Shown here one piece after another: positions 1 to 64,000 of a stretch of 64,000 bases of DNA (the stretch's first letter is position 1; each line of letters begins with the position of its first letter). The stretch comes from a virus. The DNA lies in the IMG/VR virus record IMGVR_UViG_3300045988_173726, positions 192,001-256,000 of that record; one strand, given 5' to 3'. The notes under the pieces are model-generated. The model searched no databases. It was not told where the DNA came from and worked only from the letters and a program-made list of their open reading frames with translations. The position numbers and the translations under genes are program-made.

Positions 1-555
1 TTCACTGCAATTTCATTTGTGGCAGTAATTGCTTGCATAGTTGTAACGTTGGACTGGTATCAGAGTTTTAGCCTATTAAGCAGTGCCGAGAAGTCACTGT
101 CATCCGTAGCATCCAATATTACAGTACAGCCAGCACAGGTTTCATTGAGTTTAGCGACAGATTCTTTCGTTTATGATGAGCAGGGAGGCTCGGTAGTCGG
201 GGATTCTTTGATGTCGTTTAATGCAGGGAGTAATGAATTAAATTTTGGTGTGAGTTATCCTATTAATTCGGGGAAGCAGAAGTCTGTCAAGGTTAGTTTA
301 TCTGGTAAGCGGGATGGTGCTAAGTATCTGTTTACTGTTAAGAAAGCACGCATGATTAAGTCGGTTGAGTTTCAAGTGTCTGGATTAGATAATTCGCTTA
401 ACTGGTATTTGGACGGCAAGCGTGTAATTCCTTCCGATGACGGAATACTTTCGACATCCTATGAGTTTCGGCAGGGGAAATGGTATATCATTTTGATGGG
501 ATACAATAGTGTAGATGGCTCGGTGAGTGACGGAGTTATCATAAAGATTGTGTAG
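1..555 (+). CDS. single-pass membrane protein, member M1 of the 'TM + SGL beta-module' paralog family (5' end may lie upstream of the window)
   Basis: The frame is open from nt 1. The N-terminus is hydrophobic (FTAISFVAVIACIVVTL). The ectodomain aligns by eye with ORF 3808-4410 (NITVQPAQVSLSLATDSFVYDEQGGSVVGDSL vs SIVIQPTTVSLRLPKDSFVYGEHGGSVIGDSL; FQVSGLDNSLNWYLDGKR vs FRVSGLDTSLVWYADGKR). Confidence 0.6.
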   Translation, partial: FTAISFVAVIACIVVTLDWYQSFSLLSSAEKSLSSVASNITVQPAQVSLSLATDSFVYDEQGGSVVGDSLMSFNAGSNELNFGVSYPINSGKQKSVKVSLSGKRDGAKYLFTVKKARMIKSVEFQVSGLDNSLNWYLDGKRVIPSDDGILSTSYEFRQGKWYIILMGYNSVDGSVSDGVIIKIV

Positions 556-589
556 GGTGTCAACCAAAAACACACAGAAAGGTCTACAA

Positions 590-2662
590 ATGGCAGGCTC
601 AATCGAAGAACAGGTCGAGGGATATTACAAGAACCTCTTAAAAGGTTTAGGGGTTCGCTATTATGCAAAGACGGAAGAAGTGAATAGCAAAATCACAGAG
701 GCGTTGAAAAATAGCGTTTCTAAGGGTGGTGGTTCGGGTATGAATTACCCCGACATCAAACTCTTGCTCGAAAATTCCACGCGCCGTGATATTCCCGTCA
801 TGATTGAAGTAAAGGGAACTTTCGGTAAACTTGAAAAAGTTGACAAAAATGGTGAACTTATCGGAGTAACCCCTTGGGCGAGTGATGGTAAAGCCGGGAA
901 AGACGGAAAGCCTACGCATTTCAAAGGTGACCCAAACTATAGCGTTGTCAAAAGCTTTGCTGTAAATGGAGCGATGCACTATGGTTCAGCCATTTTAGAC
1001 GGTGGGTATGACGAAGTAATCATCGTTGGTGTCAATGGTTGCGAGTTAAAAGACGGTCAAGTTGTAAACCCGGAATGCAAGGCTTATTACGTTTCCAAGA
1101 AGAACAACTGCATTCCAAAAATTATTTCTGAAATTACAGCCGAGGATTGGAGTTTGTTTGCTCATGTTGATGACTTATTTGAGCGTTTAGACCAGTTGAA
1201 TTTGTCGGAAGCAGAGATTGAAGCTTTGACTAATAAGACCGAGGCGACACTTGAAGAGAAAATCAAACGGATTCACCAAAGTTTATATGACGATGTTCAA
1301 CTAAAGACAGCGCTTACGACAAATGAAAAGCTGTATCTTTTCTGTGGATTGATTATGGCAGGGTTGAAAACCGATGGCGTTCGTACGTTAGAGGTTAGTG
1401 ACTTGCATTCCAATAACAGTGACCATAACAATGACGGAACGGTTATTCTTAGCAACATTGAGAGCTTTTTGTACGCTAAAAACGCAAGTGTTGAGAAGGT
1501 GCAGCTGATTTCCGGCTTGTTGCGGGGTGTATTCACGAAAGCGGTTTTATGGAAACCGAAGAATGGTGAGAGTTTACTCAAAGTTTTGTTCCATCAAGTG
1601 AAAGTAGACATTATTCCACTGCTCGAAAGTAAACTGCATTTGGACTTTACGGGGCGCATTTTGAATTCCCTTAACGATTGGGTGTCGATTGACAATGACG
1701 CGGCAAATGATGTGGTTTTGACCCCTCGCTACGTCACGCAATTTATGGCGAAATGTGCCCGCACGAACAAGGATTCCTTTGTTTGGGATAAAGCGATGGG
1801 GTCGGCTGGCTTCTTGGTTTCGGCTATGGACGTGATGATTAAGGATGCTCGTGAAACGATTGCAAATCCCGAGGAGTTAGCCAAAAAAATCAAACATATC
1901 AAAGAAAACCAACTCTTAGGGATTGAAATATTGGGGAACATCTACATTCTAGCCGTTCTCAACATGATTTTGATGGGTGACGGTTCATCCTCGGTTCTCC
2001 AAGGGGATTCTCATGACTATGTTTTGTCTAAAGATTTTCCGGCAAATGTCTTTTTGCTGAATCCTCCGTATAGCGCTCAAGGGAAGGGTTTCAACTTTGT
2101 GGAAGAAGCCTTTAGCCAGATGACGCATGGTTACGGTGCTATTCTCATTCAAGACAGTGCAGGAAACGGTCAAGGTTTGCCATATACGGAACGCATTTTG
2201 CGGAACAATACGCTAGAAGCATCCATTAAAATGCCCTCGGGTTTATTTGGGAATAAGGCGAGCGTGTCGGTTTGTATCTTCGTCTTTAAGGTTGGTCGTC
2301 CACATGAAGCAGATGACTTAGTGACTTTTATTGATATGAGCGAGGATGGCTATAGCCGTCTCAATCGTAAGAAGTCAACGCAGGACACGAATCTGCGCGA
2401 CACAGATGACGCAACGGGTCGTTATGAAGAGGTCTTAGCTCGTGTGCTGGGTAAAAAACCAAAAACAACTTATTACACAGAGAGTAACGGTAAGGTCATT
2501 CATGACACTATTAGCTTGAATGGTGATGATTGGCTGTTTGTACAACACCAGAGCTTAGACACTGTACCAACAGAAGCCGATTTCAAAGCGGTGGTTGCTG
2601 ACTATTTGAGTTGGAAGGTTGCTTCGTTGATGAGGGGCGGTAATAGGGATGGTGAAGTTTAA
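590..2662 (+). CDS. gamma-class N6-adenine DNA methyltransferase with an N-terminal PD-(D/E)xK-like region (BcgI-A-like type IIB / IIG-like R-M subunit)
   Basis: ORF 548-2662; ATG 590 (MAGSIEEQ) follows GAAAGG. MTase motif I-like DKAMGSAGFLVSAM and motif IV LLNPPYS are present. About 400 extra N-terminal residues contain NYPD-x19-IEVKG. An overlapping HsdS-like gene follows and no HsdR is visible. Confidence 0.75.
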   Translation: MAGSIEEQVEGYYKNLLKGLGVRYYAKTEEVNSKITEALKNSVSKGGGSGMNYPDIKLLLENSTRRDIPVMIEVKGTFGKLEKVDKNGELIGVTPWASDGKAGKDGKPTHFKGDPNYSVVKSFAVNGAMHYGSAILDGGYDEVIIVGVNGCELKDGQVVNPECKAYYVSKKNNCIPKIISEITAEDWSLFAHVDDLFERLDQLNLSEAEIEALTNKTEATLEEKIKRIHQSLYDDVQLKTALTTNEKLYLFCGLIMAGLKTDGVRTLEVSDLHSNNSDHNNDGTVILSNIESFLYAKNASVEKVQLISGLLRGVFTKAVLWKPKNGESLLKVLFHQVKVDIIPLLESKLHLDFTGRILNSLNDWVSIDNDAANDVVLTPRYVTQFMAKCARTNKDSFVWDKAMGSAGFLVSAMDVMIKDARETIANPEELAKKIKHIKENQLLGIEILGNIYILAVLNMILMGDGSSSVLQGDSHDYVLSKDFPANVFLLNPPYSAQGKGFNFVEEAFSQMTHGYGAILIQDSAGNGQGLPYTERILRNNTLEASIKMPSGLFGNKASVSVCIFVFKVGRPHEADDLVTFIDMSEDGYSRLNRKKSTQDTNLRDTDDATGRYEEVLARVLGKKPKTTYYTESNGKVIHDTISLNGDDWLFVQHQSLDTVPTEADFKAVVADYLSWKVASLMRGGNRDGEV

Positions 2663-3785
2663 GGAGTTTAAGGTCGGGGAGCTGTTTGAGGTGGTAGGCA
2701 ACAAACAAGTGAAGAGCCAGAAAAATATTGTTGCGCGTGATGATGGAATTCCTTTTGTAGTCCAATCAACTAAAAACAATATGGTAAAGTGCCATGTTGA
2801 CCGTGAAAGATTATTAGCCGGTGGTGAGACAGTTTATGAAGGGAACGCGATTGTGTTAGGCGTTGTATCACCTGTTGCGTCTTACCAAGAGACAGAGTTT
2901 GGGGCTAGTCAATCAATTAGTTTGAGAGCTGATTTTTTGAACCCTACGAGAGGGTTATATCTTGTTACAGTGATTAGAAAAGTGATTGAATCCAAATATT
3001 CGTATACAAATTTACCTGGAATCGAAAAATACAAGCAAGATGTGATTCAGCTCCCAGTCAAGCCCGACACTGATGAATCAGATTACACCGAAGCTGACAT
3101 TGACTGGGACTATATGGAGTCCTACATTCACGAATTAGAGGAGTCCTACATTCACGAATTAGACGTTTATCTCAAAGAGACAGGCTTGGATGACTATAGG
3201 TTGACGGATGCCGAGAGAGATGTTATAGGACGTGCGCCTGTGTTTAGAGAGTTTAAGGTCGGGGAGTTGTTTGATGTAACTCAAGGACGACGGTTAAAAA
3301 AGTCAGATTTCGAGAATGGCAATATACCTTTTGTCATGGCAAGTTCTAAAAACAATGGTGTTGTTGCCTATCTATCCAATCCAGTGAACACTAATACGAA
3401 TTTTATCACGGCTGATATTTTAGGGAACGTCTTTTATCAAGATGGTTTGGTTGGGTTTGGTGATGATAATTGCGGGTTGAAGCTCAAAGACGGTAATGAA
3501 TCGGAATCTGTCTATTTATACTTGGCTTGCGCCATTTCACGGTTTAAGTCGATAGCATCATATGGGAATAAATTACGCGGTAAATGGTATAATGAGCAGT
3601 TTATTCAACTCCCAGTCAAGCCAGACACCGATGAAAACAATTATAGTGACTCCGACATTGATTGGGAGTATATGGAGTCCTACATTCGCGTCATGGAAAA
3701 ACAAGTCATCGCTGACGTTGTTGACTACAAAAATGCGGTCATTGAAAACACAAAGAAAATTGTCTCTGGGGCTGGGTTATCATAG
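2649..3785 (+). CDS. R-M specificity subunit (HsdS / BcgI-B-like) with two target-recognition domains
   Basis: The protein shows a two-fold internal repeat. FKEFKVGELFEVV at the N-terminus recurs as FREFKVGELFDVT mid-protein. IQLPVKPDTDESDYTEADIDWDYMESYIHELE recurs as IQLPVKPDTDENNYSDSDIDWEYMESYIRVME. The gene overlaps the MTase gene by 14 nt. Confidence 0.85.
   Translation: MVKFKEFKVGELFEVVGNKQVKSQKNIVARDDGIPFVVQSTKNNMVKCHVDRERLLAGGETVYEGNAIVLGVVSPVASYQETEFGASQSISLRADFLNPTRGLYLVTVIRKVIESKYSYTNLPGIEKYKQDVIQLPVKPDTDESDYTEADIDWDYMESYIHELEESYIHELDVYLKETGLDDYRLTDAERDVIGRAPVFREFKVGELFDVTQGRRLKKSDFENGNIPFVMASSKNNGVVAYLSNPVNTNTNFITADILGNVFYQDGLVGFGDDNCGLKLKDGNESESVYLYLACAISRFKSIASYGNKLRGKWYNEQFIQLPVKPDTDENNYSDSDIDWEYMESYIRVMEKQVIADVVDYKNAVIENTKKIVSGAGLS
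3117..3164 (+). repeat. perfect-but-one tandem 24-bp duplication (2 x ESYIHEL[E/D]) in the central conserved region of the S subunit
   Basis: gagtcctacattcacgaattagag is followed directly by gagtcctacattcacgaattagac. The equivalent C-terminal conserved region carries only one copy (ESYIRVME). Confidence 0.95.
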
Positions 3786-3807
3786 GGGTTGTATAGAGGG
3801 TGTTGTA

Positions 3808-4410
3808 ATGGATTTCGAAGCTAACGCAGGTAAGGATAACGAACAGAGTTCGAGTATTAATAACTTGATATTTTATTCTGGAATAGTTCTTGTAGTAAGT
3901 GCGTTCATATTGCCTGTATTTGTGCATATGATTGCCAGTGACCGAGCTAATAGAATGACTAAATTGGTATCGTCAACGCAGTCTAGCATTGTAATACAGC
4001 CAACAACTGTGTCTCTACGATTACCTAAAGACTCGTTTGTGTACGGAGAGCATGGTGGGTCAGTAATAGGGGATTCTCTAATAGCGTTTAACGATGGGAG
4101 TAACGATTTAAGTTTTCATGTGAGCTACCCGACTTTGGATGTACAAAAGTCGTTTACGGTTCATTTATTTGGCGCGTATGACCATATTACATATAAGCTT
4201 ACAACGGAAATGAACGGTTATGATTATGCTGTTGTTTCAGCTCGGTTTCGAGTTTCTGGCTTAGACACTTCATTGGTCTGGTATGCGGATGGAAAGCGTG
4301 AAGTTAGTAGCGGATTTGCAGAGGCGAGCGACATGGTTTATTTGACTGGATATAGTGGAGTTGATAACTCATTGTGCGGTGGGGCTATAGTAAAATATGC
4401 CTGCAAATGA
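3808..4410 (+). CDS. single-pass membrane protein, family member M2
   Basis: ATG 3808 (MDFEANAG) is the first start downstream of the HsdS stop. TM segment: LIFYSGIVLVVSAFILPVFVHMI. Paralog of ORF 1-555. The upstream part of track ORF 3562-4410 overlaps hsdS out of frame and was discarded. Confidence 0.7.
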   Translation: MDFEANAGKDNEQSSSINNLIFYSGIVLVVSAFILPVFVHMIASDRANRMTKLVSSTQSSIVIQPTTVSLRLPKDSFVYGEHGGSVIGDSLIAFNDGSNDLSFHVSYPTLDVQKSFTVHLFGAYDHITYKLTTEMNGYDYAVVSARFRVSGLDTSLVWYADGKREVSSGFAEASDMVYLTGYSGVDNSLCGGAIVKYACK

Positions 4411-4543
4411 GCGCCGAGAAGCCCCTATACGGGCGTCTAATCTTTAGGCGGTAAAGGTATCAATGGAAGCCCTATCGTGTCTCTACGGGGCGCGTGGTGT
4501 GCGAGAGAGGCAATCTAGGTTTAGTTTATACGGGAGGATAGAG

Positions 4544-6703
4544 ATGGCAGAGGTCAGTCAAAATTTTTACACATCGGATTCGATTAAGTCCTTAAAGGGT
4601 GCAGAGCCGTATCGTTTGCGTCCAGAGACAGTGCTTGGGACGAAGGACGAGAACGGTGTGCTTCATGCGGAGTTTGAGGTATTGTCGAATGCGACCGATG
4701 AGGTGCGAGAGGGTCATTCGGACAAGGTGATTGTTCGGACATTTAAGGACGGAGCGATTGAGATACAGGATTTCGGTCGCGGCGTGCCTATGGGGTGGAA
4801 TGAGGCAGAGGGGAAGTATGCGTATGAGTTAATCTTCTGTACGATGTATGCCTCGGGAAAGTATGACGCTTCAAACTATAGCCGTTCAGCGGGCTTAAAC
4901 GGTATCGGAGACACGGCGGCGCAGTTTACTTCGGAGTATATGGATGTGGAGTCGGTGCGTGACGAGCATAAGAATGTCGTGTTTAACGGTGATGGCAGTG
5001 TGAAGTCGTTTGATACGGTGAGAACGCGCTATACGATGCGCTTTGAGAAGGGTTATCCCGTAGGGGAGTTGCAGATAGAAGAGGGCGTTGAACAGCATAC
5101 AGGGACTAAGATTAAGTTTAAGCCCGATTTAGAAGAGGTTTTTAAGGACGCGCAGACGATTCATTTCGACATAAGCACATATCTTACGAGGCTTCGGCGG
5201 GATTCGATGCTAAGTGGGGCGCTTATGGAGCTTCACTACGAGGATATGAAGCCGATAGAGGTGTATTATCCAGACGGGGTGAAGAGTTGGCTTGACGAGA
5301 CTGTTCCTGTAGAGAGCCGATATACAAAGGATTTGTTATCGTTTAGTGGTTCTGGGACAGGTAAGGATAGCGATACAGCCTCGGCAGAGGAGTATACGGC
5401 GACTTACGATATAAATTTCGGGTTCAAGAAGTACTCTGCAAAGGTAGAAGTGGACGATGAGGGCGAGCAGAGTTCGGTTTACGAGGTTTATCATAACGGC
5501 GGTCTTTTGTCGGAGGGTGGTGCGCCGTCAGAGGGCTTTTATGACGCGGTGATTAATGTTCTAAACGGCTATGCAAGGTCTGTGGGCGTGCTATCCAAAA
5601 AAGATAGATTCAAGCGAGAGGATTTAAGCGGTGTTCTATTCGCGGTAGTGTCAACGGAGTGCCCTGGTTATCTTACGAACTACATGAACCAGACGAAAGT
5701 CGCAATCACGAACAGGTTTATCCGTAAGCTTGTAAGCGAGCAGACGAAGAAGTATTTTGAGAACTGGGTGCTTTCGCATAAGGCAGAGCTAGATGATGTC
5801 GTGCAGGCGGCGATTACAGCGAAGTCCGCGCGTGAGAAAGCGGATGCTGTGCGTCAAGCCGACTTAAAGCAGTTATCAAAGGGAGTAGACAGCTTTAGGA
5901 GTGCACCGGAGAAGCTTACGAGGTGTACTAGCAGGAAAGCAAGTGAGTGCGAGCTGTATATCGTAGAGGGGGATTCGGCAAAAGGACCAATCGTCTTAGC
6001 GCGTGATTCTAAGACGCAAGCGGTTTTGCCTGTGCGTGGAAAGATAATTAACTGCATTACGGCTAGTTTAGCAGAGATATTAAAGTCGGATGTAGTGCTT
6101 GCGCTCGTGCAGAGTATCGGGTGCGGTGTAGAGGCAAAGAGTAAGCTGTTAAAGGATTTGCCACAGTTTGATATTACAAAGCTAAACTACGATAAGATTA
6201 TCATTTGTACGGACGCGGATGATGACGGGTATCATATTCGATGCTTGGTTTTAACGGTGCTGTATAGGCTAATGCCGACACTGATTCGCGAGGGCAAGGT
6301 TTATATCGCGGAAACCCCCTTGTTTCTTATCGACACGCACGGCGGTAAGGGGAAGAAAGCTACGAAGTATGCGTATACGACAGCGGAGAAGGATAAGCTT
6401 GTAACGCGGCTCATTTTAGACGGGATAAAGGAGTCCGACATACTGGTAAAGCGGTTAAAGGGACTTGGCGAGACGAGTGCGGCGGTGATGCACACGACAA
6501 CGATGGATAAGAGGAATCGTCATTTAATACGGGTGACGATGGAGAATTTGCAGGAGTTTGCGTCACTTGCGGAAAGTCTGATGGGGACGGATGTTCCGAG
6601 CCGTAGAAGTTTGGTGGAAGCCTACTACGAGACAGATTTCGAGGAGATAGCATACGACACGGAAGAGGGATTGCCGAAGGTAGTCGATGCCGACCTTTTG
6701 TAA
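4544..6703 (+). CDS. type IIA DNA topoisomerase, ATPase/Toprim subunit (GyrB/ParE/T4 gp39-like)
   Basis: GGGAGG RBS before ATG 4544. GHKL ATPase motif GLNGIGDTAAQ; Toprim motif LYIVEGDSAKG; LPVRGKIIN; IICTDADDDGYHI. Confidence 0.9.
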   Translation: MAEVSQNFYTSDSIKSLKGAEPYRLRPETVLGTKDENGVLHAEFEVLSNATDEVREGHSDKVIVRTFKDGAIEIQDFGRGVPMGWNEAEGKYAYELIFCTMYASGKYDASNYSRSAGLNGIGDTAAQFTSEYMDVESVRDEHKNVVFNGDGSVKSFDTVRTRYTMRFEKGYPVGELQIEEGVEQHTGTKIKFKPDLEEVFKDAQTIHFDISTYLTRLRRDSMLSGALMELHYEDMKPIEVYYPDGVKSWLDETVPVESRYTKDLLSFSGSGTGKDSDTASAEEYTATYDINFGFKKYSAKVEVDDEGEQSSVYEVYHNGGLLSEGGAPSEGFYDAVINVLNGYARSVGVLSKKDRFKREDLSGVLFAVVSTECPGYLTNYMNQTKVAITNRFIRKLVSEQTKKYFENWVLSHKAELDDVVQAAITAKSAREKADAVRQADLKQLSKGVDSFRSAPEKLTRCTSRKASECELYIVEGDSAKGPIVLARDSKTQAVLPVRGKIINCITASLAEILKSDVVLALVQSIGCGVEAKSKLLKDLPQFDITKLNYDKIIICTDADDDGYHIRCLVLTVLYRLMPTLIREGKVYIAETPLFLIDTHGGKGKKATKYAYTTAEKDKLVTRLILDGIKESDILVKRLKGLGETSAAVMHTTTMDKRNRHLIRVTMENLQEFASLAESLMGTDVPSRRSLVEAYYETDFEEIAYDTEEGLPKVVDADLL

Positions 6704-6782
6704 GTCCGTTTGATTTGTAATCCTTAGATATACGGTGGTACCATTTGGCGTATCACCGTATATTTTAAGCGGAGGTATAGGT

Positions 6783-7739
6783 ATGCAAATAGAGTTGCGG
6801 GAAATCCCGAAGCGGATGCTTTACGAGGTCACACGGGTAAGACAGGTAGTTCGGTTTCGGATGCTTACAGATGCGGAGCAGATAGCGTATAAGTGTGATG
6901 TTTATACGGATATAGCGATTTTAGATGTGTCGGGGCGGCGTATTCTAAAGTTTATAAGTCGAAAGGAGCTTGTGCGGGAATATAGGACAGCGCTTGGGAA
7001 GAAGATTAGGCTTATAGGCTTGCACTATCGAAAGACATATTTGGCAGTGCAGGAGGATAATCGGACGCTGTATGCTACAAAGGTAAAGGGGAATCATACG
7101 CTGACGGTACGGGGACGGGCTGTGCCGAGAGATACGCTTATCGTGTTTTCCTTGGTGGGAGACGCGATAGACTATAATAGCCTTGAGTTTTATACGGGTC
7201 GCACGGGAGAGATGCTGTTTAAGAAGCAGTATCATATCGTGGGTCGAGTAAGGGGAGCAGAGGCGATGCGCTCTGTAAAGTCCGTAAAGTCTACGCCGTC
7301 CGTTACGCCTACGGGAGCGCCTGTGATAAGCGTATATACGGGTGAGCGCGGAGAGCTTGATGAGATTCGGGCATTGCAGGAAGAGAGAAGTCGGGTAGAG
7401 AGTACAAAGGTCTGGAGTCCGACTGACAGCAAAGAAGAGGACGAGTTAAAGACAGCGCCGTATGTAGTCGTGTATAAGCTACTTCGGGGTGGTAAGAGTC
7501 TGGTCGGGTTTATTGTGCGTGACACGCGGTTGAATCCAGATGAGAGTAGTCTTACGCTCGGGAAAGGCGATAAGCCTGTTAATCTTAGTATGGCAAAGGA
7601 ACTCTGTATCAGTAAGCAGATACGGAATATGACGATAGGAGTTCGGAAAGAGAACAATAAGGTGTTCTTTAGAGGAGTCGGGATAAGACTTGAAAATGTT
7701 CCGCAGTTTCCAGTCGAGCGGTTAAGCGGAAGGAAGTAA
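6783..7739 (+). CDS. hypothetical protein located between the two topoisomerase subunit genes
   Basis: GGAGG RBS before ATG 6783 (MQIELREIPK); long ORF in the coding strand orientation. No recognisable catalytic motif. It carries the small recurrent 'GF-x-V-x-D ... L-x-x-x-x-I-x-N' module seen in several other ORFs here. Confidence 0.6.
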   Translation: MQIELREIPKRMLYEVTRVRQVVRFRMLTDAEQIAYKCDVYTDIAILDVSGRRILKFISRKELVREYRTALGKKIRLIGLHYRKTYLAVQEDNRTLYATKVKGNHTLTVRGRAVPRDTLIVFSLVGDAIDYNSLEFYTGRTGEMLFKKQYHIVGRVRGAEAMRSVKSVKSTPSVTPTGAPVISVYTGERGELDEIRALQEERSRVESTKVWSPTDSKEEDELKTAPYVVVYKLLRGGKSLVGFIVRDTRLNPDESSLTLGKGDKPVNLSMAKELCISKQIRNMTIGVRKENNKVFFRGVGIRLENVPQFPVERLSGRK

Positions 7740-7865
7740 ATACCAGCCAGTCTCAAATTGGTTTTAGCTTAAATCGTCATACTTTACAAAAAGTAAAACA
7801 GTACACAGGACTTCTTACGATTAGAAATTTTATTTAAGGATTTTCAGAAGGGTGCGTGAAGAGAG

Positions 7866-10070
7866 ATGATTGTCAACAAAGACATCGGGGAGCTGTTTAT
7901 TCGGAATTATGTGCAGTATGCAAAGATGACGATACAGGCGAGAGCGATTCCAGACGCGCGGGATGGCATGAAGCCCGTCCAGCGCCGAATCTTGTATTCG
8001 ATGCATGATAACGGCATGTATGCGTTTGACAAGAACGGGAAGGCGGGGAAGGCGTATAAGTCAACCAGAATCGTGGGTGATGTTATGGGTAAATATCATC
8101 CGCACGGAGATATGTCTATTTACGGGTCGCTTGTAGACTTGACGGACGATAAGGGGGTAACGCTTGCGCCGTATGTGCATGGAGATGGAACTTTCGGTCG
8201 TGTATGGTCGGATAAGATAATCGCGGCGAGTTCGAGATATACGGAGGCTAATCTACTGCCGATTGCGCGGGAGCTGTTTGACGGGTTAAACGAGGATGCC
8301 GTGGATATGTCTCCGAACTTTGATAACAGCGAGGAAGAGCCGACTTTGTTGCCTGTAACTTTCCCGACTATTCTGGTAGGGTCTACGGACGGCATTGCGG
8401 TAGGGTTTAGCTCAAGTGTTCCGAGGTTTAGCCTTAAGAGTGTCTGTAATACGGCGATAGGTATGCTTAATGGAAAGTATAATAAGGCAGAGGACATTTT
8501 AGCTGTACTTGGGCTTCCAGATTTCAGCACAGGCGGGTTTATTCATCGTAATGACGCAGAGCTTCTTAGGTTGTTAAAGACGGGTAGGGGTTCGTTTACG
8601 GTAAGCGGGACGGTAACTGTCCTTCGGGATAAGATTATTGTAACGGAAGTGCCTGTAGGTACGACAGTTGAGAAGATAGACGAGAAGATACGGGAGTTGA
8701 TTGCCGAGGGCAGGGTGTTAAAGGGAGTCCGAGATGTGATTAACTCATCGGGCTTTGACACAGTTAAGAACGAGGCGAAGTTAGGTCTTACGATAGAGTT
8801 AAAGAACGGAGCGGATGCAGATAGGACGCTTGCGGAGCTTTGTCGGTATACGCCTCTTAGAACTCGGGTAAGCTTTACGACACGGGTCTTAATGGGAGAG
8901 GGTTGTAAAGAGGGTCGTCCGACCGAGCTAGGCGTTTATGAGCTACTTTGTAAGTGGCTTGAGTGGCGACAGGGGACGGTAATTCGGCAGTATAGCTATA
9001 AGCTTGAGAAAGAGAAGCGTAACGAGTATCTGCTATCGTCTTGGGAGAAGATAAGCAGTCGTTGCAGTGAGTTTGTGCAGGATGTAGCTACGAATGACGA
9101 GGATAAGCTGTTTACTCTTTGCGAAGAGAAGTATGGACTCACAAAAGAGCAGACAGAGTATCTAATTGAGAAGAAGATACGGAGTATCACGCAGGACAAG
9201 GTAGCGAGTGCTTTAGCCCAGCTTAAGAAGTCCAGAGAGGATATGTCGTATTACGAGCGGGTTGTGACGGATGAGGGAGAGAGAACGAAGTTAATCGTGT
9301 CACAGCTTGAGCGGGTAAGAGACACTTACGGGATTGAGAGAAAGTGCGCGGTAGCGGACGCGGTTGTAGAGTCCGAGATAGACGAGCGTCTAGCAGAGGT
9401 CGTGCAGGACTGTGATGTAAGCGTGGTAGTCACGAGAAGCGGTCTTGCGAAGCGGTTTATGAATCCTTCGGACAGCGAGGGGGCGGATAGCCTGCTTGTA
9501 AGCAAGGATGACGAAGTAAGGTGGAAGATAGACTGCAATAACCGAGATACGCTATTGGTGTTTACGACAACAGGCGTTTGTTACAAAGTAGCCGTGCATG
9601 ATATAGACAATTCAAGTAGGACTAGAATCAAGAACAGCCTTTGGAATATCGCAACAAAGACAGAGGACGGTGGAATCCTGTATGTAACGAATGCAGGAGA
9701 CTATTCTGGTGGCTTTACGGTCATTTACGGTGACGGAAAGGCTATGTATGTACCTCTCTGCACGGTAAACGGAAAGCGCAGTAAGTATATCAATGTGTTT
9801 ATGGATATTACGGCGCATAACGGCGGGATTGTGACAGAGCATGAGAAGTTTTTTGTCACGACAAAGCGGAATTACGCGAAGCTTGTAGACTTAGCAGGTT
9901 TATCCAGTCTTGATAGGCGTTCAAAGTTTAGGGTTGCGAGTTTAACAAAGGGGGATAACATTGTTAAGCTCGTGCCGTCCGATAAGGTAGCGAATTTCGA
10001 TAGTGTGGATTGGAGTCCATATTGCAAGCCTTATGCAGTAAAGATTAAGTCATATCTGCCGATTTTATAA
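7866..10070 (+). CDS. type IIA DNA topoisomerase, breakage-reunion subunit (GyrA/ParC/T4 gp52-like)
   Basis: PDARDGMKPVQRRILYSM, KYHPHGDMSIYGSLV, and the catalytic Tyr context SSRYTEANL. Confidence 0.9.
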   Translation: MIVNKDIGELFIRNYVQYAKMTIQARAIPDARDGMKPVQRRILYSMHDNGMYAFDKNGKAGKAYKSTRIVGDVMGKYHPHGDMSIYGSLVDLTDDKGVTLAPYVHGDGTFGRVWSDKIIAASSRYTEANLLPIARELFDGLNEDAVDMSPNFDNSEEEPTLLPVTFPTILVGSTDGIAVGFSSSVPRFSLKSVCNTAIGMLNGKYNKAEDILAVLGLPDFSTGGFIHRNDAELLRLLKTGRGSFTVSGTVTVLRDKIIVTEVPVGTTVEKIDEKIRELIAEGRVLKGVRDVINSSGFDTVKNEAKLGLTIELKNGADADRTLAELCRYTPLRTRVSFTTRVLMGEGCKEGRPTELGVYELLCKWLEWRQGTVIRQYSYKLEKEKRNEYLLSSWEKISSRCSEFVQDVATNDEDKLFTLCEEKYGLTKEQTEYLIEKKIRSITQDKVASALAQLKKSREDMSYYERVVTDEGERTKLIVSQLERVRDTYGIERKCAVADAVVESEIDERLAEVVQDCDVSVVVTRSGLAKRFMNPSDSEGADSLLVSKDDEVRWKIDCNNRDTLLVFTTTGVCYKVAVHDIDNSSRTRIKNSLWNIATKTEDGGILYVTNAGDYSGGFTVIYGDGKAMYVPLCTVNGKRSKYINVFMDITAHNGGIVTEHEKFFVTTKRNYAKLVDLAGLSSLDRRSKFRVASLTKGDNIVKLVPSDKVANFDSVDWSPYCKPYAVKIKSYLPIL

Positions 10071-10108
10071 TCGGGTAATAAGGGGTAGTTGTCTGTTAAG
10101 GAGAGGCG

Positions 10109-11665
10109 ATGGCGAAGAAGCAAGTAATAGACTTCGATGCTGGTACGCTTGAGTCGCTAGAGATAATCTTTTCAGCGCTCACGGTCGGTAGCAGTCTAGT
10201 GAAGAATCCAGATATGCTTGCGCGGAAACGGGAAACATATCAAGAGGCTATGCGGGAGTTTATAAGCCAGTTTACGGTAAATGTATTCTATAACGAATAT
10301 TATTTCCTATACCAGCTAATCCGCGTAGCGAAGATAACAAATTTCGGAGAGGCACAGATAAGTTCCGAGATAGAGGCAAACAGTGCGGATATTCTGTCAT
10401 CCCCGTTTATTGAGGTCGTTACAGAGTATGTAGCGGGGAACGGAAATGTAATATCGGATGACGAGAAGGTAGAGTATTTTCGAGAGGTAGTGATTGAGCG
10501 GGTTACGAAGCTTGCGAATCGGGAAGTAACGATGAGTGAGTTTTTGTCAGCCTGTGAGCAGTATAAGAGAGCCTATAAGAATCAAGTGATGTTGCAGACT
10601 GCGAATGCGATGTCTATGATAATGCAGAGTACAGGGTATGATGAGCCTCGTAAGCGCGGTGGAGTAAAGCATTTGCAGGGTTATCTTGACGCTTCTGACT
10701 ATTATAGTCGCCAGTCAGCCCGTATACGGGAGTTAGATAACGAGAGTGGGAGTAGGGCTATCGTCATTGATAATGACTGGGTGATGAATGAGAACGAGAG
10801 AGATAAGTCGCCCGAGGATACGATAGTCCTAGACTACGGGATAGAGGAGCTGGATAAAGTTTGCCGAGGGATACGGCGAACGAATATGCTAAACATTATT
10901 GGACCAACGAAGGGTGGTAAGACAACTTTCACTTGTTACATGGTGCATAGAGCCTTGAAGCGTGGCTTAAATGTAGCTATTTGGGCGTTAGAGGGAACAT
11001 ATAGCGAATGGATGGCGCAGTTAATCGCCTTGACAGCATTGGATATGCGAAAAGAGGGCGATGTTTCGGTAATCCAGAAGTCAGATATACTGCATCAGAG
11101 CTACAAGACGGACGAGGTTCGTGTAGCGGTAGGAGCGGCGAGACAGCATTTGGTATCTGGTGCGGGAATGGGGAAGCTTTCGTTTATCGGTGGAGCGGCG
11201 TATATTGAAGATTATATTGATACAATAGATAATCACAGGAGAAACGAGAACAAGTTTGATGTGATAGTCGTAGACTCGCCCGTGCTTGTGGTAAGTAGGA
11301 CAGGTCGAACGAAGGTGGATAGAGCGGGAGAGGCGTTCACTTCGCTAAAGAACTATGTTGCGAATCAAGTGCCAGAGGGTGCGGTAGCGATAGTTACAGC
11401 GCAGTTAAAGCAGGATGTAGTAAACAGCATGAGAGCGAACAAAGACCAGACTTTGGATGTGACGGTAGGTGCAGAGACTTCGGAGACTATCAAAACGCCA
11501 GACGAGGTAATTGGTTTGTTTAGCTCAAAGGAAGAGCGCTTAACGGGAAAGATGAAGATATATAATATAGCGGCGCGGCATCATGAGACATTTAGGGACT
11601 GTTATATCGGGTGTGACATGAGTTGCGGGACATTCTTTAGTCAGCCAGAGTTAAACGAGGGTTAA
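10109..11665 (+). CDS. DnaB-family / RecA-fold replicative DNA helicase
   Basis: AAGGAGAGG RBS. C-terminal P-loop domain with Walker A IIGPTKGGKTTF and Walker B-like FDVIVVDSP; helical N-terminal region. Confidence 0.7.
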   Translation: MAKKQVIDFDAGTLESLEIIFSALTVGSSLVKNPDMLARKRETYQEAMREFISQFTVNVFYNEYYFLYQLIRVAKITNFGEAQISSEIEANSADILSSPFIEVVTEYVAGNGNVISDDEKVEYFREVVIERVTKLANREVTMSEFLSACEQYKRAYKNQVMLQTANAMSMIMQSTGYDEPRKRGGVKHLQGYLDASDYYSRQSARIRELDNESGSRAIVIDNDWVMNENERDKSPEDTIVLDYGIEELDKVCRGIRRTNMLNIIGPTKGGKTTFTCYMVHRALKRGLNVAIWALEGTYSEWMAQLIALTALDMRKEGDVSVIQKSDILHQSYKTDEVRVAVGAARQHLVSGAGMGKLSFIGGAAYIEDYIDTIDNHRRNENKFDVIVVDSPVLVVSRTGRTKVDRAGEAFTSLKNYVANQVPEGAVAIVTAQLKQDVVNSMRANKDQTLDVTVGAETSETIKTPDEVIGLFSSKEERLTGKMKIYNIAARHHETFRDCYIGCDMSCGTFFSQPELNEG

Positions 11666-11691
11666 GTAAAAGTTTTTTGGAGGGAAGAGGA

Positions 11692-12360
11692 ATGGGACGA
11701 GTAAATTTATCGGATGACGCAGTAGGAAAGCTCGCAGAGGTCATTTGCACGGATATTCACACGAATATCGTAAAGGGCGTGACTTATATTCTGTTAGAGG
11801 AGAAGCCGAATACTAAGGTAAGGCTTGATATGTATATGGGTCTTCGCAGGGAGATAGACAGCGAGGGGTTTAAGCCAGACGAGGTATTTCGGGTTTATAA
11901 GGTATCAAACGGGTATGTGTTTGATATGGAGCAGGAGATAGCGGTTTCGATTACAAAGGCGATAATGCAGAAGTCTGGGTCGCTAGATGATAAGAACATG
12001 CGGGCGGTGCTAAACAGCGTGGTAGAGAGAAGCAAGGTACGGCGAGAGAAAGAGATGAAGCGGCTTGCGGCGCTTTGTTATAAGGCGTATAAGGCAGGAA
12101 AGACATCTCTTGAGGTATTGCTGTTTGGTAAGAACGAGGTCGGGAAAGTTATCATCACGGTAAAGGATGGGAAAGACGACTATGTAATCACATATCCTTC
12201 GTTTATGCTCCGTCCGAGTGATATGCAGAGTGTAAACGAAGAGTATTTGATTAAGAGTGGTATACGGATAAAGAGTATCGAGACAGGTGAGATAGTGGGG
12301 ACGAATCGTGGTCTAAGGGTCGTGGTGAACTTAGGTGCGAATGTAAAGAAGGTGCTGTAA
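11692..12360 (+). CDS. hypothetical protein
   Basis: GGAGGG RBS 8 nt before ATG 11692 (the track ORF starts at TTG 11677). No motif recognised. Confidence 0.6.
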   Translation: MGRVNLSDDAVGKLAEVICTDIHTNIVKGVTYILLEEKPNTKVRLDMYMGLRREIDSEGFKPDEVFRVYKVSNGYVFDMEQEIAVSITKAIMQKSGSLDDKNMRAVLNSVVERSKVRREKEMKRLAALCYKAYKAGKTSLEVLLFGKNEVGKVIITVKDGKDDYVITYPSFMLRPSDMQSVNEEYLIKSGIRIKSIETGEIVGTNRGLRVVVNLGANVKKVL

Positions 12361-12362
12361 AT

Positions 12363-13310
12363 TTGAAAGCGAGTATACGGGGGATAACGCTAGGTACGGA
12401 CGGGGCGAGGCAAGCTTATTGTATGCAGGAGATAAGTCTTGAGAGTTTAGCAAAGACTTGTGCGGGGGTTAAGGTCTTACTCGGGATAGACGGGTCGTCT
12501 ACATGTACGGGCGTGTCGGTATTTAACCTAGGGAACGGCGGGCTAATCGGGACGATAGCGTTAAAGCGTAGCAGTAAAGAGGACGCGGTTCACTATAAGG
12601 TGGAGTTAAAGCGGTTTCTGGTAGAGTTACTGGGGGCAGTGGATGCGCGTGAGGCAGTGTATGAAGAGCCGTTCTTCGGGGTAAACGCTTTAACGAATAA
12701 GGTGCTGTTTATGCTCCGCTCGTCTGTCGAAGAGGTCATCGCCGAGAACGAGCCAAGGTTTAATCAGCTTAATTTTCACGAGATAAGTAACGCTAGGTGG
12801 AAGAAGCTGTTTTTAGAGAAAGTCCCGAAGGGCGGGAAAGAAGTGCAGAAGGCGGCGATACGGGAGAAAGTGCTTGCCTTGTACCCGTTCATGTGTGTAT
12901 GCACACAGGATGAGTGTGACGCGACAGGGATAGGGTACGCGGCGTGTAGGGCGGACAGTATAAAGGGGCTTGAGAATCAGCGTAAGCCGCGCCCGTTCCA
13001 GTATTGCATTGAGTTTTTCGGTGGGGACAGTGACGAGGAGTTTGTAGGGTGGTTTGACGGGAACTGGGAGAGGGTTTCAGTTCCCGAGGCGCTGGTTTGC
13101 GGTGGGTATTGGATTGTGCCGATAAAGGGGACAGGGAGCTTTGAGAACTATATCTACCGTGAGATGGGGGACGAGGATAATCTGCTGGTGCTAAGGTTTA
13201 GTAGTCAGCATCATGCGAATGTGGTGATGCAGTATCGGATAGCGGATTTGACGGTACGGAATAAGTTTATTTACGCAGTCGTCTGGAGGAAGCACAGGAA
13301 GAAAGCATAG
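12363..13310 (+). CDS. RuvC-like Holliday-junction resolvase with an extra C-terminal region of about 120 aa
   Basis: LLGIDGSSTCTGVSV (cf. RuvC ILGIDPGS..TG), YEEPFFG (cf. AIEQVF) and DECDATGIGYAA (cf. DAADALAIA). The start is uncertain: TTG 12363 or ATG 12423. Confidence 0.65.
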   Translation: MKASIRGITLGTDGARQAYCMQEISLESLAKTCAGVKVLLGIDGSSTCTGVSVFNLGNGGLIGTIALKRSSKEDAVHYKVELKRFLVELLGAVDAREAVYEEPFFGVNALTNKVLFMLRSSVEEVIAENEPRFNQLNFHEISNARWKKLFLEKVPKGGKEVQKAAIREKVLALYPFMCVCTQDECDATGIGYAACRADSIKGLENQRKPRPFQYCIEFFGGDSDEEFVGWFDGNWERVSVPEALVCGGYWIVPIKGTGSFENYIYREMGDEDNLLVLRFSSQHHANVVMQYRIADLTVRNKFIYAVVWRKHRKKA

Positions 13311-13522
13311 GGGGAGCATGGGGGAGTCTTTTAGTCGAAATGGTTTGACAAAAGACAGATAGGTGCGTTGCGGTAACAGCAGTGCGCGTTATATAAGGGC
13401 TTGGGCGGGTAGTAAAGATTGCCTGTTCAAGTCCTTTTGTAGTAATTAGTCGTACCGCTCCTAGTACTTTAGCAGTTTGGGCTTGCAAATAAAAGAATTT
13501 TGCCGAAAGGAGATTTTGGGTC

Positions 13523-13894
13523 ATGGGAGTTTGTAAGTTGTGCGGAGCGGATACCGAGCTTATTGATGGCAAGTGCTACAGGTGCTTATCGCTGTCTGTG
13601 TATGAGGAAGCAAAGATAGAGCCTGCGAGTGAAGAGGAAGAGGCGAAGTTTGCGGAGTCGTTAAAGGGTATGGCGGCTATGCTAGTCACGAAAACGCCGC
13701 TTGAGCTAATGAAAGAGCAGATAGCGGGTATTACTGACTCGGAGGCAGAGGAGTTTAAGCCAGACTATCAGATTATGTATCACAGGTATCGGGAGGCTAT
13801 CGACAGCGGAGCGTACTGTATGGTTTTGGCGTGGAACAGTGCAGGGAAAGAGGTAGTAGACGCTTCTAGGGCGATAGCTGTTTGTAAGGCGTAA
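13523..13894 (+). CDS. hypothetical protein with an N-terminal CxxC...CxxC zinc-ribbon-like motif
   Basis: AAGGAG RBS; CKLCGADTELIDGKCYRC. Confidence 0.6.
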   Translation: MGVCKLCGADTELIDGKCYRCLSLSVYEEAKIEPASEEEEAKFAESLKGMAAMLVTKTPLELMKEQIAGITDSEAEEFKPDYQIMYHRYREAIDSGAYCMVLAWNSAGKEVVDASRAIAVCKA

Positions 13895-13905
13895 GGGTAG
13901 CGAGA

Positions 13906-15045
13906 ATGGACGGGAGCGATAGCACGACTAAGTTACTGCTAGGGGCAGGGTTTAACAGCGTTGAGGGTCTTGAGCGGTATATACGGGGCTTACAGGAAGC
14001 CGAGCAGATTGGAGAGCCAGAGGTAAGCGACTCTGTGTATGATAATCTCATTCGGGTCTTACGGACAGTAAAGCCAGAGAGTAAGGTGTTAAATCGGAGT
14101 TTACCAGAGAGATGCTATCGTGGCGCAGGGCTAACAGTTATACGGGATTTATCGGAGTTAAGCTATCTAAGGCGGTTGTTTTTAGAAAAAGGGATAGATA
14201 CAAGTCTCTTATCGAGCGCAAAGATAGTCGGGCATAGCGTAACGATTAGGTATATTGACGGTAGGTATGCGAGTGGGGAATTTCGGTGCGGTATAGACAT
14301 AACCGAGGTTTTGCATAGCATAGTTCCAGCATATCTTCCAGAGCTAGGGTTTTACAGAGTGGTAACAATAGGCGGGGTAGTGACGATAAGCCGAAAGAAC
14401 TTTGATAAGGTCAGTCGGGTTTATAAAACGCCGTTAAGTGCGGTAACTTCGTTTATGCGGGAGACATCGAGCGCGGAAGAGAGAGGGCTACTAAGCCTAG
14501 TGTGTGACTCTATATCGAGTGAGGAAGATGATAGCTTTCGTAGCCTGCTTAATGAGTATCAGACGCTATCTGCTCTCGGGTTTTTGATTCCTACCTTTCG
14601 GGTAACGGATGGAGTGGGGGCGTATAACTTTGACACTCGGGTAGAAGAGATATTAAGCGAGTTTACGGGGCTTACGCTTCCCTTTGACGCAGACGGAGTG
14701 GTGGTAAGAGTAAACGATAACGCTTTGTTTCGAGAGTTAGGAGAAAACGGTAACACTTATCTCGGTGGGTTTATCCTAAAGACAGGGGAACGGTTTGGAG
14801 CGAAGGTCTATAGCGGGTTAATTCACGAGATAGAGTGGGAGTACGGGAGTGATAAGCTAAGTCCTAGGGCGGTAATAAGTCCTGTTACAGTGTATGACGG
14901 TAATACGATAAACACTGTGCCGCTTTATAGCGTGGGGGTTATGCGGGACAACAGCTTTACAGTAGGTTCTAAGATATATTTTTTATACGACAACGAGACA
15001 GGCGCGATGCTTTGTGACGAGGATGGAAAGGTCGTAAGCGCCTAG
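13906..15045 (+). CDS. NAD-dependent DNA ligase (LigA)-like adenylation + OB domains, with diverged catalytic motifs
   Basis: Aligns by eye with E. coli LigA. PEVSDSVYDNLIRVLRTVKPES matches PEIPDAEYDRLMRELRELE. SAKIVGHSVTIRYIDG matches ELKLDGLAVSILYENG, so motif I KxDG is KIVG here. FDADGVVVRVND matches FDIDGVVIKVN. The ORF stops before the Zn-finger/HhH/BRCT parts. Confidence 0.65.
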   Translation: MDGSDSTTKLLLGAGFNSVEGLERYIRGLQEAEQIGEPEVSDSVYDNLIRVLRTVKPESKVLNRSLPERCYRGAGLTVIRDLSELSYLRRLFLEKGIDTSLLSSAKIVGHSVTIRYIDGRYASGEFRCGIDITEVLHSIVPAYLPELGFYRVVTIGGVVTISRKNFDKVSRVYKTPLSAVTSFMRETSSAEERGLLSLVCDSISSEEDDSFRSLLNEYQTLSALGFLIPTFRVTDGVGAYNFDTRVEEILSEFTGLTLPFDADGVVVRVNDNALFRELGENGNTYLGGFILKTGERFGAKVYSGLIHEIEWEYGSDKLSPRAVISPVTVYDGNTINTVPLYSVGVMRDNSFTVGSKIYFLYDNETGAMLCDEDGKVVSA

Positions 15046-15062
15046 AGAGGGGGCAAAGAGAG

Positions 15063-16823
15063 ATGGATGGATTTAATAGCTTTGACGATGACGAGATAGA
15101 GCTTCCAGAGGACAAGGGAGAGGTTACAGACCTAGCGGATAACGGAGAGCTTGAAAGTAGCGAGGATACCTTTGATGACGACATAGACGGTCTTTTGGGT
15201 AACTATAACGGGGAAGCGGATGAGACAGAGGACAGTCATGCGGGCGAGGAAGTTCTGTATGACGATAACGGAGAGCCTTATTACGCGAGTGACTTGGTAG
15301 ATGAGGACGAGAGCGAAGAGTCGGGTCACGAGAGTTTATCAGAGGACGTAGAGGGTAGCACAGTAGGTTCGGACGAAGAGGACGGATTAGACACTATCAG
15401 CGAGGAAAGTGTTGATAGCATAGACGAGGAAGCGGATAGCGAAGAAGCCGAGGATGATACGAGTGATAGTACGGGTGAGGTGGCTACGGTTCGGAGTGAT
15501 AGTTTCCTAGACGAGAACGGAAATGTTCGGGTCATGGACACGGAGGCTTCGGGAGAGACTTTCGAGTTAATCAAGATAAAGTACGAGAATCTAGGCTATA
15601 GTAAGAGAATCCGCACGAGTAAGAATGTGGACGACTTGACAAGTAGCATACGGAGTACGGGTTTACTCAATCCTATCGTAGTTGCGCCGTCAGTCACAGA
15701 GGGCGTTTATGCGATAATTGACGGGTATCGAAGGATTCTTGCTTGTTCAAAGGTCGGAATCAAAGAGATTCCTGCAATCGTAAACAGAAAGATAACTACG
15801 AAAGAGATAGCTGTAGTAGAAGCTCTTTATAATCACAAGAAGCCCTACACGATGCAGGAGATAGTAGATTATATCGAGTATCTTGAAAAGGAGAAGGGAA
15901 TCACCGACCCGCCGACAGTTGAGTATTTATTAGACTTAAATAACGGTGACTACAGTAAGCTAAAAGACATTCTGTCGGACAATGACGAAGAGATAGTGAG
16001 TAAGCTCCTTGAGGGTCAGCTTACTATCGGGGAAGCGTTTAAGAGGCTTGAGAAGCGCCGTTCAAAGGAGACCCGTGAAGAGAAAGACATTAAGAAAGCG
16101 GGGAAAGTTTATAACGAGGGGGGCGGCACAGAGGAGAGCGCGTTAAATAACTCTGGCGAGATGGCAGACAGCGGAGAGGAGTCGGAAGAGGACAAGGGGT
16201 CGCGTTTAACAGCCGACCAGATAGCGGCGCTAGCTGTTGACCCGAGTAAGATAGATTCCGAGATAGAGGATAAGTCGCTTGACGAGATGATAGCGGAGAG
16301 CGATAAGACAGAGGGCTTTGAGCCGCATCAGCAGAAGGTAGGGGAGAGGGAGTATTTAGACCCTGCAATCAAGAAAGCGGTTTTAGCGAGAGACAAGTTT
16401 ACTTGCCAGTGCTGTGGAATTGGAAAAGACGATAGCGAGAGTTATGTAAGCGTAATGGACGCGCATCACATTATACCAGTCTTTCTCGGGGGCAAGGACA
16501 CCTCGGAGAGCGGAGTAACGAATATAGATAACATCGTTACGCTCTGCATCATCTGTCATAAAATGGTACATGAGTTTTCTACGGGAGATTTGCACTTGCC
16601 GAGAGAGCGTAAGGCAGACGAAGTAGCAGAGATGAGTGTGGAAGAGCGTGAGCAGTATAAGAAAGAGCAGACGCGCTTCAAGAAAGTCGTTTATTTTGGA
16701 GATTTAATCAGAAAGGCGATGGCACAGCGAGGTATCAATCGCAAGGAGTTTAAGAAACAGCATCCTTCTAACGCAATAGGACGAAGGAAGCCGGGAAAGA
16801 ACACGCCACAGGTCGATATTTAA
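15063..16823 (+). CDS. ParB-like nuclease domain + HNH endonuclease fusion with a long acidic N-terminal region
   Basis: The first ~160 aa are D/E/S-rich. ParB N-domain motif LNPIVVAPSVTEGVYAIIDGYRRILAC. C-terminal HNH: CQCCG...DAHHIIPVFLGG...NIVTLCIICHKMVH. Confidence 0.8.
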   Translation: MDGFNSFDDDEIELPEDKGEVTDLADNGELESSEDTFDDDIDGLLGNYNGEADETEDSHAGEEVLYDDNGEPYYASDLVDEDESEESGHESLSEDVEGSTVGSDEEDGLDTISEESVDSIDEEADSEEAEDDTSDSTGEVATVRSDSFLDENGNVRVMDTEASGETFELIKIKYENLGYSKRIRTSKNVDDLTSSIRSTGLLNPIVVAPSVTEGVYAIIDGYRRILACSKVGIKEIPAIVNRKITTKEIAVVEALYNHKKPYTMQEIVDYIEYLEKEKGITDPPTVEYLLDLNNGDYSKLKDILSDNDEEIVSKLLEGQLTIGEAFKRLEKRRSKETREEKDIKKAGKVYNEGGGTEESALNNSGEMADSGEESEEDKGSRLTADQIAALAVDPSKIDSEIEDKSLDEMIAESDKTEGFEPHQQKVGEREYLDPAIKKAVLARDKFTCQCCGIGKDDSESYVSVMDAHHIIPVFLGGKDTSESGVTNIDNIVTLCIICHKMVHEFSTGDLHLPRERKADEVAEMSVEEREQYKKEQTRFKKVVYFGDLIRKAMAQRGINRKEFKKQHPSNAIGRRKPGKNTPQVDI

Positions 16824-16847
16824 GCGTATAAGAGGGGGTAAAGTCCT

Positions 16848-17513
16848 TTGAGGGTAGGAAAGATAAGGTTAAGTCTGCATGGAGTGGCGTTAGCTTGCTA
16901 CTGCGCGGTATTTCTAGCGTTAGCGGTATTATCGGCAATGTTTTACGACATGCAGACCTTGGTTTACGGGTTTCTAGGAATATCAATGCTTGAACTCGGA
17001 TACTTGGTTATTCAGCAGAGCAGAGGAAAGACAGCTACTAAGAGTCCGAGCGTGAGGCTTGGGTTGGTAGCAGTTCTCGGGATTACGGTAGGCAGTCACT
17101 TTATAAGCTATGGTGCAGTGACTGCGGCGGCGGTGATAGCGGTGACAGGGCTTATTGTTATCGTGTTAAGCCTAAAGGAGATAGGTGCAAAAGAGGTTGT
17201 GCTTGCGTTTTGCTTAATGGTCGGTATGTCAGCGCTCACGCTTGTTTATCCGATGGGTTTATCAAGGTTTACGGATGAGCGGGATTTAAGAAGTGTAAGG
17301 GCGGTAGACAAGTATAGCGAGTATCTAGGAAACAGCGAGAAGCTATTAAGGCTTTCGCTAGACTATGATTTCTCGGTCGGGGGTAACGACATAGACGCGG
17401 ATACCCTAACGGTGCTTTCTTCGATTACTGGGAGAGAGGCAACGGTCGAAGCAGTTACGGACAGTGCGCTTGTAGACAGGGCGATAAGTGACTATAAGAA
17501 TAGTCGGGAGTAA
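16848..17513 (+). CDS. multi-pass membrane protein, unknown function
   Basis: TTG start 9 nt after AGAGGGGG. There are at least four hydrophobic segments (e.g. LACYCAVFLALAVLSAMF, AAAVIAVTGLIVIVLSL). Confidence 0.55.
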   Translation: MRVGKIRLSLHGVALACYCAVFLALAVLSAMFYDMQTLVYGFLGISMLELGYLVIQQSRGKTATKSPSVRLGLVAVLGITVGSHFISYGAVTAAAVIAVTGLIVIVLSLKEIGAKEVVLAFCLMVGMSALTLVYPMGLSRFTDERDLRSVRAVDKYSEYLGNSEKLLRLSLDYDFSVGGNDIDADTLTVLSSITGREATVEAVTDSALVDRAISDYKNSRE

Positions 17514-17516
17514 ACT

Positions 17517-18104
17517 ATGAAAGGCAAGATAATCACGCGAGAAGAGGTTATGAAGCGGAGTCTTATTTTGCCTGAGGTTTTAGCGAATATACCCGATAGG
17601 TGCGAGTGCGGGGGCGAAGTAGGGTTTAGTAGTGACCTTAGAGAAGTGGTCTGTCTAAATCCGAAGTGCTTTTATAAGACAGCGGAGCGGCTGGGCGACA
17701 TGGCAGAGGCTATGGGGGTAACGGGGTTTGATAAGTGGACTTGTACTCGGATTTGTAAAGAGTTTAAGTTAGAAAGCCCGTTTATGGCGTTTCTGATAGA
17801 GAGTAAAGATAAAGGTCTTAATGAGAAACTTAACGCCTTAAGGGAGAGTCCTAGCCGAGAGTGTAGCCTAGTCGAAATGGCAGAATACAGTGGGATTCCG
17901 TTGATAGCCGATAATGCAGAGACGCTGTTTCGTAAGGTAGGGAGTATCGAGCAGTTTTACGGCAGTATCATCGGGGAGCGAGTACGAGAGTGCTGTAGAG
18001 GCGGAGTTGGACTTTCGGAGTTAAGCGTAGCGCTTCAAGAGAGTAAAGAAGAATTGACGCTTGGCGAGCGGGTGTTTTATATAAGGGGTCGGCATGGCAG
18101 ATAA
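17517..18104 (+). CDS. LigA C-terminal-like protein (Zn-finger + helix-hairpin-helix region) encoded as a separate ORF
   Basis: [47 protein letters not shown] aligns with LigA [78 protein letters not shown] aligns with [31 protein letters not shown]. Confidence 0.6.
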   Translation: [195 protein letters not shown]

Positions 18105-18507
18105 ATACCGAGTAACTGGAAAAGTTTATTCTGGTGTGGAGATAGCAGGGTTTTCAATAGAGGACAGCGCGGGAGCGGTTAAGCATATCTCAAAGAAGAA
18201 GTTAATTGAGATGATAAAGGCAGGGCTTATAGAGAACATGGGTCTTGTTGAGAGGGACGGAGAGACAATAATAACTGGGGCATTTGACAAGATACCTTCG
18301 GTCGCAACGGTCGGGAGGCTCGGATATAAGAGCAGGGTTACGGACGACAGCGGTCATGTTACGGGGTACACGCTCTCTATTGAGGGAAAAGAGGACGAGA
18401 TAGAGGTAAGTATAGACAAGGCGTGGGAGCTGTGCTTTAGTGTCGGGGTAGCCGACATGAAAGCCTATCTTTCGCCAAGCAACGAGAAATATATCATTGT
18501 GAGTTGA
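18094..18507 (+). CDS. hypothetical protein (two copies of the small recurrent 'G-F/Y-x-h-x-D ... h-x-x-G-h-x-N' module)
   Basis: AAGGGG RBS. VEIAGFSIEDSAGAVKHISKKKLIEMIKAGLIENMG and GRLGYKSRVTDDSGHVTGYTLSI... Confidence 0.55.
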   Translation: MADKYRVTGKVYSGVEIAGFSIEDSAGAVKHISKKKLIEMIKAGLIENMGLVERDGETIITGAFDKIPSVATVGRLGYKSRVTDDSGHVTGYTLSIEGKEDEIEVSIDKAWELCFSVGVADMKAYLSPSNEKYIIVS

Positions 18508-18522
18508 TAGAGAGGTAACAAA

Positions 18523-18867
18523 ATGAGAAGTGCAGTGACAGCGGGTATCTTAATCGCGAATCTCCTGTTTATTTGGTGGTTTCGTAGATATAGCGAGGAC
18601 AGGGGAATGGTAGCCGAGAATCCGTTTAAGTTTATATACACATTTTATTGTGTGACGCTGTTTGGCGGGCTGTATGCGGCAAGGTTAAGCGATGTTTCGA
18701 TAGCTTCTAGGTTTACGAAAGCCTTTATGGAGTTACAGGTAATGCTTTTACTGTATAGTTTAGTAGTTCCGTTTGTAATCGGGGTAAAGAGCCTTGTTAA
18801 TAAGATTGCTACGGTGATTCTGGTATACAGTGCGAGCCTTCTTGTAATAAGGATTCTGGTTAGGTAA
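18523..18867 (+). CDS. small multi-pass membrane protein
   Basis: GAGAGG RBS; three hydrophobic segments. Confidence 0.55.
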   Translation: MRSAVTAGILIANLLFIWWFRRYSEDRGMVAENPFKFIYTFYCVTLFGGLYAARLSDVSIASRFTKAFMELQVMLLLYSLVVPFVIGVKSLVNKIATVILVYSASLLVIRILVR

Positions 18868-18911
18868 AGGCTGTGGATAGGGTGTAAAATAAAGACAACA
18901 GGGGAGTATTC

Positions 18912-20354
18912 ATGCAGAGTAGCGATATAACGAGAAGAAATGCGGCGAAGAGGATATTTGAGTATATAGCGACCGCAGAGAGTCCGAGTGCTAACGACTA
19001 TCTAAGGAGAGTGGTTAAGCAGTTTAAGGACGAGGATATAGACGCAGTAAGCGTGGTGTTTAGCACAGATTGCAAAAACCTTACTACGATTCAGAACTAT
19101 ATCGAGTATGTAGTAGCAGAGAAGCATAAGGCAGAGATTTCAGAGCGTTATTCTTCATATAAGCTAGGTTTATCTACGGCGACTGATTTAAGTGAGCAGT
19201 TAGCGGAGTGGGTAGCTACGCCGTGCTTTGAGTCGGTAGAGATAAACGAGGGTTTGCTAGGTACTAGCATAGAGACGCTTAAGAGCCTAGGCGTTCCCGC
19301 GATATATGTTAGGTATTTAACGAGTTATTACGGAACGACTTACGGAGAGGTCGTAAATACGAACGCTTTTAGGGTATTAGAGCCTAGGTTTCATTTGTCT
19401 AAGATGCTCTCTAAGCCGTTGGCAGAGGTAATAGACGAGATACTAAAGGAAGGCTGTGCTAGGTTTAAGACGAATGTCTACGAGTTTATAGAACTCTACT
19501 TAGACCCGTCAACGCGGATAACTTGTGCAGAGTTTGCGCGTAAGGTCGGCATTACGAAGCAGTTTATAAGTTTTAGTCTCGGCAGGGCGCTCGGAGAGGT
19601 AAGGGATATAGCGAAGGTTTATGCGTTTGGTGCAGATTTTTCAAAGCGTATACGGGTTTTAACAGAGAGTAGATATGATACGCTTATAAGTCTTATATTA
19701 GCACCGAGTCAGAGCCGTTATCCCCGTGTCGTAGGAATAGATGAGGGCGAGGTAGCAGAGCTAATCGGTGCGGTAGAGGAGCTTGGCGTAAGGGTTACTA
19801 AGCTAGGCGAAGCATATAGAGAGTTACACAACGAGTTTAATCTAAATCGTGACGAGTTTAATATGCTAATCGGTATGCTTGATAAGAAGCGGTATACGAT
19901 TACGGAGAGCAGTATAACGAGAAAGAAGCAGGAGATTTTCGACACACTAAACAGCCTTGTATCAGAGCAGTACGGAAGTAGCGGTATAGACATCAACGAC
20001 AACGAAGTGGTAGAAGCCCTAAACACTAAGATTAACGCCTTAAAGGGCTATGATAGAACGGTAGACGGACTAAAGGTAGCGATAAGGCGTGACTTAATGG
20101 ATTTAGGTAACGGCAGATATGCAAGCTTTGACGATGTGGAGTATAAAGCGACGGTAGTTCCGAGGTTAATGACTTATATCGTTTCAAACGGCGGTAAGGT
20201 AAACTACCTTGAGATGTTTGACGACTTAGAGTTTGTGTTAAAGAAGTACGGAATTACGAGTGCGGCGTATCTAAAGACAGTGCTTATAGTGGCGCTTGGG
20301 CATAAGGTTAAGTGCGGTCGGTGGTCTTGTGAAGTAAGGGAGGGAGTAGAGTGA
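18912..20354 (+). CDS. hypothetical protein with a possible helix-turn-helix (sigma region-4-like)
   Basis: Long ORF with a GGGGAG RBS. The segment ITCAEFARKVGITKQFISFSLGRAL resembles an HTH. The function is not established. Confidence 0.5.
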   Translation: MQSSDITRRNAAKRIFEYIATAESPSANDYLRRVVKQFKDEDIDAVSVVFSTDCKNLTTIQNYIEYVVAEKHKAEISERYSSYKLGLSTATDLSEQLAEWVATPCFESVEINEGLLGTSIETLKSLGVPAIYVRYLTSYYGTTYGEVVNTNAFRVLEPRFHLSKMLSKPLAEVIDEILKEGCARFKTNVYEFIELYLDPSTRITCAEFARKVGITKQFISFSLGRALGEVRDIAKVYAFGADFSKRIRVLTESRYDTLISLILAPSQSRYPRVVGIDEGEVAELIGAVEELGVRVTKLGEAYRELHNEFNLNRDEFNMLIGMLDKKRYTITESSITRKKQEIFDTLNSLVSEQYGSSGIDINDNEVVEALNTKINALKGYDRTVDGLKVAIRRDLMDLGNGRYASFDDVEYKATVVPRLMTYIVSNGGKVNYLEMFDDLEFVLKKYGITSAAYLKTVLIVALGHKVKCGRWSCEVREGVE

Positions 20355-21565
20355 AGAGGCGTAAGGTAGTTTATGCGGCACTTTTAGCGACAGCGGTGCT
20401 GGGGCTAACGGCTTGTGGAAAGACAGTGGTTTATGACGAGTCGAATCTGCCGACCGAGACGGTAAAGGGAGCAGAGACAGGGGAAGCTGTGACAGAAGCG
20501 GCTAGGTCAGAGAGCGCAGAAAGTACGGATAGTGGGAAGCCCGAGAATGACGGCGCACGGTCAGCGGGGATAGATAAAGTCCATGAGGTTGTAGATAATA
20601 AGGCAACCAATACAAAGATAGAGGACACGGCTAAGCAACAGGAAGTGATAGCGGCGATACGTGGGAAATTAAACGAGGCGCACAGCAGTTTATCCTCGGT
20701 CGGGACGGTAAACTTCGAGATGATACAGCTTGACAAAGCGTCTTATGCGCCGAAGCGGTATATTGCGAACATAAATCGGACGGTTAAAAAGACGGGCAAG
20801 GTGTATTCGGTAGAGTCCTTGTCGGACGAGACATATAAGGGAGTGGAATCGCTTACGAACAGAAAGACTTATCTAATCGACAGCGGGGAGAGGACTTTAA
20901 GCTACTCTAAGAAGTACGATTCAACGCTAGAGGACGGAAGTAAGAAGCCGTGGCTTGCGGTAATCGTAGATAAGGACATAGAGAACGAGCCAATAAACTT
21001 ATCGGAGATAGACAAGGTGATTGACCTAAGTTTATTTGAGGTAGGCGAGGAGACGAATGACAACATCGAGAGTTATACGCTGACTTGCTATATACCAATC
21101 TACAGCGAGCTTGAGTTAATGGGCATCAATCCAGACAGTGTGCTTGTAAGTAAGGATAACTCTGGCGGGTATAAGGGAACGATAAAGATTTACGCAGATA
21201 AGAGCGACTATACGATACATAAAATTGAGTTTTCTGGAAAGAAAGCGATGGATGTGTATTACAATAACACATATACGGCGAGCGGAGAGTCGAGTGAAGA
21301 GGTAAAGATACAGAAGTGCAGGGCATCGTTTAAGCTGGGCGACTATAGCGACCTTAAGATAGACATTCCGAAGGAGATAGAGGAGAAGCTTCCAGAGGAT
21401 GCGAAGGCGGCGGCAGAGTCGTTTGTAACGCCGACCGAGGATAAGGAGTCGATAAGCCTAGACGGAGACTTTAGTTTAGGGCTAGACGCAGAAAAGGCGG
21501 ACGATAGCGGCAAGGCAGAGACGAGCGGCACAGACGCGGCGAGTGAAGATTCCCTTAAAAAGTAA
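20351..21565 (+). CDS. secreted lipoprotein
   Basis: GTG start in a GTGA overlap with the upstream stop. Signal peptide plus lipobox: LLATAVLGLTAC|GK. Confidence 0.7.
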   Translation: MKRRKVVYAALLATAVLGLTACGKTVVYDESNLPTETVKGAETGEAVTEAARSESAESTDSGKPENDGARSAGIDKVHEVVDNKATNTKIEDTAKQQEVIAAIRGKLNEAHSSLSSVGTVNFEMIQLDKASYAPKRYIANINRTVKKTGKVYSVESLSDETYKGVESLTNRKTYLIDSGERTLSYSKKYDSTLEDGSKKPWLAVIVDKDIENEPINLSEIDKVIDLSLFEVGEETNDNIESYTLTCYIPIYSELELMGINPDSVLVSKDNSGGYKGTIKIYADKSDYTIHKIEFSGKKAMDVYYNNTYTASGESSEEVKIQKCRASFKLGDYSDLKIDIPKEIEEKLPEDAKAAAESFVTPTEDKESISLDGDFSLGLDAEKADDSGKAETSGTDAASEDSLKK

Positions 21566-21610
21566 GGGGAAATAAGGGAAAGTAGACAAGAGTAAGGGCA
21601 ATAGCTTTCG

Positions 21611-21643
21611 GGCGGGGTTTAGGAGACCCCGCCTTTTTATTTT
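21611..21643 (+). terminator. rho-independent terminator
   Basis: GGCGGGG / CCCCGCC 7-bp GC stem with a 9-nt loop, followed by TTTTTATTTT. Confidence 0.8.
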
Positions 21644-21695
21644 GGGGAAAAGCGGGCGTGGGGTTTAACAGGTACGGTAGGGGCTGGCAGTCTTA

Positions 21696-21735
21696 ATTTT
21701 GATTTTGAGCTATTTTTGCCCGAGAGTTCTTTAGG
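21696..21735 (+). repeat. copy A of a ~40-bp intergenic motif (ATTTYGATTYTG-N7-TTTYYGCCCGAKAGTTYTTTAG)
   Basis: attttgattttgagctatttttgcccgagagttctttaggg aligns with 43121-43159 and 43371-43410. Confidence 0.8.
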
Positions 21736-22108
21736 GATTTCAGAGGGAAAGGCTTTAGGGGCAGGGGAATAGGGGTAAGAGGGAGAGTGGTCTTAAAAGG
21801 GCTTCTCGTGGGTATAGCGGGGTAACAGATGGGACGGGAGGTGGAGTCGGACATTGAGCGGGTCAGTAGCGGCACAGGGGAGGTGGGGCGAGATAAGGGG
21901 AGGGTCTTTGGGGATGTTCCCGAAACAAATGTCGGGAACATAGGATGGCGAGACAGAAAGCCCCTGTCGCGCACGGGAAGGGGTCAAATCGGGGCTTTAG
22001 TGGTTTCTGGGTAGGAACAAGTAGGATGGGGGCAGATGGCGGTTTATGGGGTTTCTCGTGGGTCTTAGGGGCAAGTGATTATTTTGCTAGGAGTTTATAA
22101 GAAAGTGG

Positions 22109-22137
22109 TTGCAAGCTAATAACTTTCGTGCTAAAAT
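22109..22137 (+). promoter_or_regulatory. sigma-70/sigma-A-type promoter of the first adenine MTase gene
   Basis: TTGCAA - 17 bp - TAAAAT. The downstream CTTAAATAG box is conserved with the promoter at 43532. Confidence 0.6.
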
Positions 22138-22176
22138 AGGCTTAAATAGTATAACTAGTTGGAAACGGAGGGCAAA

Positions 22177-23145
22177 ATGGCAGGGAACAGTAATCTTCAC
22201 AGAGCAAAAGAGGCGAAGAACGATGAGTTCTACACACAGCTTTCGGATGTAGAGAATGAGCTTGTGCATTATCGGGAGCATTTTAGGGGTAAGACAGTGT
22301 TTTGTAACTGTGATGACCCGACATGGAGTGCGTTCTGGAAGTATTTTCATTTGAATTTCGGCTTTCTTGGTCTTACGCGTCTTGTTTCTACGCATTACGA
22401 CAAAGAGCAAAGCACATATATGATGGAGTATCTTGGCGGGGATGATAACGATGTGAGTGTCGGGACGAAAACGCCGCTCAAGGGAAACGGAGATTTTAGA
22501 AACGAAGAGTGTTTGGAATTGCTTCGGCAGAGTGACATCGTGGTGACGAACCCGCCGTTTTCGCTGTTTAGAGAGTTTATCGGGACGCTGATGGAGTATG
22601 AGAAGAAGTTTATTGTGTGGGGAAACAATAACGCTGTAACATATAAGGAATTCTTTCCGTTGATTCGTGAAGATAAGTTATGGCTCGGGTATTTGTCGAA
22701 TAAGACCTGCATATTCGGGGTAGGTGAAGGCTATAGGTACGATGAGAAGATAACGGCACAGATGAATGACGGAATGAAGTACGGGAAAGTTCCTGCAATT
22801 TCGACTTTTACCAACCTCGACATCAAGAAGCGTCACGAAAATCTTATTCTCTATAAGCATTATAGTCCCGAGGGATTTCCGAAGTATGATAACTACGATG
22901 CAATCAACGTAGACAAGGTATCGGATATACCGATGGATTATGACGGAGTAATGGGAGTTCCTATTACATTTCTCGACAAGTATAATCCAGAGCAGTTTGT
23001 GCTTATCGGAACAGATTTTCAAGTAAAAGACGGCGAGTTAGCTGACATCAGAAATAAGAGTTGGGGCGGTAAGTTTGACAGGGGCTATATTAACGGTAAG
23101 CGTCTCTATTCGAGGGTGTTTATTCGTAAAACATTACATAGCTAA
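22177..23145 (+). CDS. adenine-specific DNA methyltransferase, EcoRI-methylase-like family (paralog 1 of 3)
   Basis: GGAGGG RBS. N-terminal RAKEAKNDEFYTQLSDVENEL...GKTVFCNCDDP and catalytic VVTNPPFSLFREFI. Paralogous to 43594-44601 and 44588-45463. Confidence 0.8.
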   Translation: MAGNSNLHRAKEAKNDEFYTQLSDVENELVHYREHFRGKTVFCNCDDPTWSAFWKYFHLNFGFLGLTRLVSTHYDKEQSTYMMEYLGGDDNDVSVGTKTPLKGNGDFRNEECLELLRQSDIVVTNPPFSLFREFIGTLMEYEKKFIVWGNNNAVTYKEFFPLIREDKLWLGYLSNKTCIFGVGEGYRYDEKITAQMNDGMKYGKVPAISTFTNLDIKKRHENLILYKHYSPEGFPKYDNYDAINVDKVSDIPMDYDGVMGVPITFLDKYNPEQFVLIGTDFQVKDGELADIRNKSWGGKFDRGYINGKRLYSRVFIRKTLHS

Positions 23146-23409
23146 AGCAAGTAAGCTTGGCGCTAGTTAATGAATGTGTCATTTTATGCGTGCAATAGAT
23201 ATGGGACAGAAATCGAGACGATAGACTTGTTTTATCCAAAGTCTATGGCGATTTGTGGATGTATGAACTCTCCAAAAGACACCTTAGTGAGTGGTGTAAA
23301 GAAGTATGCGAGGCTTCTGATTAGGTTTCGGCAGAAGTAGGCTTAGTGAAAGCAAGAGCGAGAGCTGATTGACTAGCTTATTTGCGAGTTAGCAGAAAGG
23401 GGGGTTTGT

Positions 23410-23724
23410 TTGGGCAACGATAATAAATCTTCGGAGGTAGTAGGGATTATCTCTGTGATAGCTTTTGTAAGCGTGCTTGTTCTGTTGTCATGGTGGATTT
23501 CGTCTACTGCATTGGAGAGGTTTCAAGCGTCAAAGGGTAGTGATTCAGACACTACACGGGTATACGCTGTGTTTAACCGTGCAACTGTAAATTATTGGAC
23601 GAAAGCCCGTTTAGACGCACTGAAAGTAAAGTACGGAACAGAGATAGCAGAGCCTTTGACAGAGGATATGTCAATGGAAAGCGTATGTATTCGCGTATTC
23701 TCATTAGGTATCATAACGATTTAA
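23410..23724 (+). CDS. truncated membrane-family paralog M3 (TM + juxtamembrane segment only)
   Basis: TTG start after AAAGGGGGG. It has a TM segment plus DTTRVYAVFNRATVNYWTKARLDALKVKYGTEIAEP, matching M4 DTRVSAVFERATVVYWSKSRLDGLKVKYEAEIAEP. It ends before the C-terminal module. It may be a gene remnant. Confidence 0.45.
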   Translation: MGNDNKSSEVVGIISVIAFVSVLVLLSWWISSTALERFQASKGSDSDTTRVYAVFNRATVNYWTKARLDALKVKYGTEIAEPLTEDMSMESVCIRVFSLGIITI

Positions 23725-23739
23725 GCGAGGGAAACAGTT

Positions 23740-24600
23740 TTGCAGTACAATAGCGACAATGTAATGAGGCGGCTATTACAGCTGTGTGCAACGATTTTTC
23801 TCATGGTGATTACGGTTTCCGTTATCGTGTCGGTAGTTTCTGAACAGAAGGCATTTGAGGAAAACAGTAAAACAGAGGATACTCGGGTAAGCGCTGTTTT
23901 TGAGCGAGCAACAGTTGTATATTGGAGTAAGAGTCGTTTAGACGGGTTGAAGGTAAAGTACGAGGCAGAGATAGCCGAGCCGAGGATAGATTATTGGACT
24001 CGGGAGTATTTGGATACTTCATATGTTAGGTATCAGCAGGGGTTTATAGATATTCCTGCTAGGACAGCTTATTTGCCAAAGTATCGTCCGACAAGAAGGA
24101 ATCGCTTGAAGGTAGAGACTCTAGTAAGGTCTACGAGGTATGTGTATAGCTGGGTAGTTCCGCTTACGCTTTATAGGAACGAAATTAATTCCGAGGTAAA
24201 CCCAGACAGTGAGGCGGTATGTGATATTATTTTCCAGTCCGGAGAAACAGAGGAGTATACCTTCAAGGCAAAGTATTCAGTGAGTGAGAGAGCCTTTCAT
24301 ATAAGTACTTATGTGTCGGATGGGTGGTCTGACAGGCAAGAGGGAATTTTTGATGTTCATTTTAAGTTGAAAAACTTAGTTTCTGGAAGAAAGTATCTTT
24401 TAGGTAGCCAAGAGTTTATTGCAGATGACAGCGGGGAGCGGGATTGCAGTATAGACATACCAAATTACGGTCTGCGTTCATATTTGTTTAATGAAGATTC
24501 TTCTTATCGTGTGCTGTTGCATAGTATGGACGATAGCGGGGTGCTTAAAGAGGAGTTAGCGTTTGATGTGTCGTTAGGAGATATAGACTGGAAGAGATGA
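23740..24600 (+). CDS. single-pass membrane protein, family member M4
   Basis: TM LQLCATIFLMVITVSVIVSVV. C-terminal signature VHFKLKNLVSGRKYLLGSQEFIADDSGERDCSIDIPNYG. TTG 23740 or ATG 23764. Confidence 0.7.
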   Translation: MQYNSDNVMRRLLQLCATIFLMVITVSVIVSVVSEQKAFEENSKTEDTRVSAVFERATVVYWSKSRLDGLKVKYEAEIAEPRIDYWTREYLDTSYVRYQQGFIDIPARTAYLPKYRPTRRNRLKVETLVRSTRYVYSWVVPLTLYRNEINSEVNPDSEAVCDIIFQSGETEEYTFKAKYSVSERAFHISTYVSDGWSDRQEGIFDVHFKLKNLVSGRKYLLGSQEFIADDSGERDCSIDIPNYGLRSYLFNEDSSYRVLLHSMDDSGVLKEELAFDVSLGDIDWKR

Positions 24601-25523
24601 GCAGAGAACGGACGGATGCAGACGATTTTAGCTTGGCTATGGTTGGTGCTATTGTGGTTGCGGTGGTGCTAATTTTTGTAATAGCTGGGCTTGTGACGCA
24701 TTGGGAGAAGAAAGAGGCTTCTGAAAACTTAAAAGGCGACCCGTCAAGGGTAAACGCAGTGGTGGAGTCCGCACGGGTAACATATTGGTCGAAAGATAGG
24801 CTTGACGGGTTAAAGATACAGTTCGGGGGCGAAGTTTATACGCCAAAGGTTACACCTGTGGCTCGGAATTATAGCGTAGTTCACCGAGGACATGGGAACT
24901 CTGGTGTTGGAGTTTATGAGAAGTCGGATGGGAAGCTTGGGATTGGCTTTGTATCTGGAACAGGTTACGGATGGTATATTGGTTCGGATGGAGAGACGGG
25001 GACAGGCTGGGTTGTGAGTGGTAGTAATACGCCGACAACGCGCGAGAGCGTAACTGCTGTTAGGTATCTGTACAGCTTTAATGTCCCTGTAGGTGTGTAT
25101 GCGAATGACGGTGGCAGTCTTGTAAATCCAGACTGCGGTGCAGAGTGCAGTGTAATTTTGCCTAATGGTGGGATAGAGAGGTTTTTATTTTCTGCGAAGT
25201 ATGACTTAGTGAATCGAGGCTACGACATATTGTCGGTATCAAAGACAGGGCTAGGAAGTGCCTATGACATTGAGTGTGGAGTATATAGGGTAAATCTTCG
25301 ACTTAATAACCTTACGGTCGGAAAGACTTATATTCTTGGCGGGTATCGGTTTACGGCAGACAGTAAGGAGCGTGAGTGTGTGATAGATATTCCGAATTAC
25401 GGAGTTTATTACAGGGAGCTTGGCGACCAAGCTGTGTATCGGGTTGACTTATCGAGTATAGACGAGCAGGGGAATGCGGAGCTTGAGCTACGGTTTAATG
25501 TATATTGCGGTCGGGTAGATTAA
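24597..25523 (+). CDS. single-pass membrane protein, family member M5
   Basis: ATGA overlap with M4. TM AMVGAIVVAVVLIFVIAGLV. Signature VNLRLNNLTVGKTYILGGYRFTADSKERECVIDIPNYG. Confidence 0.75.
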   Translation: MSRERTDADDFSLAMVGAIVVAVVLIFVIAGLVTHWEKKEASENLKGDPSRVNAVVESARVTYWSKDRLDGLKIQFGGEVYTPKVTPVARNYSVVHRGHGNSGVGVYEKSDGKLGIGFVSGTGYGWYIGSDGETGTGWVVSGSNTPTTRESVTAVRYLYSFNVPVGVYANDGGSLVNPDCGAECSVILPNGGIERFLFSAKYDLVNRGYDILSVSKTGLGSAYDIECGVYRVNLRLNNLTVGKTYILGGYRFTADSKERECVIDIPNYGVYYRELGDQAVYRVDLSSIDEQGNAELELRFNVYCGRVD

Positions 25524-25551
25524 GCGGCGCAAGCCCTTTGTACAAATCTTA

Positions 25552-25580
25552 TTGACAGGTTTCTATTAGCCTGTTATGAT
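25552..25580 (+). promoter_or_regulatory. sigma-70/sigma-A-type promoter
   Basis: TTGACA - 17 bp - TATGAT, about 45 nt upstream of ATG 25626. Confidence 0.6.
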
Positions 25581-25625
25581 TATCTCATAGCAAAGCATTT
25601 AAGGCTTGGGTGGGGGAGATAGAAG

Positions 25626-26375
25626 ATGTATAACAGAGGGCTAATGGACGATATGATTGTTGTGGGGACTGGGGTTTTTCTGGCTCTGCTTTTATGTGGG
25701 GGTTTAATTGTCCATGAGGAGATAAAGGATAGAACAGGGGATGTTAGCCCGATAGAGGTTGAGTTCTTGTCGGTGTCGCCTTGCCTTTACGATAAGACAC
25801 CGATAGGTGGAACACTGCTTTCCGCAAGCGGAGAGAATAGCGGGTTAAAGACGGGTGACCCGATTTCGTATCAGTCGGGGCGTGCAGGGTATGTTTATCA
25901 GCAGAACAGTGGGCTTGGTGTTTATACATATTCCTCAAACGATATGTTGTTTTCGTGCTACGCAGAGGTTGTTCCGACACAGGACGCGAAGGGGAACTGG
26001 AATGCAGGATTTAATTTGTTGTCCCCGAGCGGAGATACAGTAAATGTAGGCTTTAAGGCAAGTTCAAATCGCAGAAAGACAGAATACAGCTTGATTAGCG
26101 GGGGTAACACTTCGCTCGACACAGGTATTTATGGTTTCATGCTAAAGTTTAGTGGTTTAACGGTGGGAGATAGATATGTGTTTGCGGGGCAGGAGTTGCA
26201 TGTTTCCGAGGACGGAAGTGCGATAGCGAGTGTTCTTACGCCTTGCGGGGGAGTCGGGTTTACTCGGGAAGGCACGCTTTCACAGCATGGCTATCATTAT
26301 CTAAATCTGGTTAAGATTTTGGATAGTGGCACGGTAGAGAAAGAGATTGAGTTTAGCATCGAGATGGCACATTAA
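25626..26375 (+). CDS. single-pass membrane protein, family member M6
   Basis: GGGGGAG RBS. TM IVVGTGVFLALLLCGGLIV. Signature FMLKFSGLTVGDRYVFAGQELHVSEDGSAIASVLTPCGG. Confidence 0.75.
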   Translation: MYNRGLMDDMIVVGTGVFLALLLCGGLIVHEEIKDRTGDVSPIEVEFLSVSPCLYDKTPIGGTLLSASGENSGLKTGDPISYQSGRAGYVYQQNSGLGVYTYSSNDMLFSCYAEVVPTQDAKGNWNAGFNLLSPSGDTVNVGFKASSNRRKTEYSLISGGNTSLDTGIYGFMLKFSGLTVGDRYVFAGQELHVSEDGSAIASVLTPCGGVGFTREGTLSQHGYHYLNLVKILDSGTVEKEIEFSIEMAH

Positions 26376-26388
26376 GGGGGAGTGGGAG

Positions 26389-26583
26389 ATGGTTTTCTCG
26401 GTAATGCTCTGTATTGCGAGTCTGTGTATGCTCGTTAATACGCTGAAAGAGAAGGAAGTTCCTGCCGAGCGGTTTGTCGGGTTTGGGATTCTGTTTATTT
26501 TGTGGGGTGTTACCGTCTTGTTTCCGAGCTTCGGAGAAGCCCCTGCCGAGCTGGTGAGGTCAATGTTTAATGGTGGAAGTTAG
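26389..26583 (+). CDS. small two-TM membrane peptide (64 aa)
   Basis: GGGGGAG RBS before ATG 26389 (MVFSVMLCIASLCMLV...GFGILFILWGVTVLF). Confidence 0.5.
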   Translation: MVFSVMLCIASLCMLVNTLKEKEVPAERFVGFGILFILWGVTVLFPSFGEAPAELVRSMFNGGS

Positions 26584-26779
26584 ACGGTTTATTCAGCGCA
26601 TCAGAAGCGATATTTGCCGTTACAGGATTCGCCTTTATTTGTATGATACTGCGAAAATTCGCAGTATCATCGTGGTAACTATTTGTGTGGTTATAGCTTG
26701 TCTTTATATATACAGCGTTGGACAGGCGCGTTTAGAAGAAATTCGGTATATAAGGGGACACACTGTAGTTAGGTTTTAA
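26570..26779 (+). CDS. possible small membrane protein (69 aa)
   Basis: ORF with one TM (IIVVTICVVIACLYIY), overlapping the upstream gene by 14 nt. There is no clear RBS and it contains a 28-nt palindrome, so coding status is uncertain. Confidence 0.3.
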   Translation: MVEVRRFIQRIRSDICRYRIRLYLYDTAKIRSIIVVTICVVIACLYIYSVGQARLEEIRYIRGHTVVRF

Positions 26780-26832
26780 GTATCGTAGCGTTCCGCGATT
26801 ATCCGATAAAGCTAAAGAGGGGGTATATAGGG

Positions 26833-27510
26833 TTGTTTGAGAAATTGTATGGGCGATACAAAAATGTATTTGATGGCATATTAGTAGCCTTTGCGCTAGT
26901 TGTATTTGTTTGCTTTGTCTTATTGTTTTGTGGGTGGGTCAGCCCGTCTTGCAAGCGGCATAGTCCCATCACAAGTTCCGTGAAAGTAAGCTTCGAGTCA
27001 GTAACGCTTTGTTATTATTCATACTCTCCTGTTAGCTGTAGTTGGATGTACGGAGACAATATAGCGAGTCCAGAGCCGACAGTTGGGGCAGTCGGAATAA
27101 TGTCTAAAAGCGAATTGTATTCCTATCCGTCTTTCCCTTTAACTGTAACAGACAGCAATAGCGGTTCTAAGATGGCTGGTTGCGCTCTTCTTGTGAACAA
27201 TAATCCCGCAGATTGCAGTGTTTATCTGGACAGTGACAATACGCTTTCTGCCGAAGCTAAATTCGAGTGTTCGAAGGAACAGCTAGGTATATTGGGCGGT
27301 CGTGTTAGGTTTAGTGGCTTGACTTACGGGAAGAACTATGTGTTTGACGGAAAGAGATTGGATGTGCAAGAGGACGGCACAGCGGTCGGAGAGTTTGTGT
27401 CTATGGACGTTTACGGAGGGGTTTATTATATCCCGCTATTGGAAGTTGATGCAGGAGAGCAGATTAGTCTATTGGAGATAGGAGTCAAGAGACTCGTTCC
27501 TTGGGATTAA
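26833..27510 (+). CDS. single-pass membrane protein, family member M7
   Basis: TTG start after AGAGGGGG. TM ILVAFALVVFVCFVLLFCGWV. Signature RVRFSGLTYGKNYVFDGKRLDVQEDGTAVGEFVSMDVYG. Confidence 0.7.
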   Translation: MFEKLYGRYKNVFDGILVAFALVVFVCFVLLFCGWVSPSCKRHSPITSSVKVSFESVTLCYYSYSPVSCSWMYGDNIASPEPTVGAVGIMSKSELYSYPSFPLTVTDSNSGSKMAGCALLVNNNPADCSVYLDSDNTLSAEAKFECSKEQLGILGGRVRFSGLTYGKNYVFDGKRLDVQEDGTAVGEFVSMDVYGGVYYIPLLEVDAGEQISLLEIGVKRLVPWD

Positions 27511-27566
27511 CGGCGGTATGCGTTAAGCGTGCAGAAGTTAGATAGTGTGAGTTTGGAGGTGTAATT

Positions 27567-27674
27567 GTGAAGTTTAATCGAACGGCAGTCAGTATGGTTG
27601 TAGTTATCTGTATAGGACTTTTAATATTGAGTGTGCTTTCATTTGTTGAGGCAGGGGGTTTAGGTAGAATATGA
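27567..27674 (+). CDS. possible 35-aa TM micro-protein
   Basis: Below the track cut-off. GGAGGT RBS, GTG 27567, product VKFNRTAVSMVVVICIGLLILSVLSFVEAGGLGRI. Its TGA overlaps ATG 27671 as ATGA. Confidence 0.4.
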   Translation: MKFNRTAVSMVVVICIGLLILSVLSFVEAGGLGRI

Positions 27675-28516
27675 TTGTAACAGCGGAGACTTTTATTCCT
27701 GCCCTTTTGGGGATTATGCTTGGCTTGATGGTGATATTTATTGCCAGCCTTTGGGTAATCAAGCGTTATGTGTTGTCTGCCTCTCTTGCTATATTAGCCG
27801 CATGTGCGGTATTTACTGTATTTATAGGCTCTATCATATGGTTTTGCAACGATGCTCCAGTAGATAAGCCAGATTTTATACCTAGGGCAAGTAACGAAGT
27901 AATTTCTGGCAGTAACACTAGTATTAACTTCGAATCCTTAACAGTTACAGGCTATTCTGTTGGTTCTCCAGTTCCCTGTAGTTACTCTTCTAACGGGAGT
28001 GTAGGCGGTTCAGCTTCGATTCAGAGTGGTAGTGTTAATGGAGATATGAATACTAGCTTTAATTGGTATGCCTATCCTATGACCGTGCCTGTTGATAGCC
28101 AAAATTCTGGGAGCTTAGTGTCTTTTGGCATTCTGTTTGATAACTTGTCAGCTAATTGCAGTGTAAATCTTTCTTCTCCTGCTACAAACGGAGACAACAA
28201 GTATATTTTGAACGCGAAAGCCGACTTTAATAACGGGGTGTCAGAGTCGTTTGGAATTGCTGGTGGTAAGGTGCGGTTTAGCGGGTTGCAGTACGGAAAG
28301 AGTTATGCTTTTGGTGATAAGAGCCTTACAGTGGCAGAGGATGGAACGGCAGAGGTAGAGTTTACTGTTCCAGACTACGGGTATGTGGACAGTATGTTTC
28401 CAGATTTGTATTCGGTTAGGCTTGTAAAAGCCGAGGGAAATTCCTTGGAGACAGAGTTAATTTTGTATGTGAAGCGTCCAATAAAGAGGGCTGTGGATGT
28501 GCGAGCGGGGAAGTGA
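27671..28516 (+). CDS. membrane protein, family member M8 (two N-terminal hydrophobic segments)
   Basis: Signature KVRFSGLQYGKSYAFGDKSLTVAEDGTAEVEFTVPDYG. N-terminal TM segments. Confidence 0.75.
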   Translation: MIVTAETFIPALLGIMLGLMVIFIASLWVIKRYVLSASLAILAACAVFTVFIGSIIWFCNDAPVDKPDFIPRASNEVISGSNTSINFESLTVTGYSVGSPVPCSYSSNGSVGGSASIQSGSVNGDMNTSFNWYAYPMTVPVDSQNSGSLVSFGILFDNLSANCSVNLSSPATNGDNKYILNAKADFNNGVSESFGIAGGKVRFSGLQYGKSYAFGDKSLTVAEDGTAEVEFTVPDYGYVDSMFPDLYSVRLVKAEGNSLETELILYVKRPIKRAVDVRAGK

Positions 28517-28546
28517 ATTTGGCTAAAAATTTTCCTGTAAAAACAG

Positions 28547-28575
28547 TTGACAGCTTAGAGGCAATCTGCTAGACT
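28547..28575 (+). promoter_or_regulatory. sigma-70/sigma-A-type promoter of the tRNA array
   Basis: TTGACA - 17 bp - TAGACT, with an A/T-rich upstream stretch (AAAAATTTTCCTGTAAAAACA). Confidence 0.6.
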
Positions 28576-28738
28576 ATGGTTGTGGTTAAGAGAGAGGCGG
28601 GAGCGGCTGAATCGTCATGGGACTTTTACAGGTTCTGCGCATCTCAAGACCACTTAAGAGAGGGGATAGCGTTATCTCCTAGCGCAGAGGGTACTGCGGG
28701 ATGCGCGGCGTTTAACAGAGTTTAAGCGCCGTAAGGAA

Positions 28739-28811
28739 CGGGATGTGGCTCAAGTGGTAGAGCGCTTGCTTTGGGAGCAAGACGTTGCAGGTTCAAGTCC
28801 TGTCATTCCGA
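28739..28811 (+). tRNA. tRNA-Pro (anticodon TGG)
   Basis: Hand-folded cloverleaf: CGGGATG / TG / GCTC-AAGTGGTA-GAGC / G / CTTGC-TTTGGGA-GCAAG / ACGTT / GCAGG-TTCAAGT-CCTGT / CATTCCG / A. No encoded CCA. Confidence 0.85.
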
Positions 28812-28884
28812 TTTACCGTATGGGGATGTACGGTAAGCCACTTTGCCTCCTTACAATGTGGGATTTTCCAGACGGATAGACGGT

Positions 28885-28950
28885 GTGGCGGTAGTGTAGA
28901 GGGAGCATGACGCTAAGGCGTAGGAGCGGGTTCGAGCCTCGCCCGTCACA
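28885..28950 (+). ncRNA. tRNA-like element TL1 (66 nt) lacking an anticodon loop
   Basis: GTGGCGG / CCGTCAC acceptor; D arm GTGT-AGAGGGA-GCAT; canonical T arm GCGGG-TTCGAGC-CTCGC. The anticodon-arm position holds only ACGC-TAAG-GCGT. No 5-bp/7-nt-loop alternative was found by exhaustive hand check. Confidence 0.45.
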
Positions 28951-29026
28951 TTAGCTGACTTCGGTCAGCGAACATTTTCCTCATCTCCAACAAACAGAGC
29001 GGCGAGTGCGTGAATACCATTCGCCT

Positions 29027-29075
29027 CGGATACGCGACATATGGTCGCCGCTGGGTGCAAGTCCTAGGTATCCGA
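29027..29075 (+). ncRNA. tRNA-like mini-element TL2 (49 nt)
   Basis: CGGATAC / GTATCCG acceptor; one hairpin GCGAC-ATATG-GTCGC; T-like arm CTGGG-TGCAAGT-CCTAG. The T loop is non-canonical. Confidence 0.3.
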
Positions 29076-29131
29076 TTTGCTAGAGCATCCGTGAACAGTG
29101 CTTTAGCGGTTAACCAATCAAATTGTCTTGG

Positions 29132-29190
29132 AAGTCAGTAGTTTAGTGGTAAAACGCTTTGAGACGCGGGTTCGAGTCCCGTCTGACTTC
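29132..29190 (+). ncRNA. tRNA-like element TL3 (59 nt): tRNA-Gly-type body without an anticodon arm
   Basis: AAGTCAG / TA / GTTT-AGTGGTA-AAAC / G / CTTTGAGAC / GCGGG-TTCGAGT-CCCGT / CTGACTT / C. Only 9 nt occupy the place of the ~22-nt anticodon arm plus variable loop. Confidence 0.5.
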
Positions 29191-29260
29191 TTCCGTCCCT
29201 CGGAATTTCCCCCGTTGGCTTGAGAAGGCTCACCGACACACAACTCCGAGGAGACGGTTT

Positions 29261-29306
29261 ACGGGCGCGGTAAGGCGCAGTGGGGGTTCAACTTCCCCCG
29301 CCCGTT
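29261..29306 (+). ncRNA. tRNA-like minihelix TL4 (46 nt)
   Basis: Perfect 7-bp acceptor ACGGGCG / CGCCCGT, a 14-nt linker, and a canonical T arm GGGGG-TTCAACT-TCCCC. Confidence 0.4.
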
Positions 29307-29368
29307 CTGTGCGGTCGTTGTCTTGCAAAATACCTGCCAAGTGAGACAGCGCTCCGCACTCCCCCCAA

Positions 29369-29442
29369 GGAAAGGTGGCTCAATAGGTGAGAGCATTCGG
29401 CTCATAACCGAACGGTTGCGGGTTCGAGTCCCGCCCTTTCCA
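29369..29442 (+). tRNA. tRNA with CAT anticodon (elongator Met or, after lysidinylation, Ile2)
   Basis: GGAAAGG / TG / GCTC-AATAGGTGA-GAGC / A / TTCGG-CTCATAA-CCGAA / CGGTT / GCGGG-TTCGAGT-CCCGC / CCTTTCC / A. Initiator hallmarks are absent (G1:C72 pair; no GGG/CCC in the anticodon stem). Confidence 0.85.
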
Positions 29443-29455
29443 CTAGAGTTTTTAG

Positions 29456-29519
29456 ACGACAGTAGTTTACGGGAATGCGCCAAAGGCGCGGAGAGAGGTT
29501 CGATTCCTTTCCTGTCGTA
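29456..29519 (+). ncRNA. tRNA-like element TL5 (64 nt) with a triloop in place of the anticodon loop
   Basis: ACGACAG / CTGTCGT acceptor. The anticodon-arm position is GCGCC-AAA-GGCGC. T arm (G)AGAGG-TTCGATT-CCTTT(C). Confidence 0.4.
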
Positions 29520-29587
29520 TAGCCGTAGTTCCGTGATACTCCATATCTGCTACGGTGAATCCTTTCTGGTACCTGCTGGTGCTTGGT

Positions 29588-29652
29588 TGTGCGGTAGCTT
29601 AACGGCTAGAGCTAGGCGTAGTCCGATGCGGGTTCGACTCCCGCCTGCACAA
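29588..29652 (+). ncRNA. tRNA-like element TL6 (65 nt) lacking an anticodon arm
   Basis: TGTGCGG / CTGCACA acceptor; D arm GCTT-AACGGCTA-GAGC; perfect T arm GCGGG-TTCGACT-CCCGC. Only 15 nt lie between the D and T arms. Confidence 0.45.
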
Positions 29653-29697
29653 TTTGTCCGAAGGTCGGGCAAAAATACTATGGTTTCGATTACTCGG

Positions 29698-29761
29698 TAG
29701 GGCGTTCGTTTAAGCGGAAAGACGGCATATTGCCATGTAGGTTCGACTCCTACGCGCCTAC
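29698..29761 (+). ncRNA. tRNA-like element TL7 (64 nt) with a triloop in place of the anticodon loop
   Basis: Acceptor TAGG(G)CGT / GCGCCTA with one bulge; D arm GTTT-AAGCGGAA-AGAC. The anticodon-arm position is GGCA-TAT-TGCC. T arm GTAGG-TTCGACT-CCTAC. Confidence 0.3.
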
Positions 29762-29826
29762 TCGTAACTGTAGAGTTTGGTTGGGCTTTGCAGTTACGGG
29801 ATACAAGCCCAGAGTTTGTATCCTAC

Positions 29827-29900
29827 GCTTTGTTAGTTCAGTTGGGAGAACGCACGGCTGTAAAGCGTGGTCGCCATTGGTTCGAGTCCAATACAGAGCG
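29827..29900 (+). tRNA. tRNA-Tyr (anticodon GTA), short-variable-loop form
   Basis: GCTTTGT / TA / GTTC-AGTTGGGA-GAAC / G / CACGG-CTGTAAA-GCGTG / GTCGCC / ATTGG-TTCGAGT-CCAAT / ACAGAGC / G. There is a G:G mismatch at the loop-closing pair and no long variable arm. Confidence 0.65.
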
Positions 29901-29929
29901 TTAGACCATATGGTCTAAAGAGTTTATCT

Positions 29930-30008
29930 GCTGTCGTGGTGGAATAGGTATACACGGCGGACTTAAAATCCGCTGGCTTCGAGCCATGTTCAAATCCGAC
30001 CGTCAGCA
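29930..30008 (+). pseudogene. tRNA-Leu (TAA)-like gene with an unpaired T stem (possible pseudogene or aberrant tRNA)
   Basis: Class-II layout: GCTGTCG / TG / GTG-GAATAGGTATA-CAC / G / GCGGA-CTTAAAA-TCCGC / variable hairpin TGGCT-TCG-AGCCA. The 5 nt before TTCAAAT (CCATG) cannot pair with CCGAC. The acceptor has one T:T mismatch. Confidence 0.45.
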
Positions 30009-30170
30009 TTGCTTGTGCCATAGATGCCCTAAGTATTGTTCCTTGGAGCAGGATGCAGGCATCACAAGTAGAACTTCCGTCTAAGCGAGGCGAATGCTCC
30101 AGTCCTTGCGATGACGGGGAGAGCCGAAGTTCAAATCATTAGAGTAGGCATAGTTATAGGCTTTCAGTGT

Positions 30171-30258
30171 GGAGAGGTACTCAAGTGGTTTAAGAGAACG
30201 GTCTTGAAAACCGTGAGGTCGTGAAAACGGCGCGAGGGTTCAAATCCCTCCTTCTCCG
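30171..30258 (+). tRNA. tRNA-Ser (anticodon TGA)
   Basis: GGAGAGG / CTTCTCC acceptor; ACGGT-CTTGAAA-ACCGT anticodon arm; long variable arm; T arm GAGGG-TTCAAAT-CCCTC. Confidence 0.85.
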
Positions 30259-30398
30259 TTAGAGGTGTTTTGCTGGTTCACCTCTAAACCTCCTTCTTTT
30301 TGGAAACAGCCGTTCGCTTATTTCGGGCAAGATAAGCGGAAAAGTAAGTACTGTGGCTAAGGACGCAGTGTTTACCAGAGGGATGGCGACCCTCATAT

Positions 30399-30486
30399 GG
30401 AGAGATACTCAAGTTGGTGAAGAGGACAGGTTGCTAACCTGTTAGGTCGCGAAAGTGGCGCAAGGGTTCAAGCCCCTTTCTCTCCG
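30399..30486 (+). tRNA. tRNA-Ser (anticodon GCT)
   Basis: GGAGAGA / TCTCTCC acceptor; ACAGG-TTGCTAA-CCTGT anticodon arm; long variable arm; T arm AAGGG-TTCAAGC-CCCTT. Confidence 0.85.
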
Positions 30487-30543
30487 TTCTGCCGTTTATT
30501 TCCCTAAGTGTGTGCTTTGGGAGCGAGCGGCAGTATTAAACAG

Positions 30544-30593
30544 TCCTATATAGATGTATTAAACTCAAGATAGTTTAGCATCTCCCTGTAGGA
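30544..30593 (+). repeat. copy 1 of a ~50-nt conserved hairpin element (R1)
   Basis: tcctatatagatgtattaaactcaagatagtttagcatctccctgtagga. Outer stem TCCTATA/TGTAGGA, inner stem AGATG/CATCT. Aligns with 30989-31037. Confidence 0.8.
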
Positions 30594-30751
30594 CGTAGAT
30601 TACTTGCCTCGTGTGAGCGTAAAGCGTTCACAGAAAAGTATGGGCGTTGCACACGCGCCTATGCACTGCAGAATGCCGCACTGTAAATGCGGAAGCCGAA
30701 TGGCATAAAGTGTCTGCGGGGACAGTGGCTAGGGCGGGCGCTGTCCGATTT

Positions 30752-30825
30752 GAGGCTGTAGCTTATCTGGATAAAGCGACAGATTCCTAATCTGTAGACG
30801 GTAGGTTCGAGTCCTATCAGCCTCA
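30752..30825 (+). tRNA. tRNA-Arg (anticodon CCT)
   Basis: GAGGCTG / TA / GCTT-ATCTGGATA-AAGC / G / ACAGA-TTCCTAA-TCTGT / AGACG / GTAGG-TTCGAGT-CCTAT / CAGCCTC / A. Confidence 0.85.
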
Positions 30826-30832
30826 TTGTTTT

Positions 30833-30904
30833 GCCGTGATAGCACAATGGCAGTGCATTTGATTTGTAATCAAAAGGTTATCGGTTCGAGTCCGATTTGC
30901 GGCT
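30833..30904 (+). tRNA. tRNA-Thr (anticodon TGT)
   Basis: GCCGTGA / TA / GCAC-AATGGCA-GTGC / A / TTTGA-TTTGTAA-TCAAA / AGGTT / ATCGG-TTCGAGT-CCGAT / TTGCGGC / T. Confidence 0.85.
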
Positions 30905-30907
30905 TAT

Positions 30908-30987
30908 GCCCGCATGGTGGAATAGGCAGACACGCTGGATTTAGGTTCCAGTGGGAAACCGTGTAGGTTCAAATCCTACTGTGGGCA
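30908..30987 (+). tRNA. tRNA-Leu (anticodon TAG)
   Basis: GCCCGCA / TGTGGGC acceptor; CTGGA-TTTAGGT-TCCAG anticodon arm; 11-nt variable region; T arm GTAGG-TTCAAAT-CCTAC. Confidence 0.8.
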
Positions 30988-30988
30988 T

Positions 30989-31037
30989 TCCTATACAGAT
31001 GTATCAACACAAGATAGTTGGGCATCTCCCTGTAGGA
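30989..31037 (+). repeat. copy 2 of the conserved hairpin element R1
   Basis: tcctatacagatgtatcaacacaagatagttgggcatctccctgtagga. Both stems and the CAAGATAGTT loop core are conserved with copy 1. Confidence 0.8.
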
Positions 31038-31114
31038 TGCGTGGCTATCGTAGTTGTTTACCCCTTATGACTGCGGTAGCCCCTTTGTTTGTATAGGGGA
31101 TAGAGGAGGTAGAG

Positions 31115-31456
31115 ATGAGCGAAAGACAGGGAGATATGAGTTATAAGGGCTTTGTGGGCGAGGTCAAGTATTCGGAAGAGGACGGAAAGTTTATCGGTCG
31201 AGTGCTTGATATTGAGGATGCAGAGCTTGAGTTTGCGGGTAGCTCCGTGAGTGAGTTGCAGGAGGGCTTTCGTGCGGTGGTTGACCGTTATCTGGAGCTT
31301 AAGGGTGACGACCAAGATGTAGAAATCGAGGTTACGCTAAAGAAAAGCCTTTTGCGGGCGGTTGTAGAGTGTGCGGAAGAGCAGGAAGTGACGATTGACG
31401 AGTTTGTGAGCGCGGCGCTGTTTGACTATTGCAGTGCGAATTACGGGGAAGAGTAA
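31115..31456 (+). CDS. hicB: HicB-family antitoxin-like protein (no adjacent HicA)
   Basis: AGGAGG RBS. YKGFVGEVKYSEEDGKFIGRVLDIEDAELEFAGSSVSELQEGFRAVVDRYLE matches the HicB-like antitoxin N-domain pattern. The C-terminus is RHH-like (VTLKKSLLRAVVECAEEQEVTIDEFVSAAL). Confidence 0.7.
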   Translation: MSERQGDMSYKGFVGEVKYSEEDGKFIGRVLDIEDAELEFAGSSVSELQEGFRAVVDRYLELKGDDQDVEIEVTLKKSLLRAVVECAEEQEVTIDEFVSAALFDYCSANYGEE

Positions 31457-31462
31457 CGCGCG

Positions 31463-32452
31463 GTGATTACGAATAGAGTATTTTCGGCAGTAAAACAGAG
31501 CCTTGACAAAGCGACCAGTGCAGAGGATGTACTGGTCGTTGCTGTATCTGGGGGCGCGGATAGTATGTGTTTATTAGACACTGTGCGACAGATACGGAGA
31601 CAGGTCGGGAAAGTAGTTGTGTGTCACTTGCATCATGGGGTAAGGACGGACGGTAGTGCAGAGCGGGATATGCTCTTGGTAAAGGGGTATTGTGACGGAT
31701 GCGGGATACCCTTCTTTTATCGGCGGGTAGATGTGCCGAGTATTGTAGAGGAAACGGGGAAGTCGGCAGAGCTTGTCGGGAGAGAGCTTCGGTATCGGTT
31801 TTTTAACGAGGTAGGGTCGTGTTACGGTTCGTATAAGATTCTGACTGGGGCAAATGCGAATGATTCTGTAGAGACAGTGCTTATGCACTTAATTCGTGGG
31901 GCTTCGGTAGATGGTTTATGCGGGATACGGGAAGTAAACGGTAGGGTAGTTCGTCCTTTGGTCGGGGTAAGTCGGAGAGAGATAGAGGCTTATGTTAAGG
32001 GAAACGGAGTTCCGTATAGCATAGACCCTACAAACCTAGAAGTAGAGTATACGAGAAACAAGGTTAGATTAGAGCTACTCCCGTATATCGAGGGGAATTT
32101 GAATCCTAACATCGTGAATACGCTTTTAAGTAGCATAAAGTCGTTTTCGGAGGACAGTGAGACGCTTAATCGGCTTACGGAGAGGGCGTATCAGAAGTAT
32201 TTACTTAGGGATACGGGGAAGGAGCGAGTGTTTTCGCTTAGTCTTTTAGGTGAAGATAGGTCGATAGTGAAGCGGGTACTGCTTAGAGCAGTACGAGAGG
32301 TGCTTAACACAACGCAGTTTAGCTTTAAGACAGCGATGATAGATAAGCTACTGGATAGCCCGCTTACAGATGGCAGGACTCGGCAGGTAAGTTTATCAAA
32401 GCGCCTAAAGGTAGTTGTATCAAAGGGAAGGATAGCAGTCATTTCGGAGTGA
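31463..32452 (+). CDS. tilS: tRNA(Ile)-lysidine synthetase
   Basis: PP-loop motif VLVVAVSGGADSMCLLD; size and downstream conserved segments (HLHHG, TGANANDSVETVLMHLIRG) are typical of TilS. GTG start. Confidence 0.8.
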   Translation: MITNRVFSAVKQSLDKATSAEDVLVVAVSGGADSMCLLDTVRQIRRQVGKVVVCHLHHGVRTDGSAERDMLLVKGYCDGCGIPFFYRRVDVPSIVEETGKSAELVGRELRYRFFNEVGSCYGSYKILTGANANDSVETVLMHLIRGASVDGLCGIREVNGRVVRPLVGVSRREIEAYVKGNGVPYSIDPTNLEVEYTRNKVRLELLPYIEGNLNPNIVNTLLSSIKSFSEDSETLNRLTERAYQKYLLRDTGKERVFSLSLLGEDRSIVKRVLLRAVREVLNTTQFSFKTAMIDKLLDSPLTDGRTRQVSLSKRLKVVVSKGRIAVISE

Positions 32453-32471
32453 CGCGCGGGGGATTTGGAAG

Positions 32472-34190
32472 ATGAGAAAAGTAGTAGCTCGGATTACCGA
32501 GGACAAAGTAGAGAGGTTTGTGGTAGCAGACACGGAGACGCTTTCGGTAGACGAGGTTTATAAGGACGAGTTAGCGACTTACGGGTTTAGCGAGGCAGAC
32601 TGCTCGGATATTATGGCATTATATTGTGGCGGAAAGAGTGAATTTTACGGGATTGCTGACTTTGTAGACACAGAGTATGCGTGGATTCTTGAGGTGTCTA
32701 ATAGCGGGACGCTTAACTATCTTCGTAAGAAAGCAGAGCTTGATTACGGAGAGGTGCACTCTATTCTTGATAAGAACCTTGAGAATCATTACTTTGCGCT
32801 TGAGATTCCTGCAACAGACGGAGTTTACGCGGAGCTTGCATCATTTAAGAATCGCATCCGAGGCGAGTTTATGCTTAGAGGGTCTGGAGATGTTAATCTC
32901 GACATTGTAAGAAAGACGATTAGCGTGTGTAGTGGAAGTGGAAATGCAGTAATTCCGAAGGTAGACGGGATTGAGACGCTTGAGGGGTTCATTGGGTATA
33001 GGAATCGGCGTGTTCTAGTCGGAGATGGGATAAAGCGAGTGCTTGGCGGTGGGCTTGATGGTTTAGTGGTAGTCGGAGAGAAACTTTGCATTCAAGAGAT
33101 TGTAGGGGTTAATTACAGTGTTTCTTTCGATGGTGCGTGTTATTTTGAAAGCCCTGTTAAGATTACGGGTAATATTACTGTAGCTGACTTCTCGGAGTTG
33201 TCTATTAATGTAAAGAGGATTTGTACATACGGAATTACGCTCTCTGGGACGGACTCGCCTGTATCGTTACGCCTTTACTCGAGCGTTGATGGCGTGGTTG
33301 AAAGGGACGGAATAAATTTTGGTATGTTTGATAACGCTCGGCTTACGCTCGAGGACGGTCTTAGTTTGTGCGGTCATAGCATATACGGAAGTTTAACAGA
33401 GCTTATCTTAGACGGTGAAATTGCGACTTTAGACGATGAGTCCCCGTTTAGCGGTTCGATAGAGCGGGTAGTCATTACAGAGAAGTGTAAGGAGTTGCCG
33501 CCGTATTTGTTTTATGGATTGAGTATTGGGAGTATAGAGATTCTTCCAAGGGAAACGCCGTTATATATCGGAGCGTGTGCGCTTACGACAAAGGATTTGC
33601 TTAGGACGGACGGCTATTCTGGGTTTATTGGGTCGGTTTTTAGTAATGAGAGAGTCGTGTTGCGTGAGGACGCGCTTAATGGAGCGCATATTTCCTTGGC
33701 AGTTGGGGTAGATATAGCGTGTAAAGCAGAGACAAGAGCATTTAGGGGTGTAACATTTGCGGATACGCAAGTTCGTGTTACTGCTGGTAGCGAAGATTCG
33801 TTTTTGTTCAGCGGGACAGAGTTTTTAAGCTGTAAGATAGAGCTTCCGTGCTATACGAATGGTATGTTTTACGATGCAAAGCTGATTTGGTGTAGGTTAG
33901 CAGTAAAGGGAAAGAAGAAAGCGCTTGACTGGGGCTTGTTCTGTGGGGCTACTGTTGATGTAGAGAATATAGTAGATACCTTTAACTTAGACTCTGGAGA
34001 ACTCACGCTTATGCCTTTTAGCATAGACAATGCTCGGTTTATTCGTTTCGGGAGTGAACAATTTAGCGCGGTTAGTCTTGTGGCAGACAAAGCTACAGAA
34101 GCCGAGAAAGAGATTAAGCGGGCAGAAATCGTGTGTGACAGAGGGTTTACTGTTTACGCTAGCCTCCCGTCTGGGGTAAAGATTTTTTAA
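32472..34190 (+). CDS. leucine-rich-repeat (BspA/LRR_5-like) protein
   Basis: Repetitive ~23-aa units of the type I..V.I...C.ELPPYLFYG.SI.SIEI (e.g. IERVVITEKCKELPPYLFYGLSIGSIEILPRE). No signal peptide. Confidence 0.6.
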   Translation: MRKVVARITEDKVERFVVADTETLSVDEVYKDELATYGFSEADCSDIMALYCGGKSEFYGIADFVDTEYAWILEVSNSGTLNYLRKKAELDYGEVHSILDKNLENHYFALEIPATDGVYAELASFKNRIRGEFMLRGSGDVNLDIVRKTISVCSGSGNAVIPKVDGIETLEGFIGYRNRRVLVGDGIKRVLGGGLDGLVVVGEKLCIQEIVGVNYSVSFDGACYFESPVKITGNITVADFSELSINVKRICTYGITLSGTDSPVSLRLYSSVDGVVERDGINFGMFDNARLTLEDGLSLCGHSIYGSLTELILDGEIATLDDESPFSGSIERVVITEKCKELPPYLFYGLSIGSIEILPRETPLYIGACALTTKDLLRTDGYSGFIGSVFSNERVVLREDALNGAHISLAVGVDIACKAETRAFRGVTFADTQVRVTAGSEDSFLFSGTEFLSCKIELPCYTNGMFYDAKLIWCRLAVKGKKKALDWGLFCGATVDVENIVDTFNLDSGELTLMPFSIDNARFIRFGSEQFSAVSLVADKATEAEKEIKRAEIVCDRGFTVYASLPSGVKIF

Positions 34191-34234
34191 GCCTTGACTA
34201 GCCAAGAGTAAAAATTTAATTTGTAGTAAAATGC

Positions 34235-34262
34235 TTGATTTTCTACCAACTTATGCTATATT
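34235..34262 (+). promoter_or_regulatory. sigma-70/sigma-A-type promoter
   Basis: TTGATT - 16 bp - TATATT, about 25 nt upstream of ATG 34287 (RBS AAGGGGGA). Confidence 0.5.
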
Positions 34263-34286
34263 AGTAGGCAAGGGGGATGTCGAGTC

Positions 34287-35120
34287 ATGCGAGTCTGGAA
34301 TGAATATGCTACAGAGTATTGCGCGAAGCGGGAAGAACTTCTTTCGGAGCTTACAGGACGGTATCGGGCGGCAGAGGAGAGCGGGGACGCAGAGGCACAG
34401 TTTAACTGTATGCTTGCACTGATGCGTTATAAGCTCGTTTCGAAGGGCAGTGAGTTGGTGTCCAAAGAGGCGTTTTCCCAAGTAAAGCGAGCGGCAAAGG
34501 GGAACGCGCGGATTTCCGACTATGAGACGAAGAAGCGCCGTCCTCCGAAGGTAACGGATGTGTCGGACGCATGGCTTGAGGCTTACGGTTATGAGAGTAA
34601 CCCTTACGATTATCGAACTAGCGGGAACGGGCAGTATTTGCCGAGTCGTGTCGGGTTTGTCGGGGATAGTTTTACGGTTGTTCGAGTGAAGTATGGCGAG
34701 CGAACGGTGCGAAGAGAAGAGTATGGTCGTATCGGGGAACAGAAGATAGACGAAGGCGAGGTTTCATATAAACTCGGGAGTACTAGCCTATCTGGGGCGG
34801 CGAAACGCTATGCAGAGGGCATGAAAGGTTTGTATGAGCGGCTTAGAAAAGAGCGCCTAGACCTTTCATTAAACTTTTCAAATGGGGAATCTGGCATTTC
34901 AGAGATAGTTCTTCACGAGCATAACGCCTATCAGTTAAAGAGTATCGGATATGTTGTTTATTGCTACGGAGATAGGCGCGTTCGGGTTTATGTGCTTTTG
35001 GATAGTGAGGGCTTGGGGGCTTGTAAGATAAGCGAAGATGAGACATTTTCGCGCATTGAGCAGGCGTTGATTAAGCATTACGAGGCGCTAGGGAGCAAAA
35101 TAGAGGTAGTAAAGCTGTAA
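34287..35120 (+). CDS. hypothetical protein
   Basis: 277-aa ORF with an RBS; no motif recognised. Confidence 0.6.
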   Translation: MRVWNEYATEYCAKREELLSELTGRYRAAEESGDAEAQFNCMLALMRYKLVSKGSELVSKEAFSQVKRAAKGNARISDYETKKRRPPKVTDVSDAWLEAYGYESNPYDYRTSGNGQYLPSRVGFVGDSFTVVRVKYGERTVRREEYGRIGEQKIDEGEVSYKLGSTSLSGAAKRYAEGMKGLYERLRKERLDLSLNFSNGESGISEIVLHEHNAYQLKSIGYVVYCYGDRRVRVYVLLDSEGLGACKISEDETFSRIEQALIKHYEALGSKIEVVKL

Positions 35121-35131
35121 GGGGGGAAGAG

Positions 35132-35944
35132 ATGAGACTTGGCAGGGGTCTAATCGTAAAGGTTGCGGTCGGTGTAGTGGCTCTTGGGCTTGTCGGGTTT
35201 TGGGCGAGTTCAATCATTCGTGACAAGGCAGAGCGGGAGTATGAGAGGCGAGAGACAGTTGCAAAGGCGGCATATGACGGGAGCGGAATAAAGGCAGACA
35301 TAACTTCCGTTAAGGTCGCATTTGCGGTGCGGAAAGAGGGAGTTTATTCAGCTTTCTCTGGGGATTCGTTTCTCGGTTTATCAGTGGACAAGTGGGATAG
35401 AAGCTATGTCAGTAACTACACAAGTAGTAGTACGGATAAAGACGGAAACAATTCCTATCATAGCCACTCACAGCTAGTGAAGCAGATACGGTATCTTTAT
35501 AGCACATCTATTGCGCTTAATAACTCTTTAGAGTCAGAATTAGACAAAGAGGCAGGGTTTAAGGTTACAAACAGTAAGGGAAAGAGCTTTTCTGTAAAGG
35601 TAGCCGCAAAGTATGGCTACTCAAGAAATAGCTATTGCATTACGGCGAAGGCTTCAAACGGCAGAGACTTAGGCGTAGCCGAGGTAACGGTTCGACTTAG
35701 CGGTTTAGTTCCGAATAAGAATTACGCTATGGCGGGAGTCCCGTTTACTGCGGGGTCGGATGGAACGGCAGAAGTTTCGTTTAACACAGTAGACAGAGGC
35801 TTTGAGAATCCAGACACTTTTGGTCGGGTTACGAAGTATAGTCTAATGAGCCTAGACAGTAAGGGGAACGCAAAGACAGAGATGACGATTATAATTCCAG
35901 AGGCGCATATCAAGGGATTTATTTGGAATTTCCCGCGCATATAA
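35132..35944 (+). CDS. single-pass membrane protein, family member M9
   Basis: TM VAVGVVALGLVGFWASSII. Signature VTVRLSGLVPNKNYAMAGVPFTAGSDGTAEVSFNTVDRG. Confidence 0.75.
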   Translation: MRLGRGLIVKVAVGVVALGLVGFWASSIIRDKAEREYERRETVAKAAYDGSGIKADITSVKVAFAVRKEGVYSAFSGDSFLGLSVDKWDRSYVSNYTSSSTDKDGNNSYHSHSQLVKQIRYLYSTSIALNNSLESELDKEAGFKVTNSKGKSFSVKVAAKYGYSRNSYCITAKASNGRDLGVAEVTVRLSGLVPNKNYAMAGVPFTAGSDGTAEVSFNTVDRGFENPDTFGRVTKYSLMSLDSKGNAKTEMTIIIPEAHIKGFIWNFPRI

Positions 35945-35955
35945 GGGGGGCAGGG

Positions 35956-36762
35956 ATGAGTTTACTAGATTACTCGGGGCTTTTACAGAGAGCTGGCGAG
36001 ACGAAAGGTATAAGCAAGAGCGAGTCAAGCGTAGGCACGCATAAGGGTCTTACCGAAGAAGAGAAAGCCGAGATATTCGCGCGAGTAGACAGGGAGTTTC
36101 GAGGTCGGGAGTGCAGACGGGTTCAGTTAATCGGTTTAGCGGCTATGGTGCTTTCGGTTGTTCTCGCGATAGGCGGGATACGGTATCTAAACTCGCATAG
36201 TGTAGCTATCGGGGCGCGGTTTATGGGAGTTACGGTAAGTCGTGTGGTGGATACAGCTTCTACTGGGGAGACAGGGAACGATGACATAGCGCTTCTTCCG
36301 AGTAACTCGCTTTCTGACGGTAGGGTAGTAGAGAGCTATCGGTTAAGCGGGATACTGCATGAGATAGACGAAAACAATGCAGTTAAGAATAACGGCGACC
36401 GTTTTCTAAAGGAGTCGTTTAGCGTTGGCGGGGCATTACGGCAGATAGACTTAGCTGTAGCCTATGACGGTGGTTCTGCGACTTATACCTTAAAGAAAGC
36501 CAAGTTGTCTGGGGAGTTTGGTGTATCTGATTTAGGCATTTCGGAGATTGAGCTGTCTCTCGGCGGTCTAAGTACGGATAGCAAGTATCTGTTAAACGAT
36601 AGTCCTGTAGATGTTTTGTCAGACGGAACGGCTACGGCAGTATTAAAGCTAGCTAACTACGGGTTAAGTAGCGGGCAGAAGTTTACTTTGTATCGAGTAG
36701 ACGGTACGAACAAGGTGCGGACGCTACGGTTTATCATTCCCGCAATCGGGAAAAGGGGGTAA
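35956..36762 (+). CDS. single-pass membrane protein, family member M10
   Basis: GGGGGG RBS before ATG 35956. TM LIGLAAMVLSVVLAIGGI. Signature IELSLGGLSTDSKYLLNDSPVDVLSDGTATAVLKLANYG. Confidence 0.7.
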   Translation: MSLLDYSGLLQRAGETKGISKSESSVGTHKGLTEEEKAEIFARVDREFRGRECRRVQLIGLAAMVLSVVLAIGGIRYLNSHSVAIGARFMGVTVSRVVDTASTGETGNDDIALLPSNSLSDGRVVESYRLSGILHEIDENNAVKNNGDRFLKESFSVGGALRQIDLAVAYDGGSATYTLKKAKLSGEFGVSDLGISEIELSLGGLSTDSKYLLNDSPVDVLSDGTATAVLKLANYGLSSGQKFTLYRVDGTNKVRTLRFIIPAIGKRG

Positions 36763-36765
36763 TGA

Positions 36766-37515
36766 GTGAGCGGTTTGTTATCCGTTTTGGGAGTAATCGG
36801 TAAATTAGGGATTCTTCTGATTATTTTGATTCTTCTAGCAGTACTGTCTTATCTGATTTTGAATAAGAGTTTCCCGTGGTTTAGAAACTTTAATGTGAAC
36901 GCATTTAAGCCAAGTGAGCGCAGAGAGCGGTCTAGCGAGGAAGCATATTTAGCCGCTTTGGAGAGCGGTGAGGTAGTAGCGCCGAAGGTGACTGTGAAAG
37001 AAATTTCGTTGGCTACAAGAACAAGAGGTTTCGCTAGGATTTTTCAGATTACAAACAGTGGTTTGAAGGAATTGAAGGAAACAACGCATTGTTGCGAGCT
37101 GGGAGGTCTGTATTCGGCGTGGTGGGATTCTGATAGTGTGAGTCTATCCGATAGCCCCTTTACTGGAAGCGAGAAGTATCGGTTTTTAGGCGTTTTGAGT
37201 AATGGAAATCGCGTTCAGTTTCACTTACATGAGCGGTACCAAGACAACGGGAAGTTATATGAAATTTCTTCATCTGTGTGTCTTGGCGCACGCAAAGTAG
37301 TATTTACAATATCAAATCTAACGCCTAATGCTACTTATCTTCTTGACGAGGTAACACATACGGCGGATGAGAGCGGTTGTATCACTCAATCCTTCCGGCA
37401 TAAAGATAGCCACGGTTGGCTCTTTGATGGTGTGTATCATCTTCGCAGATTGGATAGCTACGATTTTACAGATATTATTGACATAAAGCTTTCGTTATGG
37501 AGACCAAACGAATAA
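36766..37515 (+). CDS. single-pass membrane protein, family member M11
   Basis: GTG start. TM LSVLGVIGKLGILLIILILLAVLSYLIL. Signature VVFTISNLTPNATYLLDEVTHTADESGCITQSF. Confidence 0.65.
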   Translation: MSGLLSVLGVIGKLGILLIILILLAVLSYLILNKSFPWFRNFNVNAFKPSERRERSSEEAYLAALESGEVVAPKVTVKEISLATRTRGFARIFQITNSGLKELKETTHCCELGGLYSAWWDSDSVSLSDSPFTGSEKYRFLGVLSNGNRVQFHLHERYQDNGKLYEISSSVCLGARKVVFTISNLTPNATYLLDEVTHTADESGCITQSFRHKDSHGWLFDGVYHLRRLDSYDFTDIIDIKLSLWRPNE

Positions 37516-37567
37516 CCGCCAATAAAACCATAGAGGTTTTGCACAGTAAACTAAGAAAAGGAGAGAT

Positions 37568-37720
37568 ATGCAGAAGAGTTATCGTGAGTTACAGCATTTG
37601 CGAGAGGAGCTTGAGGAAGCGCTTTCAGAGTGTGAGGAGTCCGAGAGGAAGAAACTTTCGGATAAGTTACGAGGTGTGATGAAGCAGTTACAGCAGTATG
37701 AGGACGAACGCTTAATCTAA
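37568..37720 (+). CDS. small coiled-coil protein (50 aa)
   Basis: Below the track cut-off. AAGGAGAG RBS before ATG 37568. Product MQKSYRELQHLREELEEALSECEESERKKLSDKLRGVMKQLQQYEDERLI. Preferred over the overlapping track ORF 37497-37679. Confidence 0.5.
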   Translation: MQKSYRELQHLREELEEALSECEESERKKLSDKLRGVMKQLQQYEDERLI

Positions 37721-37745
37721 GACAACAGAAAGAGAGGTAGACGGG

Positions 37746-38018
37746 ATGGTGACGATACGGTTACGGACGCTTGCGGATTGCAAGGATTTTGTGGATTTAG
37801 TCGGGTCTGGAAAGTACGAGGAATGCACAGTGGATGTTTACCTCGGAGACCAGAGGTCTAAGGTTACGGTAGATGGAAAGTCCTTGCTCGGGATAATGAG
37901 TTTAGAGCCGAACAAGGTGCTTAATGTTACGGTTTCAAGCTTTGATAGCGATTTAGCTACAGAGTTAGAACATAAAATAGGTGAGAAATTCGGAGGACAA
38001 GAGCATGGATGCAATTAA
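37746..38018 (+). CDS. HPr/Crh-like protein lacking the PTS histidine
   Basis: SGKYEECTVDVYLGDQRSKVTVDGKSLLGIMSLEPNKVLNVTVSSFDSDLATELEH aligns with B. subtilis HPr [54 protein letters not shown]. The Ser46-equivalent is present. The GIHARPA region is replaced by ADCKDFV. Confidence 0.6.
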   Translation: MVTIRLRTLADCKDFVDLVGSGKYEECTVDVYLGDQRSKVTVDGKSLLGIMSLEPNKVLNVTVSSFDSDLATELEHKIGEKFGGQEHGCN

Positions 38019-38163
38019 CAGGTTTAACCACGGTGACAAGGACGGAAAGAACGAGGCAGACGGGCTGGATAGCTTGAATCTCGACTTAGACATTGAGGAT
38101 GGCGAAGAGGTCGAGGGTCTTGATGATGACGACAGTCTGTTTGCGAATCCAGAGGAGGAGTGA
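38005..38163 (+). CDS. small highly acidic protein
   Basis: GGAGG RBS before ATG 38005; DLDIEDGEEVEGLDDDDSLFANPEEE. Confidence 0.4.
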   Translation: MDAINRFNHGDKDGKNEADGLDSLNLDLDIEDGEEVEGLDDDDSLFANPEEE

Positions 38164-38165
38164 GA

Positions 38166-39119
38166 ATGGGGAGAAAGAAACGGGTAGGTAGCTCTACGGA
38201 GAACGACCGCGACATTCTTGCGGATTTAGGTAGTTTGTCGGACAAAGATTTCGACACGGCTAATGATTTGCCTTTTGACTTGGATTTGGATGACGAAGAG
38301 GATGCAGACGAGGAAGCCGTTGATAACGGCATGAGCGAAGAGGACGCGGCAAAGCGTGTCGCAGAGCTTCTATCGGGTCTTTTTGAGGCGGCGGGTCATA
38401 AGGGCGCTAAACAGAAAGACGCAGTGTCTAAGTCGGGCGACAGTGACGCAGAGATTGACGCTATGGTGTCTAAGGCGGCTTCTAAGGTTGGAAAGGCGTT
38501 AAAGAAGGCAAAGCGCGGTGCAGAGGTCGGTAAGAAAGGTCTTGAGACAGCGGCAGAGAGTGTTACAGAGTCGGAGGCATTTAAGAAGCTTGTAGACAGT
38601 GTTTATCGCGCGATGGAAGTCGCAAAGGTTGGCGCTGATAAGGTGAAGGATGCCGTAAAGAGAGAGGAGACAGAGACTAAGTGCGAGGAGTTTGATACAG
38701 TTCGCACGGAGTCCGAGTCTTTGGATTATGACAATCTGCTTGCCACAGTAGGTTTATCGAAGCCGACCAAAGAGGGGAGCGCGACAGAGGTACTGAACGA
38801 GGCTCTTACAGCGATTAGTGAGAAGTATCGTGGGCTTTCTGGAACAGTGATTGAGGAAGCGCTTCTTGCGGCTTTGGCGGCAGACACAGAGAGCCGCTTA
38901 AACGGCAAGGTCGTTGAGACAGAGAACAGGCTTCTTACCTATCGTGTCCGTAGCTTAGTGAATCTTAGTGCTGAACTGCGCGAGTCTATTAGCTCTTGTA
39001 TGCTCACAGCGAGCGAGTATATTGAGTTAAAAGAGAAGGTTGAGAAGCTTGACAAGCAGATTGCGGGGCTTCGGGAGATTAATGCCGAGTTTACGAGACT
39101 TGGGAAGAAATCCCGATAA
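38166..39119 (+). CDS. acidic / coiled-coil protein
   Basis: GGAGGAG RBS. Acidic N-terminal stretch (DLPFDLDLDDEEDADEEAVDNG). K/E-rich helical middle and a C-terminal coiled coil. Confidence 0.6.
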   Translation: MGRKKRVGSSTENDRDILADLGSLSDKDFDTANDLPFDLDLDDEEDADEEAVDNGMSEEDAAKRVAELLSGLFEAAGHKGAKQKDAVSKSGDSDAEIDAMVSKAASKVGKALKKAKRGAEVGKKGLETAAESVTESEAFKKLVDSVYRAMEVAKVGADKVKDAVKREETETKCEEFDTVRTESESLDYDNLLATVGLSKPTKEGSATEVLNEALTAISEKYRGLSGTVIEEALLAALAADTESRLNGKVVETENRLLTYRVRSLVNLSAELRESISSCMLTASEYIELKEKVEKLDKQIAGLREINAEFTRLGKKSR

Positions 39120-39136
39120 GGTTTGGAGGTGCCGAA

Positions 39137-41098
39137 ATGCAGAGAGAGCGTTTAACGCTTGCTGTGCTTGTAGGTGCGATGGTGCTTGGCTTGTCTGGGT
39201 GCAGAGATACAGGGCATCGTAAACAGAATAACGATTATGTGGTAGGGTACATAGATAAAAATATGTACCCTATTTATAATTTGCGACAGGATGCTAAGTT
39301 CACTTATCGTGCAAACGAGCCGTTAGAAGTAGAGTGCTTCACAGACAGCAGTTTATCCGAGGATTCAAAGGCAGAAATCATTGTAACGCCAGACGGAGCA
39401 GAGTCTAAGAGTAGGGATGGTGTGCTTTATACGGTACAGCCCGTAAGGGAATGGGAGCGGGATAAGGCATATTACCTTAGGGTCGGAAAGACGGTAATAC
39501 CGTTTCGGACAGCTTCGATTGCGGAGAAGCCCGTGCTTGGGTATAGCATTTCAGATAACGGGGAGTTGAGCCTTATCTGGAGCGAGGTAGCAGGGGCTAC
39601 GGGGTATAAGATATATAAGTCGGGTCGGGATTTATGTACAGTTCCGAGCAGTCCGCTCCTGTTTCGGGATTTTTCTCTAAACGGCTCGCACGGAATCGGG
39701 AAAGTGAGTAACGAGGTTACGCTGTATCAGAACTACGGGTTAGCGTGGGACGATGTTTATTCGGTTTCGGCGGTAGTCGGGGATAGGGAGAGTGCAGAGA
39801 GTAATCGTTTAGCGATAGCGGATATTGCGGGGATGTTGCCTGTTAAGATAAGCGAGGACACGCTAAAGGTAGGTTCAGAGGTTTCGAGGACGAAGGATTT
39901 GCCGCGTTCGGTCGGGGTAGAGATGCTAGACGGCGGGGTAGTGCGGCAGAGCATTGAGTATGAGATAGACGATTCGACAAGGTATAACAGTAATGTGTAT
40001 TACGGTTATCATGTGCTTGGGACAGAGCTTCGGGGTTATGTTGAGATAGCTGTCGGAGACAGAGGAGCATTGCAGGGTAGGATTGAGAACGGAATCGAGA
40101 CTTATGCAGATGCGATGTCGCCGCTTGCTGTTAAGCAGGACGGGGGAAAAGAGCTTTGGGGAGCTGTAAAGTCGGTTTATCTAAATGCCTATGTAAGTAA
40201 GGGCGAGGGAGAGAGCGAGAGTGCTGGCTTTGAAGAGTATTTGATAAGCGCTTTGAAAGCACACGAGACAGAGATAAGTCTTAAGGGGTATCCAGAGTTT
40301 ACGGATACGGATAGCTTGCAGGGGGCTGTAACGCGGGCTTTGTCGCAGAATCTAATTTACGGGGTCGAGCGGGTAGCCTTAAACTCCGATAGGACGGGTT
40401 TAACGGTAGAGTATACGGATAAGGCGTTTGAGCGTCAGGTAGAGATATACAAGTCGATTTCTGGGGTGAAGATAGACGGCTTGTCGGATATGGATGCGGA
40501 AGCCAAAGAGGATGCGCTTTATAAGTATGTGAATGACAACTTCCAGTATGAGGAGGGGTCAGATATATACGATATGGTAACAGAGGGAAGAGGGGACGCG
40601 GTAGCATATGCGCAGTATTTCAAGGATTTGTGCCGATATAACGGGGTAGACGCAGACATTGTAACGGGGTGTATGTACGGCAGGCGACACACTTGGAACA
40701 GCGTAAAGCTCGGGGATTCTATCGTTTATGTAGATGCGGTAAACTGCTTTAAGAATACAGGCGTTACGCGAATTTGTTATAACATGAGTCCCGAGTATGC
40801 GAAGAGTGTCGGGTATGTAAGCGACAGGTTTATAGAGGGAAGTGATAACAGCCACGAGTATTACAGCCAGAACGGGCTTGTAGCCACGAATTTAGAGGAG
40901 TATAGGAATCTGGTTCGGGGAGAGCTTGATAAGGGCAAGAAGGTAATCACGATTCGGTATACGGGAGATGAAATTCCGTCTGGTGAGATAACGAGTAATG
41001 TAGCGGAGGTATATAAGGCGGCTGGGAAAGAGAGTTTATTAAAGACGCTTCGGTTTGGGGACGGGTTAGGCTATTATGTCCTCTGGAACGAAGAATAA
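39137..41098 (+). CDS. lipoprotein with an FN3-like segment and a C-terminal transglutaminase-like fold (nucleophile Cys replaced)
   Basis: Lipobox LVGAMVLGLSGC|RD. ELSLIWSEVAGATGYKIYKSG is FN3-like. GRGDAVAYAQYFKDLCRYNGVDADIVTGCMYGRRHTWNSVKLGDSIVYVDAVN matches the G-x-C-x-x-[YF]-A...H-x-W...D core, with Ala at the Cys position. Confidence 0.6.
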   Translation: MQRERLTLAVLVGAMVLGLSGCRDTGHRKQNNDYVVGYIDKNMYPIYNLRQDAKFTYRANEPLEVECFTDSSLSEDSKAEIIVTPDGAESKSRDGVLYTVQPVREWERDKAYYLRVGKTVIPFRTASIAEKPVLGYSISDNGELSLIWSEVAGATGYKIYKSGRDLCTVPSSPLLFRDFSLNGSHGIGKVSNEVTLYQNYGLAWDDVYSVSAVVGDRESAESNRLAIADIAGMLPVKISEDTLKVGSEVSRTKDLPRSVGVEMLDGGVVRQSIEYEIDDSTRYNSNVYYGYHVLGTELRGYVEIAVGDRGALQGRIENGIETYADAMSPLAVKQDGGKELWGAVKSVYLNAYVSKGEGESESAGFEEYLISALKAHETEISLKGYPEFTDTDSLQGAVTRALSQNLIYGVERVALNSDRTGLTVEYTDKAFERQVEIYKSISGVKIDGLSDMDAEAKEDALYKYVNDNFQYEEGSDIYDMVTEGRGDAVAYAQYFKDLCRYNGVDADIVTGCMYGRRHTWNSVKLGDSIVYVDAVNCFKNTGVTRICYNMSPEYAKSVGYVSDRFIEGSDNSHEYYSQNGLVATNLEEYRNLVRGELDKGKKVITIRYTGDEIPSGEITSNVAEVYKAAGKESLLKTLRFGDGLGYYVLWNEE

Positions 41099-41191
41099 CG
41101 AAAAGGGTAACAAGAGAACAAAGCATACACTCTAAAATACCGACCTAGATTTTTGGCGTTGTAATGAAAATCTGGGAGGTGCATAGAGTGT

Positions 41192-41866
41192 ATGCTTTAT
41201 TTTGTTGGTTACGCAAGGAAGGAGTCCGAGACTAAGGCGCGGGTTTATTCCTGTAAAGAGGGGTGCATTTCAGACCTAAGCCTAGACAAGCTTTACGAGT
41301 ATACTAGGCTAAATCGCGTGCGGAATGCGAAGATGAGTGAGGGTGGCGTATTCGAGGTAAGCGGGTGCGAGGAGAAATACCCGAGTATCGACTACGACAG
41401 TGGGTATGTGTGGTACGGCGGGGTGGTAGTGGACGACAGTGTAGAGGATGGGGAGTCTGTCTATCATGTCGTGGACATAACAGGCGGGGAATCGGATATG
41501 CGAGCCTATGAGCTTCGGGATTTTACAAAGAGCGGTCTTTTAGGTAACGCAACGGTAGAGGGGGACACGGTAACGGTCGCCTCGTTTAATCCCGACAGAG
41601 TGCGCGAGGTATATGAGATGCGGGACAAGGTGTTAGATATATACTTGTCACGGCTTCGCGCGGTGAAAACATTCTTTGAGGCGTGTGATGCGCTTAAGAC
41701 AGAGCAGTATGAGTTAGATGATGAAGAGATTGAGCGATATTCCGAGGAGTTAAAGCGGCGTGCAGAGTATTTTATAGACGAGAGTTTAGCTAGCTCTGTA
41801 GTGCGCCGAGGAATAGCCGCGTCTCAAGGAAAGAATTGGCTTAGACAGGAGGAAAGCGATGCATGA
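41192..41866 (+). CDS. hypothetical protein
   Basis: 224-aa ORF with GGGAGG upstream. It contains two copies of the small recurrent module (e.g. YHVVDITGGESDMRAYELRDFTKSGLLGNATV). Confidence 0.55.
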   Translation: MLYFVGYARKESETKARVYSCKEGCISDLSLDKLYEYTRLNRVRNAKMSEGGVFEVSGCEEKYPSIDYDSGYVWYGGVVVDDSVEDGESVYHVVDITGGESDMRAYELRDFTKSGLLGNATVEGDTVTVASFNPDRVREVYEMRDKVLDIYLSRLRAVKTFFEACDALKTEQYELDDEEIERYSEELKRRAEYFIDESLASSVVRRGIAASQGKNWLRQEESDA

Positions 41867-42933
41867 GGGTAGTTAGGCACATAGCGGTAGCCTCGACTGT
41901 AGTAGCGTTTGTGGCGTTTAGTGGCGTGACAGCGTATGCGGCGGGGAATATCGCAGAGAACAGTACGATAGACTTTAACGAGGCTTCAAAGTACGGAGAG
42001 AAGGCAACGCCTGTGATTACGGACGGGAAGCTGGTGGTAAAGTCATCGCCCGATAGTAATGCGGGGGCGGTAGGAACGATGGCGGTCGGTTCGGCGGTAG
42101 ATGTAATGCGGTCGGATGACAGCGGGGACGGGTGGATAAAGATAAGCTCGAACGGCATTGAGGGGTGGGTAAAAGCCTCGGATGTAGTGACGGGCTACAA
42201 CATGGAGGCGTATGTCATAGACAACAGCGCGGTTTATCCGAGGGAAGCAACGATAATTGCGGATGGCGGGGCGACTCTAACGAAAGACGGGGGAGACAGT
42301 GCGTTAGCGGTCTTAAAAGAGAATGACACGGTAAAGATAGTTCGGGAGTCAGAGGATTATCTATATGTAAAGGCAGATAGGGGGCTAACGGGGTATATCG
42401 AGAAGAGTAAGGCGCGGGTAGACGAGCCAGAGTTTAAGGGAGCGGACAAGATAGAAGTTCCAAAGCCCGTAGTCCCGCAAGTCTCGAATCCGAATTACAG
42501 CGAGTATTATACTTTGCCAGACGACCCCGACACATGTAACGGGTATACGCCGAATAGCGAGACAGAGCTTCGGAAGGAGATATCGAATTACGGATTGCAG
42601 TGGCTAGGTCGTCCGTATGTGTTTGGTGGGACAAGTTTCGACACAGGAATCGACTGTTCAGCGTTTACGCAGAACATCTATCGGCAGTTTGGGATAAGTT
42701 TGCCGAGGACAGCGGCAGAGCAGGCTATGGTAGGCAGGGAGATAACGCAGAGCGAGCTAAGACCTGGAGATTTGCTGTTTTATTGGGACAGTGGACGAGG
42801 CTGTGTCGGACATGTAACGATGTATATTGGCAACAACAAGGTAGTTCATGCGTCAAATCCGAGGAACGGAGTTATCGTATCGAATGCGTTTTACAGAGCG
42901 CCTACAACGATACGGCGGTATATCGAGGATTAA
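41863..42933 (+). CDS. secreted peptidoglycan endopeptidase: signal peptide + SH3b repeats + NlpC/P60 domain (lysin)
   Basis: AGGAGG RBS and ATGA overlap. Hydrophobic N-terminus. SH3b-like GWIKISSNGIEGWVKASDV. NlpC/P60 motifs GRPYVFGGTSFDTGIDCSAF...GHVTMYIG...VVHAS. Confidence 0.85.
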   Translation: MRVVRHIAVASTVVAFVAFSGVTAYAAGNIAENSTIDFNEASKYGEKATPVITDGKLVVKSSPDSNAGAVGTMAVGSAVDVMRSDDSGDGWIKISSNGIEGWVKASDVVTGYNMEAYVIDNSAVYPREATIIADGGATLTKDGGDSALAVLKENDTVKIVRESEDYLYVKADRGLTGYIEKSKARVDEPEFKGADKIEVPKPVVPQVSNPNYSEYYTLPDDPDTCNGYTPNSETELRKEISNYGLQWLGRPYVFGGTSFDTGIDCSAFTQNIYRQFGISLPRTAAEQAMVGREITQSELRPGDLLFYWDSGRGCVGHVTMYIGNNKVVHASNPRNGVIVSNAFYRAPTTIRRYIED

Positions 42934-42944
42934 GAGAGAGAGGG

Positions 42945-42975
42945 GAGCGTCCTAGCGGGCGCTCTTTTTTGTTTT
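42945..42975 (+). terminator. rho-independent terminator
   Basis: GAGCGTCC-TAGC-GGGCGCTC (8-bp stem, tetraloop) followed by TTTTTTGTTTT. Confidence 0.85.
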
Positions 42976-43120
42976 AGGGGAAGCCGAGAGGGGCAGGGGA
43001 GGACAAGGGGGGTTTTAGGGACGCGGGCGGTAGGGTAGAAGTTTAAGGGTGGGGTGCTTGGACGATAAGAGACGGGTTTTAGGGGCGACAGGGTTTATCT
43101 GGCTAGGGGGGTAGCCTAGG

Positions 43121-43159
43121 ATTTCGATTCTGGCGTGTTTTCGCCCGAGAGTTTCTTAG
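43121..43159 (+). repeat. copy B1 of the ~40-bp intergenic motif
   Basis: atttcgattctggcgtgttttcgcccgagagtttcttag. Confidence 0.8.
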
Positions 43160-43370
43160 TATGCTTTGCTGTCTAGGGTCTTTAAGCTATCGGTGTAGGG
43201 GTGGGAGGGTAGTGCGAGAGATTCCTAGGTAATGTTAAGGCGAAAACGGGTAAGAGAACCTTTGTTCTATTCTGTACGGGGCGAGGGGGGTTTGTGGAAA
43301 AGTGGATAAGATTGTTAGTAAGATTGGGAGCTGTTCTGGTTTATGGGGTAGCAAGGGGGCGGCTACTCGC

Positions 43371-43410
43371 ATTTCGATTCTGGCGCGTTTCTGCCCGATA
43401 GTTCTTTAGG
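43371..43410 (+). repeat. copy B2 of the ~40-bp intergenic motif
   Basis: atttcgattctggcgcgtttctgcccgatagttctttagg. Confidence 0.8.
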
Positions 43411-43531
43411 AATTTAGGCGGGAAAGGTATTTAGGCTATAAGTGTAGCCTAAAACGTTTCCGTGCGTTCTAGGGGGCTTCTCGTGGCTCGTAGAGGGTCA
43501 TAGGACGAGGCATGAGTTTATTAGATTTCAG

Positions 43532-43560
43532 TTGTTTTAGGGAGGCATTTGTGGTAAAAT
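43532..43560 (+). promoter_or_regulatory. sigma-70/sigma-A-type promoter of the MTase pair
   Basis: TTGTTT - 17 bp - TAAAAT followed by ACTTAAATAGATAGCTAG, homologous to TAAAATAGGCTTAAATAGTATAACTAG at 22132. Confidence 0.6.
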
Positions 43561-43593
43561 AACTTAAATAGATAGCTAGACAGGAGGCTTGGG

Positions 43594-44601
43594 ATGGGAC
43601 GAAACAGCGAGCTAAATCGGGCGCGAGTTGGTAAAAATGACGAGTTTTATACAGATATGTCGGATGTTTCAAAGGAGATGGTGTGTCATAGGGAACAGTT
43701 TAGGGGAAAGACTGTGTTTCTTAACTGTGATGACCCAGTTACAAGCGCCTTTTGGGAGTATTTTCACTTAAATTTCGGGTTTCTCGGGCTTAGGCGGCTC
43801 ATTGCTACGCATTACGACAAGGATAAGCCGACATATAAGCTTGAGTATTGCGGTGGGGACGATAACGAGGTTCTTGTAGGGTATAAGACAGCTCTTATCG
43901 GGAACGGAGATTTTAGGAACGAAGAGTGCCTTGCACTCTTAAAAGAGAGCGACATAGTAGTTACAAACCCGCCGTTTTCTCTGTTTCGGGAGTTTATCGG
44001 GACGCTTATAGCATATGAGAAAAAGTTTATTATCCTCGGGAATATGAACGCAGTAACAGCGAAAGAGGTATTCGATTTATTCCGCGAGAATAAGGTCTGG
44101 TACGGTGATTCGATTCATTCTGGGGATAGACGATTTTATGTGCCAGAGAGCTATCCGCTTAACGCGGCTGGGTGCGGAGTCGATGCGGACGGTAGGCGGT
44201 TTATACGGGTCAAGGGAGTTCGCTGGTTTACGAATCTTCCTGTCAAATGTAGGTCTGAAAAGATTATTCTGTATAAGCAATACAGTGAAGCAGAATATCC
44301 GAAGTTTAATAAGTTTGATGTGATAAATGTGGACAAGACAGCGGAGATACCTGTGGATTATTCTGGCGTTATGGCAGTTCCGATTTCATTTCTCGATAAA
44401 TATAATCCAGAGCAGTTTGAGATAGTTACACTAAGAAAGTTATCGGACGGGAGTGTGAGAGCGTTTAGCGGGAACGAGGGAAGTGAGTTTCCCGTTGCTA
44501 CGAGGATAGCGGGGATGTTAAGGGGAAATGAAGGAGAGGTTGGAGATAGAACAACTTATGCGAGGATAACGATACGGGGGAAAGTCGGTGGCAGAGAATG
44601 A
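43594..44601 (+). CDS. adenine-specific DNA methyltransferase, EcoRI-methylase-like family (paralog 2)
   Basis: RARVGKNDEFYTDMSDVSKEM...GKTVFLNCDDP; VVTNPPFSLFREFI. It has a C-terminal extension relative to paralog 1. Confidence 0.8.
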   Translation: MGRNSELNRARVGKNDEFYTDMSDVSKEMVCHREQFRGKTVFLNCDDPVTSAFWEYFHLNFGFLGLRRLIATHYDKDKPTYKLEYCGGDDNEVLVGYKTALIGNGDFRNEECLALLKESDIVVTNPPFSLFREFIGTLIAYEKKFIILGNMNAVTAKEVFDLFRENKVWYGDSIHSGDRRFYVPESYPLNAAGCGVDADGRRFIRVKGVRWFTNLPVKCRSEKIILYKQYSEAEYPKFNKFDVINVDKTAEIPVDYSGVMAVPISFLDKYNPEQFEIVTLRKLSDGSVRAFSGNEGSEFPVATRIAGMLRGNEGEVGDRTTYARITIRGKVGGRE

Positions 44602-45463
44602 AAAGATAAATGAGCGGCTTAAGCGTGCAAAGGATAGGCAGGACGATGAGTTTTATACGCAGTATTCGGACATAGAGCGGGAGCTAAGATATTACGAGTC
44701 TAAGTTTGTCGGAAAGCGGATTTATTGTAACTGTGATAATCCGCTTGAGAGCGCATTCTTTCGATATTTTCACTTAAATTTTAATAGGCTCGGGCTTCGG
44801 AGTTTAACAGCAACACATCTTTCAGAGAATAGAGCCTTTTGTGCCAGATATACAGGGGAATGCGATAAGGATGTGCGAGTTTATTTATCAGAGCCGCTTA
44901 AGGGGGACGGTGACTTTAGAAGTGATGAGTGCAGGGAGCTATTAAAGAGTTCCGATATAGTTTGTACGAATCCACCGTTTTCTTTGGCAAGAGAATTTAT
45001 TGAGACACTGGTAACAGAGGACAAGTTATTTTTAATTGTCGGAGCGTTGCCTTGGCTCGGGTACGGTACGGTGTTTCCGCTTATTCGGGATAATAAGATT
45101 TGGGTCGGGATTAACGACATAACCGAGTTTATCCGTCCCGATGGGACTTTTCGGCATATCGGTTTCGGGCTTTGGCTCACGAATCTTGATAACGAGCGGC
45201 GGCATAAACGAATAGAGTTAAAGGCGCAGTTTTCTAGTGAAGCGTATACGAAATATGATAATTTTGACGCTATAAATGTGGATAAGGTAGCGGATATACC
45301 AAAAGATTATTTCGGAGTAATGGGGCTTCCTCTGCCGTTTCTGAAACAATATAATCCCGAGCAGTTTGAGATAGTGGGGTTTCGGAAAGGGAATGACGGG
45401 AAAGATTTGAGAGTAGGGGAGCAAGAGCTTTTTAGCCGAGTGTTAATTCGGAGAAAGGAGTAA
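44588..45463 (+). CDS. adenine-specific DNA methyltransferase, EcoRI-methylase-like family (paralog 3)
   Basis: GTG start overlapping paralog 2 by 14 nt. RAKDRQDDEFYTQYSDIEREL...GKRIYCNCDNP; VCTNPPFSLAREFI. Confidence 0.8.
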   Translation: MAENEKINERLKRAKDRQDDEFYTQYSDIERELRYYESKFVGKRIYCNCDNPLESAFFRYFHLNFNRLGLRSLTATHLSENRAFCARYTGECDKDVRVYLSEPLKGDGDFRSDECRELLKSSDIVCTNPPFSLAREFIETLVTEDKLFLIVGALPWLGYGTVFPLIRDNKIWVGINDITEFIRPDGTFRHIGFGLWLTNLDNERRHKRIELKAQFSSEAYTKYDNFDAINVDKVADIPKDYFGVMGLPLPFLKQYNPEQFEIVGFRKGNDGKDLRVGEQELFSRVLIRRKE

Positions 45464-45467
45464 AGGT

Positions 45468-45677
45468 ATGAGTGTAGATAAGTCGAATGAGGTAGCCGAA
45501 GAGGAGTTCTGGGGCAAGAAGAGTGCTAGGGAGTATGCGCTGTATGCTTTGTGTGACTACTTGTTAAACTTTCAGTTTCCAGTGTCCGTTGAAATGGGGT
45601 CGCACTTTGCAGAGGATAGTATACGGCGGAACGATAGGTTCAGTGTAGATATTGTCTATTACGTCTATTACGGTTGA
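45468..45677 (+). CDS. hypothetical small protein
   Basis: 69-aa ORF 5 nt after the MTase stop (AAGGAG within the upstream gene end). No motif. Confidence 0.4.
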   Translation: MSVDKSNEVAEEEFWGKKSAREYALYALCDYLLNFQFPVSVEMGSHFAEDSIRRNDRFSVDIVYYVYYG

Positions 45678-45874
45678 ATAGGCAGAGATAGTTTAGAGAT
45701 ACTTGATGCGCTTGGTATTTTCAGAGCAAAGGACGGTAATCCAAGAGTTTACGGTGATTGTGGCGTTTATGTTTATGCTCATGGTGTTTATAGGCTGTCT
45801 GTAGACGCAGAAGTATACATGGAAATGAACAATATTTGGAGAGAGGTTTTTCTTATGCAGAGAGGAAATGAGTT

Positions 45875-47035
45875 ATGAAGATTTCAGAGCGTAAATTAAA
45901 GGTTTCGGAGCTTGTGGCGGGCTATACCGATGACGGCGAGGACGGTGTTTTCGGATTTGGTGGGAAGCTTTCGATTCGTCCCGCATATCAGAGAGAGTTC
46001 GTTTATAAGGATGCACAGAGGAATGCGGTGATTGATTCGGTGCTTTGCGGGTATCCTCTGAATGTGATGTATTGGTCGAAGGTCGGGGATGACAAGTATG
46101 AGGTGCTTGACGGACAGCAGAGAACGATTTCGATTTGTCAGTTTATTAACAGCGGTTTCTCTATGAAGATAGACGGAAACGCGAAGTTTTATCATAATTT
46201 AACCGAGGATGAGAAGCAGATAATCCTAAACTACGAGTTATCGGTTTATGTGTGTGAGGGTAACGAGTCAGAAAAGCTTGCTTGGTTTAAGAGGATAAAC
46301 ATACCTGGGGCTGTTCTCACAGAGCAAGAACTTCTTAACGCGACATATACAGGAACTTGGCTTTCGGATGCGAAGAACTACTTTTCTCGGCGTAATTGCG
46401 TAGCTGGAAAGGTAGGAGAAGGGTTTATCAAGGGAAATCCGATACGGCAGGATTATCTTGAGAAAGCGTTAGCTTGGATAGCACTTCGAGACGGGTTAGC
46501 GAGTGGAGAGCAGTATATGGCGTTGCATCAGCATGACGCGGACGCAAGTGACATATGGCTTTATTTCCAAGAGGTGATTGCGTGGGCGAAGCGGTATTTT
46601 CCAGATATGGATAAGAAGCTCACGGAGGCACAGGATTGGGGCGCACTGTATACTAAGCATAAGACATGGAAGTATAATCCCAGTGAGCTAAAGAAAGAGG
46701 TTTCAAAGCTTTTGGAGGACGATGATGTAACGAAGCAGACAGGAATCATTCCGTATGTCTTATCGGAGAAAACGAGGCATGATGAGAGATACTTGTCGAT
46801 TCGGGCATTTTCCGACCAGATGAAGCGAAGAGTTTATCAGCGTCAGACAGAGGAAGCCGAGAAGAAGCACTTGTCAAACTGCCCGTATTGTGCGCAGGAG
46901 GGTCTTACTAAGATTTACGAGTATAGCGAGATGCAGGGCGACCATATAGTAGCGTGGCGAAACGGTGGAAAGACGGTAGAGAGTAACTTGCAGATGCTCT
47001 GTGCGGCTTGTAATAACGCAAAGAGCGGGAAGTAA
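45875..47035 (+). CDS. DUF262 (ParB/Srx-fold, GmrSD-N-like) + HNH nuclease fusion
   Basis: DGQQRT motif (YEVLDGQQRTISICQF). C-terminal HNH: CPYCAQ...GDHIVAWRNGGKTVESNLQMLCAACNNAKSGK. Confidence 0.8.
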   Translation: MKISERKLKVSELVAGYTDDGEDGVFGFGGKLSIRPAYQREFVYKDAQRNAVIDSVLCGYPLNVMYWSKVGDDKYEVLDGQQRTISICQFINSGFSMKIDGNAKFYHNLTEDEKQIILNYELSVYVCEGNESEKLAWFKRINIPGAVLTEQELLNATYTGTWLSDAKNYFSRRNCVAGKVGEGFIKGNPIRQDYLEKALAWIALRDGLASGEQYMALHQHDADASDIWLYFQEVIAWAKRYFPDMDKKLTEAQDWGALYTKHKTWKYNPSELKKEVSKLLEDDDVTKQTGIIPYVLSEKTRHDERYLSIRAFSDQMKRRVYQRQTEEAEKKHLSNCPYCAQEGLTKIYEYSEMQGDHIVAWRNGGKTVESNLQMLCAACNNAKSGK

Positions 47036-47048
47036 GAGGGATATAGAC

Positions 47049-47225
47049 ATGGCGAGAGAGAAAAGAGACGGAGAGTTTAGGAGTTTGAATGTGCGGTTAC
47101 CAGAGGAAGTTCTAGATAAACTTGACGAGTACGCAAAGGAGTCGCGGATTCCGAAGAACGCGATAACGGAGCTTGCTTTGAGTGAGTATCTGGACGCGCG
47201 GCTTAAGAGGAGCAAAGGGAAGTAA
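47049..47225 (+). CDS. ribbon-helix-helix (CopG/Arc-like) DNA-binding protein
   Basis: AAGAGGG RBS before ATG 47049. FRSLNVRLPEEVLDKLDEYAKESRIPKNAITELALSEYL fits a beta-strand / helix / helix RHH pattern. Confidence 0.6.
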   Translation: MAREKRDGEFRSLNVRLPEEVLDKLDEYAKESRIPKNAITELALSEYLDARLKRSKGK

Positions 47226-47325
47226 GAGGACAAAAAGAGGAGGAGAGCCGTTTTTAGGGGGATGAATAGCCTAGCGGCTCTTCCTTTGGCTTACAGGGCT
47301 TTTGGTAGGTAAGGGGGATAGGGAG

Positions 47326-49002
47326 ATGAGAGATAAGTTTCTTGTGTGTTCATATGTTGAGGGTAGTGGATTTTTGGTTGTGTCAGAAATGTCCGCAGAG
47401 GGAGCGGTTAAGACACAGGAAGAGATAGAGCGGGAGATGGCAGGGGATGATAGCGCCGAGTATCTGTTTGTGCGGGATAAGGCAGGAGAGCTTGACTTTA
47501 GTATTGAGGCAAACGGCTTGTCTGTATATCGCGAGGGGGAAGATGGGAAGCTTACACTTGTGTCCGAGGGAAGGAATCGCATTATAGGCGTGATTGACGA
47601 GGTAATTGGAAGTAAACTTCTGTATAAGGTGATTGACGCATATGGGAAAGCATCTGTAAAAGAGCTGTCGTTTGACGAAATCGCACGGGATAACTACTTA
47701 ATCATGCCATTTATCGGTGACAGCGGAAAATACCGCTCATTTTTAGATAAGATAGAAGAGAGAAGGAGAGTAATTTCAGAAAATCCGAAGTATTTCGAGG
47801 AAGAGGCTCGTAGTCGGCTCGTAGGGCAGGATTGCGCAGTCTATACAGAGGAGCGGCAGGGTGCAGAGTTTGTGACTGTGGTTCGTTCGTTTAATCCCTG
47901 TGGTAGCGGGGTTTGTAAACTTTCAAATCGTGTGAATCATGTTTTTATAGAATTAGGTTCTTTTATTTCAGCGGGTATTCGGGTGCTGGATTTAAGTGAG
48001 TGTTCTTGTCTAACGAGATTTATTCTAACAAAGGTTAGTGTTGTTATAAGCGAATCTCCGATAACGATAATCTTTAATGAGGGGTATCATGCAGGCTTAG
48101 ACGCACGCATACATGTGGAAGGGGCGAATATTAGGTTTATCGGGCTGTCCTCGGTAAAGGAGCTGAATATTGAGAATAGCCATATAGAGGGGATTTCTGC
48201 TTTGAGGGTAACAACTGGCTCACGAGTTCATGGTGAGGTGCGGATTAAGAATAGCACAGGGTTTAATCAGCTCAAGATTGATTTAAGCGAGAATGAGGGT
48301 AAAGAGGCTCTGGCGTATATTTGTGGGGTAGACGCGAATGAGATAGAGATTATCGGGAGTGGACAGGGAATCGGGGAAACGCACTGTGTTACTGGGTTAA
48401 AGGTTGCAAAGTGTAAGGAATTGACGCGCCTTAAAGTGAGTGGAGTTGGAGTTTGCTCATTGCAGGAAATCACAAGGTCGTTTTGTGACCTTCCAAAACT
48501 TGTTAGCTTTTCTCTTTACGCACATAAGCTAAATTTTACAGTCTCACAGTATGCGAGGCAGGAGGTGTTTAATTTGACTCTTGGCTCAACTGCGCTTCGT
48601 GAGCTTATTTTGTCAGCAGAGTATACGACTCGCGGGGCTAAGTGGCTAAAGGTCGGGTATGACAGGCGGGTAGCCTTAAGCCTTCCAGATTCGCTTCGGG
48701 AGTTTGTAGTTCCGATGGATTTAACAGACGAGTGCCTTAATTTACTGGCGCTTACGAGTTCATATAAAGGTCTTTTTATGGACGGTGATAAGCTTACGCT
48801 TGACTTAGGGGATGTAGATAATCCAGATGTTTACCCGATACTTGTGAGTTCTGGTGGCAAGGCTAATTTTAGAGTTCCGTCATGTGTAGATAAGATTGTT
48901 GACACGAGCGTATATTCTTGTGACTTAAAGTTTAGGCTGTTTTTACATAGTAGGACAGAGGTAGCGGATTCTGTGGTTGAAGAGGTAGTGAGATGCGACT
49001 AG
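47326..49002 (+). CDS. Cys-motif / LRR-like paralog family, member L2
   Basis: GGGAG RBS before ATG 47326. Family motifs EARSRLVGQDCAV ... GSGVCKLSNRV ... GIRVLDLSECSCL, followed by a repetitive Leu-rich region. Confidence 0.75.
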   Translation: MRDKFLVCSYVEGSGFLVVSEMSAEGAVKTQEEIEREMAGDDSAEYLFVRDKAGELDFSIEANGLSVYREGEDGKLTLVSEGRNRIIGVIDEVIGSKLLYKVIDAYGKASVKELSFDEIARDNYLIMPFIGDSGKYRSFLDKIEERRRVISENPKYFEEEARSRLVGQDCAVYTEERQGAEFVTVVRSFNPCGSGVCKLSNRVNHVFIELGSFISAGIRVLDLSECSCLTRFILTKVSVVISESPITIIFNEGYHAGLDARIHVEGANIRFIGLSSVKELNIENSHIEGISALRVTTGSRVHGEVRIKNSTGFNQLKIDLSENEGKEALAYICGVDANEIEIIGSGQGIGETHCVTGLKVAKCKELTRLKVSGVGVCSLQEITRSFCDLPKLVSFSLYAHKLNFTVSQYARQEVFNLTLGSTALRELILSAEYTTRGAKWLKVGYDRRVALSLPDSLREFVVPMDLTDECLNLLALTSSYKGLFMDGDKLTLDLGDVDNPDVYPILVSSGGKANFRVPSCVDKIVDTSVYSCDLKFRLFLHSRTEVADSVVEEVVRCD

Positions 49003-50714
49003 AGGGAGAACTGTTCGAGGTTAAGCGCGGGATGTTCTACGCCTGTTTAGCCTGTGTAGAGGGTTATAAGGGGTCTGACGGGTTTATAGTAGTGCCGATG
49101 GTTCGGAGTAATTTACGGGAAGAGGGGTTTTCAGCCAACAGCGGGTGGGTTATTGAGAAAGGGCTTTTTAATTCAGTAGACCCGAATTTTTTAATCTTTG
49201 GCAAAACACACCAGCTTCCAGTTTATCGTGTAAGGAGTGACAGAAAGCTCTCTCTAAAGTCTAGGGGAATGGATAGGATTTTCACGGTAGGTAATAGCTT
49301 GGGGTCTCTTTGTATTACGGAGATAAATTCTGTGGGAGAGCTTTTGGTAGAGAAAGTGAATATTCCAAAGATTTTAGAAAAGCAGGCTAGTTCGGTGTTT
49401 ATAAATGTTATAAGTGGCGAAGATGTGGCTTCTGTTAAGTTTAGGGACGCGTTGATGAATAAGCTAGGGGAGTTGAGGGGTAAATTCTCTGGAGATGATT
49501 TAGGGTTATCAATAGTACAAAATGCTCTAACAAACGCGGATTGCAGTATGTTAGAGCCAATGGGTCTTAATACTTGCCTAGTTGGTTTTTATGAATGTAA
49601 AACAGGGGTCTGCCAAGTCCTTGATAGGGTAGATTATGTTAGAATTAGCATATATTCTATGATTAAGGCAGGGGTTAGGGTTCTTGACTTATCAAGATGC
49701 ACGCGGTTAAAGGAGTTTACACTGACAGGTGGGGGAAGTGGTGGCATCATTACGATTATCTTTAATGACGCATTAAGTTATAGGATGGACAGTAAGATAC
49801 AGATTTCTTCTGCGGGGGTTCGGTTTATCGGGTTAAAGCATATTGGTATTCTGGAGGCTGACGATTGCCGTATAGAGGGTATTTCAGAAATCACCTTTGC
49901 TTCTCCTAGAGATACGATAAAGTCCTGTTGTGTTAATCTTCATAAGTGTGATGGATTTGATTCATTGAAGATTAACGTAGGAAATACAGCGTTTAACTTG
50001 GAATCTTCCATTTCAATTTCTGATATAGACGCAAAAGAGATTTCAATTAAGATGCACGAGAAAAAGGTAGAAGCCGAGGATTTTGAGATAGCGCGTTGTG
50101 CTGAATTAGAGAGTCTTACAATAGACGGAGCAGGGGAGTGGTATTTTTCAGATTTAGTACAAAAGATTAGGCTGTTACCTAAGCTAAGGAGGGCAAGATT
50201 TAATTTCGATTCCTTTAATATAAACCTGATTAATAACGAGAGAGGTGCAATTTCTAACCTAAGCCTAGGCTCTACAGTATTAGAGAGTCTTAAAATTTGC
50301 GCAGATTATTCAATGGACGAATACAGTATGAGTCCAGAGATATGGTGCGATAGTAGAGTGGAATTAGATTTGCCGAGTGAGTTAATGGAGCTGATAACTA
50401 TAAAAAGGCTCACAGATATGGGTAGATTTCTACTCGCGTTTACTTGCGGTACGGTAGCACTTAAAAGAAATGGTAGAGAGGTTAGCTTAAACTTAGAGGA
50501 GCTTAGGGATTGGGATGGCTTTGATGATAACGGATGGTCTATGGTTACAAGAAACCTTTCACTGTATCCAAAGTGTGCGCAAGTAAACGGAGAGCCAGCT
50601 ATCCGTATTCCAAAGAGCATAGTGAGTTCCGTGGATAGTAATTCTGTGAATGGTTGGAAGTCTGGGACAGGCTATCGAGTTTATTTAGGAGATGAGAGAA
50701 TTGATAAGGAATGA
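48993..50714 (+). CDS. Cys-motif / LRR-like family, member L3
   Basis: Overlaps L2 by 10 nt. VQNALTNADCSML ... KTGVCQVLDRV ... GVRVLDLSRCTRL. Confidence 0.75.
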   Translation: MRLEGELFEVKRGMFYACLACVEGYKGSDGFIVVPMVRSNLREEGFSANSGWVIEKGLFNSVDPNFLIFGKTHQLPVYRVRSDRKLSLKSRGMDRIFTVGNSLGSLCITEINSVGELLVEKVNIPKILEKQASSVFINVISGEDVASVKFRDALMNKLGELRGKFSGDDLGLSIVQNALTNADCSMLEPMGLNTCLVGFYECKTGVCQVLDRVDYVRISIYSMIKAGVRVLDLSRCTRLKEFTLTGGGSGGIITIIFNDALSYRMDSKIQISSAGVRFIGLKHIGILEADDCRIEGISEITFASPRDTIKSCCVNLHKCDGFDSLKINVGNTAFNLESSISISDIDAKEISIKMHEKKVEAEDFEIARCAELESLTIDGAGEWYFSDLVQKIRLLPKLRRARFNFDSFNINLINNERGAISNLSLGSTVLESLKICADYSMDEYSMSPEIWCDSRVELDLPSELMELITIKRLTDMGRFLLAFTCGTVALKRNGREVSLNLEELRDWDGFDDNGWSMVTRNLSLYPKCAQVNGEPAIRIPKSIVSSVDSNSVNGWKSGTGYRVYLGDERIDKE

Positions 50715-50871
50715 TAAGCTGACAGGTAGAAGTAGAGCAAGTAGTACGGTATATGCGAAAGAGGTTACAGGGGAAGCTAGGAGTAAAAACTTCGTTTATC
50801 TGATTCGAGGCTTGGTCTGTGAGGCAGACGGGGAAAATTCAAGAATAGTAGGCTTTTTAGTCCAGAAATAA
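50692..50871 (+). CDS. 59-aa ORF resembling the extreme N-terminus of the L family (possible gene fragment)
   Basis: Below the track cut-off. KNFVYLIRGLVCEADGENSRIVGF resembles L11 IRFCYVAGFLCNRDADGEIKRE and L10 IVTGVLCKHKADGSPVVTH. Poor RBS spacing. Confidence 0.3.
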   Translation: MRELIRNDKLTGRSRASSTVYAKEVTGEARSKNFVYLIRGLVCEADGENSRIVGFLVQK

Positions 50872-50882
50872 ACCTGCGAGGT

Positions 50883-51305
50883 ATGGTAGGCGGTGACGAC
50901 AGCTGGTATTATATTCCGCTTGCCGTTTATGCTGAACTACTTCGCGGAGGTTTTGTGGAGCATTTTAGTCTTAATGAAAAAGAGCATAGCGAGTTTAGTC
51001 CTTATTTGTTTCCGATATTTAAGCGCAGGAACGAGGGTGAATTTGTAGTGGTCGAGGCAGGGAAGGCGATACGAGTCTATGGTTCTGATAAGACAGGTTT
51101 ATTTGGGGCATTTGATAGGCTTGGAAATAATATATCTGGAAGTGATGTGCCTTTTAGCTGGTACAGGGAGCATCTGGGGGAGTTTGCGCTGTCTACAAGC
51201 GCCTCGATGCGGCTAATGGACAAGTATGGTATGGGAGAGGCTAGATTTTACTGGTGCTTGTCTCGTTCAATAGAGAAAGAGAATTTAAGGAGGAGAAATA
51301 AGTGA
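50883..51305 (+). CDS. 140-aa protein resembling the N-terminal module of the L family, without the Cys-motif/LRR part
   Basis: SPYLFPIFKRRNEGEFVVVEAGKAIRVYGSDKTGLFG resembles L10 DLPVFIGDKEKNTLYKKGKLRVIYADRTGVAARG and L11 DLPLFIGKKKGYKVYREGKLQIFAY. Confidence 0.5.
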   Translation: MVGGDDSWYYIPLAVYAELLRGGFVEHFSLNEKEHSEFSPYLFPIFKRRNEGEFVVVEAGKAIRVYGSDKTGLFGAFDRLGNNISGSDVPFSWYREHLGEFALSTSASMRLMDKYGMGEARFYWCLSRSIEKENLRRRNK

Positions 51306-51607
51306 GTGTGTCGAATATAGAGCGCGAGACAGTGATTCTGTTTAACGAAGCAGAGGATACGGTGAGTGTATACACATTTAACCAGACTCTAAAGCGGAAG
51401 TTAGGAGATTTTAGCGAGAAGTATCCTGCACTTTGTAAAAAGACGGCAGAGGATAGCCTAGGAAGCGTGACCTATTCAGTCGCAAAGGACAGGCTTTCGA
51501 TAAGTTTACGCGCTCCGCTTAGTGAGGAGAAGAAAGAAGCGCTTCGTGAGAGAGGTAAGAAGCTGTTTGAGAGGCTTAAGGCGAAGCAGAGTCGGGAAGA
51601 GGGGTAA
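51302..51607 (+). CDS. hypothetical protein
   Basis: AAGGAGGAG RBS; GTG in a GTGA overlap; 101 aa. Confidence 0.55.
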   Translation: MSVSNIERETVILFNEAEDTVSVYTFNQTLKRKLGDFSEKYPALCKKTAEDSLGSVTYSVAKDRLSISLRAPLSEEKKEALRERGKKLFERLKAKQSREEG

Positions 51608-51612
51608 GCCGA

Positions 51613-53589
51613 ATGGATTATTCTTATAATGGACGGAAGAAAGTAGAGGTTTACGCAGTTTACGGTAAGGTGGAGAGTTCCGATGAGTATTTGCTAGCGG
51701 TAGCAGACACTCATCGTGATGGATTTCGTTTTTCAGCCTGTAAGGTATGCGGCAGTGATTATATACGGGAGTTAGCGGAGAATGGTAGACTGCTGTTTTT
51801 CCGTAATTGCGGTGATAGGCTTACATCAAGTGTTCCGAACAGTATGTTTGCTTCATTTGTTGTGGGAGAAGATGGGAAGCCCGTGCTTAAGAAGCGTGGA
51901 GTTCCGATGCTTTTATCTGTAGAGAGTGTAGTGGAAAGCACAGCTACGGTAAATCTTATCCTAGCGGACGGCACGCTGTTTCATGGGGATATTGGGGCAT
52001 GGGAGTTAGGTCGTAGGATAGTTTATCGGGGTGAAGATGTAGTCGAGGGGTCTATTCTTTCGGATGCCTATTACGAAGATACAAGCGAGGTTTTAGGGGA
52101 TAGTCTAGAGCGTTTTATGATTCGCCGTTTTGAGATTGTTGCAAAGAACGCGGAGTATAGTAAAGAGGCTTCGAGGTCTGCACTGGTCGGCGGGGCTTTT
52201 GCAGAGTACAATGGAAATGCGAGGGATGCGTTTAAGGACGAGTTTTACAAAGAAAACGGTTTATTTTGGGTTGTAACGAGCTTTTATCAGTGTTCAAATC
52301 ATGTGTGTAGGTTACCTTCTTATGTAGACGGGTTAGAGTTTAACATAGACCGTTGTATGGAGACTGGTGTAAAGGTGGTGGATGCGTCTTGTTGTGAGAA
52401 GTTGAGCTATATTAATATATTCTCCGCAAGTGGAAGGATTTATGATGAGAAAGTCACTGTAATTCTTCCCAGTAAGTTTAGGTCTATTAAGGATAAGTTA
52501 AGCCTCTACGGGGTAAGTATCGACTTTTTAGGGGCTAATATATCTGTAAAAGAGTTTTCGGCAACGGACAGTGAAGTTAAAAACATAGGTCGGGTTAAGA
52601 CGAATGGGATATACATAGCAGGAACTAGCTTTATGCAGGACGAATTAGAGGTGTCACTTGTGGGCGGGTATAGAAGTGACAGGGAAATTTTCCTAGAGGT
52701 ACCGTCCCTTGTGTTAAACATTTCTTCAAAGTATGACGGATGTATTATAGAGAGTGATAGCCTAGAGCGTTTGTCGGTATCCTGTAAGAGCGTCTGCTTA
52801 GAGAGTTTTTCCGAGTGCGTTACAGCGCAGAATCTAAAAGAAGTTCGTCTGGTTGCTGGGGAAGTGAGTTCTTTGCTCGCTGGTAGAGTAGAGGATAGGT
52901 TTCATGTGTTATTGTTTGGGTCAGAGCGTCTTTCGAGCATAAGTATCATGGCAGACAGTATAAAGGGGCGTGCGACTACTTTGTTTTGTAGGGACAGTGT
53001 GAGGGTAAACATAGAGACCAAGGACGGGAGTGAGGAGAAGGTTTGTATTTCTCCTAGGCAGTTTAGCGATAGGTTTATTAGGATATGTAGCGTGCTTGGT
53101 GGCGGCTGTATTCGGTATCATAACGGGGTATTTGCGCTGGCTTTTGACTATGATTATTCGTTTGATAAGATGGCACGGGTATTTAGGACAGAGGGAGACA
53201 AAATAATCCTAGACATACCGGAAGAAATCAAAGAGTTTAGAGGGTTTTCTAGGGATTATGAGTTTGATTTCGAGACGGTTCTGCGCTTTAACGGGGATAT
53301 AGCAATAACTGGGCAGATGGACGGGCTTAAGCCTGTTCGTATTGAGAACAGTGAGTTTATTACGAGTCTTTGTAACTATGCGTTTGCGGATTGCGAGGTA
53401 GCGAAGTTTGAGTTTAGGATAGGTGATAAGCTAAAGAGGTTGCCTGATAACTGTTTTCGGAGTTCTGGGATAAGTAGGATTTACGGGATAGAGAAGCTAG
53501 AGAGCGTATCTCCGACTGCGGTAGAGAATTGCGTATTAGATAGTGCGACCGAGAGGGAGCTAAAGGCTAAGATTCAGCGGAAGGTTTAA
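51613..53589 (+). CDS. Cys-motif / LRR-like family, member L4 (C-terminal BspA-type LRR units)
   Basis: ASRSALVGGAFAEY ... SNHVCRLPSYV ... GVKVVDASCCEKL. C-terminus IENSEFITSLCNYAFADCEVAKFEFRIGDKLKRLPDNCFRSSGISRIYG. Confidence 0.75.
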   Translation: MDYSYNGRKKVEVYAVYGKVESSDEYLLAVADTHRDGFRFSACKVCGSDYIRELAENGRLLFFRNCGDRLTSSVPNSMFASFVVGEDGKPVLKKRGVPMLLSVESVVESTATVNLILADGTLFHGDIGAWELGRRIVYRGEDVVEGSILSDAYYEDTSEVLGDSLERFMIRRFEIVAKNAEYSKEASRSALVGGAFAEYNGNARDAFKDEFYKENGLFWVVTSFYQCSNHVCRLPSYVDGLEFNIDRCMETGVKVVDASCCEKLSYINIFSASGRIYDEKVTVILPSKFRSIKDKLSLYGVSIDFLGANISVKEFSATDSEVKNIGRVKTNGIYIAGTSFMQDELEVSLVGGYRSDREIFLEVPSLVLNISSKYDGCIIESDSLERLSVSCKSVCLESFSECVTAQNLKEVRLVAGEVSSLLAGRVEDRFHVLLFGSERLSSISIMADSIKGRATTLFCRDSVRVNIETKDGSEEKVCISPRQFSDRFIRICSVLGGGCIRYHNGVFALAFDYDYSFDKMARVFRTEGDKIILDIPEEIKEFRGFSRDYEFDFETVLRFNGDIAITGQMDGLKPVRIENSEFITSLCNYAFADCEVAKFEFRIGDKLKRLPDNCFRSSGISRIYGIEKLESVSPTAVENCVLDSATERELKAKIQRKV

Positions 53590-53612
53590 GAGTTTACAGA
53601 AAGCGGGTACAA

Positions 53613-54497
53613 GTGAACGGAAGCCTGTATTTTGATTGTGCGAGTGGGTGTAGATTTAACGAAGCGCTAAGTGCCTTTACAATGAGTTATGGAGTTGCGA
53701 ATCTGCTTACGAGTGTCCCGCCATGTGATAATGGAGTTTGCGTGCTACCTTCATTTACAGACGGGATTGATTTAGACTCTGGCGACTTATCAGATATGGG
53801 GATTAAGGTTTTAGACGCTTCTAAGTGCAAGAAGTTAAAGTTTGTTAGCTTATCGGCAGGAAGGGTAGAGAACAAGGTTAGGCTAATAATGCCGAGAAAT
53901 TTATCAGATTTAAGGGTATTGATGCTGTGTGGAGTGACAGTTGATTTTAAGTCAGCAGAGTTATGGCTAGATACTCTGGCAATAGACTTATTTAGCGAGG
54001 TATCTGGAATTGAAGAGGTGCATTGTGCGAATGTGAGTATAGACAATACAGTTTGTTTTAGGCAGGATATCCTAGTGCTTAACAATGATGTAGTAACTTA
54101 TGACAACATACCTTCCATTAGCGAGGTATATAGCAGTCCTATTCGACTTAAAGTAGTGGGATTGGATAGGATTTCACAGCAGGAGATAGAGATTCAGAGT
54201 GATGAGGTAGCGGAGCTAAGTTTATTTGGTAGTATATTTGCGGTGATTCCGTTTAGTGAGGCAATAAGAGCCAAAAATCTTCGAGTTCTAAATTTAGAGG
54301 TGCAAGAGGTAAGGTCATATATGCGCGGCTATGGTAGAGAAGTTTGCGTTGGTGCTTTTGGAAATCGTCTGTTGTTCGGTTCTGATAAGCTAAAAGAGAT
54401 AAATATACGCGCAGAGAAGATAGACAGCGAGGATGAGAGAACTCTTCGCGATTATTACAGTAAGTTCGGGGTGAGATTGAGCGTAACAAGAGTTTAA
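53613..54497 (+). CDS. Cys-motif / LRR-like family, short member L5 (no N-terminal module)
   Basis: GTG start. DNGVCVLPSF ... GIKVLDASKCKKL. Confidence 0.65.
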   Translation: MNGSLYFDCASGCRFNEALSAFTMSYGVANLLTSVPPCDNGVCVLPSFTDGIDLDSGDLSDMGIKVLDASKCKKLKFVSLSAGRVENKVRLIMPRNLSDLRVLMLCGVTVDFKSAELWLDTLAIDLFSEVSGIEEVHCANVSIDNTVCFRQDILVLNNDVVTYDNIPSISEVYSSPIRLKVVGLDRISQQEIEIQSDEVAELSLFGSIFAVIPFSEAIRAKNLRVLNLEVQEVRSYMRGYGREVCVGAFGNRLLFGSDKLKEINIRAEKIDSEDERTLRDYYSKFGVRLSVTRV

Positions 54498-54529
54498 GCG
54501 GACGGTAGGAACAAAATTTGATTTAGAGA

Positions 54530-54559
54530 CGGGAGCTGATAAGTACACGCTCCCGTTTT
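54530..54559 (+). terminator. rho-independent terminator
   Basis: CGGGAGC / GCTCCCG 7-bp stem, 12-nt loop, then TTTT. Confidence 0.65.
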
Positions 54560-54878
54560 AGCGATATAAGTTTAAGTAAGAGTTTGGGCTTTATGAGGCT
54601 TATTTTGCCTCTAGCCTTATGGGGGACGAGAGTGCTGTTTTAGGGGAGTTTAACAATTAGGGGTAGAGGGGGCCGAGTAATCGGTTTAAGCGGCGTAGCG
54701 GGGCGCGTGGTGCGTCACAGGGCATGCAGAAGATGTTTGCTGGGGCAAGCGTTAGTATCGAAGCAAGTGCGGTTGTCTGGGAATCTTATGGTTCAGATAG
54801 CCCACGCAATAGCGACACAGAGGTAGGATTTAGTAAGTTGCCAGAGAGTCTAAGAGGAATTATTGTGAGGAGGGGGAG

Positions 54879-56582
54879 ATGAGCGAGCAAGAGTTTATTT
54901 TGGAGGCGAAAGAATATAGCTTTGATGAAAATAAGAAGGATTCTGTCTTTCAGATAGCGGCTATTGTTATAGCTACAGTAGGAGATGTAACGCGGCTAGG
55001 TAAATCTTTCAAGCATGGGGCTGGCGGGTTTAAGGGAGCGCTTATAACTTATTGGCAGAGCTTGGAGAACAAGGAGACAGGTGAGTTAGAGGGAAAGTAT
55101 TCTGACTATGAGTATGTTAGTGAAGCAGAGCTAGTGAAGCTATATAACGAGTCAGAGGAGCATGGTAAGCGCTATGTTTATTACGGCGAAGATGAGAACT
55201 TGTTTCCCTATAAGATTGCTGAATATGCTGTAGTGGCTACTGACGGATGGTCTGCTTTATGGTATGAGCCTATATCCTATCCTAATTATATTTCATGTGG
55301 TGACGGTAAGTATCAACTGGTAAGTGAGGGGCATATTCGGGGTTTGTTTGGTAGTTTATATGATTGTTTGAACTACGGAACAAGCGGTTTAATCGTGTCT
55401 AAGTTTGAGTATTTTGATTCAAAAGGAGTTATAAAGGAAAAGATTTGGTCTGACGAAGCTTTGATTTGGGTTCAGCGGAAGCTGTTGGTTGAGGACGACC
55501 TGTTTCTTAGCCTTAATGATAGAGAGTCTGCTTTTGTGAAGTATTGGATTAGAAAGACAGCAGAGCTTTCCACTAATGAGGAGTATGCGTTGGCTGTGGC
55601 AAGAAACAGGATAACTTATGCGGACTGTAGCGCGGAAATATATTCTGAATTTAATGCAGAATACGGGAAGTGCTTAGACGGGTTCAACCCCTGTGCCAGT
55701 GGAGTTTGTAAGCTAATTGGGGATATTGATACAGCAGAGCTTATGTTGCCACTTCCCGATGACATGCGAGTTCTGGATTTTTCAAACTGTAAGTATCTAT
55801 CAAAGATTAAGTTCGCTATGTATGAAGCTAACGCGGGGTTGCCAAAGGATAGTATAGTTCTACCTAAAGGCGGTAAAAGTATTTTGTCGGTGTTAGCGTG
55901 GGATGAAGGTGAAGATATTTCAGAGATTGGGTTGCCCTCGTATGGTGGGAGTACAATTGCGTTTATTGGGGAAGGATGGTTAAAGGCAGAGTCATTGTTC
56001 TTTAACGAGGCTGTGATTGAGGGTATATCTAAAATACAAATCATAGGGTGTGAGAATACTTCTGCTCCTTATGAGGATTATATTTGGGCTATTCATCCCG
56101 ACCCTATACGGTTTTATAGCGTGACTGGCATTCCGAATCTTGATATATGGTGCAACTATGCAAAGATTCTTTGCGGAAGAGAGGTATCGGAGGCTTTAGA
56201 CTTAACCTGTAGGATAGACATGTATAATACTGATACAGAGGTTTTGCGTATAACAGGTAACGCGCCGAATCTTGTTGTAGAGGTTAGTAACTGCGGTAAG
56301 CTTCGAGAGGTAGAGATTAAAACCGAAGGTACGGTATGTTTTACGGATATTATTAAACTGGTGAATGATAATCATTCTTTAGCGCGTGTAACTGTAAAGG
56401 CGGGTAGGCTTGTAGGTAAAGTAGACAGTTTCGAGGACTTTCCTGTTTTTAAGAAGGCTCTAAAGAGAGGGGTGCTTGTCACAGTAGAGGCAAATTCCCT
56501 ACAGATAGACGGTAAGGTATCCCTTTCGTTTGATACTGGCAAGGCAGAATCCTGCACACTTAGTTGGGGAGGAAAGAAATGA
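54879..56582 (+). CDS. Cys-motif / LRR-like family, member L6
   Basis: GAGGAGGGGG RBS. VARNRITYADCSA ... ASGVCKLIGDI ... MRVLDFSNCKYL. Confidence 0.75.
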   Translation: MSEQEFILEAKEYSFDENKKDSVFQIAAIVIATVGDVTRLGKSFKHGAGGFKGALITYWQSLENKETGELEGKYSDYEYVSEAELVKLYNESEEHGKRYVYYGEDENLFPYKIAEYAVVATDGWSALWYEPISYPNYISCGDGKYQLVSEGHIRGLFGSLYDCLNYGTSGLIVSKFEYFDSKGVIKEKIWSDEALIWVQRKLLVEDDLFLSLNDRESAFVKYWIRKTAELSTNEEYALAVARNRITYADCSAEIYSEFNAEYGKCLDGFNPCASGVCKLIGDIDTAELMLPLPDDMRVLDFSNCKYLSKIKFAMYEANAGLPKDSIVLPKGGKSILSVLAWDEGEDISEIGLPSYGGSTIAFIGEGWLKAESLFFNEAVIEGISKIQIIGCENTSAPYEDYIWAIHPDPIRFYSVTGIPNLDIWCNYAKILCGREVSEALDLTCRIDMYNTDTEVLRITGNAPNLVVEVSNCGKLREVEIKTEGTVCFTDIIKLVNDNHSLARVTVKAGRLVGKVDSFEDFPVFKKALKRGVLVTVEANSLQIDGKVSLSFDTGKAESCTLSWGGKK

Positions 56583-58006
56583 ATAGTGAGGAGAGTTTTC
56601 GTGAACTCTTGTGTGAGAAAGAGGGCGGTGTTTTAACGGTAGACGGGGAATCAAAGCACTGGAATATGCTGTATCTCGTGGGGCTTGTCGGGTATTCGGA
56701 AAAGCGTATAATGGGAAAACTTGTTACTGCGAAGTCCCCGAGTAGTGGAAAGGGTGAAGTCTTTTATATCTCTGTCAAAGCGTTTAATCGGTGGTGTGTA
56801 AAACCAAGAGGTACAAAGCCAGAGAACAAGCATAGGTGGGACTGCGCCGTGAGGGGAAGGTCGGATGAGAGCAACCCAGATAATAGACTTAGCTTTGAAG
56901 TATCGGATTTTCCTTTTTATAAAAAGGATGGTGCAGTGTTTACGCGACTTTCGTTGGGTAGGTATCGCTTTTTCGGGGATTTCAAAGATTTTAAGGACGG
57001 AAATCCCTTTGTAGGGTTTAGCGGAGAGGGAGAGCCTTTATGTTTTACTCCGAGTTATGAGTGGTTGAAACGAGAGTATGAGAATGTATCTTTTATTAGC
57101 GATACAGATTATGGGTCGGATGTTTGTAAGCGTATAATTATGCGGCATCTTCGTCTTGTAGAAGATGAAGAGTATCAGCTAGAGGCGGTGAGGAGTAAGC
57201 TAACGGGGAGTGATTGCGCAGTTAAGGCTGTGGGAAATGACGGGGTTAATGTATACTATTTTAATTCCTCGAATAATGGGGTTTGTAAGTTACTGAATGA
57301 TGTAGACTGTCTGTATATTGGCAGGGCTGACTATCTTAATGGGGTTAAAGTTATTGACGCATCTAGCTGTAAAGACCTTCATAACATTGACATAGCATGG
57401 GTTGGTGATTGCACTTTTATCATGCCTTCCGCGTCTAATGGATTAAAGAAGTTAAGTCTTTGCGCGGTTAATGTTGTTGGTTTATCTAAAGTCATATTTA
57501 GACGCGAGCTAGGGGACACTGGAAATTTTACATTAGAGTTAAAGTCGTGTACAGGGTTAGACATGCTTAGTGTCGAGGCTACTGGATATTCAAGAAATGA
57601 CGCTAGTAACGCTATTGTAATTGAAGATGCTACGCTTAGAGGGTTAGTCATAAACGCTCCTACATTAAGGCTGTCGGCTGGAACATTTCGTCTTACGACC
57701 CCGTGTTTACGGAGTTTAGAGGTAGAAGCGGGGGCGTTAAAAGTGAGTGAATTGTTCGCAATGCTTTTAGAGATGCCAGAGGTAGAGAATATTAGCCTAA
57801 GAGTTAGTAAGATAGAGGTATCTAAAGATGAGCGCGGGTCTATATGGCTTAATTTTGACGCATTTAAGAGGTTAAAGTGCCTGCATATAGAGGTAGCAGA
57901 GCAGTGTAACGAGGAGTTTCGGCTTGTATTGCCAGAGGGTTGTTCTGCGACTGCCAGAGGAGTGATGTGTTCAGTTTATAAGAAAGTAGGTGAACTTGGT
58001 GGATAA
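56579..58006 (+). CDS. Cys-motif / LRR-like family, member L7
   Basis: GGGGAGG RBS; ATGA overlap with L6. AVRSKLTGSDCAV ... NNGVCKLLNDV ... GVKVIDASSCKDL. Confidence 0.75.
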   Translation: MNSEESFRELLCEKEGGVLTVDGESKHWNMLYLVGLVGYSEKRIMGKLVTAKSPSSGKGEVFYISVKAFNRWCVKPRGTKPENKHRWDCAVRGRSDESNPDNRLSFEVSDFPFYKKDGAVFTRLSLGRYRFFGDFKDFKDGNPFVGFSGEGEPLCFTPSYEWLKREYENVSFISDTDYGSDVCKRIIMRHLRLVEDEEYQLEAVRSKLTGSDCAVKAVGNDGVNVYYFNSSNNGVCKLLNDVDCLYIGRADYLNGVKVIDASSCKDLHNIDIAWVGDCTFIMPSASNGLKKLSLCAVNVVGLSKVIFRRELGDTGNFTLELKSCTGLDMLSVEATGYSRNDASNAIVIEDATLRGLVINAPTLRLSAGTFRLTTPCLRSLEVEAGALKVSELFAMLLEMPEVENISLRVSKIEVSKDERGSIWLNFDAFKRLKCLHIEVAEQCNEEFRLVLPEGCSATARGVMCSVYKKVGELGG

Positions 58007-59087
58007 TGGAGTGTTGAAGATTAGAGAAACAAGTTTACAGGAGATGCTTGATAAAGGCGAGTGTTTGGTTCGTTTTCCAGACGGTAGGGAGGAGATGGTA
58101 AAACTAACTTTTGACTTTGTAAAGGCGAATTACGAGCAAATAGAGTTTCCGCTGATTAACGAGAAGGAGGAGGAAGTGTATAAGGCGAATCTTTATCGCC
58201 GTCTTAAGCTAACAGATAATGACGAGTATCGGCTTGCCCGTGCAAGGAGCGCGCTTACCCATGAGGATTGCGGGGTTAGAGAGTGCAGTAGAGACGGGAT
58301 TGTAGAGATTAATGAGTTGTGTGAGAGCCATAACGGAGTTTGTAAGCTAATAAATGATATAGATAAGTTGTCACTTGACACTAGAGAGCTTTCAAAGAGT
58401 GGAGTTAAGGTTCTTGATTTAGGCGCGTGTGACGATTTATTGAATCTACAGCTATTTATTGACCAGTCCAATAAGCCTGATACTGTGTTAATTCTTCCGT
58501 CTGCTTCAAATGGTTACGAGAAGTTTTTTATTGGAAACTGTGCAGTAAAGGGTTTATCGGAGATAAAGGTTTTGCTAAGCAGGATGACTATTGGTCGTAA
58601 GGCTGGTCATTATGTAAGAGTAGCTAGTGTAACTGGTCTTGATAGTCTTAGCATACGGTTGGAAGGTAGTGATTACTGTGCTGGAGACAGTCATGATATA
58701 AGCGTATATGAAAATGACGACCTAAAGAGCCTAGATATAGACTATATTTTGCCGTCTTACGGTACGAAGTTTGGCTTGTCTGTAAGGAATAACGACAAAT
58801 TAAAGAAATTATCAATTAGGACTCTTGAGTTTAAATTTGATATTGATTCCGCATTTGGCTTTCTTCCGAGTCTCGAAGAGCTTAGTATTTCTGTGCTTTC
58901 GTCATATGGAATCACAGCGCTTGATTTAAGCAATTTGGAAAGTCTTAAGAGGTTTTCGTTTACATCGGAGGAATCTGGCTGTATCAATATTCTTGTCAGT
59001 AATGAGTGTGAGGTTGTGGTAAACGGAACGAGCGCGAAGGTTTTTAGATACGATAGGTATATTGAAGGAGGAAAGCATGAAGAATAA
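57990..59087 (+). CDS. Cys-motif / LRR-like family, member L8
   Basis: The start is uncertain (GTG 57990, or GTG 58011 just after the L7 stop). RARSALTHEDCGV ... HNGVCKLINDI ... GVKVLDLGACDDL. Confidence 0.7.
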   Translation: MNLVDNGVLKIRETSLQEMLDKGECLVRFPDGREEMVKLTFDFVKANYEQIEFPLINEKEEEVYKANLYRRLKLTDNDEYRLARARSALTHEDCGVRECSRDGIVEINELCESHNGVCKLINDIDKLSLDTRELSKSGVKVLDLGACDDLLNLQLFIDQSNKPDTVLILPSASNGYEKFFIGNCAVKGLSEIKVLLSRMTIGRKAGHYVRVASVTGLDSLSIRLEGSDYCAGDSHDISVYENDDLKSLDIDYILPSYGTKFGLSVRNNDKLKKLSIRTLEFKFDIDSAFGFLPSLEELSISVLSSYGITALDLSNLESLKRFSFTSEESGCINILVSNECEVVVNGTSAKVFRYDRYIEGGKHEE

Positions 59088-59134
59088 GCTAGTAGCAAAG
59101 GCGTTAAATCCTTGTATTTTGGTCGAGGGCATAA

Positions 59135-60784
59135 ATGATTGATAGAGAGGGTTTATTTAGCCCGAATGCGACTAGTAGAGGAGAGCCAGATAGCGACAAG
59201 CTAGCATATTTGTCTCTTAGGATAAATGGTCTGGCGGGTGATGTTGACATAAGAACACTTGAAAAAATATCGTTTTATGCCGCATTAGCCTACGACCCGA
59301 TTCGGACAAGAGTCCAAGAATCAGTTCAATGTAAATTTGCGACTGCTGGTTTTGGGATTACAAAAGAGGGTTTACCATTTGCTTTGGTAGTACCAATGAG
59401 CAGTTTTTTGTCTCGTAATGTCGGACGGGATTGGTCGGTACGCGCCGTTACGACGTCCGAGTATTGGGAGCATGTATCATTGAATGTGGTAGTCGAGTTT
59501 AGCGCAGGAATCCCTTTGTCAGATGAATGGAAAGCCGAATTTCCTTTGATGGACGAGGAAGGCAATTTACTAGAGAGTGGTAGGCTTCGGGTTTATGCTT
59601 TTGGGGATGTACTTGTAGCTAACGGGTTTGACGTGGAGATACCGTGCGGCTTTGTTTCTGTGGATGGTGAGCTTTGGAATGGAAGTGAGTTAAATGACAG
59701 TTATTTTGTAGATAACGAAGAAGTTAAGGTTTATTCAGATAAACAGGAATATAAGGATAGCATTACGAACGGTATAGCTCGGTTGTCTAGCTATTTAAGT
59801 AGAAGTGTAGCGGCGCGTAATCGTTTAACAGGTGCAGACTGTTGTGTTTATAAGCTAGTCGCAAGCAAGACAGCTCCGATTGTAGTGACTGGGTTTAATT
59901 CAAGTCAGAACGGTGTTTGTACAGTAAGTGATTGTGCCGATTGGATAGGTGCAAGAGAGGATAGCTTATATAACGCAAACATCAAAGTGCTTGATATGCA
60001 GAAGAGCGCGGTAAAGCGTGTTCAGATATTTGAGAGTAAGGGGGATAGCCTGTCTTTATGCTTTCCAGAGAGCCAGTATTTCGGAAGCCTTGTATTTTCA
60101 GACCTAGAGGTAATACTTGTAGGTCAAGTTTGTGTCCGAGGTTTTAAGGCGACATCCTGTAAGGTTTCTGGTTTAAGCTATGTGCAGTATGTGGATTATG
60201 ACGCTTTTGGAATTACGCCGATAAAGGAAGGGATGGATGACGAGTTCGAGAGAGGGCTTATCTTTCACTTGATACGAGTGGTAGGGCTTGGTTTAGTCGT
60301 AATAGAGGGAAGTAACTGTTTATCGGAGACAACGCATTCAGAGCTGTTAATAAGCAACACAGATATAAAGAGTTTAACGGTTAAGTTGTATGGGACTGTT
60401 ATAAAGATGCTTCGTGTTTCGGATTGTCTTTATATTAAGTCTATAGATATTGACTGCGACGAGGTAAGCCTTAGAGAAATAATAGGATTTGTGCAGAACT
60501 GTCCTAGGCTAAAGGAGATTAAGATACATGTAAAGAGGATGCCGTTTGTAACATACGATACGAAGTCGAAATGGGTCGGCGAAGAGTTTGTAAACAAGAC
60601 ATACAGTGAAATTACGGCAGATGCGATGTTGTTGCTGACGAACGAGGCTCTTACAAAGTTTACGCTATTGGCAGACAACCTAGTAGATTTTCCGAGCATA
60701 AAGGTTAAGTTCCCGATTTTGCACAAGATGGAGCTAAGTTTATCCGACAATTTGAAAAAGTTTATAGATGTCATAAAGTGTTAG
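59135..60784 (+). CDS. Cys-motif / LRR-like family, member L9
   Basis: AARNRLTGADCCV ... QNGVCTVSDC ... NIKVLDMQKSAV. Confidence 0.7.
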   Translation: MIDREGLFSPNATSRGEPDSDKLAYLSLRINGLAGDVDIRTLEKISFYAALAYDPIRTRVQESVQCKFATAGFGITKEGLPFALVVPMSSFLSRNVGRDWSVRAVTTSEYWEHVSLNVVVEFSAGIPLSDEWKAEFPLMDEEGNLLESGRLRVYAFGDVLVANGFDVEIPCGFVSVDGELWNGSELNDSYFVDNEEVKVYSDKQEYKDSITNGIARLSSYLSRSVAARNRLTGADCCVYKLVASKTAPIVVTGFNSSQNGVCTVSDCADWIGAREDSLYNANIKVLDMQKSAVKRVQIFESKGDSLSLCFPESQYFGSLVFSDLEVILVGQVCVRGFKATSCKVSGLSYVQYVDYDAFGITPIKEGMDDEFERGLIFHLIRVVGLGLVVIEGSNCLSETTHSELLISNTDIKSLTVKLYGTVIKMLRVSDCLYIKSIDIDCDEVSLREIIGFVQNCPRLKEIKIHVKRMPFVTYDTKSKWVGEEFVNKTYSEITADAMLLLTNEALTKFTLLADNLVDFPSIKVKFPILHKMELSLSDNLKKFIDVIKC

Positions 60785-60794
60785 AGTAATACTA

Positions 60795-60832
60795 ATAGGC
60801 GGGACAGCGGTTAATCCGAAAGACCCGCCTAT
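60795..60832 (+). terminator. possible terminator hairpin
   Basis: ATAGGCGGG / CCCGCCTAT 9-bp stem with a 20-nt loop, followed only by GTTTATGTT (weak T tract). Confidence 0.35.
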
Positions 60833-60868
60833 GTTTATGTTAAAAATAATTTACAGGAGGCTTGTCAA

Positions 60869-63094
60869 ATGGCGGGTAAAACTAAGATTGTAACGGGGGT
60901 GCTTTGTAAGCATAAAGCAGACGGAAGCCCCGTAGTAACGCATATGATAGTTAGGGAGTTACAGTGGGAATCTAGCAAGAAGGCTCGGCTTGGAGACTAT
61001 CGGTATGTTGGGATAAAGGCTTGGAAGAATAGCACGAGCAAGGCTAAGTTTATTGGGTTTAAGTGGGTATATAACAGTGGGAATAGGGAGAGAGAGTATA
61101 TACAGCAGTATTCTGATAGCGATTTACCAGTCTTTATCGGGGATAAAGAGAAGAATACGCTTTATAAGAAAGGTAAGCTTCGTGTGATTTACGCGGATAG
61201 GACAGGCGTAGCGGCGCGGGGTGTAGGGGTTTTATATCTTGATGAGGCGGGGGTTCTTCGTGAGTACTCTGAATTTAGTTCATTTGTAGAGAGGCATCGC
61301 GGGGAGTATGCGCTTTTGCAGGGAGTGAGTGGGTCAGCAAAGCTTAGTAGCTTAGAGGAACAGGCAGTTACGCTTTTAGAGGATAATGAGTATAAGTTAA
61401 ATCGCGCAAGGAATCGTATGACGGGAGAGGATTGTACGATAAGCGAGGTAGCAGAGGACGGAGTTCATGTAACGGGGCTTAATAGGTGTGAAACTGGGAT
61501 ATGTAAGGTAAATCCTAGAGCGAGTGAGATTGATTTAGAAATTTCAAGCGGGAGCGGGGTTAGAGTGCTTGACTTAAGCGGGTGTAATGAGCTTAAGAAG
61601 TGTCGGTTATCGGTTAAGGGAGTAGCGTCCTTTGTTTATGTTTCGCCGCCTGTAGGTGCTAAGAATGTAATACTAGATATTACAGATTGTAGTGATTTAA
61701 CACTCATGGGGGATAAGCCAGAGTTTTTTTCGTTGTCGGTAAATCATAGTAAGCTTCAAGGGCTTAAGAAAATTATAGTGGATTATAGCTTAGTGCTTAA
61801 CGGTTGCACTGGGATACCAGAACTTTTTGTGAGTTCTTATTCTAGGAGATTTGAGAAGTTAGAGATAAGTAATTGTGATTTAGAGAGACTAAAGGTTGCT
61901 GTGGCTGTTAATGTAGCTATCCGAAACTGTAGTCTACTTAAAGAGCTGTCTATAGATATGGATACGCTTTTTATTGACAAGTTATCTAGGCTTGTTAGCA
62001 ACTGTAGAGCGCTTGAGAAGGTAGTAGTACACGCAAGACGGGTTAGCTATAGTGTAGACTCAAATAGAGACGGAAATCCGATAGTTACTGCAACATTCGG
62101 GTCTATGTCGTTAAAGCGAATAGAAATTAATGTGGAGGATAAGCTTAGTGTAGGGATACTTCCAGTTCCGAATGACTTTGCAATCGGGTATGAGGATAGA
62201 GTAAGAGTTGCGTGTAACAACGATAAGCTACGGGCATATTTTAAGCCAGTGAAGTTTAGTGATGAGATTAAAGACTTGCTGTGTGCGTCAGTGTTTGCGC
62301 CACTTTTTTATGTAAAGGATAGAGTGACGGTACAGTTTAACTCGCTATTGTTTAGGGGCGCAATGGTGGGGAATCCTTTGTTTAGAGGGGGAGAGCTTCG
62401 GATTCCAAAGGAGGTAGAGGCGCTACAAGGTAGTTTAGGCAGTGATTTTCCTATTAAGAGTCTGCATTTAAGCGGTAAGGTATCAGTAGGGGACTCGGTG
62501 TTTAAGAATACAGGTCTTTCAGAGGTTGTAGGCAGTGAGTATTTAACTTCGGTCGGGGCGCTGTCGTTTGCGGGGACGAAGCTTAGTCGGTTGGCTCTGG
62601 GGAAAGAGGCGAAGCTTTCGGAGTTTTCGTTTGGTGGATGTGAGAGTTTAACAAGTGTAAGTGGGCTTTGGGAGATAAAGAGTGCAAAGAGGACAGCATT
62701 TGCTCTTTGTAATAACCTAGATAGCGACACTTTTGGGGTTCTTTATAAGAAGCAGTGGTATATGTCAACGGATGAGCTATTAAGCGAGTATCCAGAGAGG
62801 GCATACGAAAAGTATGTTCATAGGGAAATAGACGGAGTGATTACGGAGGACGACTGCAAATATACACAGCGCTTAATCGAGCTTAGGATAGATGACGCGG
62901 CTATAAAGAGGTTTATGAAGGAGCAAGGGGTAAGCCGAGAGGAGAAAGCGGGGTTAAAGGAGCTTCTTAGTATTATCAGCAATGTTTATTACACTTACGA
63001 GGGGAAGGGGATTTCGCCAGTGGCGAGTTATTATGTTGACCTAGGGACTACGGAGCGTCTTATCTATCGTTTACGCAGGGTATTGGAGTTGTGA
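60869..63094 (+). CDS. Cys-motif / LRR-like family, member L10 (long; C-terminal BspA-type LRR units)
   Basis: AGGAGG RBS. RARNRMTGEDCTI ... ETGICKVNPR ... GVRVLDLSGCNEL. C-terminal LHLSGKVSVGDSVFKNTGLSEVVGSEYLTSVGALSFAGTKLSRL. Confidence 0.75.
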   Translation: MAGKTKIVTGVLCKHKADGSPVVTHMIVRELQWESSKKARLGDYRYVGIKAWKNSTSKAKFIGFKWVYNSGNREREYIQQYSDSDLPVFIGDKEKNTLYKKGKLRVIYADRTGVAARGVGVLYLDEAGVLREYSEFSSFVERHRGEYALLQGVSGSAKLSSLEEQAVTLLEDNEYKLNRARNRMTGEDCTISEVAEDGVHVTGLNRCETGICKVNPRASEIDLEISSGSGVRVLDLSGCNELKKCRLSVKGVASFVYVSPPVGAKNVILDITDCSDLTLMGDKPEFFSLSVNHSKLQGLKKIIVDYSLVLNGCTGIPELFVSSYSRRFEKLEISNCDLERLKVAVAVNVAIRNCSLLKELSIDMDTLFIDKLSRLVSNCRALEKVVVHARRVSYSVDSNRDGNPIVTATFGSMSLKRIEINVEDKLSVGILPVPNDFAIGYEDRVRVACNNDKLRAYFKPVKFSDEIKDLLCASVFAPLFYVKDRVTVQFNSLLFRGAMVGNPLFRGGELRIPKEVEALQGSLGSDFPIKSLHLSGKVSVGDSVFKNTGLSEVVGSEYLTSVGALSFAGTKLSRLALGKEAKLSEFSFGGCESLTSVSGLWEIKSAKRTAFALCNNLDSDTFGVLYKKQWYMSTDELLSEYPERAYEKYVHREIDGVITEDDCKYTQRLIELRIDDAAIKRFMKEQGVSREEKAGLKELLSIISNVYYTYEGKGISPVASYYVDLGTTERLIYRLRRVLEL

Positions 63095-63107
63095 GGGGGT
63101 GGCAAGA

Positions 63108-64000
63108 ATGAGTAGAGATAGAAATGGTAGACAGATAAGGTTTTGTTATGTGGCGGGATTTCTCTGTAATCGGGACGCGGATGGAGAGATTAAGAGGGAA
63201 GCCGCAGTTACGGTAGAGGCAGTCGTTGAGCGGCAGTATTATAAAGACGATAGCGTGGCTATTCTAAGGGCTAAGAAGAAGTTTATCCCGATTAGCGATT
63301 GGGAAGCCTTTAAGCGGACAGAGACTCATGAATACGCAGGGTTTAGCCTCCAGAGGGATGGGTGTGAGTTTGAGCAAGGGTTTTTAGACGCTGATTTGCC
63401 TTTATTTATCGGAAAGAAGAAAGGGTACAAGGTTTATCGAGAGGGGAAGTTACAGATATTCGCTTATTGTGCGCTTTTCCGTAAACAGGCAGTAATTGCT
63501 TATGCTGATAGTGACGGTGAGCTTAAGTTATCATTCGGAGTTAACGCTAGCCAATTTATGTTAGAGCATAGCGGGAAGTATATCTTAAATCAAGTGCGGG
63601 GATTTAGCGGAGAGAACTTAACAATGCTCGAAGAGGAGGCGGTTAAGCTAGCTAGTGATAAAGAATATCAGCTTAATGCGGCGCGTAGCAGGATGACGGC
63701 GGCAGACAGCACAGTAACGGATGTAAGAGCCGAGGGTTTAACTGTGACTAAGGTTTTAAGAAGTGAGTCGGGGGTTTGTAGGGTTAATCCGAATGTCAAT
63801 GTATTTCGTCCAAGCGAAAGGATAAACGGGACACTCTTAAAGGTTTTGGATTTAAGCGCGTGTAAAGAGCTAAGGATGGCAGATGTTTGGCTTGAAAACG
63901 CGGATAGTGTGGCAGTGTTGTTTCCGTCAGAGAGGTTAAACTGGTTATCGCTTAAATTACAAGATGTAAAGCAGGCTAATCTTGTAAATCTTGGAGCTTT
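63108..64000 (+). CDS. Cys-motif / LRR-like family, member L11 (3' partial, runs off the window)
   Basis: Not in the track because it has no stop codon. I translated it from ATG 63108 (MSRDRNGRQIRFCYVAGFLCNRDADGE...) and it stays open to nt 64000. AARSRMTAADSTV ... ESGVCRVNPN ... LLKVLDLSACKEL. Confidence 0.7.
   Translation, partial: MSRDRNGRQIRFCYVAGFLCNRDADGEIKREAAVTVEAVVERQYYKDDSVAILRAKKKFIPISDWEAFKRTETHEYAGFSLQRDGCEFEQGFLDADLPLFIGKKKGYKVYREGKLQIFAYCALFRKQAVIAYADSDGELKLSFGVNASQFMLEHSGKYILNQVRGFSGENLTMLEEEAVKLASDKEYQLNAARSRMTAADSTVTDVRAEGLTVTKVLRSESGVCRVNPNVNVFRPSERINGTLLKVLDLSACKELRMADVWLENADSVAVLFPSERLNWLSLKLQDVKQANLVNLGA

Follow-up and report, generated by a model that had tools for sequence, protein, structure and literature searches.

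The window analysed here is a 64-kb stretch of the ~260-kb genome of a large, gut-type phage, and it carries four consecutive genes on the (+) strand with gaps of only 3–25 nt between them (Table 1). A gene resembling the A subunit of an NAD+-dependent DNA ligase is followed by a gene joining a ParB_N domain (PF02195, E 1.5e-11) to an HNH nuclease domain (PF01844, E 7e-7), by a membrane-protein gene for which no family was found in Pfam or PHROGs, and by a gene resembling a ligase B subunit. DnaB, RuvC and topoisomerase II genes, recognised with Pfam and PHROGs, adjoin the A-like gene and make up a replication module around it. No second ligase was found among the large ORFs of the window scanned with Pfam and PHROGs. 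The interval 13000–19000 gave no Rfam matches, and promoters and terminators between the genes were no more frequent than in shuffled sequence. An intron or intein was considered as a cause of the split and rejected, given the absence of any Rfam match in that interval and an A tail and B head too short to be split-intein halves.

Table 1. Features of the split ligase-like locus, in window coordinates
Feature	Position	Strand	Basis
A-subunit-like gene with degenerate active site, 379 aa: Ia, nucleotidyltransferase and OB domains	13906..15045	+	PF01653, phrog_3869, 9hu3_A, AlphaFold and Foldseek
Motif I equivalent, K106-I-V-G109	14221..14232	+	Census of 94 clusters
Motif III equivalent, G156-G157-V158 replacing R-G-E	14371..14379	+	HMMER alignment to 9hu3_A, census
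D201, at the position of E. coli LigA Tyr225	14506..14508	+	Family alignments, census
Motif IV equivalent, D263-G-V-V-V-R268	14692..14709	+	Census of 94 clusters
K292, motif V Lys (E. coli K314 equivalent)	14779..14781	+	Census, family alignment
ParB_N and HNH nuclease gene, 586 aa	15063..16823	+	PF02195, PF01844, synteny
Membrane-protein gene, 221 aa, about five hydrophobic segments	16848..17513	+	Hydropathy scan
B-subunit-like gene, 195 aa: Zn finger and HhH, without BRCT	17517..18104	+	phrog_3869, 9hu3_B, hhalign, AlphaFold and Foldseek
Cys4 zinc-finger motif of the B-like protein: C29, C31, C46, C51	17601..17669	+	Family alignments

The A-like protein has the Ia, nucleotidyltransferase (NTase) and OB fold of LigA. 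It matches PF01653 above the gathering score (E 1.4e-8) and positions 27–368 of the 656 in phrog_3869, ‘NAD-dependent DNA ligase’ (E 1.6e-23), and its best solved-structure match by sequence is 9hu3_A (residues 18–359, E 2.5e-10). Its AlphaFold model (pLDDT 84) retrieves LigA structures in Foldseek at E ~1e-24. The phage GenBank collection held no close relative, the best match being ~26% identical. The B-like ORF matches positions 388–522 of phrog_3869 only weakly (E 4e-4); its family profile matches 9hu3_B, ‘DNA ligase subunit B’ (E 1.3e-5), hhalign against PR1 LigB gives a probability of 96%, and the AlphaFold model (pLDDT 89) superposes on E. coli LigA 2owo_A with a Foldseek probability of 1.0 and a TM-score of 0.56. 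The four zinc-finger cysteines are invariant in our alignments, distant relatives included, and the first HhH hairpin reads GFD in place of GFG. The protein stops at residue 195, exactly where the BRCT domain begins in its relatives, which are as a rule 287–335 aa long and BRCT-bearing. What lies here is neither a single-chain LigA with Zn, HhH and BRCT, the halves being in separate ORFs, nor a PR1-type pair with a C-terminal BRCT on B. Clustered at 90% identity, the A set comprises 94 clusters and the B set 32, nearly all of them full-length intact ORFs and a few shorter. This picture agrees with the first-pass annotation, which from the letters alone had read an A-like ORF ending after the OB domain, a separate Zn-finger/HhH ORF 2.4 kb downstream lacking BRCT, and a ParB-HNH nuclease gene and a membrane-protein gene in between; Pfam and the hydropathy scan identify the latter two.

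We then counted active-site residues over the 94 clusters of the window’s clade, whose members are >80% identical. The motif I lysine (K106) and glycine (G109) are each present in 93 of 94, and position 108, where relatives have KxNG or KxDG, holds V in 84 clusters, I in 2, A in 1, S in 3, R in 3 and C in 1, so that the catalytic Lys of KxDG is present and the Asp is not. In motif III the Glu position (158) is V in 91/94 clusters and E in 3/94, and position 156, equivalent to Arg171, may be G, C, D or S. Position 201, the equivalent of Tyr225, is likewise variable (D84/N8/K1/E1). The A-like protein thus has neither the motif III Glu (E173) nor the stacking aromatic (Y225) of LigA. It does have the motif IV Asp-Gly (D263 in 92/94, G264 in 94/94) and the motif V Lys, K292, which is found in every cluster and conserved across the wider family. 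R268, standing for Lys290, is also present in all 94, R185 in 92–94 of them, and D42, Y45 and D46 of domain Ia are still conserved. Residues 164–200 and 261–300 form long invariant stretches.

The catalytic substitutions proposed earlier stood up to this census in part. K-I-V-G for motif I, also seen in the alignment to 9hu3_A, and DGVVVR for motif IV were correct. The reading of motif III as IGGV was right as to the loss of Glu but one residue out of register, as R-G-E aligns with G156-G157-V158. The statement that the TRGDG segment is absent was too strong: the loop is shortened, but Arg127 is kept in 93/94 clusters, and it aligned as the motif arginine (R136 equivalent) in two alignments and not in two others. 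The loss of Tyr225 is a further change that had not been listed, as is Leu at the Arg200 equivalent, a change which is family-wide. We do not take the Lys-to-Arg change in motif IV as a sign of inactivity; because Arg also occurs there in the A subunits of phages PR1 and KIT04 and in other phage LigA with canonical motifs, it is not diagnostic.

The weight of these changes may be judged from experiment and from the family. D117, E173 and Y225 of E. coli LigA are rated essential (PMC5052709 Table 1; PMC8123306), Tyr225 being the adenine-stacking residue (PMC5052709 Table 1), and R208 is described as DNA-binding. Mutation of the motif I Asp to Ala in Haloferax LigN gave an adenylation-defective, inactive enzyme (PMC1684257). 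At the seven key sites, ~65 related short A-subunit representatives uniformly carry K, N/D, R, E, Y, D and K, so these sites are normally constrained in the family. The family baseline itself departs from the residues essential in E. coli (R200 is Leu or Phe, K290 varies, D117 is Asn), and hence the E. coli rules cannot be cleanly transferred. Even the motif I Lys is lost in some related degenerate lineages (P0133, P0138, P0187, P0190). In a neighbour-joining tree the degenerate lineages group together, which may reflect long-branch attraction. As judged from these alignments, the catalytic divergence holds throughout the window’s clade.

Split NAD+ ligases are already known in phages. T5-like phages carry annotated ligase subunits A and B, the T5 split ligase being cited in PMC1684257, and PDB entries 9hu3 and 9i5i are described as ‘PR1 phage heterodimeric DNA ligase’, from Providencia phage PR1. 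The window’s pair shares with these the split at the OB|Zn boundary, with A as Ia-NTase-OB and B starting at the Zn finger, and the placement of two separate genes in a replication module; the A chain of 9hu3 is the best structure match for the A-like ORF and the B chain for the B-like profile, and motif IV of PR1 and KIT04 A ends, as here, in Arg rather than Lys. It differs in that sequence identity to T5 and PR1 is only ~25%, that two further genes, the conserved ParB-HNH gene and one for a membrane protein, lie between the halves, and that PR1 and KIT04 have a canonical A (KLDG, TRG(D/N)G, (R/T)GE, stacking Tyr) and a B with BRCT, whereas the window’s A is without the Asp, Glu and Tyr and has a shortened loop, and its B is without BRCT. 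Related jumbo-phage pairs (L009–L011; P0127–P0206) have the same order of DnaB, RuvC-like, A, ParB-HNH and, further on, B, with 33–39% identity in A and 32–40% in B, and share the N-terminal extension and the KTPLSAVTS and ALKxG signatures. They keep the K-N/D-R-E-Y-D-K set and a 287–335 aa, BRCT-bearing B, whereas the window’s clade has lost four such features. Bacterial LigA (E. coli 2owo, T. filiformis 1dgs) has the same Ia, NTase, OB, Zn and HhH folds, and the window’s A still has the Lys of motifs I and V and the Asp-Gly of motif IV; LigA differs in forming one polypeptide of 670 aa that includes BRCT, and its D117, R136, E173, R200, Y225 and K290 are absent or replaced here. Jumbo phages also encode standalone non-catalytic ligase DNA-binding domains, proposed to recruit the host ligase (reviewed in PMC7824862), and the window’s pair may be similar as a ligase-derived piece without catalytic capacity kept in a jumbo-phage replication context. 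Our literature search returned nothing specific on a paper describing the PR1 heterodimeric ligase or on inactive phage LigA homologues.

Both genes are under purifying selection. Over eight genomes, at dS of 0.2–0.4, dN/dS is 0.17 for A, 0.15 for B and 0.13 for ParB-HNH; the values for DnaB (0.013) and RuvC (0.08) are lower than those of A and B. The pair shows two marks of a pseudoenzyme, the loss of conserved catalytic residues relative to active homologues and retention under purifying selection, and is a candidate for one.

How the split arose and what the pair now does can each be read in more than one way. The first-pass annotation had suggested that ligA was once interrupted by an HNH-bearing mobile element, with the halves now reassembling like those of other split phage genes; taken further, this would be a recent insertion into an intact gene, of the kind made by homing endonucleases. 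An HNH-domain gene does sit between the halves, an unrelated ORF also separates A and B in Vibrio phage KIT04, and by analogy with PR1 the halves could still associate. However, ParB-HNH was found in every relative examined. It is 45–51% identical at the same position in loci L009–L014, and 48–51% identical in distant relatives whose halves are only 32–38% identical; in L017, L020, L021 and L022, too, A is followed by ParB_N, with or without HNH. Being in the same place in distant jumbo-phage relatives, with the order A, ParB-HNH, B conserved, and better conserved than the halves it separates, ParB-HNH appears to be a conserved core gene rather than a sporadic homing element, and a mobile insertion is not supported. 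Its low dN/dS, the adjacency of A and B in PR1 with no HNH gene between them, and the lack of an intron or other Rfam RNA family in the interval also speak against one. No fused A+B form occurs among the ~100 nearest representatives; the first matches to full-length LigA come at E ~1e-12, with 25–28% identity. Neither the sporadic endonuclease nor the intact fused relatives typical of a homing-endonuclease split are thus seen, the insertion is largely refuted, and we regard it as very improbable. The membrane-protein gene is specific to the window’s clade, being 86–90% identical at clade loci and absent from L009–L013. On sequence and gene order, the split is neither new nor recent and corresponds to the A/B architecture of T5-like phages.

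A more serious alternative, although we still consider it unlikely, is that the pair remains a working two-subunit DNA ligase with a remodelled site, in which other residues or B compensate for the missing Asp, Glu and Tyr. K106, G109, D263-G264, R268, K292, R185, D42, Y45 and D46 are near-invariant, and an unusual but active adenylyltransferase would also be expected to keep the nucleophilic Lys, the motif IV Asp-Gly, the motif V Lys and these domain Ia residues. The three clusters with Glu at position 158, the setting beside DnaB, RuvC and topoisomerase II, the purifying selection on both halves, the lack of another ligase among the window’s large ORFs and the Asn and Leu that the family already tolerates at the Asp117 and Arg200 positions all lean the same way, and catalytic residues could have migrated within A. 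Set against this are the six residues found at the Asp/Asn position within a clade >80% identical and the drift at the Tyr225 and Arg171 equivalents, which is the signature of lost constraint and not of a new fixed solution. The ~65 relatives retain all seven key residues, the Lys itself is gone in sister degenerate lineages, and in B the BRCT is lost and the HhH hairpin has changed from GFG to GFD. The opposite extreme, that both ORFs are slowly decaying, functionless relics of an unneeded ligase, would accommodate the decay of the A active site, the loss of BRCT, the loss of B in related lineages (no B gene lies within ~10 kb of A at L017, L021 and L022) and dN/dS values above those of DnaB and RuvC. 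It is improbable in view of the intact ORFs in nearly all A and B clusters, dN/dS of 0.15–0.17, the long invariant stretches, the confidently predicted folds and the persistence of degenerate A genes across deeply diverged lineages.

We therefore favour, at a probability of roughly one half, the reading that the pair is a ligase-derived DNA- or nick-binding protein that seals nicks very poorly or not at all. The residues that hold AMP have been lost and yet selection keeps the genes, which makes such a DNA-binding protein more probable than a working ligase; the earlier suggestion of a protein repurposed without ligase activity gains comparative support from drift at the catalytic-equivalent positions under purifying selection. 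Both ORFs would descend from a two-subunit NAD+-dependent DNA ligase of T5/PR1 type, with A as Ia-NTase-OB and B as Zn-HhH-BRCT, which has probably long belonged to the replication module of a group of phages of ~200–300 kb. In the window’s clade, A no longer has the residues for holding and activating the adenylate, namely the Asp/Asn of motif I, the Glu of motif III and the stacking Tyr, and it lacks part of the TRG loop; it retains its fold, domain Ia, the Lys and the other basic residues at sites that E. coli LigA cannot do without. B has shed its BRCT, while its Zn finger and HhH region remain. Nicks would then be sealed by another ligase, either the host’s or one encoded elsewhere in the phage genome. 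By analogy with PR1, it is plausible that the halves work together as a heterodimer. More speculatively, and with little confidence, we propose a nick-recognising, non-sealing factor that works with ParB-HNH in this jumbo-phage lineage and may mark, protect or maintain single-strand interruptions left on purpose in the phage DNA, or pass nicks to the host ligase; as A persists in lineages that have lost B, its role would in that case not depend on B.

The novelty lies in a whole clade of large phages that still keeps a ligase pair after decay of the residues that bind the adenylate, and in related lineages from which the catalytic Lys itself, or the partner subunit, has gone. ORFs of this kind are now labelled ‘NAD-dependent DNA ligase’, and such annotations should be treated with caution. 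That ParB-HNH keeps its place between the halves hints at a functional partnership, which is open to test. Should the pair prove inactive, a viral replication module would contain a pseudoenzyme derived from LigA, of a kind for which the literature searched gave no description, and the natural series from active-looking through partly degenerate to Lys-less sequences could help to separate DNA recognition by LigA from its chemistry.

The ligase-like genes sit in a cluster of four plus-strand genes packed at 13906-18104 with intergenic gaps of 3-25 nt, itself part of a replication module (table below). The domain matches of the outer genes, ORF1 (A-like, Ia-NTase-OB) and ORF2 (B-like, Zn-finger-HhH), together with the two genes between them, agree with the anatomy of a split ligase proposed in the first-pass annotation. 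ORF1 scores above threshold against the Pfam model of the NAD-dependent ligase adenylation domain, aligns with phrog_3869, a phage LigA profile of 656 positions, from position 27 to 368 (E 1.6e-23), and has as its best solved-structure sequence match the A chain of the T5-like Providencia phage PR1 (E 2.5e-10); its AlphaFold model (pLDDT 84) gave Foldseek matches to LigA structures at E ~1e-24. ORF2 had no match in Pfam and matched phrog_3869 weakly at positions 388-522. Its family profile matched the 9hu3 chain that the PDB names 'DNA ligase subunit B' (E 1.3e-5), hhalign paired it with the PR1 B subunit at 96% probability over 229 columns, and its model (pLDDT 89) matched E. coli LigA (2owo_A) at probability 1.0. 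ORF2 holds four invariant Cys. In the window's clade, B stops exactly at the start of the relatives' BRCT domain and its first HhH hairpin reads GFD, versus GFG in relatives; the B-type homologues recovered (n=190) are otherwise mostly 290-335 aa.

Features of the window and of related viral loci (L numbers)
Feature	Position	Strand	Details
Methyltransferase-like gene	548-2662
Type II topoisomerase subunit	4463-6703		replication module
ORF between topoisomerase subunits	6735-7739		334 aa; no family assigned
Type II topoisomerase subunit	7866-10070		replication module
DnaB-like helicase	10109-11665		replication module
RuvC-like resolvase	12363-13310		replication module
ORF1, A-like	13906-15045	+	379 aa
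ParB_N + HNH protein gene	15063-16823	+	between A and B
Gene for protein with about five hydrophobic segments	16848-17513	+	between A and B
ORF2, B-like	17517-18104	+	195 aa
ORF sharing 11 nt with the end of the B-like gene	18094-18507		137 aa; weak DUF3892 match
Methyltransferase-like gene	22159-23145
Nine-tRNA gene array	28739-30988		Pro, Met, Tyr, Leu x2, Ser x2, Arg, Thr
PP-loop ATPase gene	31463-32452		PF01171, E 1.7e-45
Transglutaminase-core protein gene	39137-41098
SH3 + NlpC/P60 peptidoglycan hydrolase gene	41863-42933
Two EcoRI-type adenine methyltransferase paralogues, tandem and overlapping	43594-45463		PF13651, E 1e-115 and 1.5e-90
GmrSD_N (DUF262, ParB-like fold) + HNH protein	45875-47035		second ParB-like/HNH combination of the window
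L013, Fic/DOC-domain gene after ParB-HNH	13017-14105		PF02661, E 1.5e-15
L017, very large gene	15506-19212
L021, very large gene	14673-19436
L022, very large gene	14363-21104

The window's topoisomerase genes (4463-10070) are GyrB-like and GyrA-like, and one or two ORFs likewise separate the subunits in L016, L017 and L022. GC skew is strongly positive (~+0.2 to +0.38) in each 2 kb bin across 1-64000, and the long ORFs are essentially all on the plus strand. The PP-loop ATPase gene lies just downstream of the tRNA array.

Division of the ligase into A and B genes is an already known architecture. T5-like phages have 'NAD-dependent DNA ligase subunit A' and 'subunit B' annotated as separate genes, which adjoin in PR1 and have one unrelated ORF between them in Vibrio phage KIT04; reports of a split ligase in T5 go back to 2005 (cited in PMC1684257). 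PDB entries 9hu3 and 9i5i (released 2026) are titled 'PR1 phage heterodimeric DNA ligase in complex with 21-mer nicked DNA', and PR1 and the window are split alike, between OB domain and Zn finger. Among 1.84 billion representatives searched, ~100 short A-type proteins (~365-510 aa) are nearer to ORF1 than any full-length LigA, the latter beginning at ~E 1e-12. Three viral contigs of 200-295 kb (L009, L010, L011) repeat the window's order of DnaB, RuvC-like, A, ParB-HNH, 1-2 ORFs and B, with identities to the window of 33-38% for A, 32-33% for B and 48-51% for ParB-HNH. ParB_N, with or without HNH, follows A also in L017, L020, L021 and L022. L013, where A keeps all key residues, showed no gene for a B subunit within 10 kb.

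The catalytic divergence of A reported in the first-pass annotation was borne out and is confined to a sub-lineage. We scored seven positions (motif I Lys, motif I Asp, TRG Arg, motif III Glu, stacking Tyr, motif IV Asp, motif V Lys) in an alignment that set 150 representatives alongside LigA sequences of canonical and T5-like type. The pattern K-N/D-R-E-Y/F-D-K is uniform in ~65 short A-type representatives, which places these sites under constraint in this family, where the motif I Asp is commonly replaced by Asn. At L009 and L010 the A subunit reads K-N-R-E-Y-D-K. Family-wide departures from E. coli LigA (R200 to Leu or Phe, K290 variable) mean that residues 'essential' in E. coli are not simply transferable. 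Across the 94 clusters that the window's clade forms at 90% identity, K106 (E. coli K115) is Lys in 93. Position 108 (E. coli D117) is V in 84, I in 2, A in 1, S in 3, R in 3 and C in 1; position 156, the Arg of the motif III R-G-E triplet, is G, C, D or S; position 158 (E. coli E173) is V in 91 and E in 3; and position 201 (E. coli Y225) is D in 84, N in 8, K in 1 and E in 1. R127, R185, D263, G264, R268 and K292, with various E. coli equivalents, are conserved in 92-94 of the 94. The same census shows conservation of the Ia residues D42, Y45 and D46, and A hardly varies over residues 164-200 and 261-300. E. coli D117, E173 and Y225 are listed as essential for adenylate binding or catalysis (PMC5052709 Table 1; PMC8123306), and replacing the corresponding Asp by Ala in Haloferax LigN left that enzyme inactive and defective in adenylation (PMC1684257). 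The TRGDG-bearing loop is four residues shorter in the window's clade, and the placement of Arg127 as stand-in for the motif Arg varies with alignment. The Lys-to-Arg change noted earlier in motif IV is real but uninformative, since PR1, KIT04 and other phage ligases with canonical motifs share it.

Neighbouring lineages carry the same active-site decay further. The substitution set at the scored sites differs in each degenerate representative (P0133, P0138, P0142, P0147, P0151, P0178, P0187, P0190, P0191, P0203 and P0208), and several have lost the motif I Lys itself. A neighbour-joining tree, which is a simple distance tree, groups them with the window's clade, a placement that may partly reflect a long-branch effect. 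In their loci ParB-HNH comes after A; L020 then has a full-length B, and none was detected within ~10 kb in L017, L021 or L022. The very large genes of these last three loci, a few kb downstream of the ligase-like gene, extend beyond the loci and encode products of 2029 to 5908 residues. Domains homologous to the window's 137 aa ORF sit downstream of ParB-HNH in L017 and L021, both without B.

We put at roughly 50% the reading that A and B are a ligase-derived pair which would have kept the LigA fold and putative DNA binding and lost normal adenylate chemistry. Its main rival is a remodelled ligase that is still active, a less likely alternative favoured by conservation of the Lys, motif IV, motif V and domain Ia, and set against the losses at positions 108, 158 and 201. 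That the two are functionless relics is unlikely given selection in the window and seven related genomes: at dS 0.2-0.4, A has dN/dS 0.17 and B 0.15, values that show looser constraint than those of DnaB (0.013) or RuvC (0.08) yet lie far from neutrality. Despite the decay, both genes are retained. An HNH gene does lie between the halves, and the first-pass annotation had offered a mobile HNH insertion as what split ligA; a recent event of this kind is highly improbable. ParB-HNH (dN/dS 0.13 within the window's clade) is always present and more conserved than its neighbours, the ligase halves included, which is behaviour unlike that of a homing endonuclease, and no intron-like RNA was found between the halves. 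We regard the split as ancient and the HNH gene as no recent arrival.

For a ligase-derived pair that has lost normal adenylate chemistry, the always adjacent ParB-HNH nuclease would be the obvious candidate partner, and a second ligase may be encoded elsewhere in the ~260 kb genome, outside the 64 kb window.

What the first reader, a model, noticed from the sequence alone, without database searches (positions are those of the whole stretch)
23410..28516. Tandem array of a diversifying single-pass membrane-protein family (M3-M8), part of an 11-member family in this window
Six consecutive genes, plus M1, M2 and M9-M11 elsewhere, share one architecture: a short N-terminus, one TM helix, a variable ectodomain of about 150-250 aa, and a conserved C-terminal signature of the form h-x-h-x-h-[SN]-[GN]-L-x-x-[GN]-x-x-Y-x-h-x(4-6)-h-x-h-x-x-D-G-[TS]-A-x-h-x-h-x(3-5)-Y-G.

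Examples:
- RVRFSGLTYGKNYVFDGKRLDVQEDGTAVGEFVSMDVYG
- KVRFSGLQYGKSYAFGDKSLTVAEDGTAEVEFTVPDYG
- VNLRLNNLTVGKTYILGGYRFTADSKERECVIDIPNYG

The signature reads like the last strands of a beta-sandwich (FN3 or carboxypeptidase-regulatory-like). M3-M5 also share a juxtamembrane block, D-x-x-RV-x-AV-x-x-A-x-V-x-YW-[ST]-K-x-RLD-x-LK.

M3 is a truncated copy of M4 that retains only the TM and that block. Small TM micro-ORFs (26389-26583, 26570-26779, 27567-27674) are interspersed.

I do not recognise the family. A phage spending more than 8 kb on paralogous host-membrane-inserted proteins suggests surface remodelling, superinfection exclusion, or receptor or defence-sensor masking, with diversification by gene duplication.
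Basis: partly seen in the sequence, partly recalled or inferred. Interest (0 to 1): 0.8.

Follow-up and report, generated by a model that had tools for sequence, protein, structure and literature searches.

The report
Membrane-anchored Ig/FN3-like protein family, jumbo phage
A roughly 270-kb uncultivated phage from the human mouth carries eleven copies of a previously undescribed family of membrane-anchored, beta-sandwich proteins, whose gene arrays are reshuffled between related phages; their function is untested, and blocking rival phages at the cell membrane is my leading guess.

Summary
Nine ORFs (M3-M11) are linked by BLASTP (E down to 8e-50) and by a family HMM. M1 and M2 join by profile-profile comparison (94% probability).

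All members have an N-terminal membrane anchor followed by an all-beta C-terminal part. That part carries the signature sGLxxGxxY...DG(T/S)A...YG.

No Pfam, PHROGs, NCBIfam or PADLOC family matches. AlphaFold and Foldseek give only generic Ig/FN3-like resemblance. A search of 1.84 billion representative proteins finds about 25 same-architecture clusters. All those checked lie on 200-275 kb human-associated phage contigs (one sample is saliva).

In related genomes the flanking genes are 88-98% identical to the window. The M3-M8 genes are only 42-87% identical, with copies gained, lost, truncated and fused.

dN/dS is 0.2-0.35 and dS is also raised. This points to old alleles exchanged by recombination under purifying selection, not to positive selection. 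The conserved part is the C-terminal module. The variable part is the anchor and the membrane-proximal region.

No enzyme-like invariant residues are present. I read these proteins as non-enzymatic binding modules on the outer face of the infected cell's membrane, most likely acting in superinfection exclusion. That function is inferred, not shown.

The parts
1..555 (+). M1: family member cut by the window edge (open reading frame from base 1; TM helix visible, then the beta module with VSGLDNSLNWY...DDG)
   Evidence: 76% identical to the full-length 200-aa representative P0128, which has an N-terminal TM; hhalign 94.3%
3808..4410 (+). M2: family member, about 200 aa. The ORF is listed from 3562, but its 5' part overlaps the type I S-subunit gene. 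Probable start is the Met at 3808.
   Evidence: 46% identical to M1; TM at residues 103-121 of the long ORF; repeat D5 shows the upstream part belongs to the S gene
23410..23724 (+). M3: 5' remnant (N-terminus, TM, juxtamembrane block) of the gene normally resident at this position
   Evidence: DNA is collinear with L007 up to codon ~78 and then diverges. Intact 288-305 aa versions are in L003/L004/L007.
23595..23753 (+). Fragment homologous to the 3' end of the EcoRI-like methyltransferase gene 22159-23145. It marks the recombination junction between M3 and M4.
   Evidence: (55% over 29 aa, E 8e-7)
23740..24600 (+). M4: full-length member (TM, juxtamembrane block, beta module)
24597..25523 (+). 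M5: full-length member with a Gly-rich insert. Its start overlaps the M4 stop (ATGA).
25552..25580 (+). Promoter-like site TTGACA-17-TATGAT with an extended -10 TG, in the M5/M6 gap. This is a consensus match only.
   Evidence: 11 of 12 matches; the overall count in the region does not exceed the shuffled controls
25626..26375 (+). M6: full-length member
26389..26583 (+). Small two-TM protein (64 aa), conserved in relatives
   Evidence: 75-81% aa in L003/4/6/7; called as a 64-aa gene on a public contig
26570..26779 (+). Small one-TM protein (69 aa) with an Arg-rich N-terminus, conserved in relatives
   Evidence: (85-94% aa in L004/6/7; 49% in L003)
26833..27510 (+). M7: full-length member. Its 3' end and downstream DNA match the 3' end of an extra 'M7b' copy present in relatives.
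27567..27674 (+). 35-aa one-TM micro-ORF, only weakly conserved; doubtful as a gene
27671..28516 (+). M8: member with a two-helix membrane hairpin, a disordered linker and a 14-strand all-beta part
   Evidence: (AlphaFold pLDDT 73.6)
35132..35944 (+). M9: full-length member in the second cluster
35956..36762 (+). M10: member with a cytoplasmic N-terminal region of about 55 aa (starting MSLLDYSGLL) before the TM. The ORF is listed from 35923; orthologs are 268 aa.
36766..37515 (+). M11: full-length member

Best explanation
What it is (shown). This is a paralogous protein family restricted to one clade of phages. Each member has an uncleaved N-terminal membrane anchor: one TM helix, or in M8 a two-helix hairpin. 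A variable linker and membrane-proximal region follow. The protein ends in a conserved all-beta module whose core resembles an Ig/FN3 sandwich. The motif sGLxxGxxY looks like an FN3 E-F hairpin with a tyrosine corner. The window carries 11 copies: M1, M2, the array M3-M8 next to a tRNA array, and the cluster M9-M11. It comes from a phage of about 240-275 kb known only from human-associated metagenomes. The arrays evolve by duplication, copy loss, recombination between paralogs and swapping of old alleles between phage lineages, under overall purifying selection.

How it most likely works (inferred). The anchor inserts N-in/C-out, placing the beta module on the outer face of the infected cell's cytoplasmic membrane. 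The only invariant residues are Gly, Leu and Tyr, which are structural. The module is therefore a binding scaffold, not an enzyme. A set of such scaffolds, varying in copy number and allele between otherwise near-identical phages, fits a repertoire of membrane-level blockers. These would be superinfection-exclusion-type proteins that bind the tail tip or tape-measure protein of incoming phages, or the membrane proteins those phages need for DNA entry. Each paralog would cover a different target.
For: Family and architecture.

Topology (inference):
- M10 and its 335-aa relative have strongly basic segments immediately before the TM (REFRGRECRR; KVIPKRKRF).
- The two-helix variants of M8 have short basic loops between the helices (KRY; TKQDAK). 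By the positive-inside rule this puts the C-terminal module outside.

Fold:
- The AlphaFold model of M8 has pLDDT 73.6, with two helices followed by 14 strands.
- The C-terminal 180-305 of M5 is beta at pLDDT 55-89.
- Foldseek top hits are Ig V domains, Fab chains and herpesvirus envelope glycoproteins, and CbhA and fibronectin FN3 modules.
- The family profile hits multi-FN3 giants.

No catalytic signature: the invariant columns are G, L, Y and G only.

No known family.

Restricted distribution: 82 hits among 1.84 billion representatives. About 25 have the same architecture, and all those checked are orthologs or paralogs from this phage group.

Hot spot: flanking genes are 88-98% identical to relatives, against 42-87% for M4-M8, with extra or missing copies, fragments and an M5::M8 fusion.

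Selection: dN/dS 0.20-0.35 for the array against 0.05-0.16 for most flanking genes, so the genes are functional.

Genomic position: the array sits among replication, methyltransferase and tRNA genes, not in a structural module.

Background: known Sie proteins of Gram-positive phages are membrane-associated and block DNA entry (PMC4737114).
Against: - There is no sequence or structural similarity to any characterised exclusion protein, and PADLOC and PHROGs are silent.
- Charge distribution around the TM is ambiguous for M5, M7, M9 and M11. For those members the C-out topology rests on homology with M8 and M10.
- Within orthologs the C-terminal module is the most conserved part. A repertoire tracking fast-evolving rival phages might be expected to vary there instead.
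- M10 and M11 are no more variable than ordinary genes.
- The host, the phage lifestyle and the timing of expression are all unknown.
- Two Ig-like domains span under 10 nm, so they could not reach the cell surface through a thick Gram-positive wall. This rules out masking of surface receptors but not action at the membrane.
Confidence: 0.4

Rival explanations
1. Host-envelope takeover. The modules bind host membrane or cell-wall machinery (peptidoglycan synthesis, division, secretion, sensor kinases or membrane-bound defence sensors). They would reprogramme or blind the infected cell rather than act on other phages.
For: The same architecture and location arguments apply as for the main explanation. 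Other envelope-directed genes lie nearby: a lipoprotein-like gene at 20351, a transglutaminase-core protein at 39137 and an NlpC/P60-SH3 hydrolase with an N-terminal hydrophobic segment at 41863, and a weak MapZ-like hit at 38160. M10-type members have a conserved cytoplasmic N-terminal peptide MSL[LI]DYxGLL, which could contact a cytoplasmic partner. A conserved C-terminal module fits a conserved host target better than a fast-changing phage target.
Against: A single conserved host target does not explain 11 deeply diverged paralogs (17-36% identity). It also does not explain the strong allele and copy-number variation between near-identical phages. No partner is identified.
Confidence: 0.25
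2. Virion or assembly proteins. The family would be Ig-like decoration, tail-associated or ejection proteins whose hydrophobic N-terminus serves membrane insertion during infection, or transient anchoring during assembly.
For: Ig-like and FN3-like domains are common on phage virions (general knowledge). The M5 model weakly resembles decoration and neck proteins of phages Bas63 and Sf14 (probability 0.3-0.8, E 0.04-0.1). M7 has a weak hit to a PHROG 'virion structural protein' (E 0.007).
Against: All these hits are non-significant. The genes lie among replication, methyltransferase and tRNA genes, with no capsid, portal, terminase or tail genes recognised in the 64 kb. Copy number varies between near-identical genomes and fusions or truncations are tolerated, which is unusual for stoichiometric structural parts.
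Confidence: 0.12
3. Lysis-related membrane proteins: holin or antiholin, spanin-like, or lysis-timing sensors such as T4 RI.
For: They have an N-terminal signal-anchor topology. M9-M11 lie 4-5 kb upstream of an NlpC/P60-SH3 hydrolase. Small TM proteins are interspersed in the array.
Against: The part beyond the anchor is 150-250 aa of beta sandwich, not the coiled coil of an i-spanin or the short tail of a holin. No embedded or adjacent o-spanin-type lipoprotein gene is present. Eleven copies are far more than lysis needs. The main array is 13 kb from the hydrolase.
Confidence: 0.05
4. Largely dispensable paralog debris: a duplication-prone region with no specific function.
For: There is a truncated copy (M3), fragments and split genes occur in relatives, and a fusion protein exists.
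Against: dN/dS is 0.1-0.35 for every member that could be compared. Full-length orthologs persist across many contigs, with clusters standing for up to 100 member sequences. The structural core residues are conserved.
Confidence: 0.05

Closest known systems
Phage superinfection-exclusion membrane proteins (lactococcal Sie2009-type, T4 Imm/Sp, HK97 gp15), as summarised in PMC4737114
   Same: They are phage-encoded, anchored in the cytoplasmic membrane by an N-terminal hydrophobic segment, non-enzymatic, accessory and variable between related phages. They act at the membrane on DNA entry. This is the working model proposed here.
   Different: No sequence or fold similarity was detected. From memory, the known examples are mostly small (about 100-180 aa) and single-copy. 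Here there are 11 paralogs of 200-310 aa with an Ig/FN3-like beta module. No phenotype is known.
Clostridioides difficile CwpV (PMC4737114)
   Same: It is an envelope protein of a Clostridia-class organism whose C-terminal repeat region comes in five types. That region blocks phage DNA injection without affecting adsorption. This is precedent for variable, non-enzymatic surface modules acting as exclusion devices.
   Different: CwpV is host-encoded, attached to the cell wall rather than membrane-anchored, and phase-variable. It was not retrieved by any search here.
FN3 and Ig-like modules of bacterial surface proteins (C. thermocellum CbhA FN3-like modules 3pe9; the 'putative surface anchored protein' repeat chain 4mkm, which I recall, unchecked, as C. 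perfringens Cpe0147; Pfam fn3 PF00041)
   Same: They share an all-beta sandwich. The motif GLxxGxxY followed by a strand and a DG turn aligns with the FN3 E-F region. The best structural hits for M5 are FN3 modules. The family profile hits multi-FN3 proteins.
   Different: No member reaches any Pfam fn3-type model even at E<=1, apart from one 0.07 hit to CRLF2-like_D2. hhalign against an FN3 profile gives only 31% probability over 42 columns. Foldseek E-values are all above 0.001. The family has extra strands before and after the FN3-like core.
Multigene families of Ig-superfamily membrane glycoproteins in large eukaryotic DNA viruses (herpesvirus envelope glycoproteins seen among BFVD hits)
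   Same: This is an analogy only. A large virus carries many paralogous, membrane-anchored Ig-like proteins that vary between strains (one search lists gJ, gC and BARF1 among the weak top hits).
   Different: The matches are non-significant (E >= 0.01, TM-score <= 0.2). The topology is opposite, since those are mostly type I proteins with a C-terminal anchor. There is no evidence of common ancestry.

Membership tests
Fibronectin type III (Pfam PF00041 and related fn3-clan models) | Match to the curated profile at or above the gathering score | tested here: not met
   hmmscan of 10 members at E<=1 gave no fn3 hit. The only related hit was CRLF2-like_D2 at E 0.073, 13.6 bits against a cut-off of 27.3.
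Fibronectin type III (Pfam PF00041 and related fn3-clan models) | Profile-profile similarity to FN3 over the whole domain | tested here: inconclusive
The whole-library hits to multi-FN3 proteins sum many weak repeat matches.
Fibronectin type III (Pfam PF00041 and related fn3-clan models) | Seven-stranded beta-sandwich fold | tested here: inconclusive
   The AlphaFold models are all-beta beyond the anchor. The best Foldseek hits are Ig V or FN3 modules (3pe9 probability 0.93, 5dft TM 0.54, TREM2 probability 0.77), but none has E<=0.001.
Characterised superinfection-exclusion families (Sie2009-type, Imm, Sp, gp15, Ltp, Cor/Llp) | Sequence or profile homology to a known exclusion protein | tested here: not met
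   No PHROGs, Pfam, NCBIfam or PADLOC match. No BFVD or PDB structural match.
Characterised superinfection-exclusion families (Sie2009-type, Imm, Sp, gp15, Ltp, Cor/Llp) | Phage-encoded, membrane-associated, non-enzymatic protein | tested here: met
   TM anchors are present in all members. The contigs are classed as viral in IMG/VR. No invariant polar or catalytic residues are present.
Characterised superinfection-exclusion families (Sie2009-type, Imm, Sp, gp15, Ltp, Cor/Llp) | Blocks infection by other phages after adsorption | not testable with these tools
   This needs the (unknown) host and co-occurring phages.
i-spanin / holin lysis proteins | i-spanin: type II anchor plus an alpha-helical coiled-coil periplasmic domain, with an adjacent or embedded o-spanin lipoprotein gene next to the endolysin. 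Holin: small protein, 1-4 TM helices, short charged C-terminus. | tested here: not met
   The part beyond the anchor is 14 beta strands. Sizes are 200-310 aa. The main array lies 13 kb from the NlpC/P60 hydrolase gene. No lipobox gene is embedded.
Diversity-generating retroelement target proteins | A template/variable repeat pair (about 100-150 nt, differing at adenines) and a nearby reverse transcriptase | tested here: not met
   No direct repeat of 40 nt or more involves any family gene in the 64 kb. No RT domain was found among the 20 large ORFs scanned; not every ORF was scanned.
Virion Ig-like decoration domains (Big_2, I-set, fn3 on structural proteins) | Pfam Ig-like domain appended to a capsid, tail or fibre protein | tested here: not met
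   No Ig-family Pfam hit. The proteins consist only of an anchor plus the beta module, and sit outside any recognisable structural module.

The most novel reading that the evidence does not exclude
The arrays would be a phage-carried, combinatorially reshuffled repertoire of membrane-displayed Ig/FN3-like recognition modules. Different paralogs and alleles would recognise different incoming phages or mobile elements at the membrane. Phage lineages would trade cassettes, so that the repertoire defines which competitors each lineage can exclude. The conserved C-terminal module would bind a common effector or oligomerise. The variable membrane-proximal part would carry specificity.
Probability: 0.15. 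Interest if true: 0.75.

Novelty: new variant of a known kind. Interest (0 to 1): 0.45.

Why it matters
Uncultivated jumbo phages of the human mouth are almost entirely unannotated. Here about 8.6 kb of one genome (13% of the window) goes to a single family with no match in any curated library. The family sits at the most recombination-prone spot of an otherwise conserved region.

If the proteins are exclusion or envelope-takeover devices, they would be a new structural class of phage membrane effector: an Ig/FN3 scaffold on a signal anchor. They would also be a marker locus for tracking competition between phage lineages in oral communities.

If they turn out to be structural or dispensable, the finding reduces to one more lineage-specific paralog family.

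The present value is a clean family definition, an alignment and profile, a topology and fold hypothesis, and a set of natural variants (chimeras, truncations, copy-number variants) that make experiments straightforward once a host is known.

Tried and rejected
- Curated libraries. Pfam, PHROGs, NCBIfam and PADLOC gave nothing significant for any member. A 13-bit match of M5 to the N-terminus of the type VII secretion protein EsaA (E 0.04, cut-off 122 bits) covers the TM helix and was discarded as noise.
- Near-identical phages. Megablast of 20 kb against 50,697 phage records matched only tRNA genes.
- Structure searches. Two AlphaFold models were made: M8 is usable, M5 is poor outside its C-terminus. 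Three Foldseek searches gave no hit at E<=0.001.
- PDB sequence-profile search. Only marginal Ig-repeat and FN3 hits were found.
- Formal FN3 test by hhalign: 31% probability, so FN3 homology is not claimed.
- DGR hypothesis for 'diversification': rejected, because no template/variable repeats are present.
- Positive selection: rejected at the whole-gene level (dN/dS 0.2-0.35). Site-level tests were not done.
- Host identification. Two scans of 185,579 species-representative genomes found no relative of M10. They found only domain-level matches of the ParB-HNH protein in two Clostridia MAGs. The 272-kb NCBI contig is from saliva sample 3 of Yahara et al. 2021 but is not in their jumbo-phage table. 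A 270-kb 'Lachnospiraceae' contig in that table may be related, but I could not check this.
- Distant homologs. A search seeded with four distant representatives returned only six proteins. One is an extra paralog in a closely related genome. One is an M1-type gene in a different phage context. No conserved neighbour gene emerged.
- An alignment-based scan of viral contigs failed for lack of a conserved 7-10 residue stretch.

Full report
**1. The observation**

An independent gene caller finds the same genes, plus the 64-aa and 69-aa small ORFs, on a public contig that carries an identical M5. The quoted signature strings occur verbatim in M7, M8 and M5.

The similarity is far beyond chance. 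All-vs-all BLASTP of the window's 80 + strand ORFs gives M4/M5 8e-50, M7/M8 1e-22, M4/35132 3e-10, M6/M7 1e-8 and M8/35132 1e-7. An HMM built from eight full-length members recovers the truncated M3 at 1.4e-11.

The second cluster is 35132-35944 (M9), 35956-36762 (M10; the ORF is listed from 35923, but orthologs are 268 aa) and 36766-37515 (M11).

M1 and M2 need a stronger test.
- M1 occupies 1-555 and is cut by the window edge; its TM helix is visible in the open frame from base 1.
- M2 is 3808-4410.
- They are 46% identical to each other but only weak HMM hits to the rest (3e-4 and 0.08).
- An alignment of M1/M2-type proteins against the profile of the other eight gives hhalign probability 94.3%, E 9.5e-8, over 78 columns centred on the signature.

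Eleven members is therefore correct. Together they cover about 8.6 kb.

**2. Architecture**

A Kyte-Doolittle scan finds one N-terminal hydrophobic helix in every complete member and two in M8. Only a handful of the window's other ORFs have any such segment. No signal-peptidase or lipobox motif follows the helices, so I read them as uncleaved anchors.

Orientation is inferred, not shown.
- M10 and a 335-aa relative carry strongly basic stretches just before the helix.
- Both two-helix anchor types seen in M8 orthologs have short basic inter-helix loops, KRY and TKQDAK.
- By the positive-inside rule this places the C-terminal part outside the cytoplasm.
- For M5, M7, M9 and M11 the flanking charges alone are ambiguous.

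AlphaFold gave two models.
- M8, with a 69-sequence alignment, has pLDDT 73.6 and pTM 0.62. It shows helices 5-33 and 37-61, a disordered linker at 60-77, and 14 beta strands from 84 to 268.
- M5 modelled poorly (pLDDT 51.8). Its C-terminal 180-305 is again beta, at pLDDT 55-89.

The invariant or near-invariant columns are only Gly, Leu and Tyr. They are structural residues, with no candidate catalytic residues.

**3. What the fold resembles**

No member matches Pfam, PHROGs, NCBIfam or PADLOC.

Foldseek finds no hit at E<=0.001 in the PDB or BFVD. The weak top hits are consistently Ig-like or FN3-like:
- the TREM2 V domain, Fab chains and herpesvirus envelope glycoproteins for M8;
- C. thermocellum CbhA FN3-like modules (probability 0.93) and human fibronectin FN3-11 (TM 0.54) for M5.

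A profile of the ten beta modules was searched against 1.84 billion representative proteins. Besides the family itself it hits giant multi-repeat proteins. Of the four I scanned, three are built largely of fn3 domains, one with 53 of them.

The same profile against PDB sequences gives marginal hits to a 'putative surface anchored protein' repeat chain (4mkm, E 0.002), titin and receptor FN3 domains. All align through sGLxxgkkY...edGt.

A direct hhalign against an FN3 profile gives only 31% probability over 42 columns.

I conclude that the signature looks like an FN3 E-F hairpin with a tyrosine corner and that the fold is an Ig/FN3-type sandwich. Membership of the FN3 family is not established.

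**4. Where the family occurs**

Word-indexed searches return only unnamed proteins without Pfam domains, many on contigs of 200-275 kb. Three sources could be traced.
- IMG/VR holds related viral contigs of 240-260 kb.
- One 272-kb contig (BNJU01000154.1) is from a saliva sample of Yahara et al. 2021.
- Another contig is from an HMP sample.

No relative exists in 50,697 deposited phage genomes. None was found in 185,579 species-representative prokaryotic genomes.

In the exhaustive search only 82 representatives pass E 1e-3. About 25 of these share the architecture, and each one checked is an ortholog or paralog of a window member. One M1-type gene sits in a more distant phage, next to a D5-like primase and helicase genes.

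The window itself carries gyrase, a DnaB-like helicase, a ligase, ParB-HNH, a type I methylase with S subunit, three EcoRI-like methylases, 9-11 tRNAs, a TilS-like gene, a transglutaminase-core protein, an NlpC/P60-SH3 hydrolase and GmrSD-HNH. All genes are on one strand, with GC skew of about 0.3.

The host is unknown. The features point loosely to Clostridia.

**5. How the arrays evolve**

I compared the window with six related loci.
- Flanking genes are 88-98% identical in protein sequence; M4-M8 are 42-87% identical.
- Relatives carry an extra M7-like copy between M7 and M8.
- One relative has an extra M5-like copy.
- Several relatives have fragments or split genes.
- One relative has an extra 335-aa member between M9 and M10.

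The window's M7 3' end and downstream DNA match the 3' end of the extra M7-like copy. This indicates copy loss by recombination between paralogs.

P0030 is a clean fusion of M5 residues 1-128 to M8 from about residue 100 onward.

M3 is collinear with the intact gene of L007 up to about codon 78. It then runs into a 3' fragment of an EcoRI-like methylase gene, followed by M4 with a different N-terminus. A methylase-tail-plus-M4 cassette was therefore recombined into the resident gene.

No DNA repeats link the paralogs and no DGR-like repeats exist.

Nei-Gojobori estimates are as follows.

| Genes | dN | dS | dN/dS |
|---|---|---|---|
| Most flanking genes | 0.02-0.07 | 0.2-0.5 | 0.05-0.16 |
| M4-M7 | 0.13-0.48 | 0.5-1.4 | 0.20-0.35 |
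| M10, M11 | 0.03-0.04 | 0.17-0.24 | 0.16 |

The methylase 22159, g32472 and g38160 are somewhat higher (dN/dS 0.19-0.29), which narrows the contrast a little. The excess divergence in the array is thus largely old or imported variation under somewhat relaxed purifying selection. It is not adaptive diversification.

Within 28 M8 orthologs, variability is highest in the anchor (entropy 1.5), with at least three unrelated anchor types. It is next highest in the linker (1.1) and the membrane-proximal strands (0.65). The FN3-like core and C-terminal hairpin are conserved (0.2-0.3).

**6. Mechanism**

The following are shown:
- membrane anchors in all members;
- an all-beta, non-catalytic module;
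- restriction to one phage group;
- purifying selection;
- a recombination hot spot;
- a position outside any structural module.

The following are inferred:
- C-out topology;
- a binding function at the outer face of the membrane;
- a role in phage-phage competition.

I favour superinfection exclusion at the membrane (confidence 0.4). Known exclusion proteins of Gram-positive phages are membrane-associated and block DNA entry (PMC4737114). Accessory genes that differ between near-identical phages are typical of competition loci.

The main rival (0.25) is binding of host envelope machinery. It fits the conserved C-terminal module, the neighbouring envelope-directed genes and the conserved cytoplasmic peptide of M10-type members.

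Virion or assembly roles (0.12), lysis roles (0.05) and non-function (0.05) are less likely, for the reasons given under the rival explanations.

Masking of cell-surface receptors is unlikely in a thick-walled host, because two Ig-like domains span under 10 nm (general knowledge).

**7. Novelty and score**

The family is new as a sequence family and has no characterised relative. The kind of thing it is has precedent: an accessory, membrane-anchored phage protein with an Ig-like scaffold, amplified into paralog arrays in a jumbo phage. I rate it a new variant of a known kind, with interest 0.45.

The fold guess is weakly supported. The word 'diversifying' needs re-reading as recombinational turnover. 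The functional proposals remain open.

Noticed in passing
47302-63094: A second, larger paralog family. Nine consecutive + strand ORFs of 290-740 aa are linked by BLASTP (E down to 7e-38). One has a BspA-type LRR_5 region. There are no PHROGs hits and no TM segments apart from one internal one.
   Followed up: partly
22159-23145, 43594-44601, 44588-45463; motif copies at 21691-21734, 43116-43159, 43366-43409: Three EcoRI-like adenine methyltransferase paralogs (44-60% identical). A conserved 44-nt motif lies upstream of the methylase loci. It may be a shared regulatory element.
   Followed up: no
20351-21565: A 404-aa protein with an N-terminal hydrophobic segment. Its ortholog in L007 shows a lipobox-like LGITAC. 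It may be a phage lipoprotein lying upstream of the methylase gene and the array. No Pfam or PHROGs hit.
   Followed up: partly
28739-30988 and 31463-32452: A tRNA array with 9 genes by ARAGORN plus two short Rfam-only tRNA matches (28885-28950, 29132-29190). A TilS-like PP-loop gene follows it. The tRNA with anticodon CAT at 29369 could be its substrate.
   Followed up: no
1-64000: GC skew of 0.16-0.38 in every 2-kb window, with every convincing gene on the + strand across all 64 kb. This strand asymmetry is unusually strong and uniform.
   Followed up: no
23170-23340: A small Cys-rich ORF (56 aa) between the methylase gene and M3, conserved at 81-83% aa in three relatives. The surrounding DNA is more conserved than the neighbouring coding sequence.
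   Followed up: partly
26570-26779: The 69-aa one-TM micro-ORF gives pairwise dN/dS of 0.7-1.85 against relatives. Very few sites are involved. It could be relaxed, adaptive, or not translated in this frame.
   Followed up: no
35956-36120; L010:10001-11008: M10-type members begin with a conserved cytoplasmic peptide MSL[LI]DYxGLL. An extra 335-aa paralog inserted between M9 and M10 in a related genome shares it. It may be a docking motif for a cytoplasmic partner.
   Followed up: partly
41863-42933 and 39137-41098: An NlpC/P60 + SH3_3 hydrolase with an N-terminal hydrophobic segment (residues 7-25), preceded by a 653-aa transglutaminase-core protein. Together they may form a cell-wall module downstream of M9-M11.
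   Followed up: no
548-3785: Type I restriction-modification methylase (N6_Mtase) and specificity (Methylase_S) genes with no restriction subunit seen in the window. The S gene has an internal 88-nt repeat (3045-3132 and 3603-3690).
   Followed up: no

Follow-up and report, generated by a model that had tools for sequence, protein, structure and literature searches.

A giant gut phage carries seven elements of 45–66 nt, here named TL1–TL7, between its tRNA-Pro and tRNA-Tyr genes, within the 64,000-nucleotide stretch of DNA analysed here (hereafter the window). The acceptor stem and T arm of a tRNA are kept in all seven, whereas all seven have lost the anticodon arm and therefore cannot decode. 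From the evidence below, TL1–TL7 are genuine, selected genes for small RNAs. We propose, with a probability of roughly 40%, that their main job would be that of processing and stability handles, that is, of tRNA-like punctuation.

The elements, with neighbouring features, are listed in Table 1. All seven TL elements and nine true tRNAs share one strand, downstream of the only promoter-like site that a sequence scan found across 28300–31500. The array contains no convincing internal terminator, its two terminator-like sites being no more than shuffled sequence yields. The tRNA-Tyr gene occupies 29826–29901 (ARAGORN), and from there to the end of the array most tRNAs are set apart by long structured spacers (138–263 nt), except that the Tyr–Leu, Arg–Thr and Thr–Leu spacers are only 2–27 nt; a relaxed-rule scan of 29826–30988 gave no further TL elements. 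A hairpin lies within 4 nt of the upstream 3′ end in 12 of the 12 spacers, against 6.8 expected, a regularity that constitutes modest evidence (p ∼0.001, the product of per-spacer shuffle fractions). The anti-Shine-Dalgarno-like motif CCTCCTT occurs three times in the window, always in the array (two copies in spacers and one inside a tRNA-Ser), and motifs of this type are in general strongly depleted on the window's coding strand. The CAT tRNA is probably tRNA-Ile2, because the TilS gene adjoins the array. Besides TilS, no tRNA-related enzyme was found by Pfam among 40 window proteins, which are the larger ORFs.

Table 1. Features of the tRNA array and its surroundings (window coordinates).
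Feature	Position	Strand	Organisation	Evidence
Promoter	28547..28575	+	sigma-70-type TTGACA-17-TAGACT, extended -10 TG	predicted; present in most relatives
tRNA-Pro (TGG)	28739..28811	+	first gene of the array	ARAGORN, Rfam; identity 0.995 across 15 genomes
Spacer 1	28812..28884	+	73 nt, 5′-end hairpin, holds CCUCCUUA	identity 0.998 across 15 genomes
TL1	28885..28950	+	7-bp acceptor, D arm (GG loop), 4-bp stub ACGC-TAAG-GCGT	Rfam tRNA, 39.6 bits
TL2	29027..29075	+	7-bp acceptor CGGATAC/GTATCCG, 5-bp side hairpin, T arm	folding, stacked-arm scan
TL3	29132..29190	+	acceptor, canonical D arm, T arm	Rfam tRNA, 48.4 bits, anticodon arm deleted
TL4	29261..29306	+	acceptor and T arm, 14-nt linker	folding, stacked-arm scan
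tRNA (CAT)	29369..29443	+	canonical tRNA, anticodon CAT	ARAGORN, Rfam; invariant in 15 genomes
TL5	29456..29518	+	acceptor, 3-bp D arm with GG, stub GCGCC-AAA-GGCGC, T arm	folding
TL6	29588..29652	+	acceptor, canonical D arm, 3-bp stub GGC-GTA-GTC, T arm, discriminator A	
TL7	29697..29761	+	acceptor with bulged G, D-like hairpin without GG, stub GGCA-TAT-TGCC, T arm	
Remainder of array	29826..30988	+	tRNA-Tyr, Leu, Ser, Ser, Arg, Thr, Leu	ARAGORN
TilS	31463..32452	+	tRNA(Ile)-lysidine synthetase gene, catalytic domain, 3′ of array	TIGR02432, 160.9 bits; PF01171

The original prediction expected ARAGORN to call about eight or nine tRNAs and to miss or flag the TL elements. ARAGORN called nine in the window, skipped TL1–TL7 and, between Pro and Tyr, recognised only the CAT tRNA, in agreement with the single canonical tRNA predicted there; no tmRNA was called in the window. 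The Rfam tRNA model (RF00005) did not report TL2, TL4 and TL5; TL1 and TL3 both exceeded its gathering score of 29 bits. On TL3, 15 anticodon-arm positions of the model were aligned to 3 nt. For TL6 and TL7, only ∼20-bit matches to tRNA-Sec were returned by Rfam. As predicted, no 7-nt anticodon loop was seen in TL1–TL7 by ARAGORN, Rfam or folding, and none of the seven has the 5-bp anticodon stem and 7-nt loop of a decoding tRNA. Folding gave an acceptor-like closing helix in seven of seven and a T-arm hairpin in six, with the minimum free energy (MFE) fold of TL1 being without a canonical T arm. A dedicated scan, written to detect T arms that stack on 7-bp acceptors, recovered TL1–TL6 and the true tRNAs, with TL7 recovered under relaxed rules, compared with 0.6 matches per 64 kb in random sequence of equal composition. 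One extra match (61722–61774) was AT-rich and inside an ORF, and was treated as chance. A 7-bp acceptor on a 5-bp T stem with the loop TTCRANN describes TL1, TL3 and TL6 exactly and TL2 in all but the loop, whereas this canonical stack fits TL4, TL5 and TL7 only with a register shift or bulge.

Closer examination of the individual elements shows that the anticodon arm has given way to a stub of 3–5 bp, to a small hairpin at the side or to a linker alone, with stub loops of 3–4 nt as opposed to the 7-nt loop of a decoding tRNA. Four of the seven (TL1, TL3, TL5 and TL6) have a D loop with the conserved GG, and the canonical elbow is absent from TL2, TL4 and TL7. The T arm of TL1 reads GCGGG-TTCGAGC-CTCGC, followed by discriminator A. 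TL2, previously described as reduced to an acceptor and T arm, is better located at 29027–29074, where it has a full 7-bp acceptor and a side hairpin; its T loop, TGCAAGT, is non-consensus and its discriminator is A. In TL3, a 10-nt linker replaces the anticodon arm and variable loop, giving a length of 58 nt plus the discriminator. Its proposed origin as a Firmicute tRNA-Gly body is unsupported, as BLAST against phage records returned generic T-arm matches only, and BLAST likewise returned only generic T-arm matches for the ancestry of TL6. The acceptor/T stack of TL4 is, by a register shift, 11-bp rather than 12-bp in most relatives, and TL5 has either a 6-bp T stem or a 1-nt bulge. For TL6, the 15 nt first thought to be unstructured can form a 3-bp stub, GGC-GTA-GYC, the pairing of which is supported by one G.U to G-C change in two genomes; the adjacent pair is an A.C mismatch in one genome. 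No TL element encodes CCA, as the original prediction had stated. The seven match one another at 0.51–0.74, no better than different tRNA isotypes do, and recent duplication was rejected as their origin.

To assess conservation, we used a comparison set of 15 related phage genomes of about 215–270 kb. Five TL elements across these genomes provide 93 pairs, of which 24 are variable and five show compensatory changes. Standard pairs are present in 99.2% of pair cells, dropping to 36–47% in a control in which the 3′ partner was slid by 1–3 columns, and 21 of the 24 variable pairs are still paired in every genome. In one relative (L020), acceptor pair 6 and T-stem pair 3 of TL1 have each changed in a compensatory way, and TL4 has C-G replaced by U-A at acceptor pair 6. 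TL3 shows double-sided changes at three acceptor pairs, and its acceptor strand reads AAGTCAG, GAGTCAG, GGGTCAG, AGGGCGG or AGGTCGG in different genomes, all of them paired. TL7 has its bulged G and, in nine of the 15 genomes, an A.C mismatch at acceptor pair 4. Across the 15 genomes, T-loop substitutions are confined to positions 57, 59 and 60, and the D-loop GG is unchanged. The TL stems are 0.966 identical to the window, whereas identity at third codon positions is 0.61–0.89 in those four flanking genes that could be aligned substantially. Together, the covariation, the T-loop and D-loop conservation and the identity above third codon positions support selection acting on structure, as had been predicted, and not on sequence. 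The central stub is not read for its sequence, since in TL5 both its loop (AAA, TTT or TAG in relatives) and its hairpin length vary (10–12 bp in many). Most spacers have identities of 0.79–0.92 across the 15 genomes, below those of the TL elements, spacers 1 and 5 being the exceptions.

The TL elements appear to be members of a far broader class, one with enrichment in phage DNA. A scan of IMG/VR with one narrow pattern, the counts from which are lower bounds, identified at least 66 complete ∼57-nt elements without an anticodon arm. At least 58 of these differ in sequence, and the most common length is 57 nt. Among the pattern matches listed, 51 of 121 have all seven acceptor pairs, compared with 1% in the control, and ARAGORN skipped 75 of 78 such elements elsewhere among the matches listed. 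At nine of the IMG/VR loci listed, an element of the same architecture precedes a gene for the terminase small subunit, on the strand of that gene and at a median of 35 nt, and further loci among the matches listed have elements near such genes. A 180-kb contig (L076), with no match among GenBank phages, contains 13 short elements in 13.5 kb, in an array interrupted by TnpB and IscB-like genes; TL2 and TL4 resemble its 43–48-nt type, which itself resembles a repeat family with inverted ends. Putative class members are found alone (in many cases immediately 5′ of a terminase gene), next to true tRNAs, or grouped as arrays of 7–13. We propose that the class be defined by an acceptor, a D arm and a T arm arranged as in a tRNA, a short linker between the D stem and the T stem, and a length of ∼54–66 nt; TL3 fits this description, with TL1, TL5, TL6 and TL7 as stub-keeping variants. 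In the Enterococcus phage phi EF14H1 (LC596378), two candidate elements (1569–1626 and 1652–1704) lie ∼25 nt apart, with promoter-like sequences, read by eye, upstream. This pair is invariant, so provides no covariation, and its MFE folds are without a T arm.

We put at only slightly short of an even chance that anticodon-arm-less tRNA-like genes encode a class of small RNAs that is widespread, enriched in phages and so far undescribed. Through them, phages would tap the tRNA-handling machinery of the host, either with universal cleavage signals for RNase P and RNase Z or with decoys against immune systems that attack the tRNA acceptor end. BLAST of GenBank phages with the array gave ordinary tRNA matches only (6–8% of the query) and no relatives. 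Identity among TilS homologs falls from 92% straight to 46%. Two TilS homologs (P0062 and P0099) were rejected as distant phage relatives, being located in bacterial TilS–FtsH loci, as were the 44–51% TilS matches from a metagenome scan, which belong to a different phage lineage with ROOL RNA and normal tRNAs.

How such RNAs might be used is suggested by the enzymes that mature tRNAs. RNase P, RNase Z and the CCA-adding enzyme read the acceptor, T arm and elbow and ignore the anticodon arm, and the D-loop GG is needed for the elbow formed by the D and T loops. We infer that these enzymes would process the TL elements from the acceptor/T-arm/elbow anatomy, the missing encoded CCA and the precedent of YrlA described below. 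RNase P and RNase Z would cleave the transcript exactly at the two boundaries of every element, CCA would then be added by the CCA-adding enzyme, and 45–66-nt tRNA mimics would be released together with the hairpin-capped spacers between them. The elements would in this way determine where RNAs begin and end along a long phage transcript while leaving the set of decoding tRNAs as it is, and the same punctuation job would account for the elements just upstream of terminase genes elsewhere. The anatomy leans slightly towards such handles because of the single promoter, the hairpin at every spacer start and the elements that abut terminase genes. Several observations count against this reading. 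The spacers are mostly less conserved than the elements, so that spacer RNAs, were their release the purpose, would seem a poorly conserved cargo except for spacers 1 and 5; true tRNAs already punctuate the second half of the array, leaving little apparent reason for seven extra handles; TL2, TL4 and TL7 are without the canonical elbow; and in several elements the stack deviates from the 12 bp gauged by the processing enzymes.

Alternatively, the elements may be trans-acting decoys or competitive inhibitors. Processed, CCA-bearing small RNAs would then occupy host factors directed at the acceptor end, T arm or elbow of tRNA, whatever its anticodon, thereby sparing the real tRNAs. Candidate targets are toxins or nucleases that attack the CCA end. 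The conserved units are the elements, above most spacers, and pairing that is kept while sequence drifts fits shape-specific recognition. The window also encodes genes of a counter-defence type (several DNA methylases and a HicB-like antitoxin), and the phi EF14H1 candidate pair sits behind its promoter-like sequences. However, that pair is the same one that is invariant and folds without a T arm, no target is known for the host, and a few extra RNAs would face a very large tRNA pool unless they bound much more tightly. Free-standing decoys also do not predict the position of many related elements of other phages, tight against terminase gene starts on the same strand. We regard decoys as unlikely, though as the main rival to handles.

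The three other explanations considered are each very improbable. The elements could be decaying tRNA pseudogenes that lost the anticodon hairpin by replication slippage and have no function. Hairpins are deletion-prone, TL7 has its mismatch in most genomes and TL4 its register shift, and some relatives carry, in place of this tRNA-Tyr, an allele whose anticodon loop is 6 nt or 8 nt long. Against decay, the same arm is lost in all seven while acceptor and T stems still pair, 21 of the 24 variable pairs remain paired in every genome and five are compensatory, the invariant T-loop and D-loop positions are unchanged, identity exceeds that at third codon positions, and the architecture recurs with its sharp 57-nt mode in distinct sequences on other viral contigs. 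The pseudogene reading is thus disfavoured.

A role at the DNA level, in which the elements would be sites of recombination or insertion (used by IS200/IS605-type elements or integrases, for instance) or palindromic repeats, is brought to mind by fragments of TnpB-associated RNA inside the array, insertions of ∼1.5 kb and ∼0.8 kb in the arrays of relatives, full TnpB-associated RNA copies ∼3.3 kb downstream of TilS in two relatives, and the broken array and repeat-like 43–48-nt type of contig L076. The G.U-tolerant covariation and the strand-specific T-loop consensus instead indicate that RNA is the selected form, all elements are on the tRNA strand behind a promoter, and the seven window elements are not mutual repeats. 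Chargeable minihelices, carrying amino acids for non-ribosomal uses such as cell-wall or lipid aminoacylation or protein tagging, or binding EF-Tu, would suit seven different acceptor stems that resemble an isoacceptor set and have discriminator bases, and AlaRS, SerRS and others do charge minihelices, with no reading of the anticodon, but the G3.U70 pair required by AlaRS is found in none of the seven, the TL3 acceptor drifts freely between strains where an identity set would forbid it, and the Pfam scan of 40 window proteins gave no aminoacyl-transferase.

Phage tRNA genes have come to be viewed as weapons against host defences that cut tRNAs, and conserved look-alikes that do not decode imply that the tRNA shape has another use besides. 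These elements escape standard annotation, with ARAGORN passing over every one here. If they are processing signals, tRNA punctuation of the organelle type would be at work in phage transcripts, and engineers could adopt the elements as compact tags for RNA processing. Decoys, by comparison, would represent a counter-defence made of RNA and directed at enzymes whose target is the acceptor end of tRNA. The candidate examples in cultured Enterococcus phages of the phiEF24C group make these ideas testable now.

The original prediction held that no such phage system had been described. A full-text literature search found no published account of anticodon-less tRNA-like genes in phages, but there are partial precedents and the wider phage-enriched class proposed above. 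Part of a survey of candidate structured RNAs in viruses presents ‘tRNA-like’ motifs that are only sometimes called by ARAGORN. The nearest precedents are T4 species 1 RNA, YrlA, mascRNA and the plant t-elements. The tRNA-like domain of tmRNA likewise combines an acceptor stem with a T arm and is devoid of an anticodon arm, but tmRNA needs G3.U70, an internal reading frame, pseudoknots and SmpB, and position 3:70 is G-C, A-U or U-A in all seven TL elements.

T4 species 1 RNA (rnaC) is, like the TL elements, a stable non-decoding RNA inside a phage tRNA cluster, on the tRNA strand, with a canonical T arm (CCGGG-UUCGAAU-CCCGG) near its 3′ end and a short terminal helix. It has no known function. 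It differs in being 139 nt with a large structured insert in place of a short stub, in having a weak terminal helix where the TL elements have a clean 7-bp acceptor, and in being a single gene as opposed to an array of seven; no sequence relationship to the TL elements was found. The mascRNA/MEN-beta family (RF01684) and the tRNA-like RNAs of MHV68 share the tRNA-like fold with a shortened, non-decoding anticodon region, and are cut from a longer transcript by RNase P and RNase Z and receive CCA. These are eukaryotic nuclear or herpesviral RNAs, unlike the TL elements, and there is no evidence for common descent. The best match of the RF01684 model, to TL3, is weak, with 19.3 bits (E = 1.4) where the gathering score is 42.5.

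YrlA mimics the acceptor stem, D arm and T arm, keeps tRNA tertiary pairs and is modified by tRNA enzymes. That of M. smegmatis has a 7-bp acceptor-like stem cut by RNase P in vitro, and in vivo it is cleaved and receives CCA (PMC4201824). YrlA is also found in phages beside tRNAs, as in Rhizobium phage RHph_TM61, which has an element of 59 nt on the 5′ side of a TROVE gene. However, the order of YrlA is permuted (T arm, acceptor-like hairpin, D arm), whereas the TL elements follow tRNA order, and YrlA ends on the anticodon-stem side, joined to a Ro60-binding stem, where the TL elements end at the acceptor. Its gene sits beside a Ro60/TROVE gene, but the Pfam scan of 40 window proteins found no TROVE domain, and the Rfam YrlA model (RF02553) gave 16–17 bits on the window against a cut-off of 69. 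The plant mitochondrial t-elements are, like the TL elements, acceptor/T-arm mimics that adjoin genes, and cleavage at them by RNase P and RNase Z generates the ends of mRNAs. They differ in being organellar and degenerate, and are not known as arrays. Should the TL elements act as handles, these t-elements and organelle tRNA punctuation would be the closest functional analogy.

Between tRNA-Pro and tRNA-Tyr, the CAT tRNA is the only one that ARAGORN and Rfam recognise as canonical, and the seven tRNA-like elements without an anticodon arm that the original prediction placed in this interval (TL1–TL7) are real. ARAGORN, as anticipated, called nine tRNAs in 28520–31100 (Pro, CAT, Tyr, Leu, Ser, Ser, Arg, Thr and Leu; hereafter the true tRNAs) and skipped TL1–TL7. 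The Rfam tRNA model, also expected to pass over the elements, placed TL1 and TL3 above its gathering score, yet only by deleting the anticodon arm. A purpose-built scan that required a 7-bp acceptor with a T arm stacked on it recovered TL1–TL6 and the true tRNAs, with TL7 recovered only if one bulge was allowed; random sequence of the same composition gave 0.6 matches per 64 kb. On folding, an acceptor-like closing helix formed in all seven elements and a T-arm hairpin in six, the minimum free energy (MFE) fold of TL1 lacking a canonical T arm. None of the seven encodes CCA, as had been stated. TL2 and TL4 were rightly described as acceptor plus T arm, but a linker is present only in TL4, TL2 having a side hairpin instead, and the 15 nt of TL6 thought to be unstructured can form a short stub (Table).

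Table. Features of the tRNA array and its surroundings (window coordinates)
Feature	Coordinates	Character or parts kept	Remarks or replacement of missing arms
Sigma-70-type promoter	28547–28575	TTGACA-17-TAGACT, extended −10	Single promoter-like site of the region
sp1 (spacer 1)	28812–28884	5′-end hairpin; as conserved as the true tRNAs	Between tRNA-Pro and TL1
TL1	28885–28950	Acceptor, D arm with GG loop, T arm	Anticodon arm: 4-bp stub, 4-nt loop
TL2	29027–29075	Acceptor, T arm	Anticodon and D arms: small side hairpin
TL3	29132–29190	Acceptor, D arm, T arm	No stub; 10-nt linker between D and T arms
TL4	29261–29306	Acceptor, T arm	Anticodon and D arms: 14-nt linker
TL5	29456–29518	Acceptor, 3-bp D arm with GG, T arm	Anticodon arm: 5-bp stub
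TL6	29588–29652	Acceptor, D arm with GG loop, T arm	Anticodon arm: 3-bp stub, 3-nt loop
TL7	29697–29761	Bulged acceptor, D-like hairpin without GG, T arm	Anticodon arm: 4-bp stub
TilS catalytic domain gene (tRNA(Ile)-lysidine synthetase)	31463–32452	TIGR02432, 160.9 bits	Directly downstream of the array

The + strand carries nearly all large ORFs of the window, and the gene content resembles a large phage's, with subunits of topoisomerase II, several DNA methylases and a cell-wall hydrolase. Related IMG/VR and metagenome contigs span 215–272 kb and encode flanking proteins ∼78–96% identical to those of the window, which therefore derives from a jumbo phage clade; sample names suggest possibly human-associated metagenomes. 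The array occupies a non-coding stretch (28520–31100) in which no convincing internal terminator was found, the two terminator-like sites from the scan being at or below the shuffled-sequence level. A HicB-like gene also lies directly downstream. Because the TilS gene adjoins the array, the CAT tRNA (29369–29443, called 'Met') is probably tRNA-Ile2 rather than tRNA-Met. The closest TilS homologs outside the clade are at most 46% identical, those with named sources coming from Clostridia and Bacillota, and the two checked for context sit in bacterial TilS–FtsH loci. The window is also rich in restriction and anti-restriction-type genes (548–3785, 22159–23145, 43594–45463, 45875–47035 and 31115–31456), comprising a type I methylase and specificity subunit, three EcoRI-like adenine methylases, a GmrSD-N/HNH protein and the lone HicB-like antitoxin. 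Partial matches to the TnpB-associated IS605-orfB-I RNA (30543–30662 and 30988–31038; 47–49 bits against a cut-off of 94 bits) flank the Arg-Thr-Leu tRNAs and share a ∼50-nt repeat, and full copies (∼190 bits) lie ∼3.3 kb downstream of TilS in two relatives (L006 and L008). Array insertions occur in relatives L005 (∼1.5 kb) and L025 (∼0.8 kb). Several relatives carry a divergent allele in place of tRNA-Tyr (29826–29901; L006:8386–8459, L008:8384–8455, L009:8389–8462) with an anticodon loop of 8 or 6 nt (ARAGORN reports 'taaa' and 'ta'), possibly a further case in this clade of a tRNA gene that is losing the capacity to decode.

We gathered 15 distinct versions of the array, from closely related, recombining genomes. 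Compared with the window in a six-genome alignment, the true tRNAs were 0.993 identical, TL stems 0.966, TL middles 0.95 and spacers 0.915. For the four flanking genes that aligned substantially, third-codon-position identity to the window was 0.61–0.89. The proposal that structure is under selection was borne out. Covariation was counted over 93 base pairs (TL1, TL2, TL3, TL6 and TL7 in 15 genomes), and standard pairs filled 99.2% of cells, compared with 36–47% when the 3′ partner was slid by 1–3 columns. Twenty-four pairs vary and 21 of these remain paired in every genome, with both-sided changes at five, namely three in the TL3 acceptor and two in TL1 (G-C to A-U in its acceptor, G-C to U-A in its T stem); most double changes among the 15 genomes come from one relative, L020. 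TL4 adds a C-G to U-A change. Pairing departs from the rule in TL7, where 9/15 genomes have an A·C mismatch, and in TL4, whose register is shifted by one base. T-loop substitutions are confined to positions 57, 59 and 60, also variable in real tRNAs, with T54, T55, C56 and A58 invariant across the genomes compared; the D-loop GG is likewise invariant while its neighbours vary. The TL3 acceptor differs widely in sequence between strains and keeps its pairing. The loop of the TL5 stub (29477–29489) is AAA, TTT or TAG in some genomes, and in eight others (L005, L006, L008, L009, L017, L025, L026 and L028) a 20–26-nt insertion turns the stub into a 10–12-bp hairpin with an 11–12-nt loop, so its length is clearly unconstrained. 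Loop invariance, kept pairing, the free stub and the drifting TL3 acceptor together identify, at the level of sequence comparison, the acceptor/T-arm stack, with the elbow nucleotides in four elements, as the selected feature, and not an anticodon or acceptor identity. A decaying-gene reading was rejected on the conserved pairing, both-sided changes, T-loop and D-loop invariance, and TL-stem identity above that of third codon positions.

Similar elements occur in other phages. IMG/VR was scanned with one narrow pattern (a common D-arm 3′ half, 5–20 nt and a common T arm, where real tRNAs need ∼25–26 nt) and an acceptor filter designed for this analysis; counts are lower bounds. At least 66 matches pass strict criteria, at least 58 of them distinct, with a length mode of 57 nt among the matches listed. 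A perfect 7/7 acceptor at canonical geometry is present in 51 of the 121 IMG/VR matches listed (control, 1%). Among the matches listed, ARAGORN calls three of 78 loosely filtered elements, and for 51 of the 78 the retrieved sequence contained no other tRNA. The same pattern in bacterial and archaeal genomes gave proper elements in only 17 of the 116 matches listed; set against the viral scan, this indicates enrichment of the class in viral DNA relative to chance matches, among the matches listed. Recurrent same-strand neighbours among the matches listed are genes for terminase small subunits (nine loci, median 35 nt downstream, and five further loci), terminase large subunits (14 loci) and portal proteins. 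One anticodon-arm-less family lies directly upstream of terminase small-subunit genes (IMG/VR loci L044, L068, L083, L088, L093, L102, L119 and L127); its 3′ acceptor strand, GGAGGGGA, is Shine-Dalgarno-like, so acceptor-stem formation could mask the terminase ribosome-binding site.

A 180-kb contig (L076, IMGVR_UViG_2529292852_000001) that matched no GenBank phage holds 13 short elements on one strand (L076:351–12879) within 13.5 kb, and no canonical tRNA was found in that stretch. The elements are of mixed type (54–61 nt and 43–48 nt, the latter resembling TL2 and TL4), and TnpB, IscB-like (RRXRR) and RepA_N genes interrupt the array. Enterococcus phage phi EF14H1 and 35 near-identical phiEF24C-type phages carry, immediately upstream of a ROOL gene and a tRNA array, two short candidates that either lack annotation or overlap with 'hypothetical protein' annotations; these make a weaker case, their sequences being invariant and their MFE folds lacking a T arm. 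The ROOL RNA gene (L033:1836–2412, 265 bits) sits between the candidates and the tRNAs, and a rumen-type contig (L031:1–184) has ROOL beside tRNAs and a gene resembling TilS. There appears to be a tendency for large ornate RNAs to co-occur with tRNAs and tRNA-like elements. The tRNA region of Rhizobium phage RHph_TM61 contains a 59-nt acceptor/T-arm element (L036:4827–4885), with a TROVE (Ro60) gene following ∼390 nt downstream; this element probably belongs to a YrlA-type Y RNA.

TL1–TL7 keep the features read by RNase P, RNase Z and the CCA-adding enzyme, those for the ribosome and most synthetases being gone, and lie on the strand of the true tRNAs, downstream of the region's sole promoter-like site. 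By analogy with YrlA, RNase P and RNase Z would excise them from the transcript and CCA would then be added; Mycobacterium smegmatis YrlA has a 7-bp acceptor-like stem, is cleaved by RNase P in vitro, and is cleaved and has CCA added in vivo (PMC4201824). The elements would thus act as tRNA-like punctuation of a phage transcript. We tentatively favour this processing role, at a probability of roughly 0.4, with weaker support from three further observations: in all 12 array spacers (28812–31114) a stable hairpin begins no more than 4 nt after the preceding element's 3′ end (6.8 expected from shuffles), sp1 and sp5 (spacer 5) are almost invariant across the 15 genomes (identity 0.998 and 0.974), and elements abut terminase genes elsewhere. 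In Bacillota, a terminal hairpin would be expected to shield a released RNA from 5′ exonucleases. sp1 contains CCUCCUUA, resembling the 16S rRNA 3′ end, and could itself be a small RNA.

The main rival, possible if doubtful, is that the elements act in trans, as decoys that engage factors binding the acceptor end or the elbow. It would fit the greater conservation of the elements than of most spacers; Cas12a3 shows that bacterial immunity can recognise the tail, acceptor and T arm by shape while tolerating sequence differences (PMC12851939), and phage tRNAs are known to counter tRNA-cutting defences (PMC10264068, PMC11555353, PMC12445682). Chargeable minihelices, a DNA-level role and neutral pseudogenes are each unlikely, given respectively the drifting TL3 acceptor, the placement on the tRNA strand behind a promoter-like site and the conservation of pairing.

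As punctuation, the elements would work like mascRNA and the plant t-elements, which are processed tRNA mimics, and they resemble the tRNA-like domains of YrlA and tmRNA; by the defining tests of these four families, TL1–TL7 belong to none. We found no description of anticodon-less tRNA-like phage genes in the literature searched. A survey of candidate structured viral RNAs mentions 'tRNA-like' motifs called only sometimes by ARAGORN, which may overlap this class. The nearest phage precedent is T4 species 1 RNA, whose gene (rnaC) lies inside a tRNA cluster and whose 3′ end is a canonical T arm closed by a short terminal helix; it is larger, solitary and of unexplained function. The TL array belongs with the tRNA-mimic RNAs, among which its array form, clear structural selection and wide occurrence in phages set it apart.
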